Part shown: one piece after another, positions 1 to 64,000 of the stretch | Layout of the letters: every line of letters starts with the position of its first letter | Position numbering within the stretch: the stretch's first letter is position 1 | From: a virus | Virus record (IMG/VR): IMGVR_UViG_3300045988_168437 | Reading direction: 5' to 3' (one strand) | DNA: 64,000 bases | The notes under the pieces: model-generated | What the model saw: the letters and a program-made list of their open reading frames with translations, nothing else | What the model was told of the DNA's origin: nothing | Database searches by the model: none | Made by a program: the position numbers and the translations under genes

Positions 1-198
1 TCCTTCAGCATAAGATGTGTTTACATAGTAATGAATTCTTGTTTCATTATCCATAACTTCTGTTACAGTATATCCATTTATTTTCTTTTCTTTTGAAATA
101 ATAGTAAATCCTTTTGTTTCAGTTATTCCTTTACATCCTGTTGTACTAAAACAGAATATACCAATTATTCCAATTAGTAATATTTTTTTAATTTTCAT
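1..198 (-). CDS. putative lipoprotein, N-terminal part (C-terminus lies beyond the left edge)
   Basis: ATG at 198-196 with AAAGGAAA upstream. N-terminus MKIKKILLIGIIGIFCFSTTGC looks like a signal peptide plus lipobox cysteine. Confidence 0.5.
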   Translation of the reverse strand, partial: MKIKKILLIGIIGIFCFSTTGCKGITETKGFTIISKEKKINGYTVTEVMDNETRIHYYVNTSYAEG

Positions 199-214
199 GT
201 TTATTTCCTTTCTG

Positions 215-400
215 TTAAACTAAAATACATATTGTTTTGCCACATTTTGAACATGTAATATAAATACAATATTCTCCTTTTGTTATTTCAAAGTTCTTTA
301 CATTTCCTAATTGAACTTCTCCATATTCATCAAAGTTATTTGTTTCTTTTATTTCACTTTCATTTCCACAGTCACATATAATTCTCATATCATTCACCAT
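215..400 (-). CDS. small Cys-rich (CxC...CxxC) hypothetical protein
   Basis: ORF track, 61 aa. Start overlaps the stop of the upstream small ORF. Confidence 0.5.
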   Translation of the reverse strand: MVNDMRIICDCGNESEIKETNNFDEYGEVQLGNVKNFEITKGEYCIYITCSKCGKTICILV

Positions 401-551
401 TATCTGTACTATAATAAATTAAAATTATTCTTCCATATCTTAAACTATTATCACATAATATTGAAATTATTGATTTAGGATATATCTTATTTTCATTTAA
501 ATAATCCTTTAAATCCATATAATCATCAAAATATTCTACTTTATATTCCAT
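390..551 (-). CDS. small hypothetical protein (53 aa, below the ORF-track cutoff)
   Basis: ATG at 551-549 preceded by AGGGG. Reads MEYKVEYFDDYMDLKDYLNENK... and its stop overlaps the next ATG. Confidence 0.45.
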   Translation of the reverse strand: MEYKVEYFDDYMDLKDYLNENKIYPKSIISILCDNSLRYGRIILIYYSTDNGE

Positions 552-560
552 AAGACACCC

Positions 561-1148
561 CTATTTCTTAGATAAATTGTAATTATCAACTAGCCAACTG
601 AAACGACAATTGCGCCCGTTGTTTTTACTTAAGCTATAATCACATTTAGAACAAGATGTTTCATAACAGTATGTTCTAAATTCATCATCTATTTCTTTAT
701 TTATTGTCTTCTCATTAGGAGCTAATTTAGCGTACTTCCAAGAGACTACAATAAGATTGTTTGGACGTGAAGTACTCCAAGATGTAGCTCCATTTGTAAA
801 AGTGAAAACTTTCCCATTTTCATATTTAGCAAAGTATCGTCTATCCCATTTTACATTTTCGCTATTCTTTACTAAAACTTTTGTATCGACTGGGATTTTA
901 CTCCAATCTATTTCATCTCTTTTCCAAATCGTTTTACCCCCATTATCAAATATTTTCACTATATCGAAATTAGATGATTTTTTTGAGATTAAGTCATCTT
1001 CATAAGTTTCTAAGAAGTCCCACAATGTTTCACATGGAACTAAAGTATGTTCAATAGTTTTAATATATACCATGCCTTCAATAACATAATAAGTACTACC
1101 CATTCTTAATTCAAAAAGCATTCCATTTATTATTTCTGATTTTTGCAT
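561..1148 (-). CDS. hypothetical protein with C-terminal DWSK(I/V)P...W domain (three-member paralogue family)
   Basis: Start moved to the ATG at 1148, which follows a strong AAGGAGG. The C-terminal domain is shared with ORFs 40752-41411 and 50878-51228. Confidence 0.65.
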   Translation of the reverse strand: MQKSEIINGMLFELRMGSTYYVIEGMVYIKTIEHTLVPCETLWDFLETYEDDLISKKSSNFDIVKIFDNGGKTIWKRDEIDWSKIPVDTKVLVKNSENVKWDRRYFAKYENGKVFTFTNGATSWSTSRPNNLIVVSWKYAKLAPNEKTINKEIDDEFRTYCYETSCSKCDYSLSKNNGRNCRFSWLVDNYNLSKK

Positions 1149-1149
1149 A

Positions 1150-1848
1150 TTAAACCTCCTTTGTAACATCGTTAATATTTCCACCAAAAGAACTATTTTG
1201 GCTTTCTATGAAATCTATAAATTTTTCATAAAAATCTCTTAATGATAAATCTGTATTTATTGTTCCTGATATTTCAAATATATTCTTTGATACACTCCAT
1301 TCTATTACTTCGAATTCATTCGATTTAAAAAATCCACAAGAGCTATATCCTAATTCCTCTCTATATGATATAAACTCGAAGCAAATTCTTTCTTTATAAT
1401 CTTTCCACCCTAAGTAACAAGCTTCTAATAAATTATTTATTTCTATTTCTTTATTTTGATTTATCCAACAGAGAAATTCTGCTACTTCTTGTTGTGTTTT
1501 ACAGTGAATTGCAATGTTTTCAGAAGCAAATATATCCCATGTTAAATTTTCTCTAGTTATAGTTTTATCTGGTTTCCATTCATAATAAGTTTTTTCAAAA
1601 TCATCCATCAATCCCCAACTTACTCTTTTATTTAGTCTATTAACATTATAAAATGTTTTTCCCTTGTATGCATTCCAATAAGTATTATTTAATGTTTCAA
1701 AGTCGTTTCCAGTTACTGCCCACTTGAAACCATTTTCACCTAAGAAGTTTAATAAATCCATAGCTGCTCTTTCTGTTTTACAGTTGATATTAACTTCTGT
1801 TAAATCACTAGTAAATTCTTTAAATATATTCCTATTTAATATTGCCAT
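1150..1848 (-). CDS. hypothetical protein
   Basis: ORF track, 232 aa, with GAGGTAGG SD upstream. Confidence 0.65.
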   Translation of the reverse strand: MAILNRNIFKEFTSDLTEVNINCKTERAAMDLLNFLGENGFKWAVTGNDFETLNNTYWNAYKGKTFYNVNRLNKRVSWGLMDDFEKTYYEWKPDKTITRENLTWDIFASENIAIHCKTQQEVAEFLCWINQNKEIEINNLLEACYLGWKDYKERICFEFISYREELGYSSCGFFKSNEFEVIEWSVSKNIFEISGTINTDLSLRDFYEKFIDFIESQNSSFGGNINDVTKEV

Positions 1849-2411
1849 TTTCCTACCTCTTTCTTATACACATAGTAATAAAAAATATTATCAATAGCTA
1901 TCCCAATAAACATTAGAAGGAATCCTAACTTTGTCGGTAATACTATTAAAGAACTAAATGCATATCCTATAATACAAGCTATATTATTATAATAAACAGT
2001 CTTGTTATCAAATTTTTCCCTGTCTTCTCCTTCGTATCTTAACGATTTTAAACGAACTCCTGCACATATGATATTTCTTGTTATTAAGGAGCTTAATATA
2101 GCATCTGACATAAAGAAGAATAATGGAGATATTCCATCTACTATAAACAAATAAATCAATATGCCATATAGAATAACTTCTATTGATAAGAAAAAGGAAA
2201 AAGCTCTATAAAGAACTTTTCCTTTAGATAACCAAATCTTTGTTATTAATACAGTAAGAACACAATTTAACAAACTAGCTATGCTAAGAAGATTAGAAGT
2301 TATTGCACTTACAGTTACTGTATGAACAATTGGATATGCAATAGAATAAAACAAACTACTAGAAAATCCTGCTATCAATAATTTATCTTTATTTTTGTTT
2401 ATTTGCACCAA
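1836..2411 (-). CDS. multi-pass membrane protein
   Basis: 191 aa with several hydrophobic helices. GTG start. Confidence 0.55.
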   Translation of the reverse strand: MVQINKNKDKLLIAGFSSSLFYSIAYPIVHTVTVSAITSNLLSIASLLNCVLTVLITKIWLSKGKVLYRAFSFFLSIEVILYGILIYLFIVDGISPLFFFMSDAILSSLITRNIICAGVRLKSLRYEGEDREKFDNKTVYYNNIACIIGYAFSSLIVLPTKLGFLLMFIGIAIDNIFYYYVYKKEVGKWQY

Positions 2412-2576
2412 ACCACCATACTCCCATTATGAATCCTATACATATTCCAATTATAAGTTTAACCATATTATCACCTCTTTAGTTAGTATTTTTATATCTA
2501 TTCTTATGATTTAATTATATAATTTTAATATCAATGTGTCAACATAAAATAGTAAGAAAAGAGAGGAAATTCCTCT

Positions 2577-2846
2577 CTAATCCTTCATGCTATCATATAT
2601 ATTACTTATAGTCTTTTTAAAAGTATTATCTTTATTCTCTTTTGGTTTAGTAACCTTTGTAACAGGCTTACTCTTTTGAGAGGGAGTAGCTGCTAAAACT
2701 ACCCCCTTAAGCATAAACTTTCTTTCTAATAACATTCTTTCAAGTGCTTGACTGTTTGTAGAAAGTCCATTTTCCTCTTTATAAGCTTTTACATCGTCAT
2801 ACAAGTCTTTAGAGAGAGAATAACTAGTCGTTATCTTCTTCGCCAT
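2577..2846 (-). CDS. parR: ParR-like ribbon-helix-helix centromere-binding protein
   Basis: 89 aa located directly downstream of, and overlapping, the ParM-like gene. The N-terminus has an RHH-like pattern (KKITTSYSLSKDLYDDVKAY...ALERMLLE). Confidence 0.55.
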   Translation of the reverse strand: MAKKITTSYSLSKDLYDDVKAYKEENGLSTNSQALERMLLERKFMLKGVVLAATPSQKSKPVTKVTKPKENKDNTFKKTISNIYDSMKD

Positions 2847-3777
2847 CTATCTCGCCTCCAAACTGCTCTGAACAGATGTAATAAAGTCCTTCGGCAGTAG
2901 CCATTTGAGGATTCTCTATCATCTTATATTTATTGTCAAAATTAAGTCTCATAGAAGTTCCTCCTGCTATTCTAATATCCATTTCATCTGTATTCTTCCA
3001 GATGTCAGAAATGTATTGATTAAGTTTTTCTGACATAAGTTCATAAGCAGATTCTTTCATTTCTTCTGTGGCTGGCTCTGTATCGAAGTCTATTTCAAAA
3101 GTTTCCTTAGAAAGATTCTTCTTCATAAGTCTATCTCTAACTATCTTTAATGCATCTTTATTTCCATATTCCAATGTAGAAGATAAACTATCTCTAAATC
3201 TGCCTCCTCTTTCAAAATAACTAAATTCAGAAGTATTAAAACCAACTGAAACAAGACCAACATGATTATGCTCATTATCTATAAGTCCTTTGTATCTAAG
3301 TCCCATAAGAGCAGCATCTGCTTCTCTGAATATATTTATATTATTTACAGTAACTCTCTTAGTAGTATTATTTATAGCATCTTGTATTTCAAATGTTTTA
3401 CCTTGATATTTATTTATTACCTTACACATCTCTGACTTTCTAAAGCTCTTATTAGGGACTCCTAGCATGATAGAAACATTATCTTCAACTGCTGCTTGAA
3501 GAAGTCCTGTAACAAATAATAATTCGGCAGTTCTTGAAACCTTAGAATCATTATTATTTCTAATTGGGGAATAACTTTCTTTTTCAGATAATTCTCCTAC
3601 AAAATACTTCTTACTTTCATATCCTATACAGATAGGAGCTTCATATTTATCAAAATCTATATCTTCGGTTCTTCCATCTCCCACGATACTTTTGAATACA
3701 AATTCTTTAGGTTTGTTGTTAATAACTGTAAATATCTTTACAAACCCTCTCCCAATATCCATACCTATATATTGCAT
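2824..3777 (-). CDS. parM: ParM/Alp-like actin-fold partition ATPase
   Basis: N-terminus MQYIGMDIGRGFVKI (DxGxxxxK phosphate-1 motif) and IRIAGGTSM near the C-terminus. Start set at the ATG at 3777, after GGAGGT. Confidence 0.7.
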   Translation of the reverse strand: MQYIGMDIGRGFVKIFTVINNKPKEFVFKSIVGDGRTEDIDFDKYEAPICIGYESKKYFVGELSEKESYSPIRNNNDSKVSRTAELLFVTGLLQAAVEDNVSIMLGVPNKSFRKSEMCKVINKYQGKTFEIQDAINNTTKRVTVNNINIFREADAALMGLRYKGLIDNEHNHVGLVSVGFNTSEFSYFERGGRFRDSLSSTLEYGNKDALKIVRDRLMKKNLSKETFEIDFDTEPATEEMKESAYELMSEKLNQYISDIWKNTDEMDIRIAGGTSMRLNFDNKYKMIENPQMATAEGLYYICSEQFGGEIDGEEDND

Positions 3778-3805
3778 ATTATTACCTCCAATATGTTTTT
3801 CTTTA

Positions 3806-3834
3806 ATAGTAGCACATATAATTTTTATTTGCAA
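3806..3834 (-). promoter_or_regulatory. parMR promoter candidate
   Basis: On the minus strand: TTGCAA (3834-3829), 17 nt spacer, TACTAT (3811-3806). Confidence 0.55.
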
Positions 3835-3846
3835 TAATTTTTTGTT

Positions 3847-3974
3847 AATATATCGTTAATTTTTCATTAGTGTTTAAAAATATATTAATATATCATTGAG
3901 AAACAATTAATATCTTGTGAATATATCATTAACATTCCTGATGCACTATATTTTTCTGTGAATATATCATTAGT
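3847..3974. repeat. parC-like centromere: four direct repeats of (G)AATATATC(A/G)TTA
   Basis: Copies start at about 3847, 3887, 3920 and 3961, spaced 33-41 bp apart, immediately upstream of the parMR promoter. Confidence 0.65.
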
Positions 3975-4185
3975 AAACCATGAGTATATAACTGACACTC
4001 TCTATACAAGATTTAGAGCGTTTTGTTTTTCTTCCCTTTGTAATTTATCAATATTATTATAATCAAACTCTTAGAATGGCTCTGACGGGGTTGTATAGTA
4101 AGTATGTAAACATTCTATTTTTCATATAGATTTTGCCGTCTTTAAATTATGAATTTTATAATATAATTTCTTGCATTTTTTATTT

Positions 4186-4330
4186 GGAGATTTGGGATTA
4201 GGAGGAGATGTGTGGGGTTTTATTGAGTGTTGGAGGGGTGATTTTGTAGTGTGTCTGCTGCGTAAACAACTGTTGTCGCCTGCCTGAAATACTCGGAAAA
4301 AATTTCCTAAAACTGGGGGGTGGGGGGATA
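4186..4330. other. G-rich (plus-strand) island in an AT-rich desert; candidate ncRNA or DNA structural site
   Basis: Contains GGAGGAG, GTGGGG, GGAGGGG and GGGGGGTGGGGGG (4315-4327), plus the palindrome ACAACTGTTGT. No ORF. Confidence 0.3.
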
Positions 4331-4451
4331 AATTCTATATAATAATTATATTATATCTACTATTTGAAAATAGGAGCATGATTTTTAAAAAAGGCTACTG
4401 GGAGAGGTTCTAAAATTTTACTTGCATTTTTTACGGTGAATAATTGAAAAA

Positions 4452-4553
4452 TTGCAATTGTTTATAAATTGCAAGCCCTTACATTTTTTCGTCAATTTGC
4501 TTAAATCGTCTGACAATTTACTACAATTGCATAATCCCTCATTAAACTTGCAA
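4452..4553. repeat. cluster of TTGCAA / CAATTGCA motifs
   Basis: At least four copies (4452, 4469, 4524, 4548) within about 100 bp. Confidence 0.5.
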
Positions 4554-4957
4554 TTCGACTCCAAAGTTTCATTAATAAAAAAATATAATAATATTTAATA
4601 ATTTATTTAAAAAATAATCCCTTTATTGTCTGAAATTCCATATAATTTTATTATATAACTTTATTGATTTTATGATATAATATAGACAATATAATATATT
4701 ATTTTTACATTTATTCATAGAATTAAAATACTAATGTATTATACTATTATAATTTATAATTAAATATTAAACAATAACTCATATTATATAATATAGTGTC
4801 GAATACATATAACATTTATTAAAAACAGTAACAGTCCATATGGCTTTTTAAAGCCTTTGCATTCCCTTCCTAATACCTTTATACTTTTAAAGCTTTAAAC
4901 TCTTTATAAGCTTAATAACAGGTTATTAGCCTTATAACCTATAATTTACTATTTATA

Positions 4958-5084
4958 AACAAATAGTTTACTAATACTATACTTTAAAAAAAATTAGTAT
5001 TTATATACTAAAAGTTTACTAATACTATACTAAAATAAGTTTAATATTTTTAAACAAATAGTTTACTAATACTATACTTTAAAC
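4958..5084. repeat. iterons: three copies of AGTTTACTAATACTATAC
   Basis: Copies at 4965-4982, 5013-5030 and 5060-5077 (47-48 bp spacing), with a degenerate fourth copy near 5098-5130. Flanked by an extremely AT-rich tract at 4560-4800. Confidence 0.7.
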
Positions 5085-5696
5085 AAGTATATTTATATTA
5101 AACAAATAGTATATAAATATTAAACTTTAAAATTAGGTTTTTTACCTTCTAAAATCCAGTTTAAAAAGCCTATTTTATAAAGGTATAAAAGTACTATATA
5201 TATATTTAGAGTACTTTTATATTGTCAATTAAGGAATATATAACAGGCTTTTTTATCCCTGTTATATTATATCTAACAACTAACTGGTAAAAGATTATAT
5301 ATTAATAGAGGGGATATTATAACCTTGTAACCTGTTATATAGATAATACTAGATATTTACAACTGGATAACTGGATAATAGATTAACACTAGTTAATAAC
5401 TAGTACTCTATATAAGAATATAATAGCCTTATGCTTTATTAATAATATAAATTATCCATAAGCTATATAAAACCTCTTACATTGGCAATACGGGGATATT
5501 TTAGCCTATACAGTATTTTCAGGAATATATAACCATACCATATAAATTTATTTTTATGGATAAATAAAGTTTTTTAAGAAATATTATTTTTATTATTGAA
5601 ATATTAAACTAGATAGTATACTATTAAAGTATCTTAATTGATAAAACATCTTATATTAATAGCTTAAAACTTTTTTAAAAACTTTTTATAAAGTAG

Positions 5697-5725
5697 TTGA
5701 CAATATAAAGTATATAAGCTACAAT
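5697..5725 (+). promoter_or_regulatory. sigma-70-type promoter
   Basis: TTGACA, 17 nt spacer, TACAAT. Confidence 0.65.
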
Positions 5726-5796
5726 ATAAGAAACAGTACTTTTAATATATTAGTTAACAGGCTTTAAAAAAAGTTTAAAAACTTTTAAAAAAGTAG

Positions 5797-5825
5797 TTGA
5801 CAAGTGATTAAAAAAGTACTATACT
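5797..5825 (+). promoter_or_regulatory. sigma-70-type promoter (tandem copy exactly 100 bp downstream of the previous one)
   Basis: TTGACA, 17 nt spacer, TATACT. The upstream AAAACTTTT...AAGTAGTTGACA context is duplicated. Confidence 0.65.
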
Positions 5826-5891
5826 TAAATTAATAAATGAGTTGATAGTTTTACACTAAAAACTTATTTATTACATATTAACCATAGGAAG

Positions 5892-5921
5892 TTGACTTAT
5901 TCAACTACTATACTTTATAAT
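5892..5921 (+). promoter_or_regulatory. sigma-70-type promoter
   Basis: TTGACT, 18 nt spacer, TATAAT. Confidence 0.55.
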
Positions 5922-6189
5922 AAAGGGGACTAGTAAAGTATTAGTTATCTTATATCCTCACCTAAACAACTTGTAGCTTTATAACTTGTACGGTAAAATA
6001 GAATATTCGACAACTTTGGAAAATCCTTCAATATACCGACTACTCTTTATGTAGTAGCTCATTCTAGTATATTAAAAGCCTGTATCTTGAAGTGCTTAAG
6101 AGTGCTTGGAGTTAGGAGTGTAAGAGTAACAACTCTTTGGATTAAGAATAAATTTTTATCTTTAACCTTTTAACCCTTTTTAAAGGTTT

Positions 6190-6220
6190 GGGGGATACCT
6201 GTTTAAAATCCCCTGTTTTA
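6190..6220 (+). terminator. hairpin plus U-tract in the operon leader (possible attenuator)
   Basis: GGGGAT (6191-6196) pairs with ATCCCC (6208-6213), followed by TGTTTTAAAATT. Confidence 0.3.
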
Positions 6221-6292
6221 AAATTAATCTTTGGGTATAAGGTGACAACTTTATACTCAAATACTAGTTTTAAAATAAAAGGGGGATATAAA

Positions 6293-6496
6293 ATGATAAA
6301 TTTAAGAAAAAAACCAGTAGAGACTAAAAATTATAGTGTGCAATTAAACAAAAACGATAGCTTACTATTTAAAGCATTCTTAAAAGGACTTGGAGCAACA
6401 TATGAAACAAGTGCTTGTTATGAGAAAATCCATTTTGAATTAACTTTAAATCGTATGGAATTAGGCAAAGTTGCTAGTTTTTTAAATGAATTATAA
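6293..6496 (+). CDS. small hypothetical protein (67 aa)
   Basis: The ATG at 6293 follows AAAAGGGGGATATAAA. The track ORF from 6188 uses an unlikely upstream TTG. Confidence 0.6.
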   Translation: MINLRKKPVETKNYSVQLNKNDSLLFKAFLKGLGATYETSACYEKIHFELTLNRMELGKVASFLNEL

Positions 6497-6504
6497 TTAT
6501 TCAA

Positions 6505-6521
6505 GGGACTTTAAAAGTCCC
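6505..6521 (+). other. conserved hairpin 5 nt upstream of the HDV-like cleavage site
   Basis: GGGACTTTAAAAGTCCC. Confidence 0.7.
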
Positions 6522-6526
6522 TATAT

Positions 6527-6587
6527 GGTTCTAGTGATTGATAACCTTCTCGTGGTGGGACTGAATTCGACTAATTTCAATCAATCA
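6527..6587 (+). ncRNA. HDV-like self-cleaving ribozyme candidate A
   Basis: P1 GGUUCUA (6527-33) pairs with UGGGACU (6556-62), starting with a G1-U wobble. P2 UGAUUGAU/AUCAAUCA. P3-L3 CC-UUCUCGU-GG, then GA (P1.1), then GACUAA (J4/2 C candidate). Predicted cut 6526|6527. Confidence 0.75.
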
Positions 6588-6613
6588 AATTTTGGATAAA
6601 AGGGGATAAAAAA

Positions 6614-6928
6614 ATGAAAAAATTAAATTTAAGTGGTGGTTTTCAAGTTTGGGCAACAACTGACTATATTCCAAAAATTGGTCATATTTTGATAACTTTA
6701 GACAATGAACCTATTCCAAGCAATCCAAGTGCATGGGATAAAAATTGTCGTATTTATAAGATAGTTAACAACTTTGAAGACTATGAAATTGATGAAATTT
6801 TAGAAAATCAAGAAATTTCTTTAGATTTAATTTTACCTATTCGATTTTATGTAGACTTTAATAAAATTGATAGCAATAACTTTAAAATCATAGTCAATCG
6901 AGCTTTAAAACACTTAAACAGGGATTAA
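6614..6928 (+). CDS. hypothetical protein (104 aa)
   Basis: ORF track. AAAAGGGGATAAAAAA precedes the ATG. Confidence 0.7.
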   Translation: MKKLNLSGGFQVWATTDYIPKIGHILITLDNEPIPSNPSAWDKNCRIYKIVNNFEDYEIDEILENQEISLDLILPIRFYVDFNKIDSNNFKIIVNRALKHLNRD

Positions 6929-6936
6929 TAAATCCC
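6921..6936 (+). other. hairpin upstream of the HDV-like cleavage site (overlaps the stop codon)
   Basis: GGGATTAATAAATCCC. Confidence 0.6.
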
Positions 6937-6941
6937 TTCAT

Positions 6942-6994
6942 GGTAGCAAGAGTCAACCTCCCCGTGGTGCTACTGGATAATCAACTAATGACTC
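6942..6994 (+). ncRNA. HDV-like self-cleaving ribozyme candidate B (minimal, no P4)
   Basis: P1 GGUAGCA/UGCUACU (7 bp, G1-U wobble). P2 GAGUCA/UGACUC. P3-L3 CC-UCCCCGU-GG, GG after P1 (P1.1), and CUAA just before the P2 3' strand. Predicted cut 6941|6942. Confidence 0.8.
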
Positions 6995-7023
6995 AAATAT
7001 AATAATGTAAAGGGGATAAAAAG

Positions 7024-7362
7024 ATGTTAAAAGAAAAATTAAACCAAATTAAAGAAAATTCAGAAGGGATTAAACTATTTGTAATTGACGATATTTTAGA
7101 ATTCAACGAAAGTGATGACGAAATAACAGGTTATGTAAATGATGTATTAAATTATGGTTGTTCTAGTGGTTGTGTATCAAGTTTGATTTATTATAGTGAT
7201 ACAGACAAATTTTTTACAAAATATCATGATGAAATACTTGAAATGTTAGAAGACTTTAAAAATGAATGTGATATAAACTTTGAAATTAATTCAAATAACC
7301 TTGCATGGTTTGGATATGAAGAGACTTTAAGATGTTTAGCAAGTGAATTAGGTATTTGGTAA
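7024..7362 (+). CDS. acidic hypothetical protein (112 aa)
   Basis: ORF track with AAAGGGGATAAAAAG SD context. Confidence 0.7.
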   Translation: MLKEKLNQIKENSEGIKLFVIDDILEFNESDDEITGYVNDVLNYGCSSGCVSSLIYYSDTDKFFTKYHDEILEMLEDFKNECDINFEINSNNLAWFGYEETLRCLASELGIW

Positions 7363-7368
7363 AATGAA

Positions 7369-7385
7369 GGGACTTTTAAAGTCCC
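7369..7385 (+). other. conserved hairpin upstream of the HDV-like cleavage site
   Basis: GGGACTTTTAAAGTCCC. Confidence 0.7.
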
Positions 7386-7390
7386 TAAAT

Positions 7391-7451
7391 GATAGCAAGA
7401 GTTTACCTCCCCGTGGTGCTATTGGAAACAAGGGAACTTGGCTAAAAACTC
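7391..7451 (+). ncRNA. HDV-like self-cleaving ribozyme candidate C
   Basis: P1 GAUAGCA/UGCUAUU. P2 GAGUUU/AAACUC. CC-UCCCCGU-GG, then GG. P4 CAAG-GGAA-CUUG, then GCUAA. Predicted cut 7390|7391. Confidence 0.8.
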
Positions 7452-7479
7452 AAATTTTAGATAAAAGGGGATAAAAAAG

Positions 7480-8028
7480 ATGAAAAATTTAGTAAACTTA
7501 AACGATTTCGAAATAAACAGAGAGAGTGCAAAAATGATGCTTGAAAACAATAGTGAGTTTAGAATGACACTTGAAAATAGTGCTTTTGATAACGAATGTT
7601 TTTATATCAAAGAAGAATATTTAGATTTATTACCTACTGTAAAATATAATATAGATTTCTGTAAAACAAGTTTAAGCATAGGGAATAGTGATGTATACGA
7701 TTTACTTTATGATATAATTTCAGAGTCCGAAACATGGATAGCACACCTTGATGATGTTGAAATTCTTATGCAAAAGATGGAAACTTTCAGAAACATGATG
7801 GGAAATATTGCGGGATATAGTTATCAATATGAAAGACTTGAAAATCGAGCTACTAAACTAATAGAAGAGTTTTTGGAAATCCTTGAAAAACATCTTGAAA
7901 GCATAATTGATGGGATTAATGATGACTATATTGTAGATGATATTCTTAATTCGTGTTTTGATGAAATTTGGAGTGGAATATATATCAATCCTAAGACTTT
8001 TGAATTATACGAGTTAAAACATCTATAA
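7480..8028 (+). CDS. acidic hypothetical protein, paralogue of 9857-10411
   Basis: Shares LVNL(N/S)DFE(I/L)NRE(S/N)AKM(M/I)LENNSEFR and the C-terminal IYINPKT..LYELKHL with ORF 9857. Confidence 0.75.
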   Translation: MKNLVNLNDFEINRESAKMMLENNSEFRMTLENSAFDNECFYIKEEYLDLLPTVKYNIDFCKTSLSIGNSDVYDLLYDIISESETWIAHLDDVEILMQKMETFRNMMGNIAGYSYQYERLENRATKLIEEFLEILEKHLESIIDGINDDYIVDDILNSCFDEIWSGIYINPKTFELYELKHL

Positions 8029-8033
8029 AAATG

Positions 8034-8115
8034 AAGGCGAAATTCGAAACAAGGACCACGGTCCTTGTCTGTAAGTAATGAGTTGCTTATACTGACGAGA
8101 TAGCTCGAGCCTTAC
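8034..8115 (+). ncRNA. type II hammerhead ribozyme candidate HH1
   Basis: C-GAAAC; stem III AAGGACC/GGUCCUU; GUC cut site (8069|8070); stem I UGUAAG/CUUAUA; CUGACGAG. Loop I GAGUU pairs with downstream AGCUC. Closing helix AAGGC/GCCUU. Confidence 0.8.
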
Positions 8116-8141
8116 AAATAAATAAAAAGGGGATAAAAAAG

Positions 8142-8315
8142 ATGAAAAAAAGTGTAAAAATCATGGTAGTTTCAGGAATATTAGTAATAGGAATGATGGT
8201 ATTTCATAAACCATTAACCTTAAAAGCTATGGATTTAGTAGATTATTACGGAGAAAAAACTGGTAAAAATGTTGTAGAAATGATAGACTTTTTAAATGAA
8301 GTTTATTATCTATAA
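8142..8315 (+). CDS. small membrane protein (57 aa, below the ORF-track cutoff)
   Basis: ATG follows AAAAGGGGATAAAAAAG. Reads MKKSVKIMVVSGILVIGMMVFHK... (hydrophobic N-terminus). Flanked by HH1 and HDV-D. Confidence 0.55.
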   Translation: MKKSVKIMVVSGILVIGMMVFHKPLTLKAMDLVDYYGEKTGKNVVEMIDFLNEVYYL

Positions 8316-8321
8316 ATGATA

Positions 8322-8338
8322 GGGACTTTAGAAGTCCC
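8322..8338 (+). other. conserved hairpin upstream of the HDV-like cleavage site
   Basis: GGGACTTTAGAAGTCCC. Confidence 0.7.
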
Positions 8339-8342
8339 GTAT

Positions 8343-8403
8343 GGTTCTAGTTGTTGGTAGCCTTCCCGTGGCGGAACTGAATTCGACTAATTTTAACCAA
8401 CAA
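8343..8403 (+). ncRNA. HDV-like self-cleaving ribozyme candidate D
   Basis: P1 GGUUCU/GGAACU. P2 UUGUUGGU/ACCAACAA, which covaries with copy A. P3-L3 GCC-UUCCCGU-GGC, then GA, then GACUAA. Predicted cut 8342|8343. Confidence 0.75.
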
Positions 8404-8426
8404 AAATGATAGTAAAGGGGATAAAG

Positions 8427-8909
8427 ATGATGATAAAAAGATTACCAGAAACAAGTTTAATGACTATTAAGGCAATGATAAGAGAATATAGCGAAGTTGA
8501 GACAATAGTTATTAATGAAGTGGATAACTACTGGAATGATAGATGTAAGCAAATATATCAAGCTCCAGGGACTTCTTTAGAAGTCGATATATATCAAGGT
8601 ACTTGTAAAATCAATATCCATGATAGAGAATTGATGGTAAGAAGTTTATATGATGAAGCGAATAAATCAACAGATAGTGTATTTCTTGACTCTGAGCGTC
8701 ATTGTATACAAGGTATGTATGCTCATAGAAAAGATGATATGTTTGAAATTTATTTAAAAGCATACATTAGATGTATTGAAGAATATATCTCTAATATGCA
8801 GCATGTATTTGACAAATATTCTCTAGCAACTTGGATACAAAATCATCCTGACAACTTCAACAAGTGGGCAGTAGATGAAGACACTTGCGAATTTTTCAGA
8901 ATGATATAA
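8427..8909 (+). CDS. hypothetical protein
   Basis: Start moved to the ATGATG at 8427, after AAAGGGGATAAAG. The track start at 8406 lies just after the ribozyme and lacks an SD. Confidence 0.7.
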   Translation: MMIKRLPETSLMTIKAMIREYSEVETIVINEVDNYWNDRCKQIYQAPGTSLEVDIYQGTCKINIHDRELMVRSLYDEANKSTDSVFLDSERHCIQGMYAHRKDDMFEIYLKAYIRCIEEYISNMQHVFDKYSLATWIQNHPDNFNKWAVDEDTCEFFRMI

Positions 8910-8914
8910 ATGAT

Positions 8915-8931
8915 GGGACTTTTAAAGTCCC
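8915..8931 (+). other. conserved hairpin upstream of the HDV-like cleavage site
   Basis: GGGACTTTTAAAGTCCC. Confidence 0.7.
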
Positions 8932-8936
8932 TATAT

Positions 8937-8999
8937 GGTAGTAATTGGTTCGCCTCCACGTGGCACTACTGGAAACGAGTTTACTCGGCTAAGAGTCAA
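8937..8999 (+). ncRNA. HDV-like self-cleaving ribozyme candidate E
   Basis: P1 GGUAGU/ACUACU. P3-L3 GCC-UCCACGU-GGC, then GG. P4 CGAG-UUUA-CUCG, then GCUAAG. P2 UUGGUU/AGUCAA (two G-U pairs). Predicted cut 8936|8937. Confidence 0.7.
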
Positions 9000-9018
9000 A
9001 AAAGAAGGGATAAAAAAG

Positions 9019-9339
9019 ATGATAAAAAAGATTGAAGAAAAAATTAAAGAATTGGGTTTCGTTGTAGGTTGTTACAACGATAAAATTGATGACATTTTAA
9101 CTCCAGGAGCAGCTCGTAAAGTTTGTGGGTTACTAGAAGAAGAATACACAGACGAATTGATGCGAATTAGAGGTAAACTATATAAAGTCTGTATAGCAAC
9201 TGTTGACGATGAAAAAGATATCAATATATATCATGCATTAGACTATTATAGACAATACGGAGAAGAACATCTGGATAATGACTATGAAGAAAAAATGATG
9301 ACATTAAAGGAATATAGAGCATTGAAAAAGATGGTATAA
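9019..9339 (+). CDS. hypothetical protein (106 aa)
   Basis: Start moved to the ATG at 9019, after AGAAGGGATAAAAAAG. The track start at 8935 lies inside the ribozyme. Confidence 0.7.
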   Translation: MIKKIEEKIKELGFVVGCYNDKIDDILTPGAARKVCGLLEEEYTDELMRIRGKLYKVCIATVDDEKDINIYHALDYYRQYGEEHLDNDYEEKMMTLKEYRALKKMV

Positions 9340-9340
9340 A

Positions 9341-9430
9341 ACAAATTCGAAACAAAGGACCATGGAGTAATTCATGGTCCTTTGTCTGTAAGCAATAGGC
9401 TACTTATACTGACGAGATAGCCTGTTGCTA
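9341..9430 (+). ncRNA. type II hammerhead ribozyme candidate HH2
   Basis: UUCGAAAC; stem III AAAGGACCAUG/CAUGGUCCUUU; GUC (cut 9386|9387); stem I UGUAAG/CUUAUA; CUGACGAG. Loop I CAAUAGGCUA pairs with downstream UAGCCUGUUG. Confidence 0.8.
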
Positions 9431-9456
9431 AAAATGATGATAAAAAGGGGATAAGA

Positions 9457-9744
9457 ATGATGAGAGAACATGCAATATATAAAGATTATATCAGATATAT
9501 AGGAGATGGATTTAATTTTTCAGAATTATATTCATATGAAGATGGTAAAGAATTACATTTCAATAAATTTATGGATTATTGGGAAGACTCTAAAACTGGT
9601 AGATTTTATCGTTGGAAAAATTCAAAAGATGATAAAATTATAAAGGAATGTCATGAAGAAACACTTGATTATTTTGGATTTAAATCTAGTCGACTAAATG
9701 ATGATAAAGAATCTTTAAAAGATGAAGAATATCTACCATTCTAA
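9457..9744 (+). CDS. hypothetical protein (95 aa)
   Basis: ORF track with AAAAGGGGATAAGA SD context. Confidence 0.7.
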   Translation: MMREHAIYKDYIRYIGDGFNFSELYSYEDGKELHFNKFMDYWEDSKTGRFYRWKNSKDDKIIKECHEETLDYFGFKSSRLNDDKESLKDEEYLPF

Positions 9745-9746
9745 TG

Positions 9747-9829
9747 AAGGTAATAAATTCGAAACAAGGACTAAGGTCCTTGTCTGTAAATGATAGGCTC
9801 TTTATACTGACGAGATAGCCTATTACCTT
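9747..9829 (+). ncRNA. type II hammerhead ribozyme candidate HH3
   Basis: Closing helix AAGGUAAU/AUUACCUU; UUCGAAAC; stem III AAGGAC/GUCCUU; GUC (cut 9784|9785); stem I UGUAAA/UUUAUA; CUGACGAG. Loop I AUAGGCU pairs with downstream AGCCUAU. Confidence 0.85.
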
Positions 9830-9856
9830 TACAATAGAAATGAAAGGGGATTAAAG

Positions 9857-10411
9857 ATGATGATGGGAAAATTAGTAAACTTAAGTGACTTTGAATTAAA
9901 TAGAGAAAATGCAAAAATGATACTTGAAAACAATAGTGAGTTTAGACAAGTTTTAATTGATGAATTATTTGAAAATGAAATTGATTATTATTGTTCAGAA
10001 ATATTAGAAAAAATACCTGAAATAAGTTGGAATATCAATTATTCAGATGTTAGAATATGGACTAAGTTTGGTTCTAATGTTATTAACATAATTGAAGGTA
10101 TATTTGATATTGACGAATATCTTACAGAAAACTGTAATATCATAATCAGTAAATTAAAAGTTTATCATAAATATCTGACTACTTGTTGTCAATATGATAA
10201 TAGATGGGATAGATTAATTGCTAGAACTGAAAAATTAGTTGACGATTTATTGAATGAACTTGAGCAAATGATAGGAACATATTTAGAAGCGATTAACGAT
10301 GATGATGACGAAATAATCGAATATTGTATAAGTTCAATGGAAGGGATTATATGTTCTACAATTTATATAAATCCTAAAACATTAGATTTATACGAATTAA
10401 AGCATTTATAA
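9857..10411 (+). CDS. acidic hypothetical protein, paralogue of 7480-8028
   Basis: See the 7480 entry. AAAGGGGATTAAAG SD context. Confidence 0.75.
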   Translation: MMMGKLVNLSDFELNRENAKMILENNSEFRQVLIDELFENEIDYYCSEILEKIPEISWNINYSDVRIWTKFGSNVINIIEGIFDIDEYLTENCNIIISKLKVYHKYLTTCCQYDNRWDRLIARTEKLVDDLLNELEQMIGTYLEAINDDDDEIIEYCISSMEGIICSTIYINPKTLDLYELKHL

Positions 10412-10413
10412 TA

Positions 10414-10442
10414 TTGACAGTTTTACACAAAAGTGATACTAT
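10414..10442 (+). promoter_or_regulatory. internal sigma-70-type promoter
   Basis: TTGACA, 17 nt spacer, TACTAT. Confidence 0.6.
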
Positions 10443-10448
10443 TAAATC

Positions 10449-10530
10449 AAGGGGAGTAATCCCCTTCCTAATGCAGTAGCTAAAAGCTAGAGGTCGCAAC
10501 TCCTCATAAAACATATGCAGAGCGGGAAAA
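10449..10530 (+). ncRNA. unclassified structured leader (three hairpins) in a slot otherwise occupied by ribozymes
   Basis: AAGGGGA-GUAA-UCCCCUU, UAGCU-AAA-AGCUA, and GAGG-UCGCAACU-CCUC. I cannot match it to a known core. Confidence 0.3.
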
Positions 10531-10545
10531 TGAAAGGGGATAAAG

Positions 10546-10992
10546 ATGATGAAAATAAAAGAATTATATGAAAACATTAGTAACTGTTTAGATTGGATTA
10601 AAATCAACAATAGTGACTTAAAAGACATATTTGAAGGTGCTAAAGCATTAAGAAGAGGAATTCAAGTCTTAGAATATGATAAAGCAATGATAGGTAAAAT
10701 TGATGATAACTATTTTATTTCAGATTTTATTATGAATATTCTTAAAAAGAATCTTCCAGAGTATCAATTAAGTTTAGGCATAATTGACGATGTTTTAGAA
10801 GAACTAGACATAGATGATGATACTTTAGAAGAATTAGATGAAAGCGAATTTGAAAATCATGTTATAATCAAAAATACTTTCGTAGATGTAAAAGAAGCAA
10901 TTTCTTTTGATGATTACTGGGATTTACCAGATTTTGATAGTCTTTTAAAAATGTTTGAATTTGCAAAAGAAGAAATTGGTTACTTATTATAA
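10546..10992 (+). CDS. very acidic hypothetical protein (148 aa)
   Basis: ORF track with AAAGGGGATAAAG SD context. Confidence 0.7.
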   Translation: MMKIKELYENISNCLDWIKINNSDLKDIFEGAKALRRGIQVLEYDKAMIGKIDDNYFISDFIMNILKKNLPEYQLSLGIIDDVLEELDIDDDTLEELDESEFENHVIIKNTFVDVKEAISFDDYWDLPDFDSLLKMFEFAKEEIGYLL

Positions 10993-11082
10993 GTTTAAAT
11001 TCGAAACAGGTAGTACAGGAAATCCTGTATTGCTTGTCTGTAAGTAATAGGCTACTTATACTGACGAGATAGCCTGAACTTA
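10990..11082 (+). ncRNA. type II hammerhead ribozyme candidate HH4
   Basis: Closing helix UAAGUU/AACUUA; UUCGAAAC; 12-bp stem III AGGUAGUACAGG/CCUGUAUUGCUU; GUC (cut 11038|11039); UGUAAG/CUUAUA; CUGACGAG. Loop I AGGCUA pairs with UAGCCU. Confidence 0.8.
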
Positions 11083-11110
11083 TAAATATGATGATAAAAA
11101 GGGGATAAAG

Positions 11111-11557
11111 ATGATGGCAAAGAGAATTGATATAGTAAGATGTAAAATGGTAAAGGAAAGTTCAGTTAAGTATGAAAAAAGAGTGATAACATCACCTTTT
11201 GATGGCTATATAATAGTAAAAGATTTTCTTGAAGACTTAGACAGAGAACAAGTGATGATGCTTTGTTTAAATAGTAAAAATGAACCTACAAACTTATCTG
11301 TTATAAGTATGGGGACTGTAAATAGTTCATTGATACATCCAAGAGAAGTATTTAAAATAGCAATACTTTCAAATGCTAGTAAAATCATGTTGGCACATAA
11401 TCATCCATCAGGAAATCCAAGTCCTTCTCATGAAGATGAATTAATGACAAAGAGAATCAAAGATTGTGGAGATATGATGGGAATTCAATTATTGGACCAT
11501 ATAATTGTAGGCGATAACACTTATTATAGTTTTAAAGAAAATAATTCAATATTATAA
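11111..11557 (+). CDS. radC: RadC-like JAB/MPN-domain protein
   Basis: HNHPSGNPSPSHED (JAMM-like H-x-H-P-S-G...S-x-x-D motif typical of RadC/DUF2466). 148 aa. Confidence 0.8.
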   Translation: MMAKRIDIVRCKMVKESSVKYEKRVITSPFDGYIIVKDFLEDLDREQVMMLCLNSKNEPTNLSVISMGTVNSSLIHPREVFKIAILSNASKIMLAHNHPSGNPSPSHEDELMTKRIKDCGDMMGIQLLDHIIVGDNTYYSFKENNSIL

Positions 11558-11565
11558 TATTTTAC

Positions 11566-11594
11566 TTGTTATCTTTATACAAAAATGATATAAT
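11566..11594 (+). promoter_or_regulatory. internal sigma-70-type promoter immediately upstream of HDV-like ribozyme F
   Basis: TTGTTA, 17 nt spacer, TATAAT. The predicted TSS is near 11601. Confidence 0.55.
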
Positions 11595-11610
11595 AAGGAT
11601 AGCAAGATAT

Positions 11611-11674
11611 GACGGCAAAGGTTCTTCCTCCCCGTGGTGTCGTCGGGAACTCCTAACAGGTGCTAAATAGAACC
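11611..11674 (+). ncRNA. HDV-like self-cleaving ribozyme candidate F
   Basis: P1 GACGGCA/UGUCGUC. P2 GGUUCU/AGAACC. CC-UCCCCGU-GG, then GG. P4 CUCCU-AAC-AGGUG, then GCUAA. Predicted cut 11610|11611. Confidence 0.75.
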
Positions 11675-11695
11675 AAAAATGAAAGGGGAATAAAG

Positions 11696-12082
11696 ATGAT
11701 GAAAGAATTAAAAAGACTAAATCAAATTGATTTAACAGAAAATCAAACAAAAAAACTCTTAAATAATGATATTTTTAAGGAAAGTGTCATAGACAAACTT
11801 GCTAGTTATTTTAATCATTGTATTTATGAAAAATATGTACTTAATCATATAATTCATTTTGAATGTGAATACAATACAAAAACAAATTTCTTTAAATATA
11901 AAATAGTTGAAGAGAATGATAAAAATCAAGAAGTTTTGGATAACTTAAAAAACGATATAAATAACTATTATCAATATTTGCAAGATAAAAATAGCCTTAA
12001 AGAGAATATAAAAGTCATCGTAAAGAGATTAGATGATAATTATTATGTTGATAATGATTTTAATGTTTATAAAGTTATTTAG
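11696..12082 (+). CDS. hypothetical protein
   Basis: Start moved to the ATGATG at 11696, after AAAGGGGAATAAAG. The track start at 11660 lies inside the ribozyme. Confidence 0.7.
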   Translation: MMKELKRLNQIDLTENQTKKLLNNDIFKESVIDKLASYFNHCIYEKYVLNHIIHFECEYNTKTNFFKYKIVEENDKNQEVLDNLKNDINNYYQYLQDKNSLKENIKVIVKRLDDNYYVDNDFNVYKVI

Positions 12083-12091
12083 GAGGTAAAA

Positions 12092-12358
12092 ATGATGAAA
12101 ACTTTAAATCAAATTGAATGGAAAAATCTGTTAAAAAATATGGATACAGAAGAAGGCAGACAAGAGTTTATAAGCAGAGTACCATCTGGAATATATGGTG
12201 GTAAAAATGAAGACGGAGAAGAAGTTATAACAGTTGTATCTCAAGGATTTGGGATGACAATAAAGACTAAACATCATGAGAAACCAAACTGGTGGGAATG
12301 TGTTGATTATGATGAACTTGGCTGCATGGAATGTGTAACATATGAAAGAGCAGATTAA
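12092..12358 (+). CDS. hypothetical protein (88 aa)
   Basis: ORF track with AGGAGGT SD. Confidence 0.7.
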   Translation: MMKTLNQIEWKNLLKNMDTEEGRQEFISRVPSGIYGGKNEDGEEVITVVSQGFGMTIKTKHHEKPNWWECVDYDELGCMECVTYERAD

Positions 12359-12361
12359 TTA

Positions 12362-12454
12362 GAAGGATAAATTCGAAACAGGTAGAATGAGGCAACTCAT
12401 TTTACTTGTCTATAAGGTTAAGCTACTTATACTGACGAGATAGCTTAATCCTTC
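12362..12454 (+). ncRNA. type II hammerhead ribozyme candidate HH5
   Basis: Closing helix GAAGGAU/AUCCUUC; UUCGAAAC; 12-bp stem III; GUC (cut 12410|12411); stem I UAUAAG/CUUAUA; CUGACGAG. Loop I UUAAGCUA pairs with UAGCUUAA, which covaries relative to the other copies. Confidence 0.85.
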
Positions 12455-12476
12455 AAAATGAAAGGGGATAAAAAAG

Positions 12477-13004
12477 ATGATGAAAAGAGAAAATGTTGTG
12501 AAATTTTTAGATTTATTACGTTCTGATGAAGTTAATGACGAAATAAAAGATTTATATATTGAACTATTAGAAGGACATATTCAAGATGCTCCAGGAACTC
12601 AAATTGAAATTATATTAGACTTAGACGGAGAAATTGATGAAAGATACTTTGTAGGAAATTCAACTAGAATGGATGTATATGAAGGCGATGCAATAGTTGT
12701 AGCAAGTATCAGATATGATGCAAACGTTACTTATGAAGACATGGGAGAATTATCAGATGCTTTAGATGAATCTGAATATGAAAAATTCGTAGAATGGATA
12801 TTTGCATACGAAGATATATCAGAAGATGATGAAAAAGAATATTTCGAAGAAAACTTTACATGGGAAAATTTTTCAGAATTTAATCCTGATAGATTTAAAG
12901 AGCTAGAAGAAGAATCTTGGCAAGCAAATGTTGATTATTACGGATATGAAGAAATTGGGCAAAAATTATCTGAATGTATACAACAATTAGAAACTTTATT
13001 ATAG
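12477..13004 (+). CDS. extremely acidic hypothetical protein (175 aa); DNA-mimic-like composition
   Basis: ORF track with long D/E-rich runs. No motif recognised. Confidence 0.7.
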   Translation: MMKRENVVKFLDLLRSDEVNDEIKDLYIELLEGHIQDAPGTQIEIILDLDGEIDERYFVGNSTRMDVYEGDAIVVASIRYDANVTYEDMGELSDALDESEYEKFVEWIFAYEDISEDDEKEYFEENFTWENFSEFNPDRFKELEEESWQANVDYYGYEEIGQKLSECIQQLETLL

Positions 13005-13020
13005 GGGCAGCAATTGCTCC

Positions 13021-13080
13021 TACTTTAAACCTACCAATGATGGTCCAAAGTCCATATGGAAAAAGGTGATGGGAGTAAAT
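13021..13080 (+). ncRNA. twister ribozyme candidate (type P1) Tw1
   Basis: UACU-U-U|AA; P2 ACCU/AGGU; ACC-AAU-G; P4 AUGG/CCAU with loop UCCAAAGU; A-rich strand; GAU-GGG-AGUA. Same block order as canonical twister. Predicted cut 13026|13027. Preceded by hairpin 13006-13020. Confidence 0.7.
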
Positions 13081-13141
13081 AAAGGCGAAGCTACTAAAAT
13101 ACTCGTCTATATATAAGAGTAGCAATTAAAAGGGGGTAAAA

Positions 13142-13456
13142 ATGAAGGTATATTTAGGGAATGCTTTTAGTTTACAAATGTTAGACACAACAAAGACTAC
13201 AGATATAAAAGTAACACCAGTTGATGCATCAGTTGTAGCAAGTTCAGATTTTACATCAGTTATAGGTCATCCAGATACAGCTGCAGTAGTTTCAAACATC
13301 TTAGGAAAAGACGTAGCTTGTAATAGAGTTTCTGTTAGTTTAAGTAAAGGTGACATTTTATATGTAGCACAAGTTGTTGGTGGCAGACTTCCTGCTGGAG
13401 CTACCACTCTACCAGACGGATTTAGTTTAGTATTTTTAAAAGTTGTCATTCTATAA
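13142..13456 (+). CDS. DUF1874 / STIV-B116-like protein (family assignment from memory)
   Basis: 104 aa. MKVYLGNAFSLQML...SVIGHPDTAAVVSNILG...ILYVAQ resembles that family. Confidence 0.45.
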   Translation: MKVYLGNAFSLQMLDTTKTTDIKVTPVDASVVASSDFTSVIGHPDTAAVVSNILGKDVACNRVSVSLSKGDILYVAQVVGGRLPAGATTLPDGFSLVFLKVVIL

Positions 13457-13521
13457 AAAGGTAGAAGGCTTATAGGAGTGTCTCAAACTCCTACATTATG
13501 TAAATGAAGGGAGAATTAAAA

Positions 13522-13659
13522 ATGAAAGTTAAAAAAGAAATTACAATTGAAGAAGAATTTGAAATACATATGAAAAGCATGGAAGGGCATGTTTGCTATG
13601 GTTGCTCAGGTTGTAAGTTTGCTTACTATGGAGTTTGCCCATATGTTCAAGAGGGTTAA
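13522..13659 (+). CDS. small Cys-rich protein (45 aa, below the ORF-track cutoff)
   Basis: ATG follows GAAGGGAG. Reads MKVKKEITIEEEFEIHMKSMEGHVCYGCSGCKFAYYGVCPYVQEG. Confidence 0.4.
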   Translation: MKVKKEITIEEEFEIHMKSMEGHVCYGCSGCKFAYYGVCPYVQEG

Positions 13660-13665
13660 TCCCTC

Positions 13666-13730
13666 TACTTTAAACTCACTTGACTAAGTCAAAAGGTCCA
13701 AAGTCCTTGAAAAGAGTGATGGGAGTAAAT
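13666..13730 (+). ncRNA. twister ribozyme candidate (type P1, with P3 insert) Tw2
   Basis: Same conserved blocks as Tw1. P2 ACUC/GAGU and P4 AAGG/CCUU both covary. An extra hairpin UGAC-UAA-GUCA sits at the optional-P3 position. Predicted cut 13671|13672. Preceded by hairpin GAGGG-UUAAU-CCCUC. Confidence 0.7.
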
Positions 13731-13747
13731 GAAAGGGGTAAAATGAT

Positions 13748-14023
13748 ATGAATAATTCTATTAAAAGATTAAAAGAAAAATTAATTGGAAAAGAATTCAA
13801 AGAAGAAGATTATAATAAAGAGTTAAATAATCTTGTAAAAGAATTTCATTTAGAGGCAAATACTTGTGATTTTGATTTTGACAGATTATATCACATTGGA
13901 TATGAAGAAAAAGAAAATTGGGATGATGAATATGTTTGTAGTATACAAGTTAATTATATTCCTGTATATGATGAAAATGGATATCATGACTTTGATATCA
14001 TAAAAATATTTGATGTGTTTTAA
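13748..14023 (+). CDS. hypothetical protein (91 aa)
   Basis: ORF track with AAAGGGGTAAAATG context. Confidence 0.65.
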   Translation: MNNSIKRLKEKLIGKEFKEEDYNKELNNLVKEFHLEANTCDFDFDRLYHIGYEEKENWDDEYVCSIQVNYIPVYDENGYHDFDIIKIFDVF

Positions 14024-14053
14024 TATAATTAAATCATATAGGGAGGTATGAAA

Positions 14054-14221
14054 ATGAGAACTTACTTAGCAGATTATGAAGACGATAATTTTGAAACAAT
14101 AATAGCGAATACAGATAATGAAGCTTACTTTGAAGCTCTTGACCATGAAGAAGAACATGGGACTTTATATAATCTTTTTGAAATTGATGATGACTACAAT
14201 AAAATAAGAGAAGTTAAATAG
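14054..14221 (+). CDS. small acidic protein (55 aa, below the ORF-track cutoff)
   Basis: ATG sits 7 nt after GGGAGGT. Reads MRTYLADYEDDNFETIIANTDNEAYFEALDHEEEHG... and its stop abuts HH6. Confidence 0.5.
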   Translation: MRTYLADYEDDNFETIIANTDNEAYFEALDHEEEHGTLYNLFEIDDDYNKIREVK

Positions 14222-14296
14222 AAGGCAAAATTCGAAACCGTGGTGGTCCACGGTCTGTAAGCAATAGGCTACTTATACTGACGAGATAGCCTTGCC
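14221..14296 (+). ncRNA. type II hammerhead ribozyme candidate HH6
   Basis: Closing helix GGCAA/UUGCC; UUCGAAAC; stem III CGUGG/CCACG; GUC (cut 14255|14256); UGUAAG/CUUAUA; CUGACGAG. Loop I AGGCUA pairs with UAGCCU. Confidence 0.8.
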
Positions 14297-14426
14297 AACA
14301 ATAAAAAGGAAGGTAAGATAAAATAGCTATCAAGAACTCGTGAAAACGGGTGTTGAATAAATTATCATTTTGGGAGAGGGTTGCCCTCTCCTATCCCCAA
14401 TATAAATGGGAGAGAGGAGTATAATA

Positions 14427-14777
14427 ATGATAAATACTTATGCTTATGAAATAAAACCACATATCTTTGACAGTATTATAGTTACTGTGAAAGATGATGA
14501 TAATAACTATGTTGAATTATTAGCTATGAAAGATAAGACAATTGGGGATTATAGAACTTTTTTACACGGTGAAGTAAATAGCACTATTTTCCAAAAAGAT
14601 TATCGTAATAGTAAATATTATAAAAAGGTAGGCAGAGGTAGAATAAAGGACGAAAAAAGAACCCTAGATACAATTAGCAGATTAGTTGGGACAGGAAAAC
14701 ATATTATTCTTTTTCGTTTAGATAACTATATAAAAGATAATAATTTTGAAGGTGACATTAAAATATCATTTAAGTAA
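14427..14777 (+). CDS. hypothetical protein
   Basis: Start moved to the ATG at 14427, after GAGAGGAG. Confidence 0.65.
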   Translation: MINTYAYEIKPHIFDSIIVTVKDDDNNYVELLAMKDKTIGDYRTFLHGEVNSTIFQKDYRNSKYYKKVGRGRIKDEKRTLDTISRLVGTGKHIILFRLDNYIKDNNFEGDIKISFK

Positions 14778-14786
14778 TATATATAA

Positions 14787-14814
14787 TAATCCCCTGATTG
14801 GGGGTTATTTTTTT
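14787..14814 (+). terminator. rho-independent terminator closing the ribozyme operon
   Basis: TAATCCCC-TGATT-GGGGGTTA followed by TTTTTTT. Confidence 0.75.
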
Positions 14815-14847
14815 GCTTAAAAATAATTTATTTTTTACAGAAATCAC

Positions 14848-14876
14848 TTGCAAGTTTTATATCAAAATGCTATAAT
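14848..14876 (+). promoter_or_regulatory. sigma-70-type promoter with extended -10
   Basis: TTGCAA, 17 nt spacer, (TGc)TATAAT. About 45 bp is near-identical to the promoter at 30329. Confidence 0.7.
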
Positions 14877-14898
14877 TAAATCAAAGGCGGTGAATAAT

Positions 14899-15189
14899 AT
14901 GAAAAATATTTCATTAGTGCAACTTAGAAAAGATTACAATTATCTAAATAGTAAAATTTCTTATCATGTGTTAAATGAAGATGAACTATTAAATGAAGTT
15001 GTTCCTAAAATGTTGAGCGGGAAAATGGATTTAAAAAACTTTATTCTGTGGGCAATAAAAGATACTATAACATATGTAGTAGAAGACAGAGAGGCAATGA
15101 ATACAAAAGAAGACATTGAATTTATTGAATCAGATAAAAGATTTAAAAGGATTCTTGACAGATACGATATTGATATAGAGGAGGTTTAA
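14899..15189 (+). CDS. hypothetical protein, tandem paralogue of 15191-15511
   Basis: Start moved to the ATG at 14899. Shares the L(K/N)..F(I/L)LW(A/S)I.D.I..V and SD.R(F/V)KRI(L/I) pattern with the next ORF. Confidence 0.65.
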   Translation: MKNISLVQLRKDYNYLNSKISYHVLNEDELLNEVVPKMLSGKMDLKNFILWAIKDTITYVVEDREAMNTKEDIEFIESDKRFKRILDRYDIDIEEV

Positions 15190-15190
15190 T

Positions 15191-15511
15191 ATGAATATAG
15201 AGCAACAATTAAAAGGATTAGAAATAAAACAATCTACAACTACTCTAAGAGCAGATTTTGAATATTTAGATGATAATATCAATTGGTATCTAATTGATGA
15301 AGCAATATTAGTAACAGAAATTGCTCCAGGATTGCAATATGGAACACTAAATCTAAAACAATTTTTGCTTTGGAGCATCTGGGACATTATTGCTTTTGTT
15401 ATTATAGAAAATCATGACGAAGATGATGTCAATTTTGTTAAAACAGACAGTAGGGTTAAAAGAATCATAAGAAAATATGGTTTAAAAGAAAGTATAGAAA
15501 AATTACTATAG
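15191..15511 (+). CDS. hypothetical protein, tandem paralogue of 14899-15189
   Basis: ORF track; see the previous entry. Confidence 0.65.
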   Translation: MNIEQQLKGLEIKQSTTTLRADFEYLDDNINWYLIDEAILVTEIAPGLQYGTLNLKQFLLWSIWDIIAFVIIENHDEDDVNFVKTDSRVKRIIRKYGLKESIEKLL

Positions 15512-15516
15512 AAAGG

Positions 15517-16314
15517 ATGACAAAGATGTTAAAAAATAGTTACTGGAATCATACAGGAAAATATCAAAATGAAAGTGAAGAATTAGAAAAATTAATACCT
15601 CACTGGGGTAGAACTACTAACCCTTATATGAACTTATTCATAGTTGCAAGTCAATTATACTATGATGTTTATAACAATGGTGGTTGTAATATCGAGGATT
15701 GTTATGTTGATGATATTGAAAAATATATAAAACCTTATGCAAAGGAATTAGAAGGAATTAATTTTAAATGTTCATTAAGAACAATAGTTAATAATCTTAT
15801 GAACGAAGAAAAATTAGAAAATTTCTTAAATTCCGTTATGGAATTTATTTCTGACAAAGACTTGTCTTATCGTAAATATTTAGCTTATTTTGATAGTAAC
15901 AATCACCTTCTTTCTTATGATAAAAAAGAGGGTTATTATGAAATAAGTTTTGGTGAAAAAGAAGAATTTGAAAGATGGATAAACAACAGAAAAAATTCTG
16001 GGTATAAATTAATAGGAGGTATAGTGATGAAATATAGAGTTTGGTGGATACCGCAAATAGGTTATGATGGTACTTTTTATGTACCTGTAAATTCTCCAGA
16101 AGAAGGACTAAAAATAATGTCAGTATTAGGTGCATATGATTTATTTCAATTAAAGAATAATATTAAACCAGACTTTTCAAATACAGGTGGCTTAGAAGTC
16201 TTTGAAGACGGAGAATGGGTAGATTACTATGATGAAGACGGCAGAGATATAGATGAACATTTTGAAGAAGATGTGAATATGCAAGATTTTATAGAAAAAG
16301 TTTATAATTTTTAG
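15517..16314 (+). CDS. hypothetical protein (265 aa)
   Basis: ORF track. Confidence 0.65.
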   Translation: MTKMLKNSYWNHTGKYQNESEELEKLIPHWGRTTNPYMNLFIVASQLYYDVYNNGGCNIEDCYVDDIEKYIKPYAKELEGINFKCSLRTIVNNLMNEEKLENFLNSVMEFISDKDLSYRKYLAYFDSNNHLLSYDKKEGYYEISFGEKEEFERWINNRKNSGYKLIGGIVMKYRVWWIPQIGYDGTFYVPVNSPEEGLKIMSVLGAYDLFQLKNNIKPDFSNTGGLEVFEDGEWVDYYDEDGRDIDEHFEEDVNMQDFIEKVYNF

Positions 16315-16327
16315 AGGGGGTTTTAAA

Positions 16328-16630
16328 ATGAAGGTTTTAATTAAGAATATAGGAGAAAACACTAAAATTACAGATATTGAAAATGATTTACAATCATTGC
16401 AAAATCTAGTAGGAGGGTATATTGAGGCATTACCATTAACTAAAGATGTATTATTAATATGTAATGAAGAAGGAAAGCTAAAAGGACTTCCTGTAAATTT
16501 CAACATAGTCATAAATGGAAAGATAGAATCTATCGTAGGGAATGTATTTTTCGTAGGAAAAAATGATTCTGATTTCGATAGTCTCACTAATGAACAAATC
16601 ATTATATTACAAGATTATCTTGATAATTAA
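16328..16630 (+). CDS. DUF3846-like protein (family assignment from memory)
   Basis: LQSLQNLVGGYIEALPL...GLPVN...GNVFFVG pattern. Confidence 0.5.
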   Translation: MKVLIKNIGENTKITDIENDLQSLQNLVGGYIEALPLTKDVLLICNEEGKLKGLPVNFNIVINGKIESIVGNVFFVGKNDSDFDSLTNEQIIILQDYLDN

Positions 16631-16666
16631 TATTCCAAAATAAAAAATAAAATATATAAGGGATAG

Positions 16667-16694
16667 AGCAGCTTAATTGCTGCTTTATTTTTTT
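16667..16694 (+). terminator. rho-independent terminator
   Basis: AGCAGC-TTAATT-GCTGCT followed by TTATTTTTTT. Confidence 0.75.
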
Positions 16695-16715
16695 ATAAAA
16701 AATTCCATATAATAG

Positions 16716-16744
16716 TTGACATACTTACATAAAAGTATTAATAT
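16716..16744 (+). promoter_or_regulatory. sigma-70-type promoter
   Basis: TAGTTGACA, 17 nt spacer, TAATAT. Confidence 0.65.
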
Positions 16745-16797
16745 ATAAGTATAGTTAGTTTTACACAAAAACAAAATTTCTAAAAGGGGATGAAGAT

Positions 16798-17532
16798 ATG
16801 TTTACACTAGGCAACAGTAAAATTAAAACGGCACTAAAGAATATATCACAAAGGAAGTATGATTGTGATGTGTTTAAAATGGAAGTAAATAGTATATCAG
16901 AAATATGTAAAAAAGAATTTCAAGCAGAATATAGTAAGATGGAAAAATTCTCTTTCAACAAAGGATATCTTGAATTTACATTTAAAGACCAAGCAGTAAT
17001 TGGTTATTTTGAAATACAAGGATTTAATATAAGTTTAATTATTGCTCCCACAAATAATGTTTATGGCAGTAGTTTTATCTTTAATGTAAATATAAAAGAT
17101 ATGCAAGGAGAAGTTGGATATGTAAAGAATTCTTTATTAATATTAGTGGAAGAAGATGAATCTTTGCATAAGAAAATTGGTGGAATTGGGAAAGCATTAT
17201 GCGAAGGAATTTTAGTTGCAAATTATTTAGCTCAAACAAATCCAACAATAATAAAAGACAATGAAACTAGGATTGTTAAAAAGTCAAATAAAAAGGGAAA
17301 ACATAAAAATAAAACTATCAGGAAAATAAACCTTACTAATATAAGACATGTAAAAGAATACAGTAATACTAATATAAATACAGATAAAAGAAATTACGAA
17401 AGACATACTGAATCTTGGACTGTAAGAGGGCATTACAGACATTATAAAAGTGGTAAGGTAGTTTGGATAGAACCATCTACTAGAGGGACTGGAAAACCTC
17501 AAGGAAAAGTTTACAATATAAATGTTGAATAA
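16798..17532 (+). CDS. hypothetical protein with basic C-terminal W.VRGHYRHYKSGK..WI motif
   Basis: ORF track. Confidence 0.6.
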   Translation: MFTLGNSKIKTALKNISQRKYDCDVFKMEVNSISEICKKEFQAEYSKMEKFSFNKGYLEFTFKDQAVIGYFEIQGFNISLIIAPTNNVYGSSFIFNVNIKDMQGEVGYVKNSLLILVEEDESLHKKIGGIGKALCEGILVANYLAQTNPTIIKDNETRIVKKSNKKGKHKNKTIRKINLTNIRHVKEYSNTNINTDKRNYERHTESWTVRGHYRHYKSGKVVWIEPSTRGTGKPQGKVYNINVE

Positions 17533-17545
17533 GGGGGACTAAAAC

Positions 17546-17920
17546 ATGGTAGAAGTAAATAAATTATACAGATGCAGACAAGATATAGTTTTAAATCCAA
17601 GTACAGTTGATAAAATCAATATATCATTAGACTTAGATATGGGAAATACAGTTATGGCAACTATTGATGATGTTGGGATATATAAACCTATAACAATTTC
17701 AGAATTTAATTTAGCAAAAGAAATACTTAAGAAAAAAGCAGAGCAGCTAATTATAGAGAATAAAGAAGTGGACCATGTAATATACTCTATAGTAGAAACT
17801 GACTATGAAGGTTATTGTAATCGAATAATTATATGTCTTATTCCTCTTACTCATGAAGAATATGTTAGAAGAATGAGACTTTTAAATGACACAACAAAGT
17901 GTTTTGTATTAAATAGATAA
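17546..17920 (+). CDS. hypothetical protein
   Basis: ORF track. Confidence 0.6.
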   Translation: MVEVNKLYRCRQDIVLNPSTVDKINISLDLDMGNTVMATIDDVGIYKPITISEFNLAKEILKKKAEQLIIENKEVDHVIYSIVETDYEGYCNRIIICLIPLTHEEYVRRMRLLNDTTKCFVLNR

Positions 17921-17934
17921 TAGGAGGGTTTTAT

Positions 17935-18882
17935 ATGAGTAATTGTTATAAAGAGTTTTTAGGATATATGAAAGATGTGCAAGGAGTTGATAATAAAACT
18001 CTAGTATGTTACGAAAAAAATTTAAAAGACTTTAACGAGTATATTTTTGGCGGGAAAGCAGATACTACTTTTGAAGAAATAGCAAACTTAAAAGTATCTG
18101 AAATACAAACAAAATGGCTCAATAGACTTAAAGATGAAAAAGGATATAAATCAAATACCTTAAATAACCGCATAATTACACTTACAAGACTTTACACATA
18201 TATGGTAGGAGAAAACTATACTACTGTAAATAAAGGCAAACTAATACCTCATTACAAAGGCGACAAGAAAGTTAAAAAAGAAATATCAACTGATGATTAT
18301 ATATCTTTATTAGAAGAACTTAGAAAAAATAGAGATAAAAACTTCACTAGTCTTAGAAATTGGTTTATGGTAGAATTCTTTTTAGCAACTGGACTTCGTA
18401 GAGCGGAAATCATAGCATTAGACATCGAAGATGTAAATATTCTTACTGGTGAAATAAAAGTCACTAGAAAATATGACGAAGGTGTTAAATTTGGTAAAGA
18501 AAGAATAGAGTATCTTCCAGAAATACTTTTAGATGATTTACACTATTATCTTTCACGCAGATTAGACATAGAAACAGATAGTGATGCTTTCTTTATTTCT
18601 ACTCATAAGAAAAGAATGTGTGCATCTAATATCAATAAGTTGCTTAATAAGATAGCAGATAATAACGGCATGAAAATACACCCTCATATGCTTAGAGCGG
18701 GATTTTCAAGCAATACCATTAATAGTGGTAGGGTAGAATCATATGAAGTCGCAGAAGCGATGGGACACAGTAATAAGACTACTACTTTGAACTATTATCA
18801 TAAGTCTAATACAGAAGTATTAAAGAAAGTTGCCAACAGTAATATGATATTTGACAAAAGACAAGATGATAATGTAATATAA
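17935..18882 (+). CDS. tyrosine recombinase / integrase
   Basis: ATGLRRAEIIAL (catalytic R box), HPHMLRAGF (HxxR) and GHSNKTTTLNYYH (catalytic Y). Confidence 0.8.
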   Translation: MSNCYKEFLGYMKDVQGVDNKTLVCYEKNLKDFNEYIFGGKADTTFEEIANLKVSEIQTKWLNRLKDEKGYKSNTLNNRIITLTRLYTYMVGENYTTVNKGKLIPHYKGDKKVKKEISTDDYISLLEELRKNRDKNFTSLRNWFMVEFFLATGLRRAEIIALDIEDVNILTGEIKVTRKYDEGVKFGKERIEYLPEILLDDLHYYLSRRLDIETDSDAFFISTHKKRMCASNINKLLNKIADNNGMKIHPHMLRAGFSSNTINSGRVESYEVAEAMGHSNKTTTLNYYHKSNTEVLKKVANSNMIFDKRQDDNVI

Positions 18883-18915
18883 AAATAGTATAAATAAAAC
18901 ATAGAGGTGATTAAT

Positions 18916-19605
18916 ATGATGAAAAACAAAAACTCAATTGGGTTCTATATAGAAAGTTTAGGATTCGATTTAGATAAAGTTTGGGATTTTGAAAAGAATA
19001 CAAAAAATCCTGATGAAGTGACAAAAATGTCAAATGTTGAAATATGGTTAAAATGTGTTAATCATGATTATCACGGCAGTTATAAAACAACTGCTAAGGC
19101 TTACTATTATTCCTCTTCTACAGAGGGATATGGTTGCCCTTACTGTTCTAAAATAAGTCCAAATAGAAAGGTCCACATACTTGATAGTTTTGCATATAAA
19201 CATCAAGATTGGGCAAAATGGTGGGATAGTTCTAATAAGAAAACTCCTTTTGAATGCAAAGGAAATGAACAACATGAGACATTTAAATTTACTTGTCCTG
19301 TTTGTGGATATAGTTTTGAAAGTACATTAATGTTCCTTTCCGATTTAAAATTTAAACATGTATGTGAATCAGATAAAACAAGAGGTAAGGGGTATGATGA
19401 ATATCAAGACTATAGAAAACAACAACAGTTTGAAAGGGCAGCAAAGCATATAAAGAAATCTGGTAAAGGAGAATGGGAACTTATAGAATTCAATGGAACA
19501 AACAGACCTGGTACTGTTAAGCATCATTGTGGAGCAACTAAGACAGTTACTAGAATATCTTCTTTATATAATAAAAATATAGTTTGTCCTAATTGTGATA
19601 AATAG
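18916..19605 (+). CDS. zinc-ribbon (treble-clef, DUF4379-like) protein
   Basis: WDFEKN..NPDEVTKMSNVEIWLKC...GCPYCS pattern. Start set at the ATG after AGAGGTG. Confidence 0.55.
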   Translation: MMKNKNSIGFYIESLGFDLDKVWDFEKNTKNPDEVTKMSNVEIWLKCVNHDYHGSYKTTAKAYYYSSSTEGYGCPYCSKISPNRKVHILDSFAYKHQDWAKWWDSSNKKTPFECKGNEQHETFKFTCPVCGYSFESTLMFLSDLKFKHVCESDKTRGKGYDEYQDYRKQQQFERAAKHIKKSGKGEWELIEFNGTNRPGTVKHHCGATKTVTRISSLYNKNIVCPNCDK

Positions 19606-19634
19606 TTGACATACTTATAAAAAAATAGTAAGAT
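19606..19634 (+). promoter_or_regulatory. sigma-70-type promoter
   Basis: TAGTTGACA, 17 nt spacer, TAAGAT. Confidence 0.55.
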
Positions 19635-19795
19635 AAAAAAAAGAGGTAGATGTCGAACCCATCTACCTTAAACAATATTGATATAATCAATCTTTAGAAT
19701 TGTTTTTAGAGTTAATCTTTTTAAATTGTATTTTTATAATACCATAAAAGGATTGATTATGTCAAGAAGTACTGCTATTTTTTAAGGAGAATTTT

Positions 19796-20752
19796 ATGAA
19801 AAAAAAGGAAGAGAAATTAGAACACTTAAGAGAATACGGCATAGTCAATTTAAATGACGGCAGATTAGTATTTTCGGCTTGTCATGATGTATCAAAAGAA
19901 GAAAATCTTACGATAATTAACGATTTAAACAAAGAAGACAAAGAAAAGAGAAACAAAATATTAGAATTCAAAAGATTTAATAGAAAGTTAGGAGGATTTT
20001 ATTTTATGGTTTACAGTAATAACAAAGCTTTATTTTCTGAAATTCCAGAAGTTAAAAATGGGGACTTACCTAAATTGCTTTATTTAGCCTCATACATGGA
20101 TTATGAGAATAGACATGGGAATAAGATATGTAAGGTAATAGGAGGAAATAAAAAAGTCCCTATGCCTAAGAGAGAAGTTTTTAAGTTAATAAGATTTGCA
20201 GATTCAACAAAGGCAAAAAATTGGTTTTTAAAAATGGAGAAATTAGGACTATTATATATTTATGATGATTCAGTAGAACTAAATGAAAAATATTTTATTA
20301 AAGGCTGTACTGGAACAGAATATAAATATAGTCGAGTTTATATTAACACGATAAGGGGATTATATACTAATTGTGATTTAAGAAAACATAGACAAATTGG
20401 CTTAATATTAAGACTATTGCCTTATATGAATATAAATTCAAATATACTTTGTAGCACTAGTGAAGATGAAATTCACAAACTAGATAGATATGAAATTGCA
20501 GAAATACTTGATGTAAAAGACGATAAGAGAAATTTATCTAAAATGATAAGAACTCTTTTAAATCTTAAAGTTGATTTTGAAAATTATAAATTGCAGGTAT
20601 TTAAATTAGTAAAAGTATATGACACCAATTTTGTTGAAGAATATTTTGTAGTCAATCCAATTTTAGCATATAAAGGAGATGACTATTATAAGATGCAAGA
20701 AATCCTAAAAACATATTTCTTTGATGAAGATGATATTAAAATAATAAGATAA
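19796..20752 (+). CDS. putative replication-initiator / DNA-binding protein, paralogue of 28237-29172
   Basis: Shares LPKLLYLASYMDYEN / ITRLIYLATYIDYNN and a colinear C-terminus with ORF 28237. An iteron field follows. The function is inferred. Confidence 0.35.
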   Translation: MKKKEEKLEHLREYGIVNLNDGRLVFSACHDVSKEENLTIINDLNKEDKEKRNKILEFKRFNRKLGGFYFMVYSNNKALFSEIPEVKNGDLPKLLYLASYMDYENRHGNKICKVIGGNKKVPMPKREVFKLIRFADSTKAKNWFLKMEKLGLLYIYDDSVELNEKYFIKGCTGTEYKYSRVYINTIRGLYTNCDLRKHRQIGLILRLLPYMNINSNILCSTSEDEIHKLDRYEIAEILDVKDDKRNLSKMIRTLLNLKVDFENYKLQVFKLVKVYDTNFVEEYFVVNPILAYKGDDYYKMQEILKTYFFDEDDIKIIR

Positions 20753-20821
20753 ATAGATTCGCTCTGATTAATTTCAGGGCGATTTTTAATATTTTTGAAC
20801 ATTGGTGTATTTGAGGACGAT

Positions 20822-20930
20822 TTTAAAAAAGTAAAAACCACTCTCAAAAGCCAATAAAGAGTGGTTCGCATAAATAATAGTTAATACTTCAAGAACTTCC
20901 ACTCTACTACCAATAGAATGTAGTTCTCTT
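20822..20930 (-). ncRNA. candidate sRNA 1 (promoter to terminator, about 108 nt)
   Basis: On the minus strand: TTGTAA, 16 nt spacer, TATAAT (20964-20937). The transcript starts AGAGAACUACAUUCUAUU... and ends at AACCACUC-loop-GAGUGGUU followed by a U-tract. Confidence 0.5.
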
Positions 20931-21024
20931 TTTTTAATTATATCATATATGGAAAATTTTACAATAGTTTTTTTACAAATAATAAATTTAATGTTTTTGA
21001 ACCTTAGTGTATTTGAGGACGATT

Positions 21025-21130
21025 TTAAAAAATAAAAAACCACTCAAATGCCGATAAGAGTGGTTTAAACTAAAAAAATTTTTATCTTAAGGAACTATCC
21101 ATCTAAGGCTAAATAGAATGCAGTTCTCTT
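21025..21130 (-). ncRNA. candidate sRNA 2 (paralogue of sRNA 1)
   Basis: On the minus strand: TTGCAA, 17 nt spacer, TATAAT (21165-21137). It shares the AGAGAACU(G)CAUUCUAUU 5' end and ends at terminator AAACCACUC/GAGUGGUUU followed by a U-tract. Confidence 0.5.
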
Positions 21131-21349
21131 ATTTTTATTATATCATGTATAGAAAAATTTTGCAAGAATTTATTTTTTAAACAACTTCATGTTTTTGAAC
21201 ATCAGTATATTTGAGGCAGACTTTTTTATATAAAATCCATGTTTTTAAACATTAGTGTATTTGAGGACGATTTTAAAAAAACACATTAAAAACATTGATA
21301 TTTCAACGATTGCATAGCAATAGGATTTGATTAGGTTAAATTTAATGGT

Positions 21350-21664
21350 CTACTTTGAGGCAGAAAAAAACAACGATTTTGACACTTTGAGGCAGATTTT
21401 TAAAATGGCAGAGAATGTTGATATTTCAACAATAACTCCAATTTTAGGTAGTTGTATCATTATTATTATTCTCTCTATATAGCTAACGCCAAATTCTTTT
21501 CCGATAAACGAGAAATATTCTTTAAATTTTCCCAAGCGATTAATTAGTTTTCGTGATATAAAAACACATGGAAAATTCTGTTCAGATTTATTTTTATCTT
21601 CCCTCACTTCATAACAAATAGATAAGATAGAAACAACTAGATGTTCAGTCCAGCTAAAAAACAT
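21350..21664 (-). CDS. doubtful ORF
   Basis: ORF track only. It overlaps the repeat field, has no SD and shows odd composition. Confidence 0.2.
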   Translation of the reverse strand: MFFSWTEHLVVSILSICYEVREDKNKSEQNFPCVFISRKLINRLGKFKEYFSFIGKEFGVSYIERIIIMIQLPKIGVIVEISTFSAILKICLKVSKSLFFSASK

Positions 21665-21685
21665 CTGAACTTTTACAAATTATTC

Positions 21686-21714
21686 TTGACATTTTTATAT
21701 TAAAATACTATAAT
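21686..21714 (+). promoter_or_regulatory. sigma-70-type promoter
   Basis: TTGACA, 17 nt spacer, TATAAT. Confidence 0.7.
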
Positions 21715-21826
21715 CTACTTATAAACAGTAAAGGAGAGATTCAATCATGAAAAATAACTCTTCATTTTATAGGAAATAAGGGTTTTATACTTGTTGTATA
21801 ATTCCCAAATAAAAAGGAGAAGGAAA

Positions 21827-22744
21827 ATGAAAGAAATCAATATTTATAACGAAAAAAAAGTAGAAGAAGTTATGTCAACATGGAAACCAACTGCAAGGAA
21901 TTCTGCTAAAGGTGGTTATAAAAAATTACTTTTTTACTTAAAAAGAGAAGGTTCTTTAAAAGTAAAAGGGAAAAACTATTATACAACAAAAGACATGTTA
22001 GACAGATATTTAGAAGAGACAACAAATAAGAGTTCGTATCAGGCTATGAGTATTATTAAAACTTATATGAACAAACTGTTTAGAGAGTTGGAAATTGATT
22101 ATCAATTCGAAGCAATATCTAGTAAGCAATACATTAGAAATACAGACTTTTACAACAAAGAAGAAGTAAAACAAATAGCTCTATTAACTAGAAATGCACA
22201 GGATAGATTTATAATCTACGGACTGTTTAGCGGTCTAAAAGGCAGCAAGTTTTGTGAGTTATTAGATTTAAAAACGAAAGACATAGATTTTAAGCACAAT
22301 CTAATTAAAATAAACAATAGAAAAATAGAAATGGATGAATTCATGACTATGATAGCTAAAGATACAGTTAATCAAGAAATTTATTATAAGAAAGGGGAGA
22401 AAGAAAACACTAGTAAGTCATCTATGTTTTATGAACTTAATATGCATAGTGAATATGTTTTAAAACCAAAGCCATACGCTAAAAACAATAAAGGTTTAAA
22501 GCCATTTAGTTTATGTGGATTTAAAACAAAGCTAGAAAAAATAAGTGCAGATTTAGAGGATTCTAGTTTTTATCCAGTTTTAGCAGACAAACTGTATAAG
22601 TCAGGAATCTTATATCAAATGAAAAAAATAGAAGAAGAAACAGGTATAGTATGGAAAAATAAAAATCTTGATGACTGGAAAAAAACAGAAGGCTTAATTT
22701 TTGGTACTTCTGAAATTCTAAATATCTATAGACAAATGAATTAA
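21827..22744 (+). CDS. integrase-like protein lacking recognisable HxxR/Y catalytic boxes
   Basis: Start set at the ATG at 21827, after GGAGAAGG. The mid-region LLTRNAQDRFIIYGLFSGLKGSKFCELLDLKTKDID resembles the recombinase box I region. The C-terminus is not recombinase-like. Confidence 0.3.
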   Translation: MKEINIYNEKKVEEVMSTWKPTARNSAKGGYKKLLFYLKREGSLKVKGKNYYTTKDMLDRYLEETTNKSSYQAMSIIKTYMNKLFRELEIDYQFEAISSKQYIRNTDFYNKEEVKQIALLTRNAQDRFIIYGLFSGLKGSKFCELLDLKTKDIDFKHNLIKINNRKIEMDEFMTMIAKDTVNQEIYYKKGEKENTSKSSMFYELNMHSEYVLKPKPYAKNNKGLKPFSLCGFKTKLEKISADLEDSSFYPVLADKLYKSGILYQMKKIEEETGIVWKNKNLDDWKKTEGLIFGTSEILNIYRQMN

Positions 22745-22767
22745 CATTTCGGAAAGGGTTTTGTTGT

Positions 22768-23109
22768 ATGTTAAGAAATATTGAGGGAAATAATGTTTTA
22801 GATATGCTAAAAACATTAGAAAGAGTAGAAAAAAATAAAACAAATGAGGAATATTATATTCCTAAGTTTAAGCAACTAAAAGGGTTTTTATACAGAAAAG
22901 AAATACTTAAAGCAATAGAAGTATTCGAAGAACTTTTTAGTGAAAAAATCAATATCTGTTTTAGAGACATACTGACACAATATTTAAGAAACAAAACTAA
23001 GGCAGATATTGACAAAGACATTCAAAGATGGATGACAGAATATAAAAATAGAGCCGAATGGGGGTTCATAACTTGTATAGGAGCAGAAATGCATAAAAAC
23101 ATAGGCTAG
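22768..23109 (+). CDS. hypothetical protein
   Basis: ORF track. Confidence 0.6.
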   Translation: MLRNIEGNNVLDMLKTLERVEKNKTNEEYYIPKFKQLKGFLYRKEILKAIEVFEELFSEKINICFRDILTQYLRNKTKADIDKDIQRWMTEYKNRAEWGFITCIGAEMHKNIG

Positions 23110-23137
23110 GGTTCTCCCTAGTCTTTAGGAGGTAATT

Positions 23138-23665
23138 ATGGAGCAAAATAAATTACGTTGCAGTTGGTGTCAATATCATATTCATGAAGGCATAGGTTAT
23201 AAGCCTTGTCCTAATTTAGACCATGATAAAATACAGTTAAGACCACAAGTGTTTAATGGGTATTCTGGGGCATATGACAGTTGTGAAATATGTTCACATT
23301 ATAAGTCTGCGAAATGGATTAAAAATCCAACATTTACAAATATAGAAGATTATATAGAGTTCTTAGATAAAGAATGGTATGAACCTAGTAATTATCAAAA
23401 GGCAATCGGCATTAGTAATCTTAAACAATTCAGATATGTAAGCATAAGAATACCTTCTGAAGATTTAGAAATAGAAGTACCTTTGATACATTGGTTAAAG
23501 GGCACTTGGAGAAACGAAAATAAAATAAGATATAAAAAAATTAGCAGATTAATCAAAAATAAAAAAGGCGAATATTATAAAATGGAATTAATAGATACTG
23601 TCAACATAAAAACCGATGAAGTTTATCATGGCGAGTTTAAATGGCATGAATTAAAGGAGAAATAA
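23138..23665 (+). CDS. Cys-rich hypothetical protein
   Basis: ORF track with AGGAGGT SD. Confidence 0.65.
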   Translation: MEQNKLRCSWCQYHIHEGIGYKPCPNLDHDKIQLRPQVFNGYSGAYDSCEICSHYKSAKWIKNPTFTNIEDYIEFLDKEWYEPSNYQKAIGISNLKQFRYVSIRIPSEDLEIEVPLIHWLKGTWRNENKIRYKKISRLIKNKKGEYYKMELIDTVNIKTDEVYHGEFKWHELKEK

Positions 23666-23667
23666 TT

Positions 23668-23865
23668 ATGAGAACTTTTAAATTCACAAAGAAAGAACAA
23701 CAATTATTAAGAGATGTCTATGATATGGGGATGGGGCAGATGTGTCGTAGTGGTTGTTATATTGAGAAATATCAAAATAACCCAAGAATAAGTTGTTATA
23801 CCAACTGTAAGTTTTATAAAGAAATGTGGGACTTATGGGAAAGATTAGAAAATGAATGTGAGTAA
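23668..23865 (+). CDS. small Cys-rich hypothetical protein
   Basis: ORF track; tightly coupled to the upstream ORF. Confidence 0.55.
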   Translation: MRTFKFTKKEQQLLRDVYDMGMGQMCRSGCYIEKYQNNPRISCYTNCKFYKEMWDLWERLENECE

Positions 23866-23882
23866 GAAATGGAGATGATTAG

Positions 23883-24803
23883 ATGAATAATTACAGTACA
23901 GAAACTAAGAAAAGATTTTGTAAAGATTTTGATATTCCAATAAAAATTTTTAGCGAGCCTTACTGGAGTTACTTGACAAACTTATATGAAAACTATTTTG
24001 GATTGTCAGATAAGCTTGCTTTACTAGATGAAGAAATCAGTAAATGCAATTCAGAGCAAGAGTTTTTAGATAAAATGTTTCATCTTAGAGACGATATTAT
24101 AACAAAAACAAAAGAGACGGATGCTTATAAACATTTTTTAGAAATGGATATGAATAAATATGGAGTTAAAACAAAATATTCTAGTAAACATATTTACAAC
24201 AATCAGAATATTGGACAGGTGTTTATATCTATTGATTTAGTAAAGGCTAATTTCCAAGCATTAAAACATATAGACAAAGAACTTGTATTCGGCTCTAAAA
24301 CCTACGGAGAGTATCTTGGTAGATTTACCAATAGTAAGTATCTAAAAGAGAGTAAAAGACTAAGACAGGTCATTTTTGGGAATATGAATCCTAAGCGACA
24401 AGTTACAGTAGAAAAATTTCTAATGAAGCAAGTCCTAGACTTGTTAGAAAGAAAATATGAATTAGGGACAATAGTTTCTTTTTCTAATGATGAAATCATA
24501 TATCAAGCAGATGATTTTGTTGCAGAATATTTAACTAATTTTCTTCCTGAAAATATAAAAAACATAGTAAAGGCAAATTTAGGATTAGATGTTCGTGTTG
24601 AAATATTTAAACTTTGCAAAATAGAAAATTCAGACTTTTATGTAAAAGAAAATGTTAATACCAATGATTATAAATTGATGTGCGTACCATCTAATTATTT
24701 TGCTCAAGCATATAAAAAATATAATGGACTAAAAATTATTGATATGGATTTGGCTTTTTGGTATGAAAATCAATTATGTAAATTTATGAATCCATTGTTT
24801 TAA
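23883..24803 (+). CDS. hypothetical protein (306 aa)
   Basis: ORF track. Confidence 0.65.
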   Translation: MNNYSTETKKRFCKDFDIPIKIFSEPYWSYLTNLYENYFGLSDKLALLDEEISKCNSEQEFLDKMFHLRDDIITKTKETDAYKHFLEMDMNKYGVKTKYSSKHIYNNQNIGQVFISIDLVKANFQALKHIDKELVFGSKTYGEYLGRFTNSKYLKESKRLRQVIFGNMNPKRQVTVEKFLMKQVLDLLERKYELGTIVSFSNDEIIYQADDFVAEYLTNFLPENIKNIVKANLGLDVRVEIFKLCKIENSDFYVKENVNTNDYKLMCVPSNYFAQAYKKYNGLKIIDMDLAFWYENQLCKFMNPLF

Positions 24804-24822
24804 CATAAATAGGAGGGAACAT

Positions 24823-25077
24823 ATGAAGTTTTATAAGACAAAAAGAAATGAGTTAAATGACAAATTGAGGAATACAGAAACTATGGAGCAGCTACTCTCT
24901 TTAGAAGGTGAAGCTCTATGTTATGGATTCGGGTTTTATTCCAAACGTTGCCAAGATAGGCAAATAGGAAACTTTAGAGATGGAGTTAACGACAAAGTCC
25001 AATATCTTTATATAGAGGATAAAAAAATAGGACATTCTCAAATAAAGAATTTATATAAATATTTTGAAATCAGATAA
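24823..25077 (+). CDS. hypothetical protein
   Basis: ORF track with AGGAGGGA SD. Confidence 0.6.
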   Translation: MKFYKTKRNELNDKLRNTETMEQLLSLEGEALCYGFGFYSKRCQDRQIGNFRDGVNDKVQYLYIEDKKIGHSQIKNLYKYFEIR

Positions 25078-25088
25078 AGGAGGCTATC

Positions 25089-25787
25089 ATGAATTTTAAA
25101 ACAGATGAAGAAAGAAATAACTTTGTAATAGACAATATGAGCCTTGTACCATTTTTAGTAAATAGATATTTCATGAATTATGTTGGAATAGATTCTGCAT
25201 GGGGATATGAGGATATTTTACAGCTTGGATATATTTCATTAATAAAAGCTACAAATAAATTTGATGAAGATGTAAATATAAAATTTTCATATTGGCTAAG
25301 ACTTTTCATGAAAAGAGAATTTCAAAACACTTTTAGAGAAGTCAGATGTGGAATCAGATATAAGAGAGACATACCTAAGAAAAGAGATATGGTAATTAAA
25401 TTAGCAAATAATGGGTTTACAGATAAAGAAATATCTAAAAAGACAGGAATGTCTTTAAAAGATATAGATAGCATGAAACAAATCTCATATAATGGCATCA
25501 GTTTAGATGCATTAGACGATGACGGAGAAGAAACAGATTTTACATCTATTGACAGACTTATGTATAAATCTAAGAATTATTCTACTTTAGATATAGAAGA
25601 AGATATCTTAGAAGGCTTTTCAGAGCGAGATAAAGACATTTTTAAATTAGCTAAAATAGGTGGGTTTACACATAAAGAAATTGCTAAAAAATATAATATG
25701 TCTGCTAAGAATGTTGGAAGAATAATATGCGATATAAAAAAAGGAATGAAAGAAAAGATAAATCCAGATATGAAAAAAGTTAGCTAA
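25089..25787 (+). CDS. sigma-70-family RNA polymerase sigma factor
   Basis: Region-2-like YEDILQLGYISLIKATNKFDEDVNIKFSYWLRLFMKREF, and a region-4 HTH SERDKDIFKLAKIGGFTHKEIAKKYNMSAKNVGRI. Confidence 0.8.
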   Translation: MNFKTDEERNNFVIDNMSLVPFLVNRYFMNYVGIDSAWGYEDILQLGYISLIKATNKFDEDVNIKFSYWLRLFMKREFQNTFREVRCGIRYKRDIPKKRDMVIKLANNGFTDKEISKKTGMSLKDIDSMKQISYNGISLDALDDDGEETDFTSIDRLMYKSKNYSTLDIEEDILEGFSERDKDIFKLAKIGGFTHKEIAKKYNMSAKNVGRIICDIKKGMKEKINPDMKKVS

Positions 25788-25802
25788 ATTTAAAAAATAA
25801 AG

Positions 25803-25831
25803 TTGACAAACTAGTATAAAAAACATATAAT
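25803..25831 (+). promoter_or_regulatory. sigma-70-type promoter
   Basis: AGTTGACA, 17 nt spacer, TATAAT. Confidence 0.7.
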
Positions 25832-25899
25832 ATAATTAGTTAAATGCTTAATAGAATTTAACATAAATAACAAATTTCCTCATATATCTTATCTATCTC

Positions 25900-25934
25900 G
25901 GCTCAAGATTATCCCCCTTGAGCCTATTTTTTTT
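25900..25934 (+). terminator. intrinsic terminator inside the leader (attenuator or short RNA of about 97 nt)
   Basis: GGCTCAAG-loop-CTTGAGCC followed by TATTTTTTTT, located about 97 nt after the predicted TSS and 38 nt before the ATG. Confidence 0.7.
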
Positions 25935-25972
25935 AAGTATTTGACTGAACTATAAAGATTGGAGAATGTAAA

Positions 25973-26824
25973 ATGAATGAATTAATAAAAGTATTTAATT
26001 TTGAAGGAAAAGAATTAGAAGTATTAATGTATAACAATGAAGCTTTATTTAATCCAAGAGATGTTGGGAGATGTTTAGAAATCTCTGATGTAACAGTTAG
26101 AAGACATATGCAAAATATGAATCAAAAACAATTCATTAAGCTTACAAATTCAGATGTTCAAGATATGAACTTCCGAAAATTAAATAATGCAGGAGAAAAT
26201 TTCTTAACAGAATCTGGTGTTTATAAGCTTATTTTTAAGTCCCATAAAGAATCCGCAGAAAAATTTCAAGACTGGATAACAGATGAAGTTCTTCCAAGTA
26301 TAAGAAAACATGGAACATATATGACAGATAATGTATTAGAACAAGCAATATCAAACCCAGATTTTTTAATAGGATTACTACAAAATTTAAAAGAAGAACA
26401 ACAACAAAGAAAGATAGCAGAAGAAAAAGCTAAAGCATTAGAAATTGAAGTAGACCATAAAGAGGATGTTATTGTTGGTCTTTGTCAAGATATATCTTTA
26501 GCAGAAAAAAGACAAAGAATAAAACAAATTATAAATCATAATTCAAACGGCAGATATTCAGATAGATATAATCTTTTATATAAAGAATTCCAAGATAAAT
26601 ATCATATAGACTTAAAAAGACGTATGAATAATCTTGAAGTCAAATCAATTAGTGAGAATAGGCATCATGAAGACATTAAGATTACATCAAAAATTAAGAC
26701 TAACAAAATGGAGTACATAGATAAAATATTATGTATGATTCCTGAACTATACGAAATCAGCTGCAAGATATTTGAAAACGATGTCGCAGAACTAATGAAA
26801 GAATGGGAAACAACAATAGTATAA
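25973..26824 (+). CDS. Bro-N domain phage antirepressor-like protein
   Basis: FNFEGKELEVLMYNNEALFNPRDVGRCLE...ESGVYKLIFKSHKESAEKFQDWITDEVLPSIRKHG, which fits the Bro-N family. Confidence 0.75.
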   Translation: MNELIKVFNFEGKELEVLMYNNEALFNPRDVGRCLEISDVTVRRHMQNMNQKQFIKLTNSDVQDMNFRKLNNAGENFLTESGVYKLIFKSHKESAEKFQDWITDEVLPSIRKHGTYMTDNVLEQAISNPDFLIGLLQNLKEEQQQRKIAEEKAKALEIEVDHKEDVIVGLCQDISLAEKRQRIKQIINHNSNGRYSDRYNLLYKEFQDKYHIDLKRRMNNLEVKSISENRHHEDIKITSKIKTNKMEYIDKILCMIPELYEISCKIFENDVAELMKEWETTIV

Positions 26825-26837
26825 ATTGGAGGCAAAA

Positions 26838-27164
26838 ATGGGAAAAGAAATAACTAAAAAAGAATGGTTTCAATATGAATTAAAAGTACATTTTTCAGAT
26901 GGAGCATATAGAAAAAGAACTTTAGAAGAATATAGTTTCTTAGATGAAGAGACCTTCTTATATTATCAAATGAAATTACCAATTTGGAAAATGGACACAG
27001 GCGAATATTATAATACAAATTTTATTACATCTATAGAAATAGGAATTAAAGATATTCAATATGTAATTGGAGATTCAGAATTGGACCTTGGATTATATGC
27101 AACTCGTGAAGAAATAAAGAAATATAACGAGGAGGTTTTGAAAAAGAAAAAATGGCAATTTTAA
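26838..27164 (+). CDS. hypothetical protein
   Basis: Start set at the ATG after TTGGAGGC. Confidence 0.6.
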   Translation: MGKEITKKEWFQYELKVHFSDGAYRKRTLEEYSFLDEETFLYYQMKLPIWKMDTGEYYNTNFITSIEIGIKDIQYVIGDSELDLGLYATREEIKKYNEEVLKKKKWQF

Positions 27165-28090
27165 CGATAACTCAAAAAGATTACGATTTAATTAAGATTA
27201 AAAAGGGGGAAATAGGTTATACAACACTTGAAGATTTTTTAGATTATGGAAAAGAAAAATTTAATTTAGAAGAAGAAAGAATTAAAGAAATATTTTTTGA
27301 AAACATTCAAGCAAAAATTTCAGATTTAATTTATTTAGATAATGAGAATAAATCAATTTGTGGAATTCATATAACTCATTGTGAAATAGAGAATATAAAA
27401 TTAGAAGGAATCAAACATTTAAGAATAAAAAAATCTAAAATAGGAACAGTTTGTGCAGAAGAAATAAAAACAATAGGTCTTCTTAATTCAACAATTTTCT
27501 TTTTACAATTGTCTGAAAGTATTGTGAACATAACTCTTTCAGATACTACAAATATAGGAACATTACATTTATTTTGTTGTATTTATAAAATTTTTACTGA
27601 TTCTCCCTTCTGTACGCTAGAAAAGATTCATGTAGAAAATAGTTATGTTACAAATATATGTAGGAACACTTCTTTATTAATGAAGGAAAGTAAGAAAATA
27701 ACTAATTGTGGAAACAATCTATATCCTATAGTTCCAGAAACGGGTTCTTTTATTGGATACAAAAAAGCACTTAGTTGTATTACTCCAGGAAGACATTTTC
27801 CTGTAATTATAAAGCTGGAAATACAAGAAGATAGTTTAAGAAATTCTGCTTGTGGGAGAAAATGCAGAGCAAGTAAGGTAAAAGTTTTAGATATTTATAG
27901 TATTAAAGATAAAAATATAAAATACGAAATTGCTTATAGTAAATTTGGTTTATGTTACGAAAATTCATTAAAATATGAAATTGGGAAAATAGTTGAGCCA
28001 AATTCTTTTGAAGAAGATAGATGGATTGAGTGCGCTCCAGGTATTCATTTCTTTATAACAGAAGAAGAAGCAATAAATTATGATTTTTAG
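27152..28090 (+). CDS. hypothetical protein (312 aa)
   Basis: ORF track. Confidence 0.6.
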   Translation: MAILTITQKDYDLIKIKKGEIGYTTLEDFLDYGKEKFNLEEERIKEIFFENIQAKISDLIYLDNENKSICGIHITHCEIENIKLEGIKHLRIKKSKIGTVCAEEIKTIGLLNSTIFFLQLSESIVNITLSDTTNIGTLHLFCCIYKIFTDSPFCTLEKIHVENSYVTNICRNTSLLMKESKKITNCGNNLYPIVPETGSFIGYKKALSCITPGRHFPVIIKLEIQEDSLRNSACGRKCRASKVKVLDIYSIKDKNIKYEIAYSKFGLCYENSLKYEIGKIVEPNSFEEDRWIECAPGIHFFITEEEAINYDF

Positions 28091-28119
28091 TTGACAAACT
28101 TAAATAAAAAATATATAAT
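28091..28119 (+). promoter_or_regulatory. sigma-70-type promoter
   Basis: TAGTTGACA, 17 nt spacer, TATAAT. Confidence 0.7.
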
Positions 28120-28191
28120 GTATATATACTCAATTAAATACTCTCCCCAGTATTTAGTTATCAATAATATATATCATTAATATATTCCTCA

Positions 28192-28222
28192 GACCCAAGA
28201 ATTCCCCTTGGGTCCATTTTTT
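28192..28222 (+). terminator. intrinsic terminator inside the leader (attenuator), homologous to 25900-25934
   Basis: GACCCAAG-loop-CTTGGGTC followed by CATTTTTT. The SD AAGGAG follows immediately. Confidence 0.7.
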
Positions 28223-28236
28223 AAGGAGATGAACAG

Positions 28237-29172
28237 ATGCCAAACTACAAAAGAATTTACAAAGAAAATGAAACAGAAGGGCAAGATGTTATTGGTTATA
28301 TAAAACCCAATGAAACAGTAAGAGTTGTAAAGAATCTAACTCCTCAACAAATAGCTATTATAAATCAAAAAGACGAACTTAAAGAGCATTGTAGAGAATT
28401 AGGTGGATTTATTCATGTTTGTTATGTAAAAAACGAATTGCTATTTAATAATTTAAATTTAACAAGACCCACAATCACGAGACTAATTTACTTAGCTACA
28501 TATATTGATTATAATAACAGGGATTCAAATTTATTAGTAAAATACGGAAAGAATCACAAATTAGAACCATTGAAGAAAAAAGATATAGAAAATCTAATGA
28601 AACTTTCAAACCCATCTTTTCTTAAATTTTTTAATGAAATAAAAGAAAAGGGAATATTATTTGAAGACAATAAGAAATATTATTTATCAAATAAATATTT
28701 TTCTAAAGGGCAAAGTATTTATAAAAAGAAAGAATATACTAGAATTTTTATTGACTCTACTAGATTTTTCTATCAAAATTCAACTAGTAGGCAACACACA
28801 CAATTGTCATATGTTTTTCAATTAATTCCATTTTTGCATTACGAAACAAATATTTTATGTAGAAATCCAGATGAACTAGATATAGATAATTTAGATATAT
28901 TATCTTTGAGAGATATATGTGAATTACTTAAAATTAAAACAAGCTACGAACAAATGAGTAGAGTTGAAAATTCTTTATTAAAATTCAAGTTAATATTTAA
29001 CAATAAAAAATACCATTTATTTAAAAGAATAATAGTCAAAGGAGAAGATGAAAAAGTAGATTATTTTATAACTAATCCGCTATTGATTTGGAAAGGAAAT
29101 GATGTGGATAAAAACAAAGAAACTATTGAAAAATTGTATTTTTCTAACAAAAATAACAAGGTCTCACACTAA
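28237..29172 (+). CDS. putative replication-initiator / DNA-binding protein, paralogue of 19796-20752
   Basis: See the 19796 entry. Confidence 0.35.
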   Translation: MPNYKRIYKENETEGQDVIGYIKPNETVRVVKNLTPQQIAIINQKDELKEHCRELGGFIHVCYVKNELLFNNLNLTRPTITRLIYLATYIDYNNRDSNLLVKYGKNHKLEPLKKKDIENLMKLSNPSFLKFFNEIKEKGILFEDNKKYYLSNKYFSKGQSIYKKKEYTRIFIDSTRFFYQNSTSRQHTQLSYVFQLIPFLHYETNILCRNPDELDIDNLDILSLRDICELLKIKTSYEQMSRVENSLLKFKLIFNNKKYHLFKRIIVKGEDEKVDYFITNPLLIWKGNDVDKNKETIEKLYFSNKNNKVSH

Positions 29173-29340
29173 GTTTTAAAAAATAGCCTAAAACCTCACA
29201 CTAAGTTTTATGTTAAAAACACTTAATTAGATAGAAAAATATAACCAGATAGTATATTTTTTATTGCTCGACTGTTATTATTATTAGACTACACACTACT
29301 AAACCATTCATACAGTATAATATTTTTAAGGAGTAAAATT

Positions 29341-30306
29341 ATGAATAAATTTATAAAAGAAATTGAGAAAACAAATAAAATAGCCTTATTAACTTACGGA
29401 GGCAGCTATGCATATGGAACAAATGTAGAAGGCTCTGATATTGATTTAAGGGGTATATTTCTACCTTCTAAATTAGAAATATTATCTATGACATCAGGAG
29501 ACAAAGCATTGACTGACAATGAAACAGATACAGTTATGTACCCTTTAAAACAAATGATTCAACTGTTATGTAATGCAAATCCAAATACAATTGAAGTTTT
29601 AGGCACGAGAGAGCAAGATATATTCATAATATCAGAGGAAGGGCAAATGCTTAGGAAAAATGTAAATTTATTTTTAACTAAGAGTAAAGTTCATTCTGCC
29701 TTTTTAGGATATGCACAAAATCAATTAAGAAGACTTAAAAATGCAATAGCTCGAGATGATTTAGAACAGGCAGAAAAAGAGAAACATATTTTAAAATCAG
29801 TTGAAAAGAGAATGTCTGCTTTCGAACAGTCATATGCTCCAATAACAAATGGAAAATTAAAGCTGCACATAGAAAAATCAAATAAAGAAGATTTAGAAGA
29901 GGAAATTATGATAGACATGTGCTTAGAAAATTATCCATTACGAGACTGTAAAAAAATGTTAGATGAAATGGCAATAACCTTAAAACAATATGGAAAATTA
30001 AATCACAGAAATAAAAAGAAAGACGAACAACATCTTCTGAAACATTCTATGCACCTTGTGAGACTTTATTTAATGGGAATTGATATATTACAAGGAAATG
30101 GAATTAAAACTTACAGAGAGGACGACAGAGAGTTATTATTAGATATTAGAAATGGCAAATATTCTTATGAACAAATTTATAATATGGCAGAAAAATTAGA
30201 AGAAGAATTTAAAGATGTACTGCAAACAAGTAAATTGCCTGAAAAATTAGATTATAACAAAATAAATAACCTTGTTGCAGAAATAAATAAACAAATGTTA
30301 AAATAA
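29341..30306 (+). CDS. Pol-beta-superfamily nucleotidyltransferase (predicted-nucleotidyltransferase / RlaP-like, from memory)
   Basis: N-terminus LLTYGGSYAYGTNVEGSDIDLRGIF (GS...SD.D NTase motif). Confidence 0.6.
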   Translation: MNKFIKEIEKTNKIALLTYGGSYAYGTNVEGSDIDLRGIFLPSKLEILSMTSGDKALTDNETDTVMYPLKQMIQLLCNANPNTIEVLGTREQDIFIISEEGQMLRKNVNLFLTKSKVHSAFLGYAQNQLRRLKNAIARDDLEQAEKEKHILKSVEKRMSAFEQSYAPITNGKLKLHIEKSNKEDLEEEIMIDMCLENYPLRDCKKMLDEMAITLKQYGKLNHRNKKKDEQHLLKHSMHLVRLYLMGIDILQGNGIKTYREDDRELLLDIRNGKYSYEQIYNMAEKLEEEFKDVLQTSKLPEKLDYNKINNLVAEINKQMLK

Positions 30307-30328
30307 TTATTTTTTTTAGAAATTCACT

Positions 30329-30357
30329 TGACAGTTTAATACAAAAATGCTATTATT
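30329..30357 (+). promoter_or_regulatory. sigma-70-type promoter upstream of tnpB
   Basis: TTGACA, 17 nt spacer, (TGc)TATTAT. Near-duplicate of the promoter at 14848. Confidence 0.65.
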
Positions 30358-30445
30358 TATATATGTAAAGGGGGTTATAAAATGAGAATGACAAGTAGAA
30401 GATTCAATAATATAGTTAAGAAAATGATTAAGGAGTTGATAGAAG

Positions 30446-31561
30446 ATGATACTTGCAAAGAAAGTTAGATTGCGCCCAAGTGAACTACAAGAAGAAAAAT
30501 TATGGAAATCAGTAGGGACTGCAAGATTTATTTATAATTGGACTTTAAATAGGCAAGAAGAAAATTATAAAGGTGGTGGTAAATTCATACCTGATAGTGT
30601 TCTTAGAAAAGAAATAACTCAATTAAAGAAAACTGACTTAAGTTGGTTAAATGAAGTATCTAATAATGTTGCAAAACAAGCTGTAAAAGATGCCTGTGAT
30701 TCATATAAAAGATTCTTTAAAGGATTGTCAGGTAAACCTAGATTTAAAAGTAGGAAAAGAAGTAAGAAGTCTTTTTATCATGACAATGTTAAACTTAAAG
30801 TTAAAGATAATAAATTAGTTAAGATTGAAAAAGTTGGGTGGATAAAAACCAATGAACAATTACCTATTGGAGTTAAATATACCAATCCGAGAATTAGTTA
30901 TGATAATAAGTATTGGTATTTATCTGTAGGAATTGAACAGGAAGGAATCCAAGAAGAATTAACAGAAATATCATTAGGAATAGATTTAGGGTTGAAAAAC
31001 TTAGCAATTTGTTCCGATGGTGCAATATATAAAAATATAAATAAAACTTGTACAGTCAAAAAAATCGAAAAGAAACTAAAAAGATTACAAAGACAAATAA
31101 GTAGAAAGTATGAAAAAAATAAAAAAGGAAAGGAGTATGTCAAAACTAAAAATATTATAAAACTTGAAAAGCAGATACAACAAGTACATAGAAGGTTGAC
31201 TAACATTAGAAATAACTATCTTCATCAAACTACGACAAGTATAGTGAAAACCAAACCATACAGAGTTGTAATAGAAGATTTAAGTGTTTCTAATATGATG
31301 AAAAATAAACATTTATCTGATGCTATAAGGAAACAAGGATTCTATGAATTCAGAAGACAACTTGAATACAAGTGTAAATTTAGAGGAATTAAGTTAGTCG
31401 TAGCAGATAGATTTTATCCATCGTCAAAAATTTGTAGCCAATGTGGAGAGATTAAGAAGGATTTAAAGCTATCCGATAGAGTATACAAGTGTGATTGTGG
31501 GCTTGTGATTGATAGAGATTTAAATGCAAGTATTAATCTTTCTAAATATAAATTAGCATAA
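30446..31561 (+). CDS. tnpB: IS200/IS605-family TnpB (OrfB) RNA-guided nuclease, with no adjacent tnpA
   Basis: N-terminus KVRLRPSELQEEKLWKSVGTARFIYNW. RuvC D (GIDLGLKN), E (VVIEDLS) and D (DRDLNASINL). Zinc ribbon CSQCG...CDCG. Confidence 0.9.
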   Translation: MILAKKVRLRPSELQEEKLWKSVGTARFIYNWTLNRQEENYKGGGKFIPDSVLRKEITQLKKTDLSWLNEVSNNVAKQAVKDACDSYKRFFKGLSGKPRFKSRKRSKKSFYHDNVKLKVKDNKLVKIEKVGWIKTNEQLPIGVKYTNPRISYDNKYWYLSVGIEQEGIQEELTEISLGIDLGLKNLAICSDGAIYKNINKTCTVKKIEKKLKRLQRQISRKYEKNKKGKEYVKTKNIIKLEKQIQQVHRRLTNIRNNYLHQTTTSIVKTKPYRVVIEDLSVSNMMKNKHLSDAIRKQGFYEFRRQLEYKCKFRGIKLVVADRFYPSSKICSQCGEIKKDLKLSDRVYKCDCGLVIDRDLNASINLSKYKLA

Positions 31562-31745
31562 TATCATTAATAAGATAATGCTAATATGTAGGATGTGTTG
31601 TATCCGAATTTACGCCCTTGGAGAGTTATATCAAACGAAAGTAGGTTGTTATTTATAATTTCCAAAATCGAATTCGTAGAACAGGGAATTAAACAAGATT
31701 TATAGATATTTATAGATTTTTGGCAACAGAGATTTTCTCCTCTTT
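31500..31745 (+). ncRNA. probable omega-RNA / right-end region of the TnpB element (boundaries not resolved)
   Basis: Positional inference: omega-RNAs overlap the tnpB 3' end and the RE. The 31562-31745 segment is noncoding and noticeably less AT-rich. Confidence 0.35.
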
Positions 31746-31759
31746 ATTTAAAAAATAAG

Positions 31760-31788
31760 TTGACATATTATTATAAAAATGCTAATAT
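31760..31788 (+). promoter_or_regulatory. sigma-70-type promoter
   Basis: AAGTTGACA, 17 nt spacer, (TGc)TAATAT. Confidence 0.65.
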
Positions 31789-31813
31789 ATAAATATGCAA
31801 GGGAGGTTGAAAA

Positions 31814-32764
31814 ATGCTAAAACTTATAACTCATAATGATTTAGACGGAGTTGGGTGTGGGATTATTGCAAGTTATATACTGGGAAATGGAATAGACATA
31901 AGTTATTGTAGTAATCATCAAGTCGATAAAGTTTTTTCAGATGCTTTATCTAGTGGAGAATACGAAATGATAATTCTAACAGATGTAAGCATTAATAAAG
32001 AAAATGCAGAAAAGGTTAAAGAATCAGATATGAACGTTCTTTTATTAGACCATCATCCAACTGCACTTTGGTTAAATGAATATCCGTTTGCTAAAGTTTT
32101 TATAGAAGATGCAGATGGAACAAAGACTTGTGGAACTCAACTATTTGCAAGTTTCCTTTATCAATCAATAGAGGAAGACAAAGATTTCCACAAAGGCAGA
32201 AAAATGTTTGAAATGGTTACAAATAAAGTTCTTTGGAAATTTGTAAAACTAGTAACTTATTGGGACACATGGCAATGGAAAGAAGAAAATATATTAGAAG
32301 CAAAAGAGCTTAATATGTTATTTGACATTTATGGACTTGAAGAATTTTCAAAGCTAATTAAAAAGAAATTTGAAAACTATGAGCTATATGGAGACGATTC
32401 TAGTTTCTTTGGAATGGCAGAAAGACATGTATTAAAATTAAGACAAAGAGAAATAGATGATTTGTTCAAAAAGAAAAATAAATCATTAAAGAAAACTAAA
32501 TTCGAAGGTCATGATGTTGGAGTTATATTCTGTGATAGATTTTATTCAGAAATAGGAAATAGAATTTGTGAAGAGAATTCTGACATAGATTTTGTGGTTA
32601 TGTTACAAGACTATACTACAAGCCTTAGAGGTATAGATAAAGTTAATTTAGGAGATATCGCCAAAAAATACGGTGGTGGAGGACATAATAATGCTGCAGG
32701 ATTCCCAATTGGTGCAGTAAATTTTATAGATGAAATATTGGGTGATATGAATGATTTCTTATAA
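31814..32764 (+). CDS. DHH/DHHA1-family phosphoesterase (NrnA-like)
   Basis: HNDLDGVGCG, LLLDHHPT and GGGGHNNAAGF. Confidence 0.8.
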   Translation: MLKLITHNDLDGVGCGIIASYILGNGIDISYCSNHQVDKVFSDALSSGEYEMIILTDVSINKENAEKVKESDMNVLLLDHHPTALWLNEYPFAKVFIEDADGTKTCGTQLFASFLYQSIEEDKDFHKGRKMFEMVTNKVLWKFVKLVTYWDTWQWKEENILEAKELNMLFDIYGLEEFSKLIKKKFENYELYGDDSSFFGMAERHVLKLRQREIDDLFKKKNKSLKKTKFEGHDVGVIFCDRFYSEIGNRICEENSDIDFVVMLQDYTTSLRGIDKVNLGDIAKKYGGGGHNNAAGFPIGAVNFIDEILGDMNDFL

Positions 32765-33317
32765 GGTTGCATTTACTGGACATAGACCAAATGGTTTATA
32801 TGGATATGATATGAATGCCTATAAATATATTGAATTAGAACTTAAAATTGAGCAAACTATCAGATGGTTAATTCAAAAGTATGGTTCTAATGATTTTTAT
32901 ACAGGTGGAGCTTTAGGATTTGATACGCTTGTAGCAAAAATCTTAATAAACTTTAGAAAAAATGAATATCCAAATATTCAAGATTATGTATGTGTTCCTT
33001 TCAAAGAGCAATATAAGGCTTGGAGTAAAGAACAAATAAAAGAATGGTTATATATTGTAAATAATTGTTATAAATCATTTGCAATTGATACAATAGAAGG
33101 TTATACTTGTAATAAGGCAGAAATTGGAAAATATCATCCATATAAAATGGAATTAAGAAACCAATATATGGTAGATAATTGCGATATTCTTATTGCTTGT
33201 TGGAATGAGGAGAAACATGGAGGAACTTACAACTGTGTTAGATATGCTTTAGAGAATAATAAAAAAGTTTTAGTCATAAACCCTCAAACCTTAAAAACAA
33301 ATAAAATTAACTTTTAG
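32751..33317 (+). CDS. SLOG / DUF1273 (YpsA/YoqJ-like) protein (from memory)
   Basis: N-terminus KVAFTGHRPNGLYGYD... and GGALGFDTL. Confidence 0.45.
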   Translation: MISYKVAFTGHRPNGLYGYDMNAYKYIELELKIEQTIRWLIQKYGSNDFYTGGALGFDTLVAKILINFRKNEYPNIQDYVCVPFKEQYKAWSKEQIKEWLYIVNNCYKSFAIDTIEGYTCNKAEIGKYHPYKMELRNQYMVDNCDILIACWNEEKHGGTYNCVRYALENNKKVLVINPQTLKTNKINF

Positions 33318-33331
33318 GAGGAGACAAAGAA

Positions 33332-33838
33332 ATGGAAGTTTACAAATTATTAGAAAAAGGAATTGGAAGTTTCCCAGGAGATAATGGGACAGAATGGATG
33401 AATAAAGAATTCGCCCTTATACACAAAGGAGCTATAGCTACTACATTATTTGGACCACTAGAGTCATCTGGTGCAGAATTATTTGGAATTTCAGAACTTA
33501 CATTTAAAAATCACTTTGTAAGAACTGGAGAAACAAATAATCCAATAGTAAAAAAAATAGCAACAATGTATAAAGAAATTTCAACAGATATAGAAAAAGA
33601 TATATTATCTGATATGTTAAAAACAAAATTAGGAATATCTGATAAAGAAGAAAAGAAAAAGGAAACAGTAAATAAGAGTTTAGATTTCTTAGACTTTTTA
33701 AATAAAATATTTGATGTAGATACTGATTCAGATGAAGAATGTGATGTAGATATAGAAGAAAGATTAGACAGAATGGAGCAAAAATTAGATAGAATAGAAT
33801 CTGTAATAGATAGAATAGCTGCTTTCTGCAAATTATAA
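33332..33838 (+). CDS. hypothetical protein
   Basis: ORF track with AGGAGGAG SD. Confidence 0.65.
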   Translation: MEVYKLLEKGIGSFPGDNGTEWMNKEFALIHKGAIATTLFGPLESSGAELFGISELTFKNHFVRTGETNNPIVKKIATMYKEISTDIEKDILSDMLKTKLGISDKEEKKKETVNKSLDFLDFLNKIFDVDTDSDEECDVDIEERLDRMEQKLDRIESVIDRIAAFCKL

Positions 33839-33848
33839 AGCATTTTAA

Positions 33849-33877
33849 GGTAGTCAAAATTTTGGCTACCATTTTTT
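33849..33877 (+). terminator. rho-independent terminator
   Basis: GGTAGTC-AAAATTTT-GGCTACC followed by ATTTTTT. Confidence 0.7.
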
Positions 33878-33887
33878 ATAAAATCAG

Positions 33888-33916
33888 TTGACATACTAAT
33901 ACAAAAAATATATAAT
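33888..33916 (+). promoter_or_regulatory. sigma-70-type promoter
   Basis: CAGTTGACA, 17 nt spacer, TATAAT. Confidence 0.7.
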
Positions 33917-33941
33917 TAATATATACGAAAGGAGAATGAAA

Positions 33942-34715
33942 ATGTTAGAAGTTTTATATTGTGACGAAAAGGTAATAATAGACACTTTAGCTGAAAGTTT
34001 AGTAATAGGTGGACTACCTATGAATGACAAAATTCCTACGCAAGAAGATTTAACTAATGAAATAGAGGATTTAAAACTTAAATTAAAGTTAATTTGGGCA
34101 CATAAAAAGTTATTTAATTTTGACAAAAATAATAAAATTATAAGACTTAAAAAAGATTTAACAGAAGAGGACTTAAAAAAATCTTATATTGAACCAGAAG
34201 AAATACCTATGATAAATAAAATATGTGAACAGTTAGATGTCTATTGTAAAAGAGGTAGAACTCTTGGAAATGTCCCAACAGGAAGTGGACACAACTCTTT
34301 ATTCAAAGGAGTTCAGTTTAATATGGTGGTTAACTTTCCATTATATTGGCTTAAAGAGTATCAGAGGTATCATTTTACAGATATAATATCTAGTCAATCT
34401 ACTATGCATAAAATATTAAAATTTAATTTAGATGATATGTTCAGTAATGAAGTTGACCCAAGATGTATCTCTGTAATCAAAGAATTAAAATGTGAGTATG
34501 AACAGGAAGAAAATAAAGACAAAAAGAAACAAATATGGAGAAGAATAATAAATAGTTTACCAGACGGATTTACAATGTCTATGGGAATCACAATGAACTA
34601 TTTGCAATTAACAACTATGATTCCCCAACGTAGACACCATAAATTATCTGAATGGTCCAAAGATTTAATTCCTTTCTTTGAATCCTTACCATATTATGAT
34701 TTCTTTTTAATATAA
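33942..34715 (+). CDS. hypothetical protein
   Basis: ORF track. The second in-frame ATG has the better SD spacing (AAAGGAGAA); 33936 is an alternative start. Confidence 0.6.
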   Translation: MLEVLYCDEKVIIDTLAESLVIGGLPMNDKIPTQEDLTNEIEDLKLKLKLIWAHKKLFNFDKNNKIIRLKKDLTEEDLKKSYIEPEEIPMINKICEQLDVYCKRGRTLGNVPTGSGHNSLFKGVQFNMVVNFPLYWLKEYQRYHFTDIISSQSTMHKILKFNLDDMFSNEVDPRCISVIKELKCEYEQEENKDKKKQIWRRIINSLPDGFTMSMGITMNYLQLTTMIPQRRHHKLSEWSKDLIPFFESLPYYDFFLI

Positions 34716-34753
34716 AATTCATTAATAAAATAAAAAAACAGGAGGATTTTATA

Positions 34754-35617
34754 ATGGCGAAAGTAAATATGAAATCAACAAAAGCAGAGATTTTTGAAAA
34801 ATTACAAGAAGTTGAAAAACAACTTGAAGCAGAAAGAAACTCTAAGAAAACAGCAGTAGATGTAGCTCAAGAAAAAGTTGCTACAGAAAGAAAAGTAAAG
34901 GTAAATAACCTAGTAGGGAAAGAAATTCTTTCACAAGAAATAATAGACGGATATAATGCTTTAAAAGAAGAAGAAGTGTCTATAAAGAAAAGAATAAAAG
35001 ATTTATATGACATAGAAGTTAATTTAAATACTTTAGATGCTTTAAAAATAGTACATAAAGAAGAACTAGAAAAACATAAAGCAGAATTAGAATCTATTAA
35101 CGAAGAAATAAAAACTTCAAAACTTGAAACTCAAAGAGAAAGAGAAGAGGAAGAAAAAGAATATATATTCCAAAGAGATAAAAAGAGAAAAGCAGAACAA
35201 AGAGAATATGAAACTCAAAAGACAGAAAGAGAAATTGCTATCAGAGAAAAAGAAAGAGCAGTTGAAGTTAGGGAAAATGACATAGCAAATAAAGAAGAAG
35301 AAATTTCTAATTTATATAAAGAAATAACAGAGTTAAAACTTCTTGCAGAAGAAAAATACAAAGAAGGTTTAGAAAAAGGGAAGAAAGACGAATCTAAATC
35401 AAATGTATTTGAAAAGAGAGCTTTAGAAAATAAACATAGTGCTGAAATAGAAAAACTACAAAATAAAATAGAAATCTTAGAAGATAGCTTATCAACTGAA
35501 AAACAAAGAAATATAGACTTATCTTCTAAATTAGATAAAGCTTATGAAAAAATAAATAATACTGCTTTAGAAGTTGCTAAAAACTCAGGCACTAAAATCT
35601 TGAATGACAATAAATAA
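34754..35617 (+). CDS. K/E-rich coiled-coil protein
   Basis: ORF track with AGGAGGA SD. Confidence 0.65.
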   Translation: MAKVNMKSTKAEIFEKLQEVEKQLEAERNSKKTAVDVAQEKVATERKVKVNNLVGKEILSQEIIDGYNALKEEEVSIKKRIKDLYDIEVNLNTLDALKIVHKEELEKHKAELESINEEIKTSKLETQREREEEEKEYIFQRDKKRKAEQREYETQKTEREIAIREKERAVEVRENDIANKEEEISNLYKEITELKLLAEEKYKEGLEKGKKDESKSNVFEKRALENKHSAEIEKLQNKIEILEDSLSTEKQRNIDLSSKLDKAYEKINNTALEVAKNSGTKILNDNK

Positions 35618-35640
35618 TATTTAGATGGGGGCTGATATAT

Positions 35641-36588
35641 TTGGCTAAAATAAAATTTAATGAAGTAGTTATATCTGGGGAAGTTCTTGATTTATTTAAT
35701 CCAAGAATAACTCCAATTAAATCTAAAGATGCAGATGGAGTTGAATTTGACAATGAAATGTTATCATATCAAATTCAAGTAGAAACAGGAAAAGACGAAA
35801 GTAAAGTTGTTGATATTAATTCAAGAAAATTTAACTTTGATGGAACACCTTCTCAAGATTATATGAGAAAGAAAACTTTAGGGAATGACCTAGAAACTAG
35901 AGCAGAAAATGAAGAAGGTGGAGAATTAGTTAGATGTACAGGTTCTTTAATAGGAAATGTTTACTACAATAAAGAGGGCGAATTAGTGCAAGGATATAGA
36001 ATAGACTGCCAATTCTGTAATAGAAAATCAGACAGTAAATTCAATATCTATAAAACTCAAAACTGGAAAGCATATGCTCTTATAAAAGAAATTGTAGAAA
36101 TGGAAGATTCTCTAAACGGACAACCTTATTTATTAGTTACTTTAGCTATAAACAAATGGGTTAAAAAAGACAGAACAAATGCTGCTTGGAGTATAGTTAA
36201 AGCTAGAACTTATGACAATATAGAAGTATTCAAAAAAATGTATAAAGTTGGAGATGTAGCTTTCTTTAAAGGAAAATTTAGTTCTCATATGGTAGAAGAA
36301 ACAGGTGCATTTGGTGAATGCAATACTAGAAAAACAGAATCCTTTTTAGAAATAAAAGGAGGGAAACCACCTGTACAAGAAACTCTTGAAAATGGAGAAT
36401 TTTCTGTATTAGATAAAGAAATATGTTCAGATGAAAAATATCCTTTTACAAAAGAACTTGTTGAAATACAAGAAAAAGCCTATGAAGAAGAATTAGCTAG
36501 AGCCAAAGAGAAATGGGTTAAAAAACAAGAAGAAGAAGTAAACACATCATCACAAATGGAAATAACTGACGATGACATACCATTCTAG
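35641..36588 (+). CDS. ssb: SSB-like protein with canonical acidic C-terminal tip
   Basis: The C-terminus ends ...EITDDDIPF (bacterial SSB tail motif). Sits in a recombination/replication gene context. TTG start. Confidence 0.55.
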   Translation: MAKIKFNEVVISGEVLDLFNPRITPIKSKDADGVEFDNEMLSYQIQVETGKDESKVVDINSRKFNFDGTPSQDYMRKKTLGNDLETRAENEEGGELVRCTGSLIGNVYYNKEGELVQGYRIDCQFCNRKSDSKFNIYKTQNWKAYALIKEIVEMEDSLNGQPYLLVTLAINKWVKKDRTNAAWSIVKARTYDNIEVFKKMYKVGDVAFFKGKFSSHMVEETGAFGECNTRKTESFLEIKGGKPPVQETLENGEFSVLDKEICSDEKYPFTKELVEIQEKAYEEELARAKEKWVKKQEEEVNTSSQMEITDDDIPF

Positions 36589-36601
36589 GAAAGGAGAAAA
36601 T

Positions 36602-37219
36602 ATGGAAGAAGTAAAAGAAACACCAGTTGTTAATGAAGAATTAGAAAACCTTAAAAAAGAAAAAGAAACAGCACTTAAAAAAGTGACTGTTTTATCACAA
36701 GAAAATGAAATGTTGAGTTCTATAATAGAAGATTATCAAAAAGAATCGGGAGTTAAATTCAATCTTAACAAAGGAAAATTACTTCCTGCTTTGGTAGCTA
36801 CACAAATGGAATTAAAAGAGGTTGAAAAAAGTAGTGAAAACCCTTTCTTTAATTCTAGTTATGCAGATTTATCTACGATAATAAAAGAGACAAGACCAAT
36901 CCTAGCAAAACATGGCTTAGTAGTCGTACAAGCTCCGATTAATGGTAAAATGGGATTAGATAAGAAACCAACACTTACAGTAAAAACAATTCTTTTCCAT
37001 GAGGATGGAGAATTTATAGAATATGATTCAACTACCTTTGCTCCAAAAAACCCAGCAGATATACAGGCTTGGGGTTCTGCTATGACTTATTTAAAACGTT
37101 ATACTTTGCAATCATTATTATGCATTTCTTTCAAAGTAGAGGACGATGACGGAAATTCAAATAGTGGAAAATCACCAGTTAAAGCTACTCCAACAAAGAC
37201 AAAAGGTAATAGACTATAG
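36602..37219 (+). CDS. ERF-family single-strand annealing recombinase
   Basis: ENPFFNSSYADLSTIIKETRPILAKHGLVVVQ pattern. Start set at the ATG after AAAGGAGAAAAT. Confidence 0.7.
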   Translation: MEEVKETPVVNEELENLKKEKETALKKVTVLSQENEMLSSIIEDYQKESGVKFNLNKGKLLPALVATQMELKEVEKSSENPFFNSSYADLSTIIKETRPILAKHGLVVVQAPINGKMGLDKKPTLTVKTILFHEDGEFIEYDSTTFAPKNPADIQAWGSAMTYLKRYTLQSLLCISFKVEDDDGNSNSGKSPVKATPTKTKGNRL

Positions 37220-37226
37220 AAAAGGA

Positions 37227-37257
37227 ATAGGTGAGCTTTCGGGTTCGCCTATTTTTT
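37227..37257 (+). terminator. hairpin plus T-tract (terminator or attenuator) overlapping the start region of the next ORF
   Basis: ATAGGTGAGC-loop-GGTTCGCCTAT followed by TTTTT. Confidence 0.4.
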
Positions 37258-37794
37258 ATGGCTAGAACTGTTAAATGTAAATATTGTAATAAAAAAATTT
37301 TAAATACAGAGGCTTTTAAGCAAGAAGTTTCTGTAGGGAGTAAAACTCAAAACTGGTATTTTTGCAATAAAGAAGAGGCAAGACAGTATAGAATAGATTT
37401 AGACACATGGAAAACTATCATGTTTGCACTTGATGTCTTAGCAAAAGACAAAATAGCACATAGCAGTAAAGCAAAGAAAATGAATGATATTTTGAATCAA
37501 GGTTACACAAAAACAGATATATATTGTTGTTTAGTTGAAATGGTTAATGATATTTATCTTGAAAGTAAAATGAAGTATGACATAGAGACCCCTTATCAAA
37601 AATTGTGTTATCTTAGTGCAGTAATAGAAAACAACATAGCTAGGATTCACAAAGATAATACTAGAGCAAATATGGAGCAGCAATATACTCCAACTGTAGA
37701 AGTCTTTAAAGAGCAAACAAAGGTAAAAAATAATAGAAGAAAAACATTGAGGGATAAAATAAATGAAAAACTTCAAGATAATAACAAAGAATAG
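37231..37794 (+). CDS. zinc-finger-containing hypothetical protein
   Basis: ORF track (GTG start); alternative ATG at 37258. Contains CKYC...C. Confidence 0.55.
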   Translation: MSFRVRLFFMARTVKCKYCNKKILNTEAFKQEVSVGSKTQNWYFCNKEEARQYRIDLDTWKTIMFALDVLAKDKIAHSSKAKKMNDILNQGYTKTDIYCCLVEMVNDIYLESKMKYDIETPYQKLCYLSAVIENNIARIHKDNTRANMEQQYTPTVEVFKEQTKVKNNRRKTLRDKINEKLQDNNKE

Positions 37795-39343
37795 AAAACA
37801 AATAGAATCTCTTGTTTTAGGAGGTTTCTTAAGCAACTTAGATTTTTATGGAACTTACAATAAAATAAGCGACAAAGATTTTAGAATTGAAGAAATTAAA
37901 TTCTTTTTTAACATAGCAAAAACTATCAGTAAAAAATATAAAGAATTAGATGAATTTAGCATCATGGAATTAATTTCAGGAAACAAAGAATCTAAGATTA
38001 AATATGAAAAATATGGTGGTTGGGATGCAATAGAAGAATATATAGATAACTCAAATCCAAACAATATAGATGCATATATAGATAATTTAGCAAAAAATAA
38101 TTATTTATTATATTTAGATGAAAAAGGCATTGATTTAGTTGAAGAAATTGAAATAGAGGGAACTATGATTTCTCCTTTAGATTTATTTTCTACATGGACT
38201 TGTGCAGAAGTTGGAGCTTTTTACGAAGGAATAGTTGCAAAAGGAGAAGTTCAGTCTATTAATAAAAAATACAAAAGAGAAAGTCTTCTGTTTAGTGATG
38301 AAGAAATAATAAACTTGCAAGATAAAGTCGAAGCAGGAACTCCATACAATGTCATATTTGAATATACAGACAAAGAAATCGGGATGGGAGATTCAGAAGA
38401 GCCAAGGTATATTTATGGACTTCCTCTTACTTCTAATAAAACATCAGGAATGGGCAAAGGTGGAGGAGTTTCTTTTATAGCTGGTTATTCAGGTATAGGG
38501 AAATCAACTTTAACTTTCATTGATATTATTCTACCGCTTATCTATCAAGGAGAGAAAATAGTTATGTTCTCCAATGAACAAGGCTCTTTATATTTTAAGA
38601 CTATCTTATATTCATTTGTAGCTTATAATGTATTTGGATATAAAAACCTAAGAAGAAGTGACATTGTTAATGGGGAATTTGATGCCGAAAGTCTTGAAAT
38701 TATGAAAAAAGTTAAAAAATTCCTTCAAGATAGAGAATATGACGAATTATTGACTTTTTATGAGTTAGAAGACTTTGACATTAGTGAAATTCTAAAAGTG
38801 GCAACAAGTTTAGTAACTCATGAAGGATATACTGGAATACTGGTAGATACTTTCAAAAGTGAAGATATGGCAGATGCACAATATGTTGGAAAAATATTAG
38901 AAAATGCGAAACAAATAGATAAATTTGGAAATAAATATAAAATATTAACTTTTTTAACTATGCAATTAACTCCCGCTACTACTGATAAAAACGCTTATTT
39001 GACCGTAGGAGAGCTTTCTGAATGTAAGGCAATAGTTACTGTGGCAGATTTATTATTCCTCGTTAGAAGGGTAATAAACGACTTAGAACTAGATGAAAAA
39101 AATAAAAAATATTATTTAAATCCATATAGGCTTAAATACAACGAAGTAACAGAAGAATATGAAAGAGAATATATACAATTTAATGAAGAAGATTTAAAGA
39201 AAGACTATAGACTTGTATTTCTTACAAAATCACGAAGAGGGGGAGATGGAATGATTATTTTGTTAAGATTTAATGGGACAACAGGCTGGTTTAAAGAAAT
39301 TGGCTATGTCAGTCATGTATATAGAGGGCCACTTAGCTATTGA
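37763..39343 (+). CDS. dnaB: DnaB-like replicative helicase
   Basis: Walker A GYSGIGKSTLTF. DnaB-type N-terminal region. Adjacent primase gene. Confidence 0.75.
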   Translation: MKNFKIITKNRKQIESLVLGGFLSNLDFYGTYNKISDKDFRIEEIKFFFNIAKTISKKYKELDEFSIMELISGNKESKIKYEKYGGWDAIEEYIDNSNPNNIDAYIDNLAKNNYLLYLDEKGIDLVEEIEIEGTMISPLDLFSTWTCAEVGAFYEGIVAKGEVQSINKKYKRESLLFSDEEIINLQDKVEAGTPYNVIFEYTDKEIGMGDSEEPRYIYGLPLTSNKTSGMGKGGGVSFIAGYSGIGKSTLTFIDIILPLIYQGEKIVMFSNEQGSLYFKTILYSFVAYNVFGYKNLRRSDIVNGEFDAESLEIMKKVKKFLQDREYDELLTFYELEDFDISEILKVATSLVTHEGYTGILVDTFKSEDMADAQYVGKILENAKQIDKFGNKYKILTFLTMQLTPATTDKNAYLTVGELSECKAIVTVADLLFLVRRVINDLELDEKNKKYYLNPYRLKYNEVTEEYEREYIQFNEEDLKKDYRLVFLTKSRRGGDGMIILLRFNGTTGWFKEIGYVSHVYRGPLSY

Positions 39344-40416
39344 TTGAACAAATAATAAATTCCTTCTCAAGTAACGATATCATTAACTTCATGAAAATAG
39401 TCTTTGATGCCGACATTTTATTTGAAAATAACGAGAGATTAGTCTTTTCTACAGAAGTTTGTCATGGTGGAGATAGCCATAATTTAGTTTATTTTAAAAG
39501 TAATCATCTTTTCTTTTGTAGGACTCATTGTAATAATATTGGGTCACTTCTTGATTTAGTTATGAAAAATAAAAACTGTAATGAATCTGCTGCTACTGAT
39601 ATTATATTAGAATTTGTAAATCTTAGAAGAGAAGGTTATGAGTTTGATTTTGATTCAAGCATAGAGAATGTTGAAAAACAAACTGTAGATGACATTGAAA
39701 TAGAATTTTTACCTACAATAGATAAACCATTCCTTCATAGAATATTTAGTAACAGAACTATTAAGTGTTGGGAATCTGAATTCATTACAAAAGAAACTAT
39801 GCAAAAATATGAAATAAGATATGACATAGAACGTAATCAAATTATAATTCCACACTTTTGTTGGAACTCTCGACATAGAGTGGTAGGGATTAGAGTTCGA
39901 AATTTAGATTCTAAGGTATCTGAAAAATATGGAAAGTATATTCCTTTGACTTATCATGGAGTATCTTATAATCATGCATTATCAAAGAATTTATATGGAT
40001 TTAATTTTAATAAAAAGTTCATTAAAAAAAAGAAAAAGGTAATTATTTTTGAAGGTGAGAAATCTGTTTTACAGATGGATTCATTTTATAGAGATAAAAA
40101 TTTAGCAGTAGCAGTTTGTGGAAGTGCTTTAAATATTTTTCAAAAGAAAATTCTTATAGATAATGGAGTTAAAGATATTACAATAGCTTTTGATAAGCAA
40201 TTTCAAAAAACGGGGGACGAAGAATATTATATTTGGAAAGAAAAAATAAAGAAAATTACAATGGACTTAAGAGGGATTGTTGATGTTTATGTTATTTGGG
40301 ATACCAATAATATCCTCGATTATAAGGATAGTCCATCAGATAAAGGTAAGAAAATATTTGAACAATTGTACAAAGAAAGAATCAGATTGGAGGATTTTTA
40401 TGAGCAAGAGCTTTAA
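39340..40416 (+). CDS. dnaG: DnaG-like primase (zinc finger plus TOPRIM)
   Basis: CHGGDSHNLV..FFCRTHC, TOPRIM VIIFEGEKSVLQ and ITIAFDKQ. Confidence 0.6.
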   Translation: MIEQIINSFSSNDIINFMKIVFDADILFENNERLVFSTEVCHGGDSHNLVYFKSNHLFFCRTHCNNIGSLLDLVMKNKNCNESAATDIILEFVNLRREGYEFDFDSSIENVEKQTVDDIEIEFLPTIDKPFLHRIFSNRTIKCWESEFITKETMQKYEIRYDIERNQIIIPHFCWNSRHRVVGIRVRNLDSKVSEKYGKYIPLTYHGVSYNHALSKNLYGFNFNKKFIKKKKKVIIFEGEKSVLQMDSFYRDKNLAVAVCGSALNIFQKKILIDNGVKDITIAFDKQFQKTGDEEYYIWKEKIKKITMDLRGIVDVYVIWDTNNILDYKDSPSDKGKKIFEQLYKERIRLEDFYEQEL

Positions 40417-40720
40417 GAAAATACCAATTTGTCTTGATAAAACAGGAAAGAAATATAAAAAATTAAGTAATAAAATCATTAGACGATATAATAGAGAGCT
40501 TGTACAAAATCTCCACTTAAACAACTATGATACAGATGATTATATTGGATTTTATGTAAAGGAAATTCCAAACGGGAATACATATAAACATGTGTTTCAA
40601 AGTTGGGATATTTGTGATTGGAAGATTGAAATATCTTTTGAGGAATATCTTGATTTTTGGAATATAGAATCCAATAAAGAGTCTTATAGAGATTGGTATA
40701 CGAGATATATCATGAAATAG
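40400..40720 (+). CDS. hypothetical protein
   Basis: Start moved to the ATG at 40400, after GGAGGA. The track N-terminus overlaps the primase gene. Confidence 0.55.
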   Translation: MSKSFKKIPICLDKTGKKYKKLSNKIIRRYNRELVQNLHLNNYDTDDYIGFYVKEIPNGNTYKHVFQSWDICDWKIEISFEEYLDFWNIESNKESYRDWYTRYIMK

Positions 40721-40751
40721 TTGACAAACTTAAACGGAAAGGAAATAAAAA

Positions 40752-41411
40752 ATGTATAATTATAAGTATGCTAGAATTATAGATTCTCTATGTACAAGAC
40801 CAACATATACTGAATTTATTAGTAAATATTTTAAAGAATGGCTTCCTTCATTCTCTTATGATAAATTACCTGAAAACGGAGAAAAAGTTGTTGTCTTAGG
40901 GAGTCAAGTAGAGGAAAATACAGAAGAATTGATTTATTTAGTTAGAAGTATTTTTACAGGGAATGTTTATATGATAGATGACGAAGGAATTGACTTTACA
41001 AATATAAAAGATTTCTTATGTCCAGGAATGAATATACAGTTAAAAAATGGAACTTGGTATTTCGTTTCGCACAATAAAGAATCTCTTATAAAAGAGAAAA
41101 ATTATAGAATCCCATTAAAGTCATATGATTCAAATTTAAGCCATATAGAAGGAATGGAACAATGGGATATATCATCTGTAGTTATTAATTTAAATGGCAC
41201 TACATGGCGAATATGGGAACGAAAAAAGGTAGATTGGAGTAAAGTTCCAAAAGACACAAGAGTATTTGTAAGAGATTCTACAGATAAAGAATGGAAGAAA
41301 GCTCATTTTGCTCTTTATGATAAAGGAACTTTTTATGTTTATCAAGAAGGAATGTCTTCTTGGACGGCAGAGAAAATTTATCCATACAGATATTGCGAGT
41401 TAGCAAAATAA
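40752..41411 (+). CDS. hypothetical protein with C-terminal DWSKVP...W domain (paralogue family)
   Basis: VDWSKVPKDTRVFVRDSTDKEWKKAHFALYDKGTFYVYQEGMSSWT. Confidence 0.65.
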   Translation: MYNYKYARIIDSLCTRPTYTEFISKYFKEWLPSFSYDKLPENGEKVVVLGSQVEENTEELIYLVRSIFTGNVYMIDDEGIDFTNIKDFLCPGMNIQLKNGTWYFVSHNKESLIKEKNYRIPLKSYDSNLSHIEGMEQWDISSVVINLNGTTWRIWERKKVDWSKVPKDTRVFVRDSTDKEWKKAHFALYDKGTFYVYQEGMSSWTAEKIYPYRYCELAK

Positions 41412-41418
41412 TGCAATC

Positions 41419-41456
41419 AAGACTATTGGATTATTTCTAATAGTCTTATTTTATTT
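41419..41456 (+). terminator. rho-independent terminator
   Basis: AAGACTATT-loop-AATAGTCTT followed by ATTTTATTT. Confidence 0.65.
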
Positions 41457-41467
41457 CCAAAAATTAG

Positions 41468-41496
41468 TTGACATACTAATATAAAAAATATATAAT
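41468..41496 (+). promoter_or_regulatory. sigma-70-type promoter; the -10 ends 6 nt before the recJ ATG
   Basis: TAGTTGACA, 17 nt spacer, TATAAT. Confidence 0.65.
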
Positions 41497-41502
41497 TAAG
41501 AT

Positions 41503-43185
41503 ATGAAGATAAAGTTAAATAAAACAACAGAAGACATTAAAACAAACATGTTGACTAATCGAGGATTGACTGTAGAAGAAGTAAATAATCTTTTAAATCC
41601 AACTGGAAAAATGGTAGAAAGTATTTCTCATTATAATGTTGAAAAAGGGATTGATATGTATTTAAATTCAATAAAAAATAATGAATTAATTGCCACTTTA
41701 GTAGATGTAGATGCAGATGGTTATTGTTCTTCTTCTATAGTATATCAAGTTACAACAGACGAATTTGGATATGAAAATATTGTTTATATACTTCAAGACG
41801 GCAAAACTCATGGACTTACAAGAAAGGTTGTAGATAAACTTCTAAATTCAGATGTAAAATTACTGATAATTCCAGATGCGGGTTCAGATAATATTAAATT
41901 ATTAAAAGAAATTTCAACACATGGTATTAGTGTACTGATACTGGACCATCATATAATTGAATTGCCAATGGATGAATTAAATAGTTTACATAATATTGTT
42001 CTAGTAAACTGTCAGAATGGAATTGTAGAAAATAAATATCTATCAGGAACTGGAGTCACATATAAATTTTTTAGTGAAGTGGCTAAAAAACAAGGAATAA
42101 AGCTAAGAAGTAAATATTTAGACTTAGTTGCTCTTAGTCTTATTACAGATGTGTGTGATATGAAATTTAGTTTTGAAAATAGATATTATCTTTCTCAAGG
42201 TTCGAAAATAAGCAAAATAACTAATCCATTAATTGAACTTTTCAAAGAAAAACTTAAAAAGAAAAGCAAAGATAAGTTTTCTATTACAGAGTTTGGATTT
42301 GAAATAGGCCCAAAGATAAATGCAATTATACGATATGGGACATTAGAAGAAAAAGAAATTCTTTTTAATGCAATGATTGGAGTTGAAGAATTACTACCGA
42401 ATAAAAAGACATATCAACAAGAAACTTACACTATTGGTAGTAGATATCAAAGAATTCAAAGAGAATCCAGTAAAGAAATTATTCCATTACTCAATGACAT
42501 TGTAGAAGAGACAAAAGCAAATGAGAAACCTGTAATTTTTATAGATGGGACAGACATTGTTCCAAAGGAAATAAAAGGATTATTATGTAACAAAATGCTT
42601 GATATATATAAAAAGCCAATTATGATTTCCACTTTAGATAATGGAATTTATAGTGGTAGTAGCAGAAGTATAAAAACAGAACAATTATCTGATTTTAAAT
42701 CTTTTTGTGAAAAAAGTCAATTGTTTGAATGGGTTCGTGGACATAATAATGCACATGGACATAAGATTAAAAAAGAAAACATACCTAAATTTTTAGAATA
42801 CTGTGACAATAATTTAGATATGCAAGAGTATCAAGAGGAAGTAGAAAATATTTATGTAAATGAAATACCTCTTGAAGATGTAGTAGAAATAGCTAATTAT
42901 GAAGAATTATGGTGCAATCAAATAGAACCACCAAAATACCTTCTTAAAGGAGTTTGTTTAACTCCTGAAAGCATAGTTAGAGCAGGAAGTTCAACTTATA
43001 ACATAATAATAGGAGATGTTAAATTTACTAAAGAATTTGGTTCTTTAGCTTGGTATAATGAAGTTTTAGATGAAATTTCAAAAACGGGATTATTAAATGT
43101 TGAACTTATTGTTGAATTTAGACAACAAAAGAATAAACAACCTTACGCAAAAATTCTTGAATTGAGGTGGGAACATGAAAGTTAG
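41503..43185 (+). CDS. recJ: RecJ-like DHH ssDNA exonuclease
   Basis: VDVDADGYCSS, IPDAGS, LILDHH and GTGVTYKF. Confidence 0.75.
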   Translation: MKIKLNKTTEDIKTNMLTNRGLTVEEVNNLLNPTGKMVESISHYNVEKGIDMYLNSIKNNELIATLVDVDADGYCSSSIVYQVTTDEFGYENIVYILQDGKTHGLTRKVVDKLLNSDVKLLIIPDAGSDNIKLLKEISTHGISVLILDHHIIELPMDELNSLHNIVLVNCQNGIVENKYLSGTGVTYKFFSEVAKKQGIKLRSKYLDLVALSLITDVCDMKFSFENRYYLSQGSKISKITNPLIELFKEKLKKKSKDKFSITEFGFEIGPKINAIIRYGTLEEKEILFNAMIGVEELLPNKKTYQQETYTIGSRYQRIQRESSKEIIPLLNDIVEETKANEKPVIFIDGTDIVPKEIKGLLCNKMLDIYKKPIMISTLDNGIYSGSSRSIKTEQLSDFKSFCEKSQLFEWVRGHNNAHGHKIKKENIPKFLEYCDNNLDMQEYQEEVENIYVNEIPLEDVVEIANYEELWCNQIEPPKYLLKGVCLTPESIVRAGSSTYNIIIGDVKFTKEFGSLAWYNEVLDEISKTGLLNVELIVEFRQQKNKQPYAKILELRWEHES

Positions 43186-43597
43186 AGCAATACAAAATGT
43201 TGCTTTTATCAAAAAAGGTGAAATATACGATGCAACAGTCAATCATTGGGGAAATTATAGTATTTCTATAGATGGAGTGAGTCGTAGTTTCTCTCCTAAG
43301 TGGTTTGAGAAAATAACAAGAAAGGAACAAAAGCAAATGAAAAATAATAACACTATTTATGAAATGCCGTCATATGTAACACTTCTTAGTGAAGGAGATG
43401 TAACTAAAGTTATATTTAACGAAGAAAAAGGAGTTACAGTTGTAAAACTTAATGATGGAACAAAAGCAACTGCAAGATGTAGTGAACATGATGTATTTTG
43501 TAGAGAAACAGGTTTTAGAGTTGCTTATGCAAAGGCAGAAATAAAACAACTTAAAAAAATGATAAAAGACAGAGAAGAATTTATAGCAAGAGTTTAA
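43175..43597 (+). CDS. hypothetical protein
   Basis: ORF track. Confidence 0.6.
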   Translation: MKVRAIQNVAFIKKGEIYDATVNHWGNYSISIDGVSRSFSPKWFEKITRKEQKQMKNNNTIYEMPSYVTLLSEGDVTKVIFNEEKGVTVVKLNDGTKATARCSEHDVFCRETGFRVAYAKAEIKQLKKMIKDREEFIARV

Positions 43598-43708
43598 AAC
43601 TCAATAGAAAAATAAAAGTTGCCAACTGTCTATTGAGTTAATATAAAAAAGGTATGTGGATGTTTTAAATAGCTACATACCTTTAATCGTAAAAGGAGTG
43701 GTATTTTA

Positions 43709-44512
43709 GTGACATTAAAAGTATTTGAATCTTTTAGTGGTTATGGTTCACAATCTATTGCTTTAGAAAATATAGGCATTGATTATGAAGTAGTAGCAAC
43801 TTCTGAAATTGATAAATATGCTATTATTGCTTATGATGCATTACATAGACATAATATGAATACAGAAGTAGAACAAAAAACAAAAGAAGAAATGGTAGAG
43901 TATTTACAAAATAAAAGAATAGCATGGGATTCAAAGAAAGAAAAATGTATGTTGCCGAAGTCTGAAAAACAAATAAGGCAGCTATATGAAGCCTGTGTTA
44001 GAAGTAAGAATTTGGGAGACATAAGTAACATCAAAGTAGAAGATATTCCAAAACACGATTTATTTACAGTAAGTTCTCCTTGTACTGATTTTTCAGTAGC
44101 AGGGAAAACAAAAGGAGCAATGTGGACTTGTAAAAAATGTGAAACTAAGTTTAATCCTTTTGAAACAAATTTCACATCGAAATGTCCTAATTGTGGTTCA
44201 GAGGAAATAACAAAAACTGCTAGTTCATTATTAGTTGAATGCAGTAAAATCATTCAATATTGTCGTCCTAAATTTATATTTATGGAAAATGTAAAAAACC
44301 TAGTAGGAAAGAAATTTAAACCATTCTTTGATAAATGGTGTGAATACTTAGAATCTCTTGGATATACAAATTATTATTCTGTTCTTAATGGAAAGGATTT
44401 TGGAATTCCACAAAACAGAGAAAGAGTTTTTATGATAAGTATACACGGAGAGCATACTCCGTATGAATTCCCAAAAGGATTTCCTTTGAAATTAAGACTT
44501 AAGATATGTTAG
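43709..44512 (+). CDS. DNA (cytosine-5) methyltransferase, N-terminal part (motifs I-VIII)
   Basis: FESFSGYGS (I), SSPCTDFSVAGK (IV), MENVKNL (VI) and QNRERVF (VIII). It stops 7 nt after the ATG of the next ORF. Confidence 0.85.
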   Translation: MTLKVFESFSGYGSQSIALENIGIDYEVVATSEIDKYAIIAYDALHRHNMNTEVEQKTKEEMVEYLQNKRIAWDSKKEKCMLPKSEKQIRQLYEACVRSKNLGDISNIKVEDIPKHDLFTVSSPCTDFSVAGKTKGAMWTCKKCETKFNPFETNFTSKCPNCGSEEITKTASSLLVECSKIIQYCRPKFIFMENVKNLVGKKFKPFFDKWCEYLESLGYTNYYSVLNGKDFGIPQNRERVFMISIHGEHTPYEFPKGFPLKLRLKIC

Positions 44513-46512
44513 AAGATAAAGTAGATGAAAAATATTATTTGCCACAAGAAATGCACGATAGATTTCTTGCTTTTCCAAAGAACAGACTTAATAATGAAGA
44601 CTTAGAAGTGATTGGAACTACTGCTCCCAATCCTTATGATAAAGAAGGAAATATAATTTATGATAAATGTACTTCTGCATGGTGTTATAGTCCAGATAAA
44701 TGTATTTCAACTTTATCTGCTAGAGATTATAAACAACCTAAACAGATAGTTGAATCAAATAATGATAAATTCGTTTCTAAAAAATACAAAGAGTTTATTG
44801 ATAAAAACGGATATATCCCAGAGATGTTTAATCCTTACAATTGCAAGGAAGTAAATGATATTTCTCCAACTCAAACAACTCAATGTGGAAGTACAACAAG
44901 TAGTGCTACTGTTTTAAAAACAGAAACAGATAGAGTTATTGTAGAAGGAAATGCATCTAAAAATCCAAAATCACAGGCTAATCAAGTTGTTTCGGACAAA
45001 GGTATTTCAATGACTTTATGTTCAGGCACTCATGGGTATGCAATGGGATATGTAAAGGAATCAAAAGATTCTGCAAAAATAATAGAACATAAATTAATGC
45101 AAAATGTAAAAGTTAGAAAACATAAAGTAGACATTGAAAAATTAAAAGAAATTTTAAAAGTTCAGAAACAAAAATTAGGATTAACTATAAATGATATAAG
45201 TAATACCTTAAATGTCAATAAAACAACAGTAGAACATTGGTTTAGGAGCGATGATTGTTTTAGTATTCCTGATGCAGAAATTTGGTTAGATTTAAAAAAA
45301 TTACTTCAAATGGATACAGATGAATTCATGGATAAATCTATTATGGAATTTGAAATAAAACCAAATGAGTATGATATGACAAATAGAGTTTATGATGAAA
45401 ATGGTATTTCTCCAACTTTAACGTGTACTGGAGAAAGTGGAGCTAAAAAAGTCCTTCAATATATAGAAGAATCAAAACCAATTAAACTTAATGAAAAAGA
45501 AAACTTCCAATTCAAGAAAAGTGGAGAGAATATAATAGGAGAATTAAGTGGAGAACTATGGGACTCAAGACATGAACAAACAAGAAGAGTATATGATACA
45601 AATACGATATCTCCTACTATTCCAACCTCTCAAGGCGGAGGAGTTTGCCCCAAAATATTAGTGGAAAAACTAGGAAATATATATCCTAGTAATGGGCAAA
45701 ATGGCAATATATATAGCTCAAATGGAATATCTCCAACAATTTCTGCTGGAACAGGAATAAAAGGAAATGGTATTGGAAGTAATAATGCTCCTAAAATATT
45801 AATAGATAAACTAAATTTTGTAGGTGGAATTGGAGAAAAAGATTGGGCAGGAGACGGCAAGAAATTATCAAGAAATTACCCGCAAGGAAATAGAGTATAT
45901 GACGAAAATGGAATAGCTTGCAGTCAAACCTCTAATGGCGGAGGATTAGGTGGCCCAACTGGATTATATTTAACAGATAATAAAGATATAAATCCAATTC
46001 GACTAGGTGGAGTTTTTGACGATGAAAAATCAAGACATCAAGCAGGTAGTGTGCGGGATAAAGAACAACTATCTCCAACTTTAGATACTGCACAAGGAGG
46101 TTATAGAGAGCCTTGTATAGTAGAAAAAGTCCAATTAAAAAATTCGGATATTGAGTTAACTCAAGAAGAATTACCTTGTTGCGTTGCTAGTCGAGGAAGA
46201 AATGTCGATAATCCATCTCGTAGAATCACAGGAGACGATTTGGAACAGAGATTAGAACCAAATAGAAATAACTGTACAAATACTCTTACAAGTGTATCTA
46301 AAGACAATTATGTTATGCAAAGAAATTTCAGAATCAGAAGACTTACTTGTCGAGAATGTTTTAGATTAATGGGACTTAAAGATTATCAAATTGATTTAAT
46401 TCAAAATGCAAAAATATCAGATACTCAACAATATAAAATGGCTGGAAATTCAATAATTGTAGATGTTCTTGAATATATTTTTTCTAATTTATTCAAAGGG
46501 ACTGATTTGTAA
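44506..46512 (+). CDS. DNA (cytosine-5) methyltransferase, C-terminal part (multiple TRD-like repeats plus motifs IX-X)
   Basis: At least five repeats of (R)VYD.NGISPT(L/I), an internal HTH, and C-terminal RRLTCRECFRLMGL and YKMAGNSI. Confidence 0.8.
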   Translation: MLEDKVDEKYYLPQEMHDRFLAFPKNRLNNEDLEVIGTTAPNPYDKEGNIIYDKCTSAWCYSPDKCISTLSARDYKQPKQIVESNNDKFVSKKYKEFIDKNGYIPEMFNPYNCKEVNDISPTQTTQCGSTTSSATVLKTETDRVIVEGNASKNPKSQANQVVSDKGISMTLCSGTHGYAMGYVKESKDSAKIIEHKLMQNVKVRKHKVDIEKLKEILKVQKQKLGLTINDISNTLNVNKTTVEHWFRSDDCFSIPDAEIWLDLKKLLQMDTDEFMDKSIMEFEIKPNEYDMTNRVYDENGISPTLTCTGESGAKKVLQYIEESKPIKLNEKENFQFKKSGENIIGELSGELWDSRHEQTRRVYDTNTISPTIPTSQGGGVCPKILVEKLGNIYPSNGQNGNIYSSNGISPTISAGTGIKGNGIGSNNAPKILIDKLNFVGGIGEKDWAGDGKKLSRNYPQGNRVYDENGIACSQTSNGGGLGGPTGLYLTDNKDINPIRLGGVFDDEKSRHQAGSVRDKEQLSPTLDTAQGGYREPCIVEKVQLKNSDIELTQEELPCCVASRGRNVDNPSRRITGDDLEQRLEPNRNNCTNTLTSVSKDNYVMQRNFRIRRLTCRECFRLMGLKDYQIDLIQNAKISDTQQYKMAGNSIIVDVLEYIFSNLFKGTDL

Positions 46513-46673
46513 TGTATAAAGTATTTTATAGTATTTTAATAATTATTTGGCTATTAGATGTTTCTAATTTCCTGCAAATGGAATTTTTAGATACAACATA
46601 TCCAGTCAATGGAGTTCTTTGGTTTTTGATTTGGTGTATCTTACCAAGTCCAGATGAAAATAAAAAAGAATAA
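46512..46673 (+). CDS. small membrane protein (53 aa, below the cutoff)
   Basis: ATG overlaps the MTase stop. Reads MYKVFYSILIIIWLLD...VLWFLIWCILP. Confidence 0.35.
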   Translation: MYKVFYSILIIIWLLDVSNFLQMEFLDTTYPVNGVLWFLIWCILPSPDENKKE

Positions 46674-46824
46674 AAAATACGACTCCCTAGAATCAATTCT
46701 AAGGGGTCTGCAATTTATTCATAATGTATTTATATGGAGGTTTGAAATGGAAAGAATTATTACAGATTTCATTATGTTAATAATTTTAGTTATACTTGCG
46801 ATATGTTTGCTAGGAGGATAGATT

Positions 46825-47142
46825 ATGGGTTGGGAACATTTAAAAGAAAGCATTGATAATCTTGGGAAAGACTCAAAAGAAAATGAAGTAAAAATAGCAT
46901 TATGTCATTTTACTGGTGGGACAAAATTATATGCTTTCAAAACAATAGAACAGGAATTAAAGTTTGGAGATACAGTTATCGTAAATGTACTTGATGGATT
47001 TGAAATTGTTAAATTTATTGAATATACTGATTCAAGTCAAATGAGAAATATAGCATCTAAGTGGCTTATTGAAAAAATAGATATTCAAGGATTTTATAAT
47101 AAAGTAAAAGAATTAGATAAATTAATAAACATAAGGAGATGA
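46825..47142 (+). CDS. hypothetical protein
   Basis: ORF track with AGGAGGA SD. Confidence 0.65.
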   Translation: MGWEHLKESIDNLGKDSKENEVKIALCHFTGGTKLYAFKTIEQELKFGDTVIVNVLDGFEIVKFIEYTDSSQMRNIASKWLIEKIDIQGFYNKVKELDKLINIRR

Positions 47143-47152
47143 ATTATGAATT

Positions 47153-47365
47153 ATGAAATGTTTTAGAGGAATAAGTGGTTGTGTGGGATATTCAAATGGA
47201 GAATGTCATAGTATAGAGAATTGTAAGTATCAAGATTATTTTTATAATAGCACAACAAATGACAACAGTTCAAAATCTACTAACGAATGCAGTAAGAAAG
47301 GATTTTGCCCATATAAATCAGGTGATTGGTGTACAGTGGTAAAAAATTGTGCTTATAAAGGTTGA
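47153..47365 (+). CDS. small Cys-rich protein
   Basis: ORF track. Confidence 0.5.
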   Translation: MKCFRGISGCVGYSNGECHSIENCKYQDYFYNSTTNDNSSKSTNECSKKGFCPYKSGDWCTVVKNCAYKG

Positions 47366-47386
47366 GAATAATTGTGAGGGCAGACT

Positions 47387-48055
47387 ATGAAAATAGGAAT
47401 AACTGGAGATGTTCATGGAGATAGGGATTTTAGACAAATATATAATGCCAAAAAACTTGGAATTACCCATTTAATTATATGTGGAGATTTTGGACATATT
47501 TGGGATGGCTCATATAAAGAGCAAAAAAGACTTAATTACATGAACAAAATAGGAATAAAGATATTATTTGTCGATGGAAACCATGAAAATTTTGACTTGT
47601 TATATAAATATCCTGTATCAGAAATGTATAGTGGGAAAGTTCAAGTCATAAGAGAAAATATTATACATCTTATGAGAGGAGAAATTTATACAATTAACAA
47701 CAAGAAGTTCTTTGCTTTTGGTGGAGCAGCATCAACTGACAAAGAGTTTCGCACAGAAGGGAAAAGTTGGTGGGAACAAGAACTTCCTAGCATCGAAGAA
47801 TATCAAAATGCAATACTTAATTTACAAAAACATAATTTTAATGTTGATTATATAGTAACACATACAAGCTTTCCAAAAGCTTTGATTGAATTAGGTGGAG
47901 ATTATAGAATTGACGATATGTCTAATTTTTTGAATTACGTGAAAACACAAACAAATTATAAATATTGGTTCTTTGGACATATGCATACAAATACAGATAT
48001 AAAAGGCTTAAATGCTATGTGTTTATATAAAAATATATATGTATTGGAGGAATAA
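47387..48055 (+). CDS. calcineurin-like metallophosphoesterase
   Basis: GDVHGD, CGDFG, DGNHEN and GHMH. Confidence 0.75.
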   Translation: MKIGITGDVHGDRDFRQIYNAKKLGITHLIICGDFGHIWDGSYKEQKRLNYMNKIGIKILFVDGNHENFDLLYKYPVSEMYSGKVQVIRENIIHLMRGEIYTINNKKFFAFGGAASTDKEFRTEGKSWWEQELPSIEEYQNAILNLQKHNFNVDYIVTHTSFPKALIELGGDYRIDDMSNFLNYVKTQTNYKYWFFGHMHTNTDIKGLNAMCLYKNIYVLEE

Positions 48056-48059
48056 AAAA

Positions 48060-48860
48060 ATGGCAATATTAGGTGCAATTATGGGAGATATAGCTGGTTC
48101 TCCTTATGAGTTTCATAATATAAAATATCAATTAAAAAAAGAAGAGTTAATTACTAACAAATGTAAATTTACAGACGATACAGTTATGACGATTGCAGTT
48201 GCAGATGCTTTGCTTGATTGTAATATTAGAGGAATTGATTCAGATGAAACTATCAAATCAACTATTTCAAGATATATGAAAAGTTATGGAAGAAAATATC
48301 CACATGTAGGATATGGAGGGAATTTTAGAACCTGGCTTAAATCAGATTCTCTCGAAGCATATAATAGCTGGGGTAATGGTTCTGCTATGAGATGTTCTTA
48401 TTGTGGTTGGATAGCGACAGATTTAAATGAGGCAAATAAATTTGGAAGACTATCAGCAGAGACAACTCACAATCACCCAGAGGGGATTAAAGGAGCAGTA
48501 GTTATCTCTGAATGCATTTATCTTTTGAAAAATGGAGCTACTAAAGAAGAAATATTTAATCATGCATCAAAATATTATGATTTAAACTTTACTTTAGACC
48601 AAATTAGACCTTATTATATTTTTGATGTAAGTTGTCAAGGTTCAGTTCCTCAAGCAATAAAGGCATTTTTAGAATCAAATGATTTTTATGATGCAATTTC
48701 TAAAGCTATATCAATAGGTGGAGATAGCGACACGATAGCTACTATTACTGGAAGTTTAGCAGAAGCTCACTATGGGATTCCTAATGACTTTAAAATAAAA
48801 TTGCCATTGGATGATTTTTTATTTAAAAAAGTACTCAATTTAGAATTAGCAATTTCGTAA
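48060..48860 (+). CDS. ADP-ribosylglycohydrolase (ARH/DraG family)
   Basis: Start set at the ATG after GGAGGAA. Contains GAIMGDIAGSPYEF and GGDSDTIATITGSLAEA. Confidence 0.75.
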   Translation: MAILGAIMGDIAGSPYEFHNIKYQLKKEELITNKCKFTDDTVMTIAVADALLDCNIRGIDSDETIKSTISRYMKSYGRKYPHVGYGGNFRTWLKSDSLEAYNSWGNGSAMRCSYCGWIATDLNEANKFGRLSAETTHNHPEGIKGAVVISECIYLLKNGATKEEIFNHASKYYDLNFTLDQIRPYYIFDVSCQGSVPQAIKAFLESNDFYDAISKAISIGGDSDTIATITGSLAEAHYGIPNDFKIKLPLDDFLFKKVLNLELAIS

Positions 48861-48873
48861 AAGAGGGATTCAT

Positions 48874-49185
48874 ATGAATAGTATATTAGATTTAGGTTCA
48901 GTTTATGAAATAAGAAATATAAATTATGTAATAATAGAAGTTTATAAATTAGAGGACCATGATTGTGGTGGATGGGGTAATGGAGGCTGGATAACGTATT
49001 ATTATAAAGCGATTCCATTAAGTATTATTAAAGCAGATACATATAATCTATTAGATTTAGATAATAGGATTATTGAATTTAATTCTGATGATAAAGAAAT
49101 AATGGAAAATATTAAAAAAGTAAGTGATATTAATTATGATGTTAAAAGTTGGACCATAAGTGGTTTTATTTTAAATAAAAAATAA
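48874..49185 (+). CDS. hypothetical protein
   Basis: ORF track. Confidence 0.6.
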   Translation: MNSILDLGSVYEIRNINYVIIEVYKLEDHDCGGWGNGGWITYYYKAIPLSIIKADTYNLLDLDNRIIEFNSDDKEIMENIKKVSDINYDVKSWTISGFILNKK

Positions 49186-49370
49186 TTGACAATTATTATC
49201 AATAAGACGACCTCATGAGAGCCATTTTAAAAATATGGTCGAGTGTTTATACCTTGAGATTCTTAGAATTGAAATTAGAAAAATTCAAAAGTTTAAACTT
49301 TCCGTTTACAATAAAAAATGTGTGAATAACACCATATTTTATATATTTTAATAAAAACATAATAAAATCC

Positions 49371-49400
49371 TTGCTAATAACCCCGTAATCTCTATATAAT
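49371..49400 (+). promoter_or_regulatory. sigma-70-type promoter
   Basis: TTGCTA, 18 nt spacer, TATAAT. Confidence 0.5.
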
Positions 49401-49429
49401 ATGGGTAATAGGGTAAAAGGAGATTTATT

Positions 49430-50020
49430 ATGGAAAGAAAAATTAAATCAAGAAAGATACCAGAGGTTCTTACTGATTATGAACAAAGACAATTAATTAA
49501 TGTTTTTAATACAAGATATTTTTATCCGTACAGAAATCAAACTATGATTGAATTATTTTTATGTACTGGATTAAGACTTTCAGAAATGACGCATTTAAAA
49601 TGGAAAGATATAAATTTAATGACTGGGCAGCTTAAAGTTGTTCAAGGTAAGAATTCAAAAGATAGAATATTGTGGATTAGTGAAAATATGTTAAACAAAC
49701 TTCAAATTTGGAAATCAAAAGAATTCGAAAGATTTGGAAAGTGTGAATTGGTTTTCTGTACTAGTAATCATAATCCAATAGATAGCAAGACTATGGATAC
49801 TATGATAAAAACTTATTCAAAAAAAGCAGGAATAACTAAACATATTTCATGTCACACACTTAGACATACTTTTGCTACAGACTTACTTAAAGCGACTAAA
49901 AATATACGATTAGTTCAAAAAGCATTGGGACATTCAGATATATCAACTACTATGATTTATACTCATATTGTAGATGATGAATTGGAAGATGCTTTAAAAA
50001 ACTTTAGAAGGGAGTTATAA
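49430..50020 (+). CDS. short XerC/D-like tyrosine recombinase (catalytic domain only)
   Basis: TGLRLSEMTHLKWKDI, HTLRHTFATDLL and GHSDISTTMIYTH. Confidence 0.8.
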   Translation: MERKIKSRKIPEVLTDYEQRQLINVFNTRYFYPYRNQTMIELFLCTGLRLSEMTHLKWKDINLMTGQLKVVQGKNSKDRILWISENMLNKLQIWKSKEFERFGKCELVFCTSNHNPIDSKTMDTMIKTYSKKAGITKHISCHTLRHTFATDLLKATKNIRLVQKALGHSDISTTMIYTHIVDDELEDALKNFRREL

Positions 50021-50023
50021 ATT

Positions 50024-50383
50024 GTGATTGTAAAAGGTGATGAATATATTAAAAAAATGAGAACACAGATTCTTTTAAACAGTTCAGATGTAATGTCTCC
50101 TACTTTTTCTCATATTTCATATAGTGAGAAAATAAATAATGAAAAAGATATGACATTAATGAGATATGTTGATTACGAAGAATTTACATTAAATGAAATG
50201 ATTAGAATGTTCAAGAGTTTAATAAATCGCAATATTCATTTAGATACAGAAAAAATATTAAGTAAGAAAACTAGATATATAATTGGAGATTTAAGAATAG
50301 AAAATCCTAAAGTATCAAGTAGGTGTGGATTTATTGAGTTACCAATAAGAGTAATTGAGGAGGAACAAATATGGCAGAAGTAG
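50024..50383 (+). CDS. hypothetical protein
   Basis: ORF track (GTG start). Confidence 0.5.
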   Translation: MIVKGDEYIKKMRTQILLNSSDVMSPTFSHISYSEKINNEKDMTLMRYVDYEEFTLNEMIRMFKSLINRNIHLDTEKILSKKTRYIIGDLRIENPKVSSRCGFIELPIRVIEEEQIWQK

Positions 50384-50778
50384 ATTATAAATTTCAACGT
50401 TGTGATAGAGATGAAAATGGCAATTTTAAATTAACAACTATTAAACCATTAGAAGATATCTTTAAAGATTTAGAAAATTACAATAAATATTTGGAAGATG
50501 TAATTGTTGATTTACGAAAAGAAGTAAAAAAATTAAAAAACTTTAATAAAGACGAAGAAATTGAAAAGCTTAAAAAAGAAATAGAAAATTTGGAAGAACA
50601 ATCAGTTTATATCTTAACTAAATCTCAAAAAGAAAAAATGGAAAAATTCAGACACGAACACTATAAAATGACAGGTCATAGTTATCATCAAGTTGTATTA
50701 AGACCCAACGAGATATTTACAAAGGTTGTAATACAATGTGATAAATGTGATGAAGAATTAGATTTGACTATATATTAA
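50371..50778 (+). CDS. hypothetical coiled-coil protein
   Basis: ORF track. Confidence 0.6.
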   Translation: MAEVDYKFQRCDRDENGNFKLTTIKPLEDIFKDLENYNKYLEDVIVDLRKEVKKLKNFNKDEEIEKLKKEIENLEEQSVYILTKSQKEKMEKFRHEHYKMTGHSYHQVVLRPNEIFTKVVIQCDKCDEELDLTIY

Positions 50779-50877
50779 GTGGAGAAAATATAATGTATTT
50801 ATTGTGTTTTTTGTTTGGAATAGTAATTGGAATGGCTATTTTAAGTATTTTAGAAAAATAGAAATTGAGGTGAAAAT

Positions 50878-51228
50878 ATGAATAGAACACAATTAAATGA
50901 CAGATTTGATAAATATTGTGAACAAAAAGATTGTGAGAGAATCTGTACATTAGAAAACTATAGAGATTGTTTTATTGGTTATTTATTAGATAATTATGAT
51001 TTAAAATTAAAAGAAGAACCAAAAATTGACTGGACAAAAGTTCCAGTCGATGCTAAAATATTGGTAAGAGAATTTCATAACGATAGATGGCTTAAAAGAC
51101 GATTTGCAAAATTCGAAAATGGAAAAGTATATGCTTTTCAACTTGGAATGGATTCTTGGACAACAGGAATTAAATCTCCGATAAGTTGGAATTTTGCAAA
51201 ATTAGTTGACAAACTTGAACAAAAATAA
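50878..51228 (+). CDS. hypothetical protein with DW(T/S)KVP...W domain (paralogue family)
   Basis: IDWTKVPVDAKILVREFHNDRWLKRRFAKFENGKVYAFQLGMDSWT. Confidence 0.65.
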   Translation: MNRTQLNDRFDKYCEQKDCERICTLENYRDCFIGYLLDNYDLKLKEEPKIDWTKVPVDAKILVREFHNDRWLKRRFAKFENGKVYAFQLGMDSWTTGIKSPISWNFAKLVDKLEQK

Positions 51229-51259
51229 TGTTTTTAAATAATAAAACGGAGGAAATGAA

Positions 51260-52054
51260 ATGGGATTATTTAACAAATTGTTTGGAAAACAAGAAAACAA
51301 AGAAGAATCTTTGAAAGTGGGAACACAAAATATAACGCCACAAGGTATTACAGATGTTGAATTTAAAATGCCAGATAGCACTGAACAAATGAGAAAAATC
51401 AATCTTAGAAAAGAAACTTTAAATAAGGTATGCTTAACTAAAGAGCCTTTGAATAACTTAACAGCAAGAGTTGTTGTAGCACTTGACTATTCTGGCTCAA
51501 TGAGAAGTTTATACAAAAATGGAGCAGTACAAGATGTTTTGAATAGATTATTACCTTTAGGATTAAAATTTGATGATAACGGAGAAGTTGAGCTACATTT
51601 ATTTTCAAATAAATCTTGGCAAATTCCTTCATTAAATATAAACAATTTTTACAATTATATAAATAAGAATAAAATTTTAAAAAAATACGAAATGGGCGGA
51701 ACTAATTATGCTCCTGTCATGGAATCAATAATTAAAGAACATTCGTCACATAAAGACAAAGTACCAACTTTTGTTATTTTTATTACAGATGGAGATGCAT
51801 GGGATAAGCCTAAATCAGAAAAAGTTATTAAAGATGCATCAAAATTAGGAATCTTTTGGCAGTTTGTTGGAATTGGATATGAAGATTTTGATTTCTTAGA
51901 AAAACTAGATGACATGACTGGAAGAGTTGTTGATAATGCAGATTTTTTAAATGTAAATAAAATAGCAAACCTATCTGATGAAGAACTATATGCTAAATTA
52001 TTAGGAGAATTTCCAAACTGGATTCAAGCTGCTAAAAATAAAAACATAATTTAA
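51260..52054 (+). CDS. vWA-domain protein (TerF/TerY-like)
   Basis: VVALDYSGSM (MIDAS DxSxS) and VIFITDGD. Confidence 0.65.
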   Translation: MGLFNKLFGKQENKEESLKVGTQNITPQGITDVEFKMPDSTEQMRKINLRKETLNKVCLTKEPLNNLTARVVVALDYSGSMRSLYKNGAVQDVLNRLLPLGLKFDDNGEVELHLFSNKSWQIPSLNINNFYNYINKNKILKKYEMGGTNYAPVMESIIKEHSSHKDKVPTFVIFITDGDAWDKPKSEKVIKDASKLGIFWQFVGIGYEDFDFLEKLDDMTGRVVDNADFLNVNKIANLSDEELYAKLLGEFPNWIQAAKNKNII

Positions 52055-52061
52055 CAGACGG

Positions 52062-52090
52062 TGAGAGAGTAATTTACTCTCTCATTTTAC
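52062..52090 (+). terminator. rho-independent terminator
   Basis: TGAGAGAGT-AATTT-ACTCTCTCA followed by TTTTAC. Confidence 0.6.
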
Positions 52091-52108
52091 TAGAAAGGAA
52101 TAATTTTT

Positions 52109-52876
52109 ATGAGCAAAAAAATAGATAGGACAGGAGAAGAAAGACATAATAATTTTGGAAGCAAAATGATTATAAAGGAATACAGAAACAATATGGATAT
52201 AGATGTATATTTCCCAGAATATAATTACACAAAATATAATGTTAAATATAAACCATTCCAAACAGGGCAAATTCGCTGCCCTTATGAAAAGAGAGCATAC
52301 GGAAAAGGATATTTAGGGGAAGGAAAATATCCAACAAAGATAAACAAAAAAAGAACAAAACCATATCTCAAATGGACTCAAATGTTATTAAGATGTTACG
52401 ATGAAAATTATAAGAAAAAACAAAAAACATACGAAAACTGTAAAGTTTGTGACGAATGGTTAAATTTCCAAAATTTTGCAGAATGGTATGAAGAAAATTA
52501 TTATGAGATAAAAGGACAAAATATGCAATTAGATAAGGATATATTAATTAAAGGGAATAAAATATATAGTCCTAAAACATGTGTATTCGTTCCCCAAGAT
52601 ATAAATCTTCTTTTTGTTAAGAGAGAAACATGTAGAGGAGATTTACCGATTGGAGTACATTGCGATAAAACTAAAAAGAAAGTATTTATATCTAGCATTG
52701 GAATAAACAATAACACTATTTCTTTAGGAAGATATAAAACTCCAGAAGAAGCATTTGTGGCATATAAAGAATATAAAGAAAAAATAATTAAGGAATTTGC
52801 CAATAAATATAAAACTCAAATACCACAAAAACTTTATGATGCTATGTATCAATACGAAGTAGAAATAACAGATTAA
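52109..52876 (+). CDS. homing-endonuclease-like protein with AP2-type DNA-binding domain
   Basis: VCDEWLNFQNFAEWY and SLGRYKTPEEAFVAYKEYKEK patterns are typical of phage Mob/AP2 free-standing endonucleases (from memory). Confidence 0.45.
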   Translation: MSKKIDRTGEERHNNFGSKMIIKEYRNNMDIDVYFPEYNYTKYNVKYKPFQTGQIRCPYEKRAYGKGYLGEGKYPTKINKKRTKPYLKWTQMLLRCYDENYKKKQKTYENCKVCDEWLNFQNFAEWYEENYYEIKGQNMQLDKDILIKGNKIYSPKTCVFVPQDINLLFVKRETCRGDLPIGVHCDKTKKKVFISSIGINNNTISLGRYKTPEEAFVAYKEYKEKIIKEFANKYKTQIPQKLYDAMYQYEVEITD

Positions 52877-52887
52877 GGAGCGATTTT

Positions 52888-55800
52888 ATGAAAACATATG
52901 TTAATTATCACAAACATAGTTATTACTCAAATGCTTTTGTGCAAGATTCAACTGTATCTGTAGAACAATATTTAGAAAGAATTGCAGAATTAGGGCATAA
53001 AGCATATTCGACAGTAGAACATGGATACATGGGAATGTTTTACAATCATTACTTAGAAGTAGAAAAATTTAATAAAAAAAGAATTGATAGAGGTTTAGAG
53101 CCTATAAAAATAATTGCAGGATGTGAGGCATATTGGGTTCAAAATCGTTTCGAAAAAGATAAGGCAAATGGACATATAGTTCTTTTGGCTAGAAATAATA
53201 ACGGAAGAAAAGCCATAAATAGAATTACAAGTCAGGCGAATAAAGACGGATACTATTATAAGCCTAGAGTTGATTTAGAACTTCTTATGACCCTTCCTCC
53301 AAATGATGTAATGATAACAACGGCTTGCATCGCTTTTAATAGATATGAAGACATAGATGATATAATACTTATGTTAAATGATAGATTTCCACATTTTTAT
53401 TTAGAAGTTCAAGCACATAATGTAGAAACTCAAAAGAAATGGAATCAACACCTTTTAGATTTAAGCTATGAGTATGATTTAAAAATAATTGCAGGGTGCG
53501 ATTCTCATATGATAAATAAAAGTCAAGAGATTGAAAGAGATAATTATTTAAAAAGTTATAAAATATCATATGAAGAAGAAAGTGGTTGGGATTTAACATA
53601 TCCAGACTACGATACTTTGTTTAAAAATTTTCAAAGACAAGGAGTTTTATCGGACGAAGAAATATCTATTGCTATAGATAACACGAATAAAATTTTGGAT
53701 TTTGAAGATATAATATTAGATAAGAATTTGAAATTACCAAATGTATATCCTGATTTATCTCAAGAAGAAAGAAATATAAAGTTGAAAAATCTTGTATATG
53801 AAAATTGGGAAAAGGAAAAAATAAACATACCTCAAAAAGAATGGAAACATTATAAGGAACAAATTGAATATGAGTTATCTGAAATAATAGGTTGTCATAT
53901 GGCAGATTATTTCTTATTAAATGAAAAAATAGTTGGATTAGGAATTAAGAAATATGGGGGAATTTTAACTCATAGTTCAAGAGGTTCTGCTGGTGGATGT
54001 TATATAGGCAAACTGTTAGGATTTACAAATATAGATAGAATAAATGCCCCAGTTCCTCTGATATTTGAAAGATTCCTTACAAAAGACAGAATATTAAAAA
54101 GTAAAAGTCTAGTAGATATAGATTGGAATGTTGCAGACAGACAACCATTTATAATGGCTCAAAAAGAGTTATTAGGAGAAAAAAGTTCATATGATTTATT
54201 AGCATTTGGAACATTAAAAACAAAAGCTGCTTTTAAACTCTATTGTAGAGCTTGTAATGTAAACCCAGAAGAGGCCAATGAAGTTTCTAAACAAATTGAA
54301 AAGTACGAAGAAAAACTTAAATATGCAGAACGAGACGATACAGGAGAATTATTAGAAGAAATTAATATTGAAGACTTTGTTGAACCTAAGTATTCTTATT
54401 TAATAGAAGAAAGTAAAAAATATCTTGGGATAAAAACAAATGCGAGACCACACCCTTGTGGGTTTTGTACGACTTCAATCAATTTAGAGGAAGAAATTGG
54501 AATTATAAAAGTTAAATCAGAGGCTACGAGAAATGAGGTTTTATGCGTCTGTATAGAAAGTGGAGATATGGATGCATTTCAATTTGTAAAAGAAGATTTC
54601 TTAAAAGTTGAAGTGGTAAAAACAACAAATGAAATATACAAAAGAATAGGAATCTCACAACCTTCTGTTTCAGAATTATTAAATATTGTAAAAAACAATG
54701 ATAAAGTTTGGAATATCTATGCAAAGGGATTAACATTAGGAATTAATCAAGTAGAACAAGAGGGAAGTAGAAATAAATGTAAAAAATATAAACCTAAGAA
54801 TATCGTAGAATTAACAGCTTTTGTTGCTGCGATTAGACCATCGTTTAAGTCTTTAGTAAAACAATTTATATCAAGAAAATCTTTTGAGTATGGAATAAAA
54901 GAATTGGACGAACTTTTACAAACAAAAGAAATGCCATATTCCTATATCTTCTATCAAGAACAATTAATGAAAATACTCGAATTTGCAGGATTTCCAATGA
55001 AGGAAACATATGACATTATCAAAATGATTAGTAAGAAAAAAACTTATTGTGCAAATTGTGGAACTATAGGTAACGATGGAATGACAATTTGTCCTTCTTG
55101 TAAGGGACGAGTAATAAAACCTTTAGTTGATAAATATAAGGAACAATTCGTAGAAGGATTTATTAAGAGAACTGGAGAAGGTAATTCGGACATGGCCCTT
55201 AAAGTATATCAAATAGTTGTTGATTTTGCTAAATATGGATTTAACTGTTCGCATAGCTATGCGATGGCTTTAGATTCAGTAGAACAAGCATATTTAAAAG
55301 CATATTATTCAGGAGAATTTTATGAGGTAATGTTAAGAACATATACTGAAAAAGGAGAAAAAGATAAAGTAAGCGCCTTTAAACAAGAAATGAAAAACTT
55401 TGGCATCAAATTAGGTAAAATAGCTTTTGGAGAAAATAATTATGAGTTTAAATACATTCCTGAAAAGAATGAAATAACTCAAAATATAACTTCTTTTAAA
55501 AATATAAATCAACAATGTGCGATAGAGTTATATAAACTTTCTCAAGCTAAACGCTATAATAATTTTTTAGAATTATTAAAAGATATAAAAGAAAAAACTT
55601 CAATCTCAAAAAGACAATTAGACCCACTTATAGATATGGGATATTTTGCAGAATTTGGAAACACACAATATATTAGAAAATGTTATGAAGTATTTGAAAT
55701 GTTTTATAAAAAAGTACAATTTAGTAATACAAATCCATATTCTTATATTATTGAAAAATACGCTAATAAAAAAACTCTTAAGCAATACAGAGAAGTAGAT

Positions 55801-56160
55801 ACAGATAAAGTAATGTTAGATATCATGAGTAACTATGATAAAGCTGTGAGCGACATTGAAAAGGTTATATACGATTTTAAAAAATACAATGAAACAAGTC
55901 ACATAACAGAAAATAAATATTATGTCGTTATGGATTTAGATACAAAATATTCTCCAAAACTTACTTTGTATAATACTAAAAATAAAAACAAACAGGTAGT
56001 AAAAATAAGTAAAGCTTTGTTTAATAAAATACCATTGTCAGAGTATGATGCAATTAAAATAAAAAAAGTAGTTCCAAAACCTAGAAAGAAAAAAATTGAC
56101 GGAGAATGGACTAATTTATCTGTAACAGATTATTGGATAATAGACTATGAAAAAGTATAG
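52888..56160 (+). CDS. dnaE: DNA polymerase III alpha subunit (DnaE-type, PHP domain)
   Basis: N-terminal PHP motifs (NYHKHSYYS, VEHG, GCDSH) and SRGSAGG. 1090 aa with an inserted CxxC...CxxC ribbon. Confidence 0.85.
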   Translation: MKTYVNYHKHSYYSNAFVQDSTVSVEQYLERIAELGHKAYSTVEHGYMGMFYNHYLEVEKFNKKRIDRGLEPIKIIAGCEAYWVQNRFEKDKANGHIVLLARNNNGRKAINRITSQANKDGYYYKPRVDLELLMTLPPNDVMITTACIAFNRYEDIDDIILMLNDRFPHFYLEVQAHNVETQKKWNQHLLDLSYEYDLKIIAGCDSHMINKSQEIERDNYLKSYKISYEEESGWDLTYPDYDTLFKNFQRQGVLSDEEISIAIDNTNKILDFEDIILDKNLKLPNVYPDLSQEERNIKLKNLVYENWEKEKINIPQKEWKHYKEQIEYELSEIIGCHMADYFLLNEKIVGLGIKKYGGILTHSSRGSAGGCYIGKLLGFTNIDRINAPVPLIFERFLTKDRILKSKSLVDIDWNVADRQPFIMAQKELLGEKSSYDLLAFGTLKTKAAFKLYCRACNVNPEEANEVSKQIEKYEEKLKYAERDDTGELLEEINIEDFVEPKYSYLIEESKKYLGIKTNARPHPCGFCTTSINLEEEIGIIKVKSEATRNEVLCVCIESGDMDAFQFVKEDFLKVEVVKTTNEIYKRIGISQPSVSELLNIVKNNDKVWNIYAKGLTLGINQVEQEGSRNKCKKYKPKNIVELTAFVAAIRPSFKSLVKQFISRKSFEYGIKELDELLQTKEMPYSYIFYQEQLMKILEFAGFPMKETYDIIKMISKKKTYCANCGTIGNDGMTICPSCKGRVIKPLVDKYKEQFVEGFIKRTGEGNSDMALKVYQIVVDFAKYGFNCSHSYAMALDSVEQAYLKAYYSGEFYEVMLRTYTEKGEKDKVSAFKQEMKNFGIKLGKIAFGENNYEFKYIPEKNEITQNITSFKNINQQCAIELYKLSQAKRYNNFLELLKDIKEKTSISKRQLDPLIDMGYFAEFGNTQYIRKCYEVFEMFYKKVQFSNTNPYSYIIEKYANKKTLKQYREVDTDKVMLDIMSNYDKAVSDIEKVIYDFKKYNETSHITENKYYVVMDLDTKYSPKLTLYNTKNKNKQVVKISKALFNKIPLSEYDAIKIKKVVPKPRKKKIDGEWTNLSVTDYWIIDYEKV

Positions 56161-56169
56161 TTTTCTTAG

Positions 56170-56198
56170 TTGACATACCGAAATAAAAATACTATAAT
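56170..56198 (+). promoter_or_regulatory. sigma-70-type promoter
   Basis: TAGTTGACA, 17 nt spacer, TATAAT. Confidence 0.7.
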
Positions 56199-56232
56199 TA
56201 ACTTATAAAATACATAAGCAAATAAATAATTA

Positions 56233-56308
56233 ATATGCCACCTATTAATGCAGAATGTGTTTTAATTAGGGTAATATGTTTTATTTTTCTTGTGATTAGG
56301 TGGCATAT
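56233..56308 (+). promoter_or_regulatory. 12-bp long-range inverted repeat in the leader RNA
   Basis: ATATGCCACCTA (56233-44) pairs with TAGGTGGCATAT (56297-308). The pair encloses 52 nt and ends next to the SD. Confidence 0.5.
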
Positions 56309-56321
56309 GGAAAGGATGTAA

Positions 56322-56576
56322 ATGACAAAAGAAAAACCTATAAGAGTTCTTTTTGGAAATGAAAGTGGTAGAATCCTCGTAGATAAAGACTACTTAGAAA
56401 TTGAAAATGGATTATATAAAGTTTCTTCAAATGCAGAAGATGTAACAGGTGATGCAATATTTGCAGTCGCCAAATTCTTAGAACAAGGAAAATGGAAATT
56501 TGAATTTGAAGAAGACGGGAAAATCTATCAGTTGAAATTAAAGACAAAGAAAAAAATCAGAAAGAGAAATGATTAG
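56322..56576 (+). CDS. hypothetical protein
   Basis: ORF track. Confidence 0.6.
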   Translation: MTKEKPIRVLFGNESGRILVDKDYLEIENGLYKVSSNAEDVTGDAIFAVAKFLEQGKWKFEFEEDGKIYQLKLKTKKKIRKRND

Positions 56577-56578
56577 AC

Positions 56579-58036
56579 ATGAAAAAGAAAAACAACGATG
56601 TTATCATTGAGTTTTTAGGGACCAGTAGAGACGAAGTTACTGGCTCATGTGTGCTAGTTTCATATGTAAATTCAGATAACGAAAGGGAAAATATCCTAAT
56701 CGAATGTGGAATGAATCAGGGGTGTCCTACTATATTATCTGACTATAATACAAATAAAAGAATGGTTGAGAAAGTTCCGTTTTCAAACATTAAATATATA
56801 TTTGTTAATCATGTCCATGTAGACCATATAGGAAACCTTCCTACTGCCTTCAACAGAGGATTTACAGGAGAGGTAATAACAACAGAAGACAATAGAGAAT
56901 TAATGATTCCCTTACTTAATGACACATATACAATACATTTAAAAAATGTAAAAAAAATAAATGAAAAAGGAAAGAATTTAGATTTACTCTTTAATAAAAT
57001 AGATGTACATACTGCTATTCATAAAACTAGAATCTTTGAAAAAAATATTATTCATAAATTAAATGAAACTCTTTCTTTTAGATTCTTGCCAAATAATCAT
57101 TGCGTAGGAGCTTGTCAATTAGAATTGTTTATTAAGAAACCAAGTGGGAAAATTGCTAAAATATTTTATTCATCAGATTTAGGCTCTAATTACAATTCTA
57201 AGTACTCTCCTTTCTTGGATGATATAGTATATTCAACTACTTCTGACATAGCTATATTCGAAGCGACATATGGCAATAAAGACAGAAATTTTGCTAAGAA
57301 AAACGTAATCAACGAAAGAAAAGATTTAATTACACAAATAAAAAAATATACTAGTATGAATCATCGAGTTTTAATACCTTCTTTTTCATTTAGTAGAAGT
57401 CAAATGCTTATGTCATTTTTATATGATAATTTAAAAGACGATAAAGATTTTGACAACATTTCAGTTATAGTCGATTCTAAACTATTAAATGACATTAATG
57501 GAGTTTATAGCAAAATACTTAAAGGAGAAAATAAAGAATATTGGGAACAGGTTTTAAGTTGGAGCAATTTTCATTTTGTTAAGGAATTTAAAGATACCGA
57601 AACCATTATTAAGAAGAAAGATATCCCAATGGTGATAATTTCAAGCGCTGGAATGTGTAATGCAGGGCATGTAGTAAGTTATGCTAAATCTATATTGCTA
57701 AATCCTAATGACTGCATGATATTTGTTGGTTATTGTGGCTTAAACACTTTAGGAAGTATGATTCAGAATAATAGACTAAATAGCGTTACAATAAACAGAG
57801 AAATATACGAAAAAAAATGCGATATCATTTCTTACAAAACTTTTTCTTCTCATATACAACAAGCAGAACTTATTGATTATATGAAAAAAATCAATACAGG
57901 AAAAATTTTATTGCATCATGGTAGTACTAGCAGTAAAGAGGAACTTAAATTAGCAGCTAAAGAAGAATTGTTCAAGGCAAATAAAACAACTCCTATTGAA
58001 ATAGTAACAAATAAGAACAAGGAGTTTAGAGTTTAA
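56579..58036 (+). CDS. MBL-fold beta-CASP nuclease (RNase J/CPSF-like)
   Basis: VNHVHVDHIGNLP (HxHxDH). Size and layout are consistent with the beta-CASP family. Confidence 0.65.
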   Translation: MKKKNNDVIIEFLGTSRDEVTGSCVLVSYVNSDNERENILIECGMNQGCPTILSDYNTNKRMVEKVPFSNIKYIFVNHVHVDHIGNLPTAFNRGFTGEVITTEDNRELMIPLLNDTYTIHLKNVKKINEKGKNLDLLFNKIDVHTAIHKTRIFEKNIIHKLNETLSFRFLPNNHCVGACQLELFIKKPSGKIAKIFYSSDLGSNYNSKYSPFLDDIVYSTTSDIAIFEATYGNKDRNFAKKNVINERKDLITQIKKYTSMNHRVLIPSFSFSRSQMLMSFLYDNLKDDKDFDNISVIVDSKLLNDINGVYSKILKGENKEYWEQVLSWSNFHFVKEFKDTETIIKKKDIPMVIISSAGMCNAGHVVSYAKSILLNPNDCMIFVGYCGLNTLGSMIQNNRLNSVTINREIYEKKCDIISYKTFSSHIQQAELIDYMKKINTGKILLHHGSTSSKEELKLAAKEELFKANKTTPIEIVTNKNKEFRV

Positions 58037-58239
58037 TGTATGACTTAGAATTTTATGACATTTTAGAACAAAGAAACGACTTATTACGAGAAGTCGAAGA
58101 ACTTAAAGATGAAATTCGTTTTCTTACAGAAGAAATAGAAGATTATCAAGAAGCTCTTGAACAACGGAATAACTTTAGAGACGAAATACAAAAAGAAAAA
58201 AAGTTTAAATCTCTTTACGAAAAAATAAAAGATTTCTAA
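58036..58239 (+). CDS. small coiled-coil protein
   Basis: ORF track; the ATG overlaps the upstream stop. Confidence 0.55.
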   Translation: MYDLEFYDILEQRNDLLREVEELKDEIRFLTEEIEDYQEALEQRNNFRDEIQKEKKFKSLYEKIKDF

Positions 58240-58248
58240 GGAGAAACT

Positions 58249-58407
58249 ATGGAAAGCAAAATAAAGACTTATATTGGAGAAGATATAAGATTTAAAAATA
58301 AAAAAGTAACAATAAAATCAACTAGAGGAAATAAAAAACGTATATTTATTAATGATGAAATATATGGGAAAATTTATGCAACAGTTGATAAAAAATATTT
58401 GAAATAG
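58249..58407 (+). CDS. small basic protein (52 aa, below the cutoff)
   Basis: ATG follows TAAGGAGAAACT. Reads MESKIKTYIGEDIRFKNKKVTIKSTRGNKKR... Confidence 0.45.
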   Translation: MESKIKTYIGEDIRFKNKKVTIKSTRGNKKRIFINDEIYGKIYATVDKKYLK

Positions 58408-58415
58408 GAGAAAAT

Positions 58416-58898
58416 ATGAGCTTTGACAAAGACATTATACTCGGAAACGTTGGAGAAGAATTAACTTTAAAATTACTTAAACAAGATAAAACTATAACAA
58501 AAATTAAAGATGTTAGGACAGAGAGAAAATTTCAAAAATGGGATATTGATTTTATTATATATAAAGGAGATAAAAAAATAAAACTAGAAGTCAAAACAGA
58601 CAGATTGGCTTTTGAAACAGGAAATATTATATATGAAAAATATAGTAATATAAAATACAATTCAATCGGTTGTTTTGAGAAGACTAGAGCAAATTATATT
58701 CTTTATTATATTTTATATACAAATGTTTTGTATATCATTAATGTATTAGAATTTAATTTTTGGGTTAATAGTCATAAACCTAATGAGTTAGAAGTTATTA
58801 GAATGGGCGATAATGCAATAGGTTATTTATTTTCATTAGAAGAATTAGAAGAACATTCTTTTATTGAGAAAGTATATTTAAGGGAGCGATTGATATGA
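58416..58898 (+). CDS. PD-(D/E)xK-like nuclease-fold protein
   Basis: WDIDFIIYKGDKKIKLEVKTD (D...E.K). Confidence 0.4.
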   Translation: MSFDKDIILGNVGEELTLKLLKQDKTITKIKDVRTERKFQKWDIDFIIYKGDKKIKLEVKTDRLAFETGNIIYEKYSNIKYNSIGCFEKTRANYILYYILYTNVLYIINVLEFNFWVNSHKPNELEVIRMGDNAIGYLFSLEELEEHSFIEKVYLRERLI

Positions 58899-59215
58899 AT
58901 AATTGTGCAACATGTTCAATGAGAGTAAAGCCTTATATTTCAAAAGAAATTGACTCACAATTAATGGATAAAGGCTTTAAATTTGACAATGGAGCTATCT
59001 ATTATGATGATTCTGAAAACAATATTCATTTTACTATTTCAGTCTTTAGAAAAGATATAATAATAGGAAATGATTTAGACGATGGATATTCTGTACAATG
59101 TATAGTAGAAAAAGAAAAAATTACAAGTATTGATAAAATATTTGAAATATTTGAAACAATTAAAAAAAGCAAATTTAAATTAAAAGATGATTTTAATGAC
59201 GAAATTTTTAAATAG
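58895..59215 (+). CDS. hypothetical protein
   Basis: ORF track. Confidence 0.6.
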   Translation: MNNCATCSMRVKPYISKEIDSQLMDKGFKFDNGAIYYDDSENNIHFTISVFRKDIIIGNDLDDGYSVQCIVEKEKITSIDKIFEIFETIKKSKFKLKDDFNDEIFK

Positions 59216-59229
59216 GAAGAAGGAGTTAA

Positions 59230-61488
59230 ATGTTTGTAATAAAACGTAACAACAGTTTAGTAGATTTTGATTTAAATAAAATAAAGGTTGCTATTTCAAA
59301 AGCAATGAAAGAATGTGATAAATACGATAAAGCAGATTTAGATAAAGTCGTTGAAAAAATAGATAATGAAATATCGGATTGGAATAAAGAATACAACGAA
59401 GACTTAATTCATATTGAAGATATTCAAAATATAATCGAAAATCAATTAATGAAAAATGGCTTAACAGAAGTTGCTAAGGCTTATATTTTATATCGTGATA
59501 ATAGAAGAAAAATAAGAGATGAACAAGCTCATTTATACAAAGAATCTCAAGATAGAATTAAAGAAATTATAGAAATGAAAAATATAGAAAATGCAAATGC
59601 AAATGTAGACGAAGGTTCTTTTAGTGGTAAAAATGCCAAAATAACTTCTTATTTTTTAAAAGAATATGCATTAAATAATTTAATAGATAAAGAGGTAGCT
59701 AAAGCACATAGAGAAGGCAGATTATATACTCATGATTTAGATAGTTATTGTTGTGGACAGCATAATTGTTTGTTTATAGATTTTCAAGATTTATTTGACA
59801 ACAATAAAGGTTTTGAAACAAGAAATGGAGATGTAAGAAAGCCAAATGATATCATGACTTTCTTTCAACTCGTAGCAGTTGTATTTCAATGTGAGAGTCA
59901 AGTCCAATATGGAGGAGTTGGAGCAAATAAAATAGATTATGATGCTGCACCATATGTCGCAATAACTTTTAGAAAGACTTTCGTAGATGCCTTAGTTGAC
60001 TTAAGAGATATTACAGAACAAGAAGCTAAAAAAATAGTTGAATCAATTAAAGACAAAGTTAAATTAGAAAGCTCTTATTTGAAAGATTACTATCCAAAAG
60101 AATATGAAGTCGCAAAACGACATACTATAAAAAAAACAATGCAAGGAGCAGAAAGTCTTTATCATAACTTAAATACTCTCGAAAGTAGAGCTGGAAGCCA
60201 AGTTCCGTTTACATCTATAAACTTTGGAACAGATACTTCTCCAGAAGGACGATTAGTTTCTAAATCTTTATTACAAGCGAGTATAAACGGTATTGGAAAA
60301 TTTCATAGAACATCAATCTTTCCAATCTCAATATTTAAATATAAGAAAGGTATTAACGATAAAAAAGGAACTCCAAACTATGATTTAAAACTATTAGCTA
60401 TTGAAAGCTTAAGTAAAAGAATCTATCCTAATTTTTGTAATGTAGATATATCTTATCAGAAAGAAATAAATTGTCCAGATGACGAGTTTTCTACTATGGG
60501 ATGTAGAACAACAGTAGGTAAGGATATAAACGGATTAGGTTGGAGTAAAGGTGGCAGAGGAAACATTTCTCCAGTTACAATAAATTTAGTTGATATCGGT
60601 ATTAAAAATGGAATATGTTTAGGAGAAAGAAATAAAGCAGATATAGAAGGCTTTTGGAAAGACTTAGATGATATGCTTAAATTATCTGAAAAGGCTTTAT
60701 TAGATAGATACGAATGGATATGCTCTCAAAAAGCCAAAAGCGGATTCTTTTTACATCAAAATGGATTAATGAAAAACACAATAGGTAGAAAATTAAATTT
60801 AGAGGAAGATGTAAGAGAATCAATGAAACATGGAACGCTTGCAATTGGCTATATTGGTATAGCAGAAACAATGGTCGCTATGTTTGGAGAAACCCAAACT
60901 AATAATGATAAAATATATGATTTTGCATATAAAATCGTAGAAAGAATTTATAATTTCACAAAAGAGTGTACAGAAAGAAATTCATTGAACTTTAGTTGTT
61001 ATGCTACTCCTGCCGAAAACTGCTGTAAGACATTACGAAATGATTTAGTTAAAAGATATGGAGTAATAAAGGGAGTTACGGATAAAAAATATATTACAAA
61101 TTCACATCATATTCCAGTATATGATGAAATTACTATTAAAGATAAAATCGACAAAGAAGCTCCTTTTAGTAAATTAGCTACGGGCGGAAATATAATGTAT
61201 GTAGAATTAGAATCTAGCATGATAAATAATTTAAAAGCTATTGAAAAAATGATTGATTATGCTATGTCTAAAGATGTTTCATATTTCGCATTAAATTTCC
61301 CAATTGATACATGTATGAATTGTGGATATTCTTCTGAAATAAATGACAAATGCCCTCAATGTGGTAGTAAAGATATTGAAAGACTTAGACGCGTAACAGG
61401 TTACTTAACTACAGATTATAGAAAATTTAATGAAGGAAAAATAGAAGAAGTCCACGATAGAGTTAGACATTCATTAGGAGAGATGTAA
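59230..61488 (+). CDS. nrdD: anaerobic ribonucleoside-triphosphate reductase
   Basis: N-terminal ATP-cone, C-terminal CxxC...CxxC and the glycyl-radical motif RRVTGYL. Confidence 0.92.
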   Translation: MFVIKRNNSLVDFDLNKIKVAISKAMKECDKYDKADLDKVVEKIDNEISDWNKEYNEDLIHIEDIQNIIENQLMKNGLTEVAKAYILYRDNRRKIRDEQAHLYKESQDRIKEIIEMKNIENANANVDEGSFSGKNAKITSYFLKEYALNNLIDKEVAKAHREGRLYTHDLDSYCCGQHNCLFIDFQDLFDNNKGFETRNGDVRKPNDIMTFFQLVAVVFQCESQVQYGGVGANKIDYDAAPYVAITFRKTFVDALVDLRDITEQEAKKIVESIKDKVKLESSYLKDYYPKEYEVAKRHTIKKTMQGAESLYHNLNTLESRAGSQVPFTSINFGTDTSPEGRLVSKSLLQASINGIGKFHRTSIFPISIFKYKKGINDKKGTPNYDLKLLAIESLSKRIYPNFCNVDISYQKEINCPDDEFSTMGCRTTVGKDINGLGWSKGGRGNISPVTINLVDIGIKNGICLGERNKADIEGFWKDLDDMLKLSEKALLDRYEWICSQKAKSGFFLHQNGLMKNTIGRKLNLEEDVRESMKHGTLAIGYIGIAETMVAMFGETQTNNDKIYDFAYKIVERIYNFTKECTERNSLNFSCYATPAENCCKTLRNDLVKRYGVIKGVTDKKYITNSHHIPVYDEITIKDKIDKEAPFSKLATGGNIMYVELESSMINNLKAIEKMIDYAMSKDVSYFALNFPIDTCMNCGYSSEINDKCPQCGSKDIERLRRVTGYLTTDYRKFNEGKIEEVHDRVRHSLGEM

Positions 61489-61983
61489 ATGAATTTAGGT
61501 GGAATAATATACGATTCTGTTGTAGATGGAGACGGAATTAGAAATACAATTTTTGTTAGTGGTTGTTTACATAAATGTAAATCCTGTCAAAATCCTCAAA
61601 CATGGGATTTCAATTATGGTTATCCATTTACTTATGAACTGCAAGAATCCTTCATAGAGGAATGCAAAGAAAATATTATGCTAGATGGCATAACAATAAG
61701 TGGAGGAGACCCAATATATAGCTACAAAGACCTTGTTCCTTTTTTAACAAAATATAAAGAAAAAAATCCAACACATACAATTTGGTTATATACAGGATTT
61801 AGATTTGAAGAAATTAAAGAAAATCCAATTCTTAAATATATAGATGTATTAGTAGATGGAGAATACATAAATGAATTAAAAGACTTAACCTTAAGGTTTA
61901 GAGGTTCATCAAATCAAAGAATTATAGATGTTCAAAAATCTTTAAAGCAAAATAAAATAATAGAATATATAGGTGAGAATTAA
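61489..61983 (+). CDS. nrdG: anaerobic RNR activating protein (radical SAM)
   Basis: DGDGIRNTIFVSGCLHKCKSCQNP (CxxxCxxC), immediately downstream of nrdD. Confidence 0.9.
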   Translation: MNLGGIIYDSVVDGDGIRNTIFVSGCLHKCKSCQNPQTWDFNYGYPFTYELQESFIEECKENIMLDGITISGGDPIYSYKDLVPFLTKYKEKNPTHTIWLYTGFRFEEIKENPILKYIDVLVDGEYINELKDLTLRFRGSSNQRIIDVQKSLKQNKIIEYIGEN

Positions 61984-61986
61984 TTT

Positions 61987-62457
61987 ATGAATAGAAAATT
62001 ATGTATTGAAGATTTAATAATATATGCTCTAAGAGGAATTGATTATGCCGAAACTAAGAAGGGAGGTGAATTAATGCGAAAATTAGATACAATACAAACT
62101 AAAGAAAACTTAAACGACATTTATGCAATAGATAATATTGGACCAGGTGGAGCAAATCATCAATATATGATTGTTCCAAATGGAACTCAGGTAACAGAAG
62201 AAACACTCAACTATGGATATTTAAATAAAATCCAAATGCAATGCGGCCCAAGAAATGAGACAAATCTAGCAAATGGATTACTCCCTAATGATTTATTAGA
62301 GATAGCTAGAGATGTGCTAAAGGGTTTTCAATCAAGTGACTTTGCAAATATATATAATGAAAAAGCATTAGGACATATTGAAATAGCTTTACTATATCTT
62401 AATAAAAGAGTAGAAGACAGAATAAAAAGACAGGTGTTAGGCAAATATGAAAAATAA
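61987..62457 (+). CDS. conserved-looking phage protein of unknown function
   Basis: ORF track. The start is uncertain; an internal Met at MRKLDT is possible. Confidence 0.55.
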   Translation: MNRKLCIEDLIIYALRGIDYAETKKGGELMRKLDTIQTKENLNDIYAIDNIGPGGANHQYMIVPNGTQVTEETLNYGYLNKIQMQCGPRNETNLANGLLPNDLLEIARDVLKGFQSSDFANIYNEKALGHIEIALLYLNKRVEDRIKRQVLGKYEK

Positions 62458-62659
62458 TCATGAAACATCTAAATATATAATATCAATTCTTGCAGTAGTT
62501 GGAATTATGTCTATTACTGTAGTAACAATTGCATATATATGTGTAATATTTAATCTTGACGTAAACAACTATGAATCATTTGTTAAAGTATTACTTATAA
62601 CAATTTTAATAGGCGGAACTTTATTTATAGCCAATGAAATAGACAAAATATCAAAATAG
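62447..62659 (+). CDS. small two-TM membrane protein
   Basis: ORF track; hydrophobic. Confidence 0.55.
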   Translation: MKNNHETSKYIISILAVVGIMSITVVTIAYICVIFNLDVNNYESFVKVLLITILIGGTLFIANEIDKISK

Positions 62660-62701
62660 AAAAAGTGGGAACAAAGAAAAATAATAATTAGGAGTGATAA
62701 T

Positions 62702-62938
62702 ATGAAAATATATCCAAAAACTTTTAAGGTACTTGATGTAGTTAAAGGTAAATATAACCACATCACTGCATTAAAAGGAGCTACATTACAAATAGTTTCT
62801 TTTGGAAAACTAAGTTATCTATTATTTGATAATAAAATATGGATAAAAGAATTTAACAAACAAATAACTTATTTAGAATCTAAAAATGTATATCACTTAG
62901 AGTCTAAAGTAGGATTATTTGTATTGGCAGAAGTTTAG
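62702..62938 (+). CDS. hypothetical protein
   Basis: ORF track with AGGAGTG SD. Confidence 0.6.
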   Translation: MKIYPKTFKVLDVVKGKYNHITALKGATLQIVSFGKLSYLLFDNKIWIKEFNKQITYLESKNVYHLESKVGLFVLAEV

Positions 62939-62946
62939 GAGGCAGT

Positions 62947-63510
62947 ATGAATCTATTTTTAATATGTGGAAAATCAAATAGCGGTAAAGATAGTTTAGTA
63001 AATGCTTTAATACAAAATCCTTTTTGTCATGTAGAAAAAGCAATAAACTTTACCACTAGACCAAAAAGAGAAGGAGAAGTTGACGGACTTACATATAATT
63101 TCATTACAGAACAAGACTTTGAAGAAAAGCTTAGAAATGGAGAAATACTAGAATACGAATCATATCAAATAGATTCAGAAAACACTAACTGGCTATATGG
63201 CTCTATAAAAGGTGAGTTGACTAAATCAGATAATGTAGTAGTAATAGTAAATCCAAAAGGCTTAAAATCCATTCTAGCAACTGATTTAGTCCCTTATATA
63301 ACCACAATACTAATAGAATGTGATGACAAGATTCGCCTACAAAGAGCTTTAGTCAGAGATTCTAATGTTAAAGAAATTATTGATAGATATTTGCGTGATG
63401 AAAAAGACTTTGAACATACAGATTTATATGACTATAAAATAAATAATAAAGACTTTTGTAAAGCTTATAATGAGCTTTTAGCAATAATAAAATCTAAACA
63501 AGGAGAATAA
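62947..63510 (+). CDS. guanylate-kinase-like (d)NMP kinase
   Basis: P-loop GKSNSGKDS and TTRPKREGEVDGLTYNFI. Confidence 0.7.
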   Translation: MNLFLICGKSNSGKDSLVNALIQNPFCHVEKAINFTTRPKREGEVDGLTYNFITEQDFEEKLRNGEILEYESYQIDSENTNWLYGSIKGELTKSDNVVVIVNPKGLKSILATDLVPYITTILIECDDKIRLQRALVRDSNVKEIIDRYLRDEKDFEHTDLYDYKINNKDFCKAYNELLAIIKSKQGE

Positions 63511-63511
63511 T

Positions 63512-63889
63512 ATGGATAAAGAAAATTATTTAATTATGACGAAGATATTAAAAAATGAAGGAAAGACTTTATTAGATTGCAAAGAAGAAACTGTTTCAAA
63601 TTTTTTAGAATTTATAGGATTTAAATTAACTTTTCAAAGTTCAAAAATTTGTTATCAAAAATATATTGTAATTAACAAATCTCAATATAGAATAACGATA
63701 TCTCCAAAAACATATAACGAATGTGATATATCTATTTGGAATATTACTAAAAATTCTCCATTTGAACACACAGAAAAAATAATTTTTGAAGATGGGAAAA
63801 GCAGAGTAATTCCTATTTGTAATAAAATTATGCAAGGATTTGAAGACTTAGAGGAAGACTTAACTGAATTAAAATTAAAATATAAGTAA
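63512..63889 (+). CDS. hypothetical protein
   Basis: ORF track. Confidence 0.6.
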   Translation: MDKENYLIMTKILKNEGKTLLDCKEETVSNFLEFIGFKLTFQSSKICYQKYIVINKSQYRITISPKTYNECDISIWNITKNSPFEHTEKIIFEDGKSRVIPICNKIMQGFEDLEEDLTELKLKYK

Positions 63890-63899
63890 GGAGAATAAT

Positions 63900-64000
63900 A
63901 TGGATATTAGAGATTTAGAAAAAAGAATAAGTAATGAAATAGAATATGTTAAATTGCTCCTTAATGAAAGACTTGATGAAGTGAATATTTTAATAAAAAA
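63900..64000 (+). CDS. hypothetical protein, N-terminal fragment (runs off the right edge)
   Basis: ATG follows AAGGAGAA and the frame stays open to the window end. Confidence 0.45.
   Translation, partial: MDIRDLEKRISNEIEYVKLLLNERLDEVNILIK

What the first reader, a model, noticed from the sequence alone, without database searches (positions are those of the whole stretch)
11566..11700. An HDV-like ribozyme sits about 10 nt downstream of a promoter start site, so 5'-end remodelling seems a likelier role than cistron separation
TTGTTA-N17-TATAAT (11566-11594) predicts a TSS near 11601. Ribozyme F would cut at 11610|11611.

The only thing removed is a triphosphorylated leader of about 10 nt. 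The mRNA would then begin with a 5'-OH embedded in a very stable double pseudoknot.

This suggests the ribozymes may serve to generate 5'-OH ends that resist RppH, RNase J and RNase E, or that evade 5'-end sensors, not only to separate cistrons.
Basis: inference. Interest (0 to 1): 0.7.

Follow-up and report, generated by a model that had tools for sequence, protein, structure and literature searches.

The report
Phage HDV-like ribozyme behind internal promoter
A self-cleaving HDV-like RNA really does sit about 10 bases after a credible phage promoter, but it is one of 15 ribozymes that cut up one long phage transcript, and its "promoter" DNA also folds, as RNA, into the same protective hairpin found in front of its five sister ribozymes, so it most likely both separates genes and trims promoter-born transcripts.

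Summary
It belongs to a 14-member promoter family in this window, and all 14 sites are intergenic. The 64 nt from 11611 to 11674 have every invariant nucleotide and helix of the phage HDV-like ("theta"/minimal drz) family. A covariance model built only from unrelated phages hits it at 33.4 bits (E about 1e-6). Relatives keep it 64-65/65 identical while the adjacent radC gene has diverged by 7%.

- F is one of 6 HDV-like, 6 type II hammerhead and 3 twister elements that fill nearly every intergenic gap of a terminator-free operon from 6.3 to 14.8 kb. Read-through RNA must therefore also be cut at F.
- In read-through RNA the promoter segment folds into a 14-bp hairpin (-13.7 kcal/mol) that ends 4 nt before the cut. 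This is the same layout as the hairpins before ribozymes A-E.
- With ribozymes in nearly every gap, always next to the ribosome-binding site, an internal promoter almost inevitably lands just upstream of one.
- The glmS ribozyme precedent shows that a 5'-OH end does not protect RNA from RNase J1.

Most likely F does both jobs and gives one identical, structured 5' end. It is a new member of a known kind.

The parts
11111..11557 (+). radC (RadC-like JAB domain) gene, the upstream cistron. Its stop codon lies 8 nt before the -35 hexamer.
   Evidence: Pfam RadC 6.9e-44. NCBIfam RadC family.
11566..11571 (+). -35 hexamer TTGTTA. In read-through RNA it forms part of the 5' arm of the hairpin.
   Evidence: Invariant in 7 relatives. 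Replaced by the consensus TTGACA in L174.
11586..11594 (+). Extended -10 element, TGaTATAAT.
   Evidence: Invariant in all relatives, including L174. Member of the promoter family.
11601..11601 (+). Predicted transcription start (A, +/-1 nt), 7 nt after the -10. It lies inside the 3' arm of the hairpin.
   Evidence: Inference from standard sigma-70 geometry applied to the sequence. Not measured.
11565..11606 (+). RNA hairpin that forms only in read-through transcripts. The arms are 11565-11578 (CUUGUUAUCUUUAU) and 11593-11606 (AUAAGGAUAGCAAG), giving 14 pairs including 2 G.U. It ends 4 nt before the cut.
   Evidence: Minimum-free-energy fold of 11558-11700, z = -2.5. Free energy -13.7 kcal/mol, with 0.2% of shuffles as stable. 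Relatives: -14.0, -14.0, -12.4 and -8.2 kcal/mol, but lost in L174 at -3.7.
11610..11611 (+). Predicted self-cleavage site, U-1 | G+1.
   Evidence: The AU|G context is shared by all six copies. Supported by family alignments. The alternative 11609|11610 is not excluded.
11611..11674 (+). HDV-like ribozyme F. Helices and joining regions:
- P1: 11611-11617 with 11638-11644 (first pair G1-C).
- P2: 11620-11625 with 11669-11674.
- P3: 11627-11628 with 11636-11637, plus U11626.U11638 as an alternative to the 7th P1 pair A11617-U11638.
- L3: 11629-11635, UCCCCGU.
- P1.1: GG at 11645-11646 with CC in L3.
- P4: 11650-11654 with 11658-11662, with one mismatch.
- J4/2: starts with the candidate catalytic C11663.
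   Evidence: 64-65 of 65 positions are identical in relatives whose radC DNA is 92.6% identical.
11685..11698 (+). Shine-Dalgarno GGGGA (11685-11689) and the ATG start codon (11696) of the downstream ORF.
   Evidence: The same AAAGGGGAUAAAnAUG module follows nearly every ribozyme in the operon.
11696..12082 (+). Downstream 128-aa ORF with no known family.
   Evidence: Its only homologue in 5.8 billion proteins is a 99% identical copy.

Best explanation
F is an active HDV-like self-cleaving ribozyme. It is one unit of a phage early operon (about 6.3-14.8 kb) in which nearly every intergenic gap has the layout [3' hairpin]-[ribozyme]-[Shine-Dalgarno]-[ATG].

Its gap also holds an internal promoter of the phage's own sigma-70-type family. 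That promoter is written into the same 42 bp that fold, in read-through RNA, into the 3' hairpin of the radC message. Two kinds of precursor are therefore cut at 11610|11611.
- **Read-through RNA from the 5.7-5.9 kb promoters.** It is split into a radC mRNA ending in hairpin+AUAU>p and a downstream mRNA.
- **RNA started at about 11601.** It cannot form the hairpin and loses a pppN(9-10)>p leader.

Both routes give the same mature mRNA. [quoted passage not shown] The likely benefit is a uniform, structured 5' end that does not depend on transcript origin. This is insulation, as in the synthetic RiboJ part, with protection coming from structure and not from the 5'-OH itself. The upstream message also gains a defined, hairpin-protected 3' end.

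**Shown here:** the sequence features, family membership, conservation, the layout shared with A-E, and the absence of terminators.

**Inferred:** cleavage activity, promoter activity, the start site, and any effect on stability or translation.
For: **Ribozyme**
- An independent covariance model hits F at 33.4 bits, E 9e-7, and otherwise only the five sister copies.
- In the 54-sequence family alignment 96.8% of cells are paired, against 60% in shuffles, and all 7 P1 pairs covary.
- G-C as the first P1 pair occurs in 14 of 53 family members.
- All invariant nucleotides are present in F.
- F is 64-65/65 identical in relatives with 92.6% radC DNA identity. By my arithmetic about 5 changes would be expected at that divergence.

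**Promoter**
- The hexamers and TG are invariant, while 6 of the other 39 upstream positions vary.
- L174 carries the module behind a different gene, with a perfect 12/12 promoter plus TG.
- The module (promoter, leader, F and ribosome-binding site) occurs in three gene contexts.

**Read-through role**
- No + strand terminator lies between 6262 and 14785, apart from one weak match at 14143.
- The 14-bp hairpin ends 4 nt before the cut, as in A-E.
- The G-to-A changes at 11597 and 11602 in relatives turn G.U pairs into A-U pairs.
- Across the family, 24 of 29 phage HDV-like ribozymes not flagged as tRNA-adjacent have a stable hairpin ending within 8 nt of the cut. Control windows give 14 of 29. 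Mean free energy is -12.6 against -6.6 kcal/mol.

**Context and precedents**
- 15 ribozyme elements lie in the operon.
- Hammerhead arrays flank genes in prophages, and the 5' end of a halovirus HF1/HF2 transcript maps to a hammerhead cut site (PMC3088659).
- RiboJ is the synthetic equivalent (PMC6206723).
Against: - No transcript data exist. Promoter use, cleavage and the start site are all unmeasured.
- F has a U.U at the outer P3 position, unique among the 53 family members, and a weak P4. Its Rfam scores are far below threshold.
- Conservation of the promoter hexamers is not significant on its own. My estimate is about 0.14 for zero of 6 variable sites falling in 14 of 53 positions.
- The hairpin is weakened in L111 and its near-identical copies (a C.A mismatch, -8.2 kcal/mol). 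It is lost in L174 (-3.7), so it is not needed everywhere.
- No HDV-like ribozyme with this core in IMG/VR has a perfect TATAAT 4-24 nt before the cut. Apart from F's own lineage, nearly all metagenome and genome hits are unrelated or chance matches. Two single cases (L131, L176) were not followed up. The arrangement is therefore not shown to be a recurrent design.
Confidence: 0.55

Rival explanations
1. F exists mainly to remodel the 5' end of transcripts started at the 11566 promoter. It swaps a 5'-PPP for a 5'-OH buried in a pseudoknot, so that the RNA escapes RppH, RNase J, RNase E or 5'-end sensors. Cistron separation is secondary.
For: - The promoter is credible and travels with the ribozyme as one module.
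- In L174 the hairpin is gone but the promoter and ribozyme are kept.
- A second internal promoter, at 10414, is likewise followed by a ribozyme (a twister).
- The 5' end of a halovirus HF1/HF2 transcript maps to a hammerhead cut site (PMC3088659).
Against: - No terminator isolates this promoter, so read-through RNA is cut as well.
- The hairpin 4 nt before the cut serves only read-through RNA.
- Eleven of the other 12 + strand promoters of the family have no detected ribozyme downstream. The phage therefore does not generally need 5'-OH ends.
- The 5'-OH product of the glmS ribozyme is the substrate of RNase J1 (PMC10810187).
- The closest RadC relatives come from Clostridia-type hosts, which use RNase J.
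- No bacterial 5'-PPP sensor is implicated by anything here.
Confidence: 0.2
2. The promoter-like sequence is not used as a promoter. It is simply an AT-rich version of the 3' hairpin that precedes every HDV-like ribozyme here. F works purely as a cistron separator, like A-E.
For: - The hairpin is significant and correctly placed.
- Promoter-like hexamers are common in DNA of 27% G+C. The simple scan found 52 sites against 38.7 expected in shuffles.
- Hexamer conservation is not significant on its own.
Against: - The site matches the phage promoter family in its spacer as well as its hexamers. The leave-one-out score is 15.9 bits, reached by only 15 of 127,942 positions. All 14 family sites are intergenic.
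- L174 lost the hairpin yet gained a perfect consensus promoter.
- The -35 half in L174 matches the 10414 promoter in 20 of 21 positions, which points to exchange between working promoter cassettes.
Confidence: 0.18
3. F is a decayed, inactive copy of the ribozyme, and nothing is cut at 11610|11611.
For: - U.U mismatch in P3 and a weak P4 with a mismatch.
- UG in place of GG before CUAA.
- Rfam score well below the gathering threshold.
Against: - All invariant nucleotides are kept, including the J4/2 C.
- F is 64-65/65 identical across relatives whose flanks diverged by 7%. The single change falls at the known variable L3 position.
- A P4 loop change in L144 leaves the helices intact.
- The same deviations (G1-C, GGGAAC, UGCUAA) occur in an unrelated family member, L048.
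- P4-less copies of the family also exist, for example copy B in this window.
Confidence: 0.05

Closest known systems
Theta / minimal HDV-like ribozymes of gut Caudoviricetes (Kienbeck et al. 2024, PMC10879173)
   Same: - Same fold and the same conserved nucleotides: NCC-UCCNCGU-GGN, GG(N)AAC, short P4, GCUAA.
- A model built only from tRNA-adjacent examples finds F at 33.4 bits.
- Found in a phage-like element.
   Different: - No tRNA is present anywhere in the window.
- F belongs to the 'non-tRNA-associated' group, whose function that paper leaves open.
- F has a U.U in P3 and is preceded by a hairpin that overlaps a promoter.
Arrays of hammerhead ribozymes flanking genes in prophages (Perreault et al. 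2011, PMC3088659)
   Same: - Several self-cleaving ribozymes in successive intergenic gaps of one long phage transcript.
- The proposed role is processing into single-gene mRNAs.
- The window's six hammerheads are the type II form with a 2-bp stem II and a pseudoknot between loop I and the 3' tail, as described there.
   Different: - Three ribozyme classes are mixed here (6 HDV-like, 6 hammerhead, 3 twister) in 8 kb.
- F also has a promoter in its gap.
HHphage hammerhead of haloviruses HF1/HF2 (discussed in PMC3088659)
   Same: - The ribozyme lies a few nucleotides upstream of the first start codon of an early transcript.
- The mapped 5' end of that transcript coincides with the cut site, so the ribozyme defines the mRNA 5' end.
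   Different: - Different ribozyme class and an archaeal virus.
- No overlapping hairpin or read-through context is described.
RiboJ and similar synthetic ribozyme insulators (PMC6206723)
   Same: - The order is promoter, then ribozyme, then ribosome-binding site.
- Cleavage removes the promoter-specific leader, so every transcript has the same structured 5' end.
- RiboJ raises mRNA and protein levels.
   Different: - RiboJ is an engineered hammerhead plus a hairpin.
- F is natural and HDV-like, and it also receives read-through RNA.
glmS ribozyme in Firmicute 5' UTRs (PMC10810187; Collins 2007 as cited there)
   Same: A self-cleaving ribozyme in a 5' UTR that leaves a 5'-OH on the coding fragment.
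   Different: - glmS needs a cofactor.
- Its cleavage destabilises the mRNA through RNase J1.
HDV-like ribozymes at the 5' ends of R2 and L1Tc retrotransposon RNAs (reviewed in PMC6765202)
   Same: An HDV-like ribozyme releases and defines the 5' end of a downstream coding RNA from a longer co-transcript, and it stays on that RNA.
   Different: These are eukaryotic and tied to retrotransposition, with proposed IRES-like translation.

Membership tests
HDV-like (delta-like) self-cleaving ribozymes | Nested double pseudoknot in the order P1-P2-P3-L3-P3'-P1'-P1.1-P4-J4/2-P2' | tested here: met
   - P1 has 6-7 bp, P2 6 bp and P3 2 bp (plus a U.U).
- P1.1 is GG with CC of L3, and P4 has 4 bp plus a mismatch.
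- P1, P3 and P4 covary across 53 family members.
- P2 was checked by eye in F, in copies C and E, and in three of the six seed sequences.
HDV-like (delta-like) self-cleaving ribozymes | Catalytic cytosine at the first position of J4/2, plus the conserved L3 and the G's after P1 | tested here: met
   F has C11663 in GCUAA, L3 UCCCCGU and GGG at 11645-11647. These match every invariant column of the 43-sequence alignment.
HDV-like (delta-like) self-cleaving ribozymes | G at +1 closing P1 with a standard pair (G.U in HDV itself) | tested here: met
   - G11611 pairs with C11644.
- Across the family the first pair is G.U in 26, G-C in 14, A-U in 6 and U.G in 5.
- The classic G.U wobble is therefore not present in F, but G-C is common in this family.
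HDV-like (delta-like) self-cleaving ribozymes | Score above the Rfam gathering threshold (RF00094 or RF02682) | tested here: not met
   - RF00094 scores 22.3 bits against a threshold of 50. RF02682 gives no hit for F.
- This is a curated cut-off, not a structural feature. A purpose-built model gives E about 9e-7.
HDV-like (delta-like) self-cleaving ribozymes | Site-specific self-cleavage giving a 2',3'-cyclic phosphate and a 5'-OH | not testable with these tools
   Needs in vitro transcription or end-specific RNA-seq.
Theta ribozymes (tRNA-associated subgroup) | Cleavage site within +/-5 nt of a tRNA 3' end | tested here: not met
   ARAGORN finds no tRNA in the window. The sequence upstream of F is radC plus a promoter/hairpin.
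Theta ribozymes (sequence motif) | Minimal delta-like ribozyme motif with short J1/2 and L4 and fixed core nucleotides | tested here: met
   A model built from six tRNA-adjacent examples hits F. The paper's exact descriptor was not run.
Sigma-70/SigA-type promoter | -35 and -10 hexamers 17 +/-1 nt apart, with an optional TG at -15/-14 | tested here: met
   TTGTTA-17-TGaTATAAT, 10/12 matches plus TG. Member of a 14-site intergenic family.
Sigma-70/SigA-type promoter | Conservation of the hexamers relative to the surrounding sequence | tested here: inconclusive
   None of the 14 motif positions varies, against 6 of the other 39. My estimate is p about 0.14. L174 supports function, with a different -35 and spacer that match the consensus perfectly.
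Sigma-70/SigA-type promoter | Transcription initiates there | not testable with these tools
   Needs mapping of 5'-PPP ends.
Ribozyme 5'-UTR insulator (works like RiboJ) | Promoter, then self-cleaving ribozyme, then ribosome-binding site, with the ribozyme remnant kept on the mRNA | tested here: met
   The layout is -10 end at 11594, cut at 11610|11611, ribozyme to 11674, Shine-Dalgarno at 11685 and ATG at 11696. The functional effect was not tested.

The most novel reading that the evidence does not exclude
One 42-bp segment (11565-11606) carries two overlapping functions that selection maintains together. As DNA it is an internal promoter. As read-through RNA it is the 3'-protective and fold-insulating hairpin of the radC message.

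Ribozyme F makes both transcript classes converge on one identical 5'-OH, pseudoknot-capped mRNA. It would then be a natural RiboJ-type insulator.

By extension, the 15-ribozyme operon would give every early mRNA a structured 5' cap and a 3' hairpin. These could make the phage's messages resistant to 5'-to-3' decay, possibly including decay by the phage's own beta-CASP RNase-like protein (56579-58036), while host mRNAs are degraded.
Probability: 0.25. Interest if true: 0.65.

Novelty: new member of a known kind. Interest (0 to 1): 0.45.

Why it matters
The role of bacterial and phage self-cleaving ribozymes outside glmS and tRNA processing is still open (PMC6765202, PMC10879173). This locus offers a natural experiment. 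The same ribozyme receives a promoter-born precursor, where only the 5' end changes, and a read-through precursor, where two cistrons are separated. The two proposed roles can therefore be told apart with a handful of point mutants: a catalytic C-to-U change, -10 knock-outs, and disruption and restoration of the hairpin arms.

The operon as a whole holds three ribozyme classes that are used interchangeably in one fixed layout of hairpin, ribozyme and ribosome-binding site. This argues that what is selected is the pair of RNA ends produced, not the particular catalytic motif.

Tried and rejected
**Searches that found nothing useful**
- Rfam at gathering thresholds finds only RAGATH-18 in the window.
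- Megablast of 9-15 kb against the phage and plasmid collections gave nothing useful.
- A protein-pattern search for ORF11696 in IMG/VR gave no relatives.
- ORF11696 has only one homologue cluster, at 99% identity, so it is useless as an anchor.
- An exact look-up of the window's ORF11696 product found nothing.

**Comparisons that carried no information**
- RadC relatives in IMG/VR are at most about 60% identical and not syntenic.
- The first relatives fetched (L031, L032) were 100% identical across the F gap.
- The 70%-identity RadC loci (L117-L119) show no obvious ribozyme after radC on inspection.

**Technical dead ends**
- MAFFT alignment of 43 family members put the P1 5' strands out of register. 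I seeded the model with six sequences of equal J1/2 length and let Infernal align the rest.
- RNAfold cannot score the pseudoknot. The isolated ribozyme gave z = +0.6, which says nothing about the native fold.
- Rfam gave no hammerhead hit for the one GAAAC...CUGACGAG repeat scanned with relaxed thresholds, nor for any copy in the whole-window scan. I classified the repeats by hand against Perreault 2011.

**Ideas rejected**
- A non-circular hammerhead permutation (PMC10085705) was rejected, because the block order G-S-C is the classic type II.
- A recurrent 'TATAAT just before an HDV-like ribozyme' design is not supported. There are 0 hits in IMG/VR. Nearly all metagenome and genome hits outside F's lineage are eukaryotic retrotransposon-type copies with chance TATAAT, or are not valid ribozymes.

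**Papers not held:** Collins 2007 and Roth 2014.
Full report
**1. What is at the coordinates**

The sequence reads ...TAA(radC stop, 11557)-tattttac-TTGTTA-tctttatacaaaaaTGa-TATAAT-aaggatAgcaagatat|GACGGC....
- A TG two bases before the -10 makes it an extended -10 promoter.
- The A that lies 7 nt after the -10 is 11601.

The 64 nt from G11611 can be drawn as an HDV-like double pseudoknot:
- P1 is GACGGC(A) with (U)GUCGUC.
- P2 is GGUUCU with AGAACC.
- P3 is CC with GG.
- L3 is UCCCCGU.
- GGG follows P1 and supplies P1.1.
- P4 is short, CUCCU with AGGUG.
- J4/2 is CUAAAU.

A GGGGA ribosome-binding site follows at 11685, and the ATG is at 11696.

**2. Is the ribozyme real?**

Rfam alone is not convincing. 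HDV_ribozyme scores 22.3 bits against a gathering score of 50, and at gathering thresholds the window shows only RAGATH-18.

The same core (CCUCCNCGUGG...GGNAAC...GCUAA) occurs four times in the window and in many IMG/VR phage contigs. Many of those phage copies sit directly after tRNA genes. These are the 'theta' ribozymes of Kienbeck et al. (PMC10879173).

I built a covariance model from six such tRNA-adjacent ribozymes from unrelated contigs. In the 64-kb window it finds six sites and nothing else credible:

| Site | Bits | E-value |
|---|---|---|
| 8935-9003 | 52.2 | 7.2e-12 |
| 7389-7456 | 42.0 | 4.2e-09 |
| 11608-11677 (F) | 33.4 | 9.2e-07 |
| 6939-7006 | 21.9 | 0.0012 |
| 6525-6585 | 15.8 | 0.055 |
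| 8341-8401 | 13.5 | 0.22 |

The family alignment has 54 sequences.
- 96.8% of cells form standard pairs, against 60% after shuffling.
- All seven P1 pairs covary.
- This alignment was fitted to the model, which favours the structure. Even so, the slid controls give only 36-54%.

F keeps every invariant nucleotide of the family. Its first P1 pair is G-C and not the G.U wobble of HDV itself, but 14 of 53 family members have G-C. An unrelated member, L048, shares the G1-C, the GGGAAC and the UGCUAA.

F's peculiarities are a U.U at the outer P3 position and a weak P4.

All six copies in the window have AU|G at the predicted cut. This supports 11610|11611. The model's own alignment would also allow a cut one base earlier.

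**3. Conservation**

Contigs with 99-100% identical copies carry no information. Relatives whose radC DNA is 92.6% identical do (L111-L116).
- The ribozyme is 64-65/65 identical. The one change is at the L3 position that varies across the family. About five changes would be expected at that divergence.
- The 53 nt between the radC stop and the cut have six variable columns. None falls in the -35, the TG or the -10.
- The ribozyme is therefore clearly under purifying selection. The promoter evidence from this comparison alone is only suggestive.

**4. Is the promoter real?**

Three further lines of evidence bear on this.
- **Strict scan.** Requiring TG, at least 10/12 matches and a -10 of at least 5/6 gives only four + strand sites in 64 kb, three of them intergenic.
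- **Promoter family.** The F site resembles other intergenic sites in its spacer as well as its hexamers. A weight matrix finds 14 sites above 14 bits, and all 14 lie outside ORFs. Seven of these were not used to build the matrix. With F left out of the matrix, the F site still scores 15.9 bits, a level reached by only 15 of 127,942 positions.
- **A recombinant relative.** A metagenome scan for TATAAT-N20-40-HDV core recovered two more relatives. In L174 the module sits behind a different gene, a homologue of ORF 9457, and in front of a homologue of ORF 12092. Its promoter there is TTGACA-gttttacacaaaaaTGa-TATAAT, a perfect consensus. Its -35 and adjacent spacer match the window's other internal promoter at 10414 in 20 of 21 positions.

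The unit of promoter, leader, ribozyme and ribosome-binding site thus occurs in three gene contexts. I put the chance that it is a working promoter at roughly 0.75-0.8.

**5. The surroundings change the interpretation**

The window is part of a phage-like element of about 136 kb and about 27% G+C. It encodes a Pol III alpha subunit, a DnaB-like helicase, NrdD, a RecJ-like protein, an actin-like ParM-type protein and at least one tyrosine recombinase.

Between 6.3 and 14.4 kb, small + strand ORFs are separated by gaps of roughly 90-180 nt. Almost every one of these gaps holds a self-cleaving ribozyme followed by AAAGGGGAUAAAnAUG.
- **Six HDV-like ribozymes.** These are the six model hits listed above.
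- **Six copies of GAAAC-[stem III]-GUC|UGUAAG...CUUAUA-CUGACGAG-AUAGCC**. These have the type II hammerhead order. They have a 2-bp stem II, a pseudoknot between loop I and the 3' tail, and a covarying outer helix. Perreault et al. described exactly this form (PMC3088659). Rfam does not detect them.
- **Three twister-P1-like elements.** They score 34-47 bits, below threshold but with E down to 4e-9.

No + strand terminator-like site lies between 6262 and 14785, except one weak match at 14143. Strong promoters lie at 5697, 5797 and 5892. RNA reading through radC is therefore expected, and F would cut it.

**6. The hairpin**

Ribozymes A-E are each preceded by a hairpin of the form GGGACUUUUAAAGUCCC. 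These hairpins have free energies of -8 to -12.6 kcal/mol and end 4-5 nt before G1. I first thought F lacked such a hairpin.

Folding 11558-11700 shows that it does not.
- CUUGUUAUCUUUAU (11565-11578, containing the -35) pairs with AUAAGGAUAGCAAG (11593-11606, from the end of the -10 through the predicted start site).
- This makes a 14-bp stem of -13.7 kcal/mol. Only 0.2% of shuffles are as stable.
- It ends 4 nt before the cut, like the others.

In relatives:
- The hairpin is -14.0, -14.0 and -12.4 kcal/mol in three of them.
- The G-to-A changes at 11597 and 11602 convert G.U pairs into A-U pairs.
- In the L111 group a C.A mismatch lowers it to -8.2.
- In the recombinant L174 it is lost, at -3.7.

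Across the family, 24 of 29 phage HDV-like ribozymes not flagged as tRNA-adjacent have a stable hairpin ending within 8 nt of the cut. Control windows 120 nt further upstream give 14 of 29. Mean free energy is -12.6 against -6.6 kcal/mol. The tRNA-linked members have the tRNA itself in that place.

A structured 3' end on the upstream product is therefore a general feature of this family. F has it too, written over its promoter. RNA started at 11601 lacks the 5' arm and cannot form the hairpin.

**7. Mechanism I consider most likely**

F serves two precursors and yields one product.
- Read-through RNA is split into a radC mRNA ending in hairpin+AUAU>p and the downstream mRNA.
- Promoter-born RNA loses a leader of about 10 nt that carries the triphosphate.

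This is the logic of the synthetic RiboJ insulator, which gives identical 5' ends regardless of promoter and raises mRNA and protein levels (PMC6206723).

Nearly every gap has a ribozyme next to the ribosome-binding site. An internal promoter is therefore almost bound to sit just upstream of one. The second internal promoter, at 10414, sits in the same way before a twister, and in that gap there is a separate hairpin.

Eleven of the other 12 + strand promoters of the family, most of them outside the operon, have no detected ribozyme after them. A 5'-OH end is therefore not a general requirement of this phage.

**8.

- *'Only a 10-nt leader is removed'* ignores read-through RNA and the hairpin.
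- *The 5'-OH is not a shield against RNase J.* The 5'-OH product of the glmS ribozyme is degraded by RNase J1 (PMC10810187). The nearest RadC relatives are from Clostridioides, Romboutsia and Faecalibacillus. This suggests a Firmicute host that uses RNase J, although the host was not determined.
- *Any protection would come from structure.* That is, from the paired 5' nucleotide and the compact fold.
- *Nothing here bears on '5'-end sensors'.*

**9. Novelty**

Several things are already known:
- Phage HDV-like ribozymes, including non-tRNA ones of unknown function (PMC10879173).
- Ribozyme arrays that flank genes in prophages.
- A virus transcript whose 5' end maps to a hammerhead cut (PMC3088659).
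- The suggestion that such ribozymes process polycistronic RNA (PMC6765202).

F is a new member of this kind. Its new aspects are all inferred:
- The overlap of promoter and hairpin.
- The portable unit of promoter, ribozyme and ribosome-binding site.
- The density of the array, 15 ribozymes of three classes in one fixed layout.

The arrangement is not shown to recur. IMG/VR has no HDV-like ribozyme of this core with TATAAT 4-24 nt before the cut. Outside F's lineage, nearly all metagenome and genome hits are unrelated.

**10. Verdict**

- Interest is moderate, because the locus is a clean natural test bed for separating the '5'-end' role of ribozymes from the 'cistron separation' role.

Noticed in passing
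window 6525-14292 (+ strand): Fifteen self-cleaving-ribozyme elements lie in one terminator-free operon, in almost every gap between small ORFs.
- HDV-like, cut before G at 6527, about 6942, 7391, 8343, 8937 and 11611.
- Type II hammerheads, cut after 8069, 9386, 9784, 11038, 12410 and 14255.
- Twister-P1-like at 10465-10528, 13022-13076 and 13667-13726.

Each is followed by AAAGGGGAUAAAnAUG.
   Followed up: partly
window 8040-8106, 9343-9423, 9755-9821, 10997-11075, 12369-12446, 14228-14292: Six hammerheads of the type II order (GAAAC, stem III, GUC|, stem I, CUGACGAG).
- They have a 2-bp stem II and a pseudoknot between loop I (AGGCUA) and the 3' tail (UAGCCU).
- A covarying outer helix joins the flanks, for example AAGGUAAU with AUUACCUU.
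- No Rfam hammerhead model reports them, even at E up to 10.
   Followed up: partly
window 6505-6521, 6921-6936, 7370-7386, 8322-8338, 8915-8931: A conserved hairpin of the form GGGAC-UUUUAAA-GUCCC ends 4-5 nt before the cut site of each HDV-like ribozyme A-E. It probably forms the protected 3' end of the upstream mRNA and keeps upstream sequence from interfering with ribozyme folding. Three of the five score as terminator-like on the minus strand.
   Followed up: partly
window 10414-10442 and 10451-10464: A second internal promoter (TTGACA-17-TGaTACTAT) sits just before a hairpin (GGGGAguaaUCCCC) and a twister ribozyme. The promoter, hairpin and ribozyme core are nearly identical in relatives, apart from one substitution and a 3-nt insertion after the predicted start in two of them.
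   Followed up: partly
window + strand 10414, 11566, 14848, 16716, 19606, 21686, 25803, 28091, 30328, 31760, 33888, 41468, 56170; - strand 2542: A phage promoter family with a conserved spacer, TTGACA-(g/t)(t/a)yTtAyAyAAAAa(TG)n-TATAAT. All 14 sites are intergenic. From 16 to 34 kb many genes appear to have their own copy.
   Followed up: partly
window 30446-31561 and 31615-31688: A TnpB (OrfB_IS605 plus Cas12f1-like TNB domains) is followed 54 nt later by a full RAGATH-18 RNA (67.6 bits). This matches the IS607 TnpB / RAGATH-18-derived guide RNA systems described in PMC11061315. A family promoter at 30328 precedes the gene.
   Followed up: no
window 56579-58036: A phage-encoded beta-CASP metallo-beta-lactamase RNase-like protein (Beta-Casp, RMMBL and Lactamase_B domains). 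Its best NCBIfam matches are Cas14/aCPSF1-type, below the cut-offs. An RNase of this fold in an element whose early mRNAs carry ribozyme-structured 5' ends may be connected, but nothing here shows that it is.
   Followed up: no
L111/L113/L114 versus window 11696-12082; L174: Relatives differ by whole-gene insertions and deletions, with junctions in the ribozyme/ribosome-binding-site modules.
- ORF 11696 is absent in L111, L113 and L114, so F directly precedes the ORF 12092 homologue.
- In L174, F follows the ORF 9457 homologue.

The repeated ...GGGGAUAAAGAUGAUGAAA junctions may act as recombination points for gene cassettes.
   Followed up: partly
window 11598-11607 versus 7391-7400: The 10-nt string GATAGCAAGA in F's leader (the 3' arm of the hairpin) is identical to the first 10 nt of ribozyme C (P1 5' strand, J1/2 and the start of P2). 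It could be chance or a trace of recombination between ribozyme modules. It remains unexplained.
   Followed up: no
window 11650-11654 versus 11685-11689: In nested-only minimum-free-energy folds, the P4 5' strand CUCCU pairs with the Shine-Dalgarno GGGGA. The CCUCC of P3/L3 also resembles an anti-Shine-Dalgarno sequence. Misfolded or uncleaved ribozyme might mask the ribosome-binding site. RNAfold cannot weigh this against the pseudoknotted fold.
   Followed up: no
L125, L127, L131, L134, L136, L140, L141 and others (metagenome contigs JAABU*/JAABV*): Many copies of one HDV-like ribozyme (GGCCUGC...GCAGGCU GGGAAC...) have identical downstream sequence and unrelated AT-rich upstream sequence. 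This is the signature of 5' ends of non-LTR retrotransposons in a eukaryotic genome. It is unrelated to the window.
   Followed up: no

Follow-up and report, generated by a model that had tools for sequence, protein, structure and literature searches.

Two pseudoknots define the fold of the twister self-cleaving ribozyme. In T2, a GC dinucleotide of loop L2 pairs with two bulged nucleotides of loop L4, and in T1, L4 forms a helix with the 3′-strand of loop L1 that consists of three Watson-Crick pairs and an A-A pair; helix P4 is extended by a near-invariant G-C pair and a U-A pair (PMC5408937). The occurrence of additional stems has been surveyed, P0 being present in 21%, P3 in 78%, and P5 in 1% of twisters (PMC6154101). 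P3 is absent from about 20%, among them the rice ribozyme (PMC5408937), in which single changes at G13, G30, A46, or G48 abolish activity. Position G13 of this RNA is intolerant of every single substitution and C31U is tolerated, and the ribozyme accepts alternative Watson-Crick pairs in place of C14-G30 of T2 and of most T1 pairs (PMC5113685).

What self-cleaving ribozymes do for bacteria and phages is largely unknown (PMC6765202). For twisters, a function in the processing of polycistronic transcripts has been suggested (PMC6765202), and the same role, as yet unproven, has been put forward for bacterial hammerheads as well as twisters (PMC6765202, PMC3088659). Hammerheads that are clustered around genes in prophages have been shown to cleave polycistronic RNA in vitro (PMC3088659), and the type II hammerhead whose loop I forms a pseudoknot with the 3′-tail is a published architecture (Perreault et al., PMC3088659). 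Here, we describe two RNA elements, Tw1 and Tw2, on the sense strand of a phage small-gene operon, which on the evidence of their sequences are in all likelihood functional type-P1 twister self-cleaving ribozymes, together with the array of ribozyme candidates of three classes in which they lie.

Results

Identification of Tw1 and Tw2

The window, by which we mean the whole 64,000-nt stretch of DNA that was analyzed (IMG/VR record IMGVR_UViG_3300045988_168437; position 1 is its first letter), has a G+C content of ~28%, and from 6 kb on nearly all of its genes are on the + strand. It encodes DNA polymerase III alpha, NrdD, a DnaB-like helicase, DHH phosphoesterases, a beta-CASP nuclease, and a ParM-like protein. 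The polymerase is 35 to 38% identical to those of Geobacillus virus E3 and of phiCD211-like Clostridioides difficile phages (~130 kb). The gene content and the relatives of the polymerase thus indicate that the window is part of a large, uncharacterized Bacillota phage; a megablast search with the region from 8 to 20 kb against GenBank phages returned no match.

Tw1 (13022–13076), which has no P3, and Tw2 (13667–13726), which has one, are both on the + strand and were assigned to type P1 by the Rfam twister-P1 model RF03160, by a model built here (R1), and by covariation. In a 951-nt search (12900–13850), RF03160 matched Tw1 over model positions 1–68 with 34.4 bits (E 1.7e-5) and Tw2 over all 68 model positions with 46.6 bits (E 5.2e-9). 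Both scores are below the RF03160 gathering score of 67.2 bits, which is an annotation cut-off and not a structural feature, and the two elements are therefore missed by a default Rfam scan, which reported no twister in the whole window and only a RAGATH-18 RNA at 31615–31688. The twister match that the initial annotation had anticipated is thus found at both sites at E-value thresholds and at neither at the gathering threshold. R1 scored Tw1 at 67.5 and Tw2 at 78.2 bits; its weak matches in contigs L142, L146, L147, L158, L170, and L001 (3173–3254) have no L4, lie in coding or other sequence, and were discarded as false positives. A twister-shaped DNA pattern matched only the Tw1 and Tw2 sites in the window and had 0 matches in 100 shuffles. 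Minimum-free-energy folds recovered P0, P1, P2, and P4, plus P3 in Tw2 only. At −1.4 and −1.6, the fold z-scores of the two twisters are modest, and such values are nothing unusual for short pseudoknotted RNAs.

Tw1 reads ACUU-U/AA-ACCU-AC-CAAUG-AUGG-UCCAAAGU-CCAU-AUGGAAAA-AGGU-GAUGG-GAGU, where the slash marks the predicted cleavage site between U13026 and A13027. Its P1 is formed by A13022–U13025 and G13073–U13076, P2 by 13029–13032 and 13064–13067, and P4 by 13040–13043 and 13052–13055. The L2 dinucleotide A13033 C13034 is followed by the linker CAAUG, L4 spans 13044–13051, and the L1 3′-strand GAUGG spans 13068–13072. T2 would consist of the pairs A13033-U13051 and C13034-G13050, and T1 of C13045-G13072, C13046-G13071, and A13047-U13070. 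In the minimum-free-energy fold of Tw1, CCA 13034–13036 pairs with UGG 13057–13059, an interaction that would compete with T2. Tw2 reads ACUU-U/AA-ACUC-AC-(UUGAC-UAA-GUCAA)-AAGG-UCCAAAGU-CCUU-GAAAA-GAGU-GAUGG-GAGU, with the predicted cleavage site between U13671 and A13672. Here, P1 is formed by 13667–13670 and 13723–13726, P2 by 13674–13677 and 13714–13717, P3 by 13680–13684 and 13688–13692, and P4 by 13693–13696 and 13705–13708; the L2 dinucleotide is A13678 C13679, L4 spans 13697–13704, and the L1 3′-strand GAUGG spans 13718–13722. The corresponding pseudoknot pairs would be A13678-U13704 and C13679-G13703 (T2) and C13698-G13722, C13699-G13721, and A13700-U13720 (T1).

The strings that the initial annotation had quoted for both elements are present in the sequence where it had placed them. 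Its reading of two type-P1 twisters, the two predicted cut sites, and the compensatory differences between Tw1 and Tw2 in P2 and P4 all agree with the RF03160 alignments, the covariation, and the folds. It was also right to place the additional hairpin of Tw2 at the P3 position, but this hairpin is not an insertion. A P3 is the majority state (78% of twisters), and thus Tw1 is the minority, P3-less form and Tw2 the usual one.

The core strings of Tw1 and Tw2 are identical, and every core letter is kept: UAA at the cleavage site (13026–13028 in Tw1 and 13671–13673 in Tw2), G-U-C-C-N-A-A-G-N-C in L4, and GA directly 3′ of P2. This last dinucleotide, G45 and A46 in rice, corresponds to G13068 A13069 in Tw1 and G13718 A13719 in Tw2, of which G13068 and G13718 are the candidate catalytic guanines, and both it and the UAA are invariant in the relatives, 20 of which were compared. 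The L4 frame is GUCCAAAGUC in both elements against a consensus of GUCCCAAGCC, with G, U, C, C, A, A, G, and the final C retained. All letters that are intolerant of mutation or linked to catalysis, namely A at +1, G and A 3′ of P2, and AA and G in L4, are there (PMC5113685; PMC5408937). P1, P2, and P4 occur in twister order, the elements end in P1, P3 is closed or absent, and there is no P5. As far as sequence and predicted fold can tell, Tw1 and Tw2 belong to the twister class, type P1, on every structural criterion examined.

A P0-like hairpin on the + strand lies directly 5′ of each twister, at 13004–13020 for Tw1 (stem GGGGCA/UGCUCC, −9 kcal/mol) and at 13650–13666 for Tw2 (stem AGAGGG/CCCUCU, approximately −9 kcal/mol). 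A similar hairpin adjoins P1 in 18 of 22 related twisters, and the upstream hairpins of Tw1 and Tw2 fit the optional twister stem P0. Two other roles for these regions were rejected: the ORFs at 12974–13069 and 13589–13687 are only 31 to 32 aa long and overlap the ribozyme cores, and the twister hairpins are not followed by T-runs on the + strand, as a terminator or attenuator would be.

Covariation of the pseudoknots

The initial annotation had noticed that G..C in the canonical GCC..AAGC has become A..U (ACC..AAGU) in both twisters and had assigned this swap to T1. The swap is real, but by the published definitions of T1 and T2 it concerns the T2 pair G13-C31 (rice numbering). A second compensated swap had been overlooked, in which A-U replaces C27-G47 of T1 (rice numbering) in Tw1 and Tw2, as seen from CCA versus CCC in L4 and GAUGG versus GAGGG in L1.

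Relatives were sought with a pattern in which the T1 and T2 letters were free to be R or Y and mismatches were allowed, many core letters being fixed. The search yielded 14 viral, 44 metagenome, and 7 reference-genome stretches. Among these are 20 distinct relatives, from IMG/VR viral and metagenome contigs, with 11 or 12 of 12 pairs formed in P1, P2, and P4; a further 18 distinct metagenome stretches and all 7 reference-genome stretches form at most 8 of 12 and were set aside as chance matches. In the alignment of the 20 distinct relatives (A4), scored on a structure that includes both pseudoknots, paired cells make up 96.7%, versus 79.6% in shuffles and 32 to 46% with slid partners. Eleven of the 20 pairs vary on both sides, and the covariation score is 0.516 versus 0.203, a value of 0.516 being reached in none of 500 shuffles. 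P1, P2, P3, and P4 covary among the relatives; pairing is 96% in P1, 92.5% in P2, and 100% in P4, with changes on both sides of the stems. T1 and T2 are 100% paired in all 20 relatives. At the T2 pair 12-39, 13 relatives have A-U and 7 have G-C; at the middle T1 pair 34-60, 15 have C-G and 5 have U-A, and both pairs are formed in every relative.

The pseudoknots thus exist in several compensated versions. T1 is CCA:UGG in Tw1 and Tw2, CUA:UAG in relatives, CCC:GGG in the consensus, and CGC:GCG in other phage twisters; T2 is AC:GU in Tw1 and Tw2, GC:GC in relatives, and AG:CU in contig L224. The exact core strings occur in one IMG/VR contig, of 138 kb, and the Tw2 orthologue of the 138-kb contig (L001 3410–3468) has GC..GC versus AC..GU in the window. 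A separate scan for twisters with a CGC:GCG T1, in which the T2 letters were left wholly free, returned AC:GU, GC:GC, or AG:CU as T2. Since T2 varies in these independent twisters, compensated pseudoknot swaps recur in phage twisters and are not specific to this locus. The relatives represent few lineages of close phages and were found with a pattern that fixes the core, so that only few substitutions count as independent events, at least one per pseudoknot pair. The swaps in the predicted pseudoknots are natural, recurrent, compensated variation, and through them both pseudoknots show covariation in nature at positions where the rice ribozyme does not tolerate single mutations.

This variation bears on the question of whether Tw1 and Tw2 still cleave. 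They could be decayed or slow twister relics that were copied by recombination between intergenic regions and kept the fold after useful cleavage was lost, as might be suggested by Rfam scores under the gathering threshold, by A-U pairs at consensus G-C positions in both pseudoknots, which make for weaker tertiary helices, by core strings that are identical, as expected of recent copies, and by the lack of an obvious T2 in the third twister of the array (described below). We consider such decay unlikely, however, because no change in T1 or T2 goes uncompensated in any of the 20 distinct relatives, P1, P2, P3, and P4 covary, the catalytic letters are all intact, and the rice ribozyme is active with compensated pseudoknot pairs (PMC5113685). 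Tw1 and Tw2 are very probably genuine twister self-cleaving RNAs, a conclusion that draws on sequence, fold, covariation, and context, and from which we infer cleavage.

The array of ribozyme candidates

The twisters are on the gene strand, in the order stop codon, hairpin, ribozyme, and RBS. Tw1 and Tw2 flank a STIV_B116-like gene (13142–13456, + strand; PF08960, E 7e-10; phrog_5063) together with a 51-aa ORF (13504–13659), and the gene downstream of Tw2 (13748–14023, + strand), which has the RBS aaagggg, starts 21 nt after the ribozyme. Nearly every intergenic region from the putative promoters at 5.7 to 5.9 kb to the putative terminator at 14.8 kb likewise contains a + strand ribozyme-like element and then a 'aaaggggataaa' RBS. 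The promoters are three tandem promoter-like sites at 5697–5921 (+ strand), each an 11/12 match to the consensus and identified by that match only, which lie 5′ of the first gene of the array. An intrinsic-terminator-like hairpin with a T-run (14785–14809, + strand) stands at the end of the ribozyme-bearing operon, and no + strand terminators were found inside the array. Most array genes have no family match, the exceptions being RadC-like, DUF7222, and STIV_B116-like; for the 184-aa ORF at 9857–10411, no IMG/VR relative was found. Just downstream of the array are DUF3846 and a gp17-like exclusion protein.

We count ~15 ribozyme candidates in the array, of which three are twisters, six are HDV-like, and six are type II hammerhead-like. 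The third twister-P1 candidate (10465–10528, + strand) matched RF03160 with 35.9 bits (local E 1e-6), has a fold z-score of −3.4, and is preceded by a P0-like hairpin (10450–10464, + strand). Its T1 is CGC:GCG, which is common to other viral twisters, and it has no obvious T2. The HDV-like candidates, all on the + strand, are located at 6497–6613, 6929–7023, 7363–7479, 8316–8405, 8910–9020, and 11558–11695. RF02682 gave matches of 40.2 bits at 8938–9001 and 24.3 bits at 7392–7454, and the remaining HDV-like candidates were read by eye from P1, P2, P4, and the conserved CUAA. The hairpin GGGACUUU(U/A)A(A/G)AGUCCC precedes four of the six (those at 6497, 7363, 8316, and 8910), and no such upstream hairpin is present at 6929 and 11558. 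A MAFFT alignment of the 3′-halves was poor and structurally unusable.

The type II hammerhead-like candidates are at 8041–8123, 9344–9440, 9756–9838, 10998–11092, 12370–12463, and 14229–14309, again on the + strand, with predicted cuts after 8069, 9386, 9784, 11038, 12410, and 14255, respectively. In all six, the full core (CUGACGA, GAAA, and GUC) is accompanied by one hairpin in stem III, another in stem I, and a 6- to 10-bp pseudoknot from loop I to the 3′-tail; none was matched by the Rfam hammerhead models at E ≤ 1. The predicted hammerhead cut sits just 3′ of the stem III hairpin. Across the three classes, a hairpin would therefore generally terminate the upstream product. The gathering threshold misses 14 of the ~15 array elements, including the HDV-like match at 8938–9001 (40.2 bits versus a 44-bit cut-off). 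This amounts to an annotation gap, in that Rfam cut-offs would overlook whole sets of A/U-rich phage ribozymes.

Variation among relatives

Over 9404–14699, the window is 99.5% identical to metagenome contig OLOX01000258.1 (L160), in which an extra cassette of a gene and a twister is inserted at the common 'aaaggggataaagATGATG' junction. As a result of this insertion, the homologue of window ORF 8406/8427 follows a twister in L160 and an HDV-like element in the window. In contig L129, a well-formed HDV-like element and not a twister stands before the B116-like gene, and the 138-kb contig has a twister with P3 at the position of Tw1. The array is mosaic among relatives, which retain a predicted ribozyme but switch its class before the same gene.

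The exchange of whole cassettes raises the question of whether the intergenic modules (hairpin, ribozyme, RBS, and ATGATG) are mainly recombination joints for cassette exchange between phages, with RNA cleavage being secondary. The difference between the window and L160, a whole gene and twister cassette at 'aaaggggataaagATGATG' in otherwise nearly identical DNA, is what such joints would produce, as are the mosaic array of the relatives and the 184-aa ORF without an IMG/VR relative. Homology for recombination requires no ribozyme fold, however, and the presence of three unrelated classes at equivalent positions with covarying helices points to selection on RNA structure and on catalytic cores. 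Recombination as the main function of the modules is thus very unlikely in our view, and a contribution of the modules to cassette exchange would be compatible with transcript cleavage, the explanation we favor.

Discussion

In their most likely role, Tw1 and Tw2 would divide a polycistronic early transcript of the phage into RNAs of one gene each. The operon would be transcribed from the promoters near 5.7 to 5.9 kb as one long polycistronic RNA, in which each twister would fold as P0-P1-P2-(P3)-P4, be locked by T1 and T2, and cut itself between U13026 and A13027 or between U13671 and A13672. According to established twister chemistry, the 2′-OH of the U would attack, with the G 3′ of P2 (13068 in Tw1 and 13718 in Tw2) and the A at +1 being catalytic, and the products would carry 2′,3′-cyclic phosphate and 5′-OH ends. 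The upstream product would end in the P0 hairpin and 5 to 6 nt, and the downstream product would start with the compact ribozyme body, followed by the RBS and the start codon of the gene behind it. The twisters and the 13 other predicted ribozymes, the three classes combined, may generate single- and two-gene RNAs with structured ends, and the stability and translation of each cassette could be set independently. In Bacillus, RNase J1 degrades the 5′-OH RNA that the glmS ribozyme leaves behind, and cleavage could therefore destabilize the downstream RNA rather than protect it.

We tentatively extend this proposal to the entire array, and here we rate our reading as possible but somewhat short of probable. 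Each small early gene of a ~130-kb Bacillota phage would have its own RBS, hairpin, and ribozyme, and the twister, HDV-like, and hammerhead elements would be functionally interchangeable boundary modules that are swapped along with genes by recombination at the RBS/start junction. If true, the locus would be a natural gene-by-gene test system for the function of bacterial and phage self-cleaving ribozymes. The presence of one ribozyme candidate per intergenic region and the class swaps in near-identical phages make it a good place for a test of mRNA processing.

That Tw1 and Tw2 are some other structured RNA resembling twister, such as a twister-sister or a protein-binding leader or attenuator, is exceedingly unlikely, since nothing specific speaks for it apart from one lower-scoring overlapping same-clan match that Rfam set aside, the twister-defining pseudoknots, which twister-sister does not have, are present and covary (PMC5408937), and the + strand hairpins have no T-run. 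The stems of twister-sister bear a vague resemblance to those of twister, and its internal loop has a conserved A beside the cleavage site (PMC5408937), but this ribozyme cleaves the opposite strand and is without T1 and T2. Tw1 and Tw2 have both pseudoknots and thus do not conform to the twister-sister definition, and twister-P1 remained the best match after clan competition.

Comparison to the Oryza sativa Osa-1-4 twister (type P1; crystal structure 4OJI) shows the same order of elements in Tw1 and the same absence of P3. The two RNAs have the same CAAUG junction from T2 to P4, and Osa-1-4 shares with the phage elements the cleavage-site UAA, the 8-nt L4 frame U-C-C-N-A-A-G-N, and the GA after P2. 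They differ in that T2 G13-C31 and T1 C27-G47 of Osa-1-4 are each A-U in the phage twisters, and in that Osa-1-4 comes from a plant, whereas the phage twisters have A/U-rich helices and a P0-like hairpin 5′ of P1. The rice sequence used for this comparison is the one quoted in the initial annotation; it agrees with the published positions G13, C14, C25, C26, G30, C31, A40, A46, and G48 (PMC5113685) and with the U6-A7 scissile bond (PMC6154101). Tw2 aligns in P1, P2, P3, and P4 with the RF03160/Roth et al. 2014 consensus, in which P3 is present, as it is in env22 and env9. It differs from this consensus in its short P3 (5 bp with a 3-nt loop) and in the A-U pair in both pseudoknots. P3-less and P3-bearing forms, P0, association with phages, and proximity to other ribozymes are already known in twisters.

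The clusters of hammerheads in prophages (PMC3088659) likewise place several ribozymes around single genes or short blocks in one polycistronic transcript, and they contain type II elements in which loop I and the 3′-tail form a pseudoknot, as found here. Unlike in those clusters, three classes are interleaved in this array, with ~15 elements in 8.5 kb and about one per intergenic region, and the class found at a given gene varies between close relatives. The dense three-class array with its class swaps, which we regard as more interesting than the twisters themselves, is not a new phenomenon but an extension of the known clustered prophage ribozymes.

Ribozyme cassettes in the array and in related contigs

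Comparison of the window with related contigs shows how gene and ribozyme units differ between close relatives. The contig L160 has 99% identity to the window, yet carries an additional gene and twister (L160 513-1077 versus window 8406-8430), inserted at an RBS/ATGATG junction common to both. In a second relative, L129, an HDV-like ribozyme (2832-2905) stands in place of the twister upstream of the STIV_B116-like gene. On this sequence comparison, the differences of L160 and L129 from the window are cassette shuffling. An extra 65-nt spacer (13077-13141) separates Tw1, the first of the two type-P1 twisters, from the RBS. The spacer includes a GCUACU..AGUAGC hairpin, whose counterpart in the 138-kb contig L001, GUUACC..GGUAAC, shows covariation. 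The first letters of this spacer, aaaggcgaa, are similar to the sequence that borders the hammerhead cassettes on their 5′ side, and may be the remnant of a ribozyme that has since been replaced.

A third twister-P1 candidate (10465-10528; twister-P1 score 35.9 bits) has its own hairpin (10450-10464) and lies a short way downstream of a promoter-like site, TTGACA-17-TACTAT with TG (10414-10442). Its T1 pseudoknot is CGC:GCG. The dinucleotide following P2 is GU, whereas the L4 end is AACU; an AG able to pair is located 2 nt further on, within the predicted P3, which leaves GU and AG as candidate partners for T2.

In each of six type II hammerhead-like elements (8041-8123, 9344-9440, 9756-9838, 10998-11092, 12370-12463 and 14229-14309) the core is complete and loop I pairs with the 3′ tail in a pseudoknot that covaries; cuts are predicted after 8069, 9386, 9784, 11038, 12410 and 14255, respectively. 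None was matched by any Rfam hammerhead model at E<=1. Six HDV-like candidates occupy the intergenic regions 6497-6613, 6929-7023, 7363-7479, 8316-8405, 8910-9020 and 11558-11695; P1, P2 and P4 covary, CUAA is conserved, and a GGGACUUU(U/A)A(A/G)AGUCCC hairpin precedes four (6497, 7363, 8316 and 8910). The Rfam HDV-like model RF02682 matched only two of the six, both below threshold (40.2 and 24.3 bits).

Elements outside the array

An A/T-rich non-coding region of ~2.3 kb (3860-6290) separates the array from a divergent ParM-like gene (2824-3834, − strand). This region holds a 95-nt repeat (4945-5126) and promoter units recurring at 100-nt spacing (5664-5703 and 5764-5803), and may be an origin, partition site or control region. 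The phage also encodes a beta-CASP/RMMBL nuclease (56579-58036) related to RNase J and the CPSF family, which could bear on the fate of the 5′-OH RNAs arising from predicted ribozyme cleavage.

A RAGATH-18 RNA (31615-31688; 67.6 bits, above the gathering score) follows a transposase-like ORF of 371 aa (30446-31561; phrog_506) on its 3′ side, at a distance of 54 nt. By analogy, the two probably constitute an RNA-guided nuclease element within the phage: IS607 TnpB is paired with RAGATH-18-derived guide RNAs (PMC11061315), and the ORF and RNA in the window match that arrangement.
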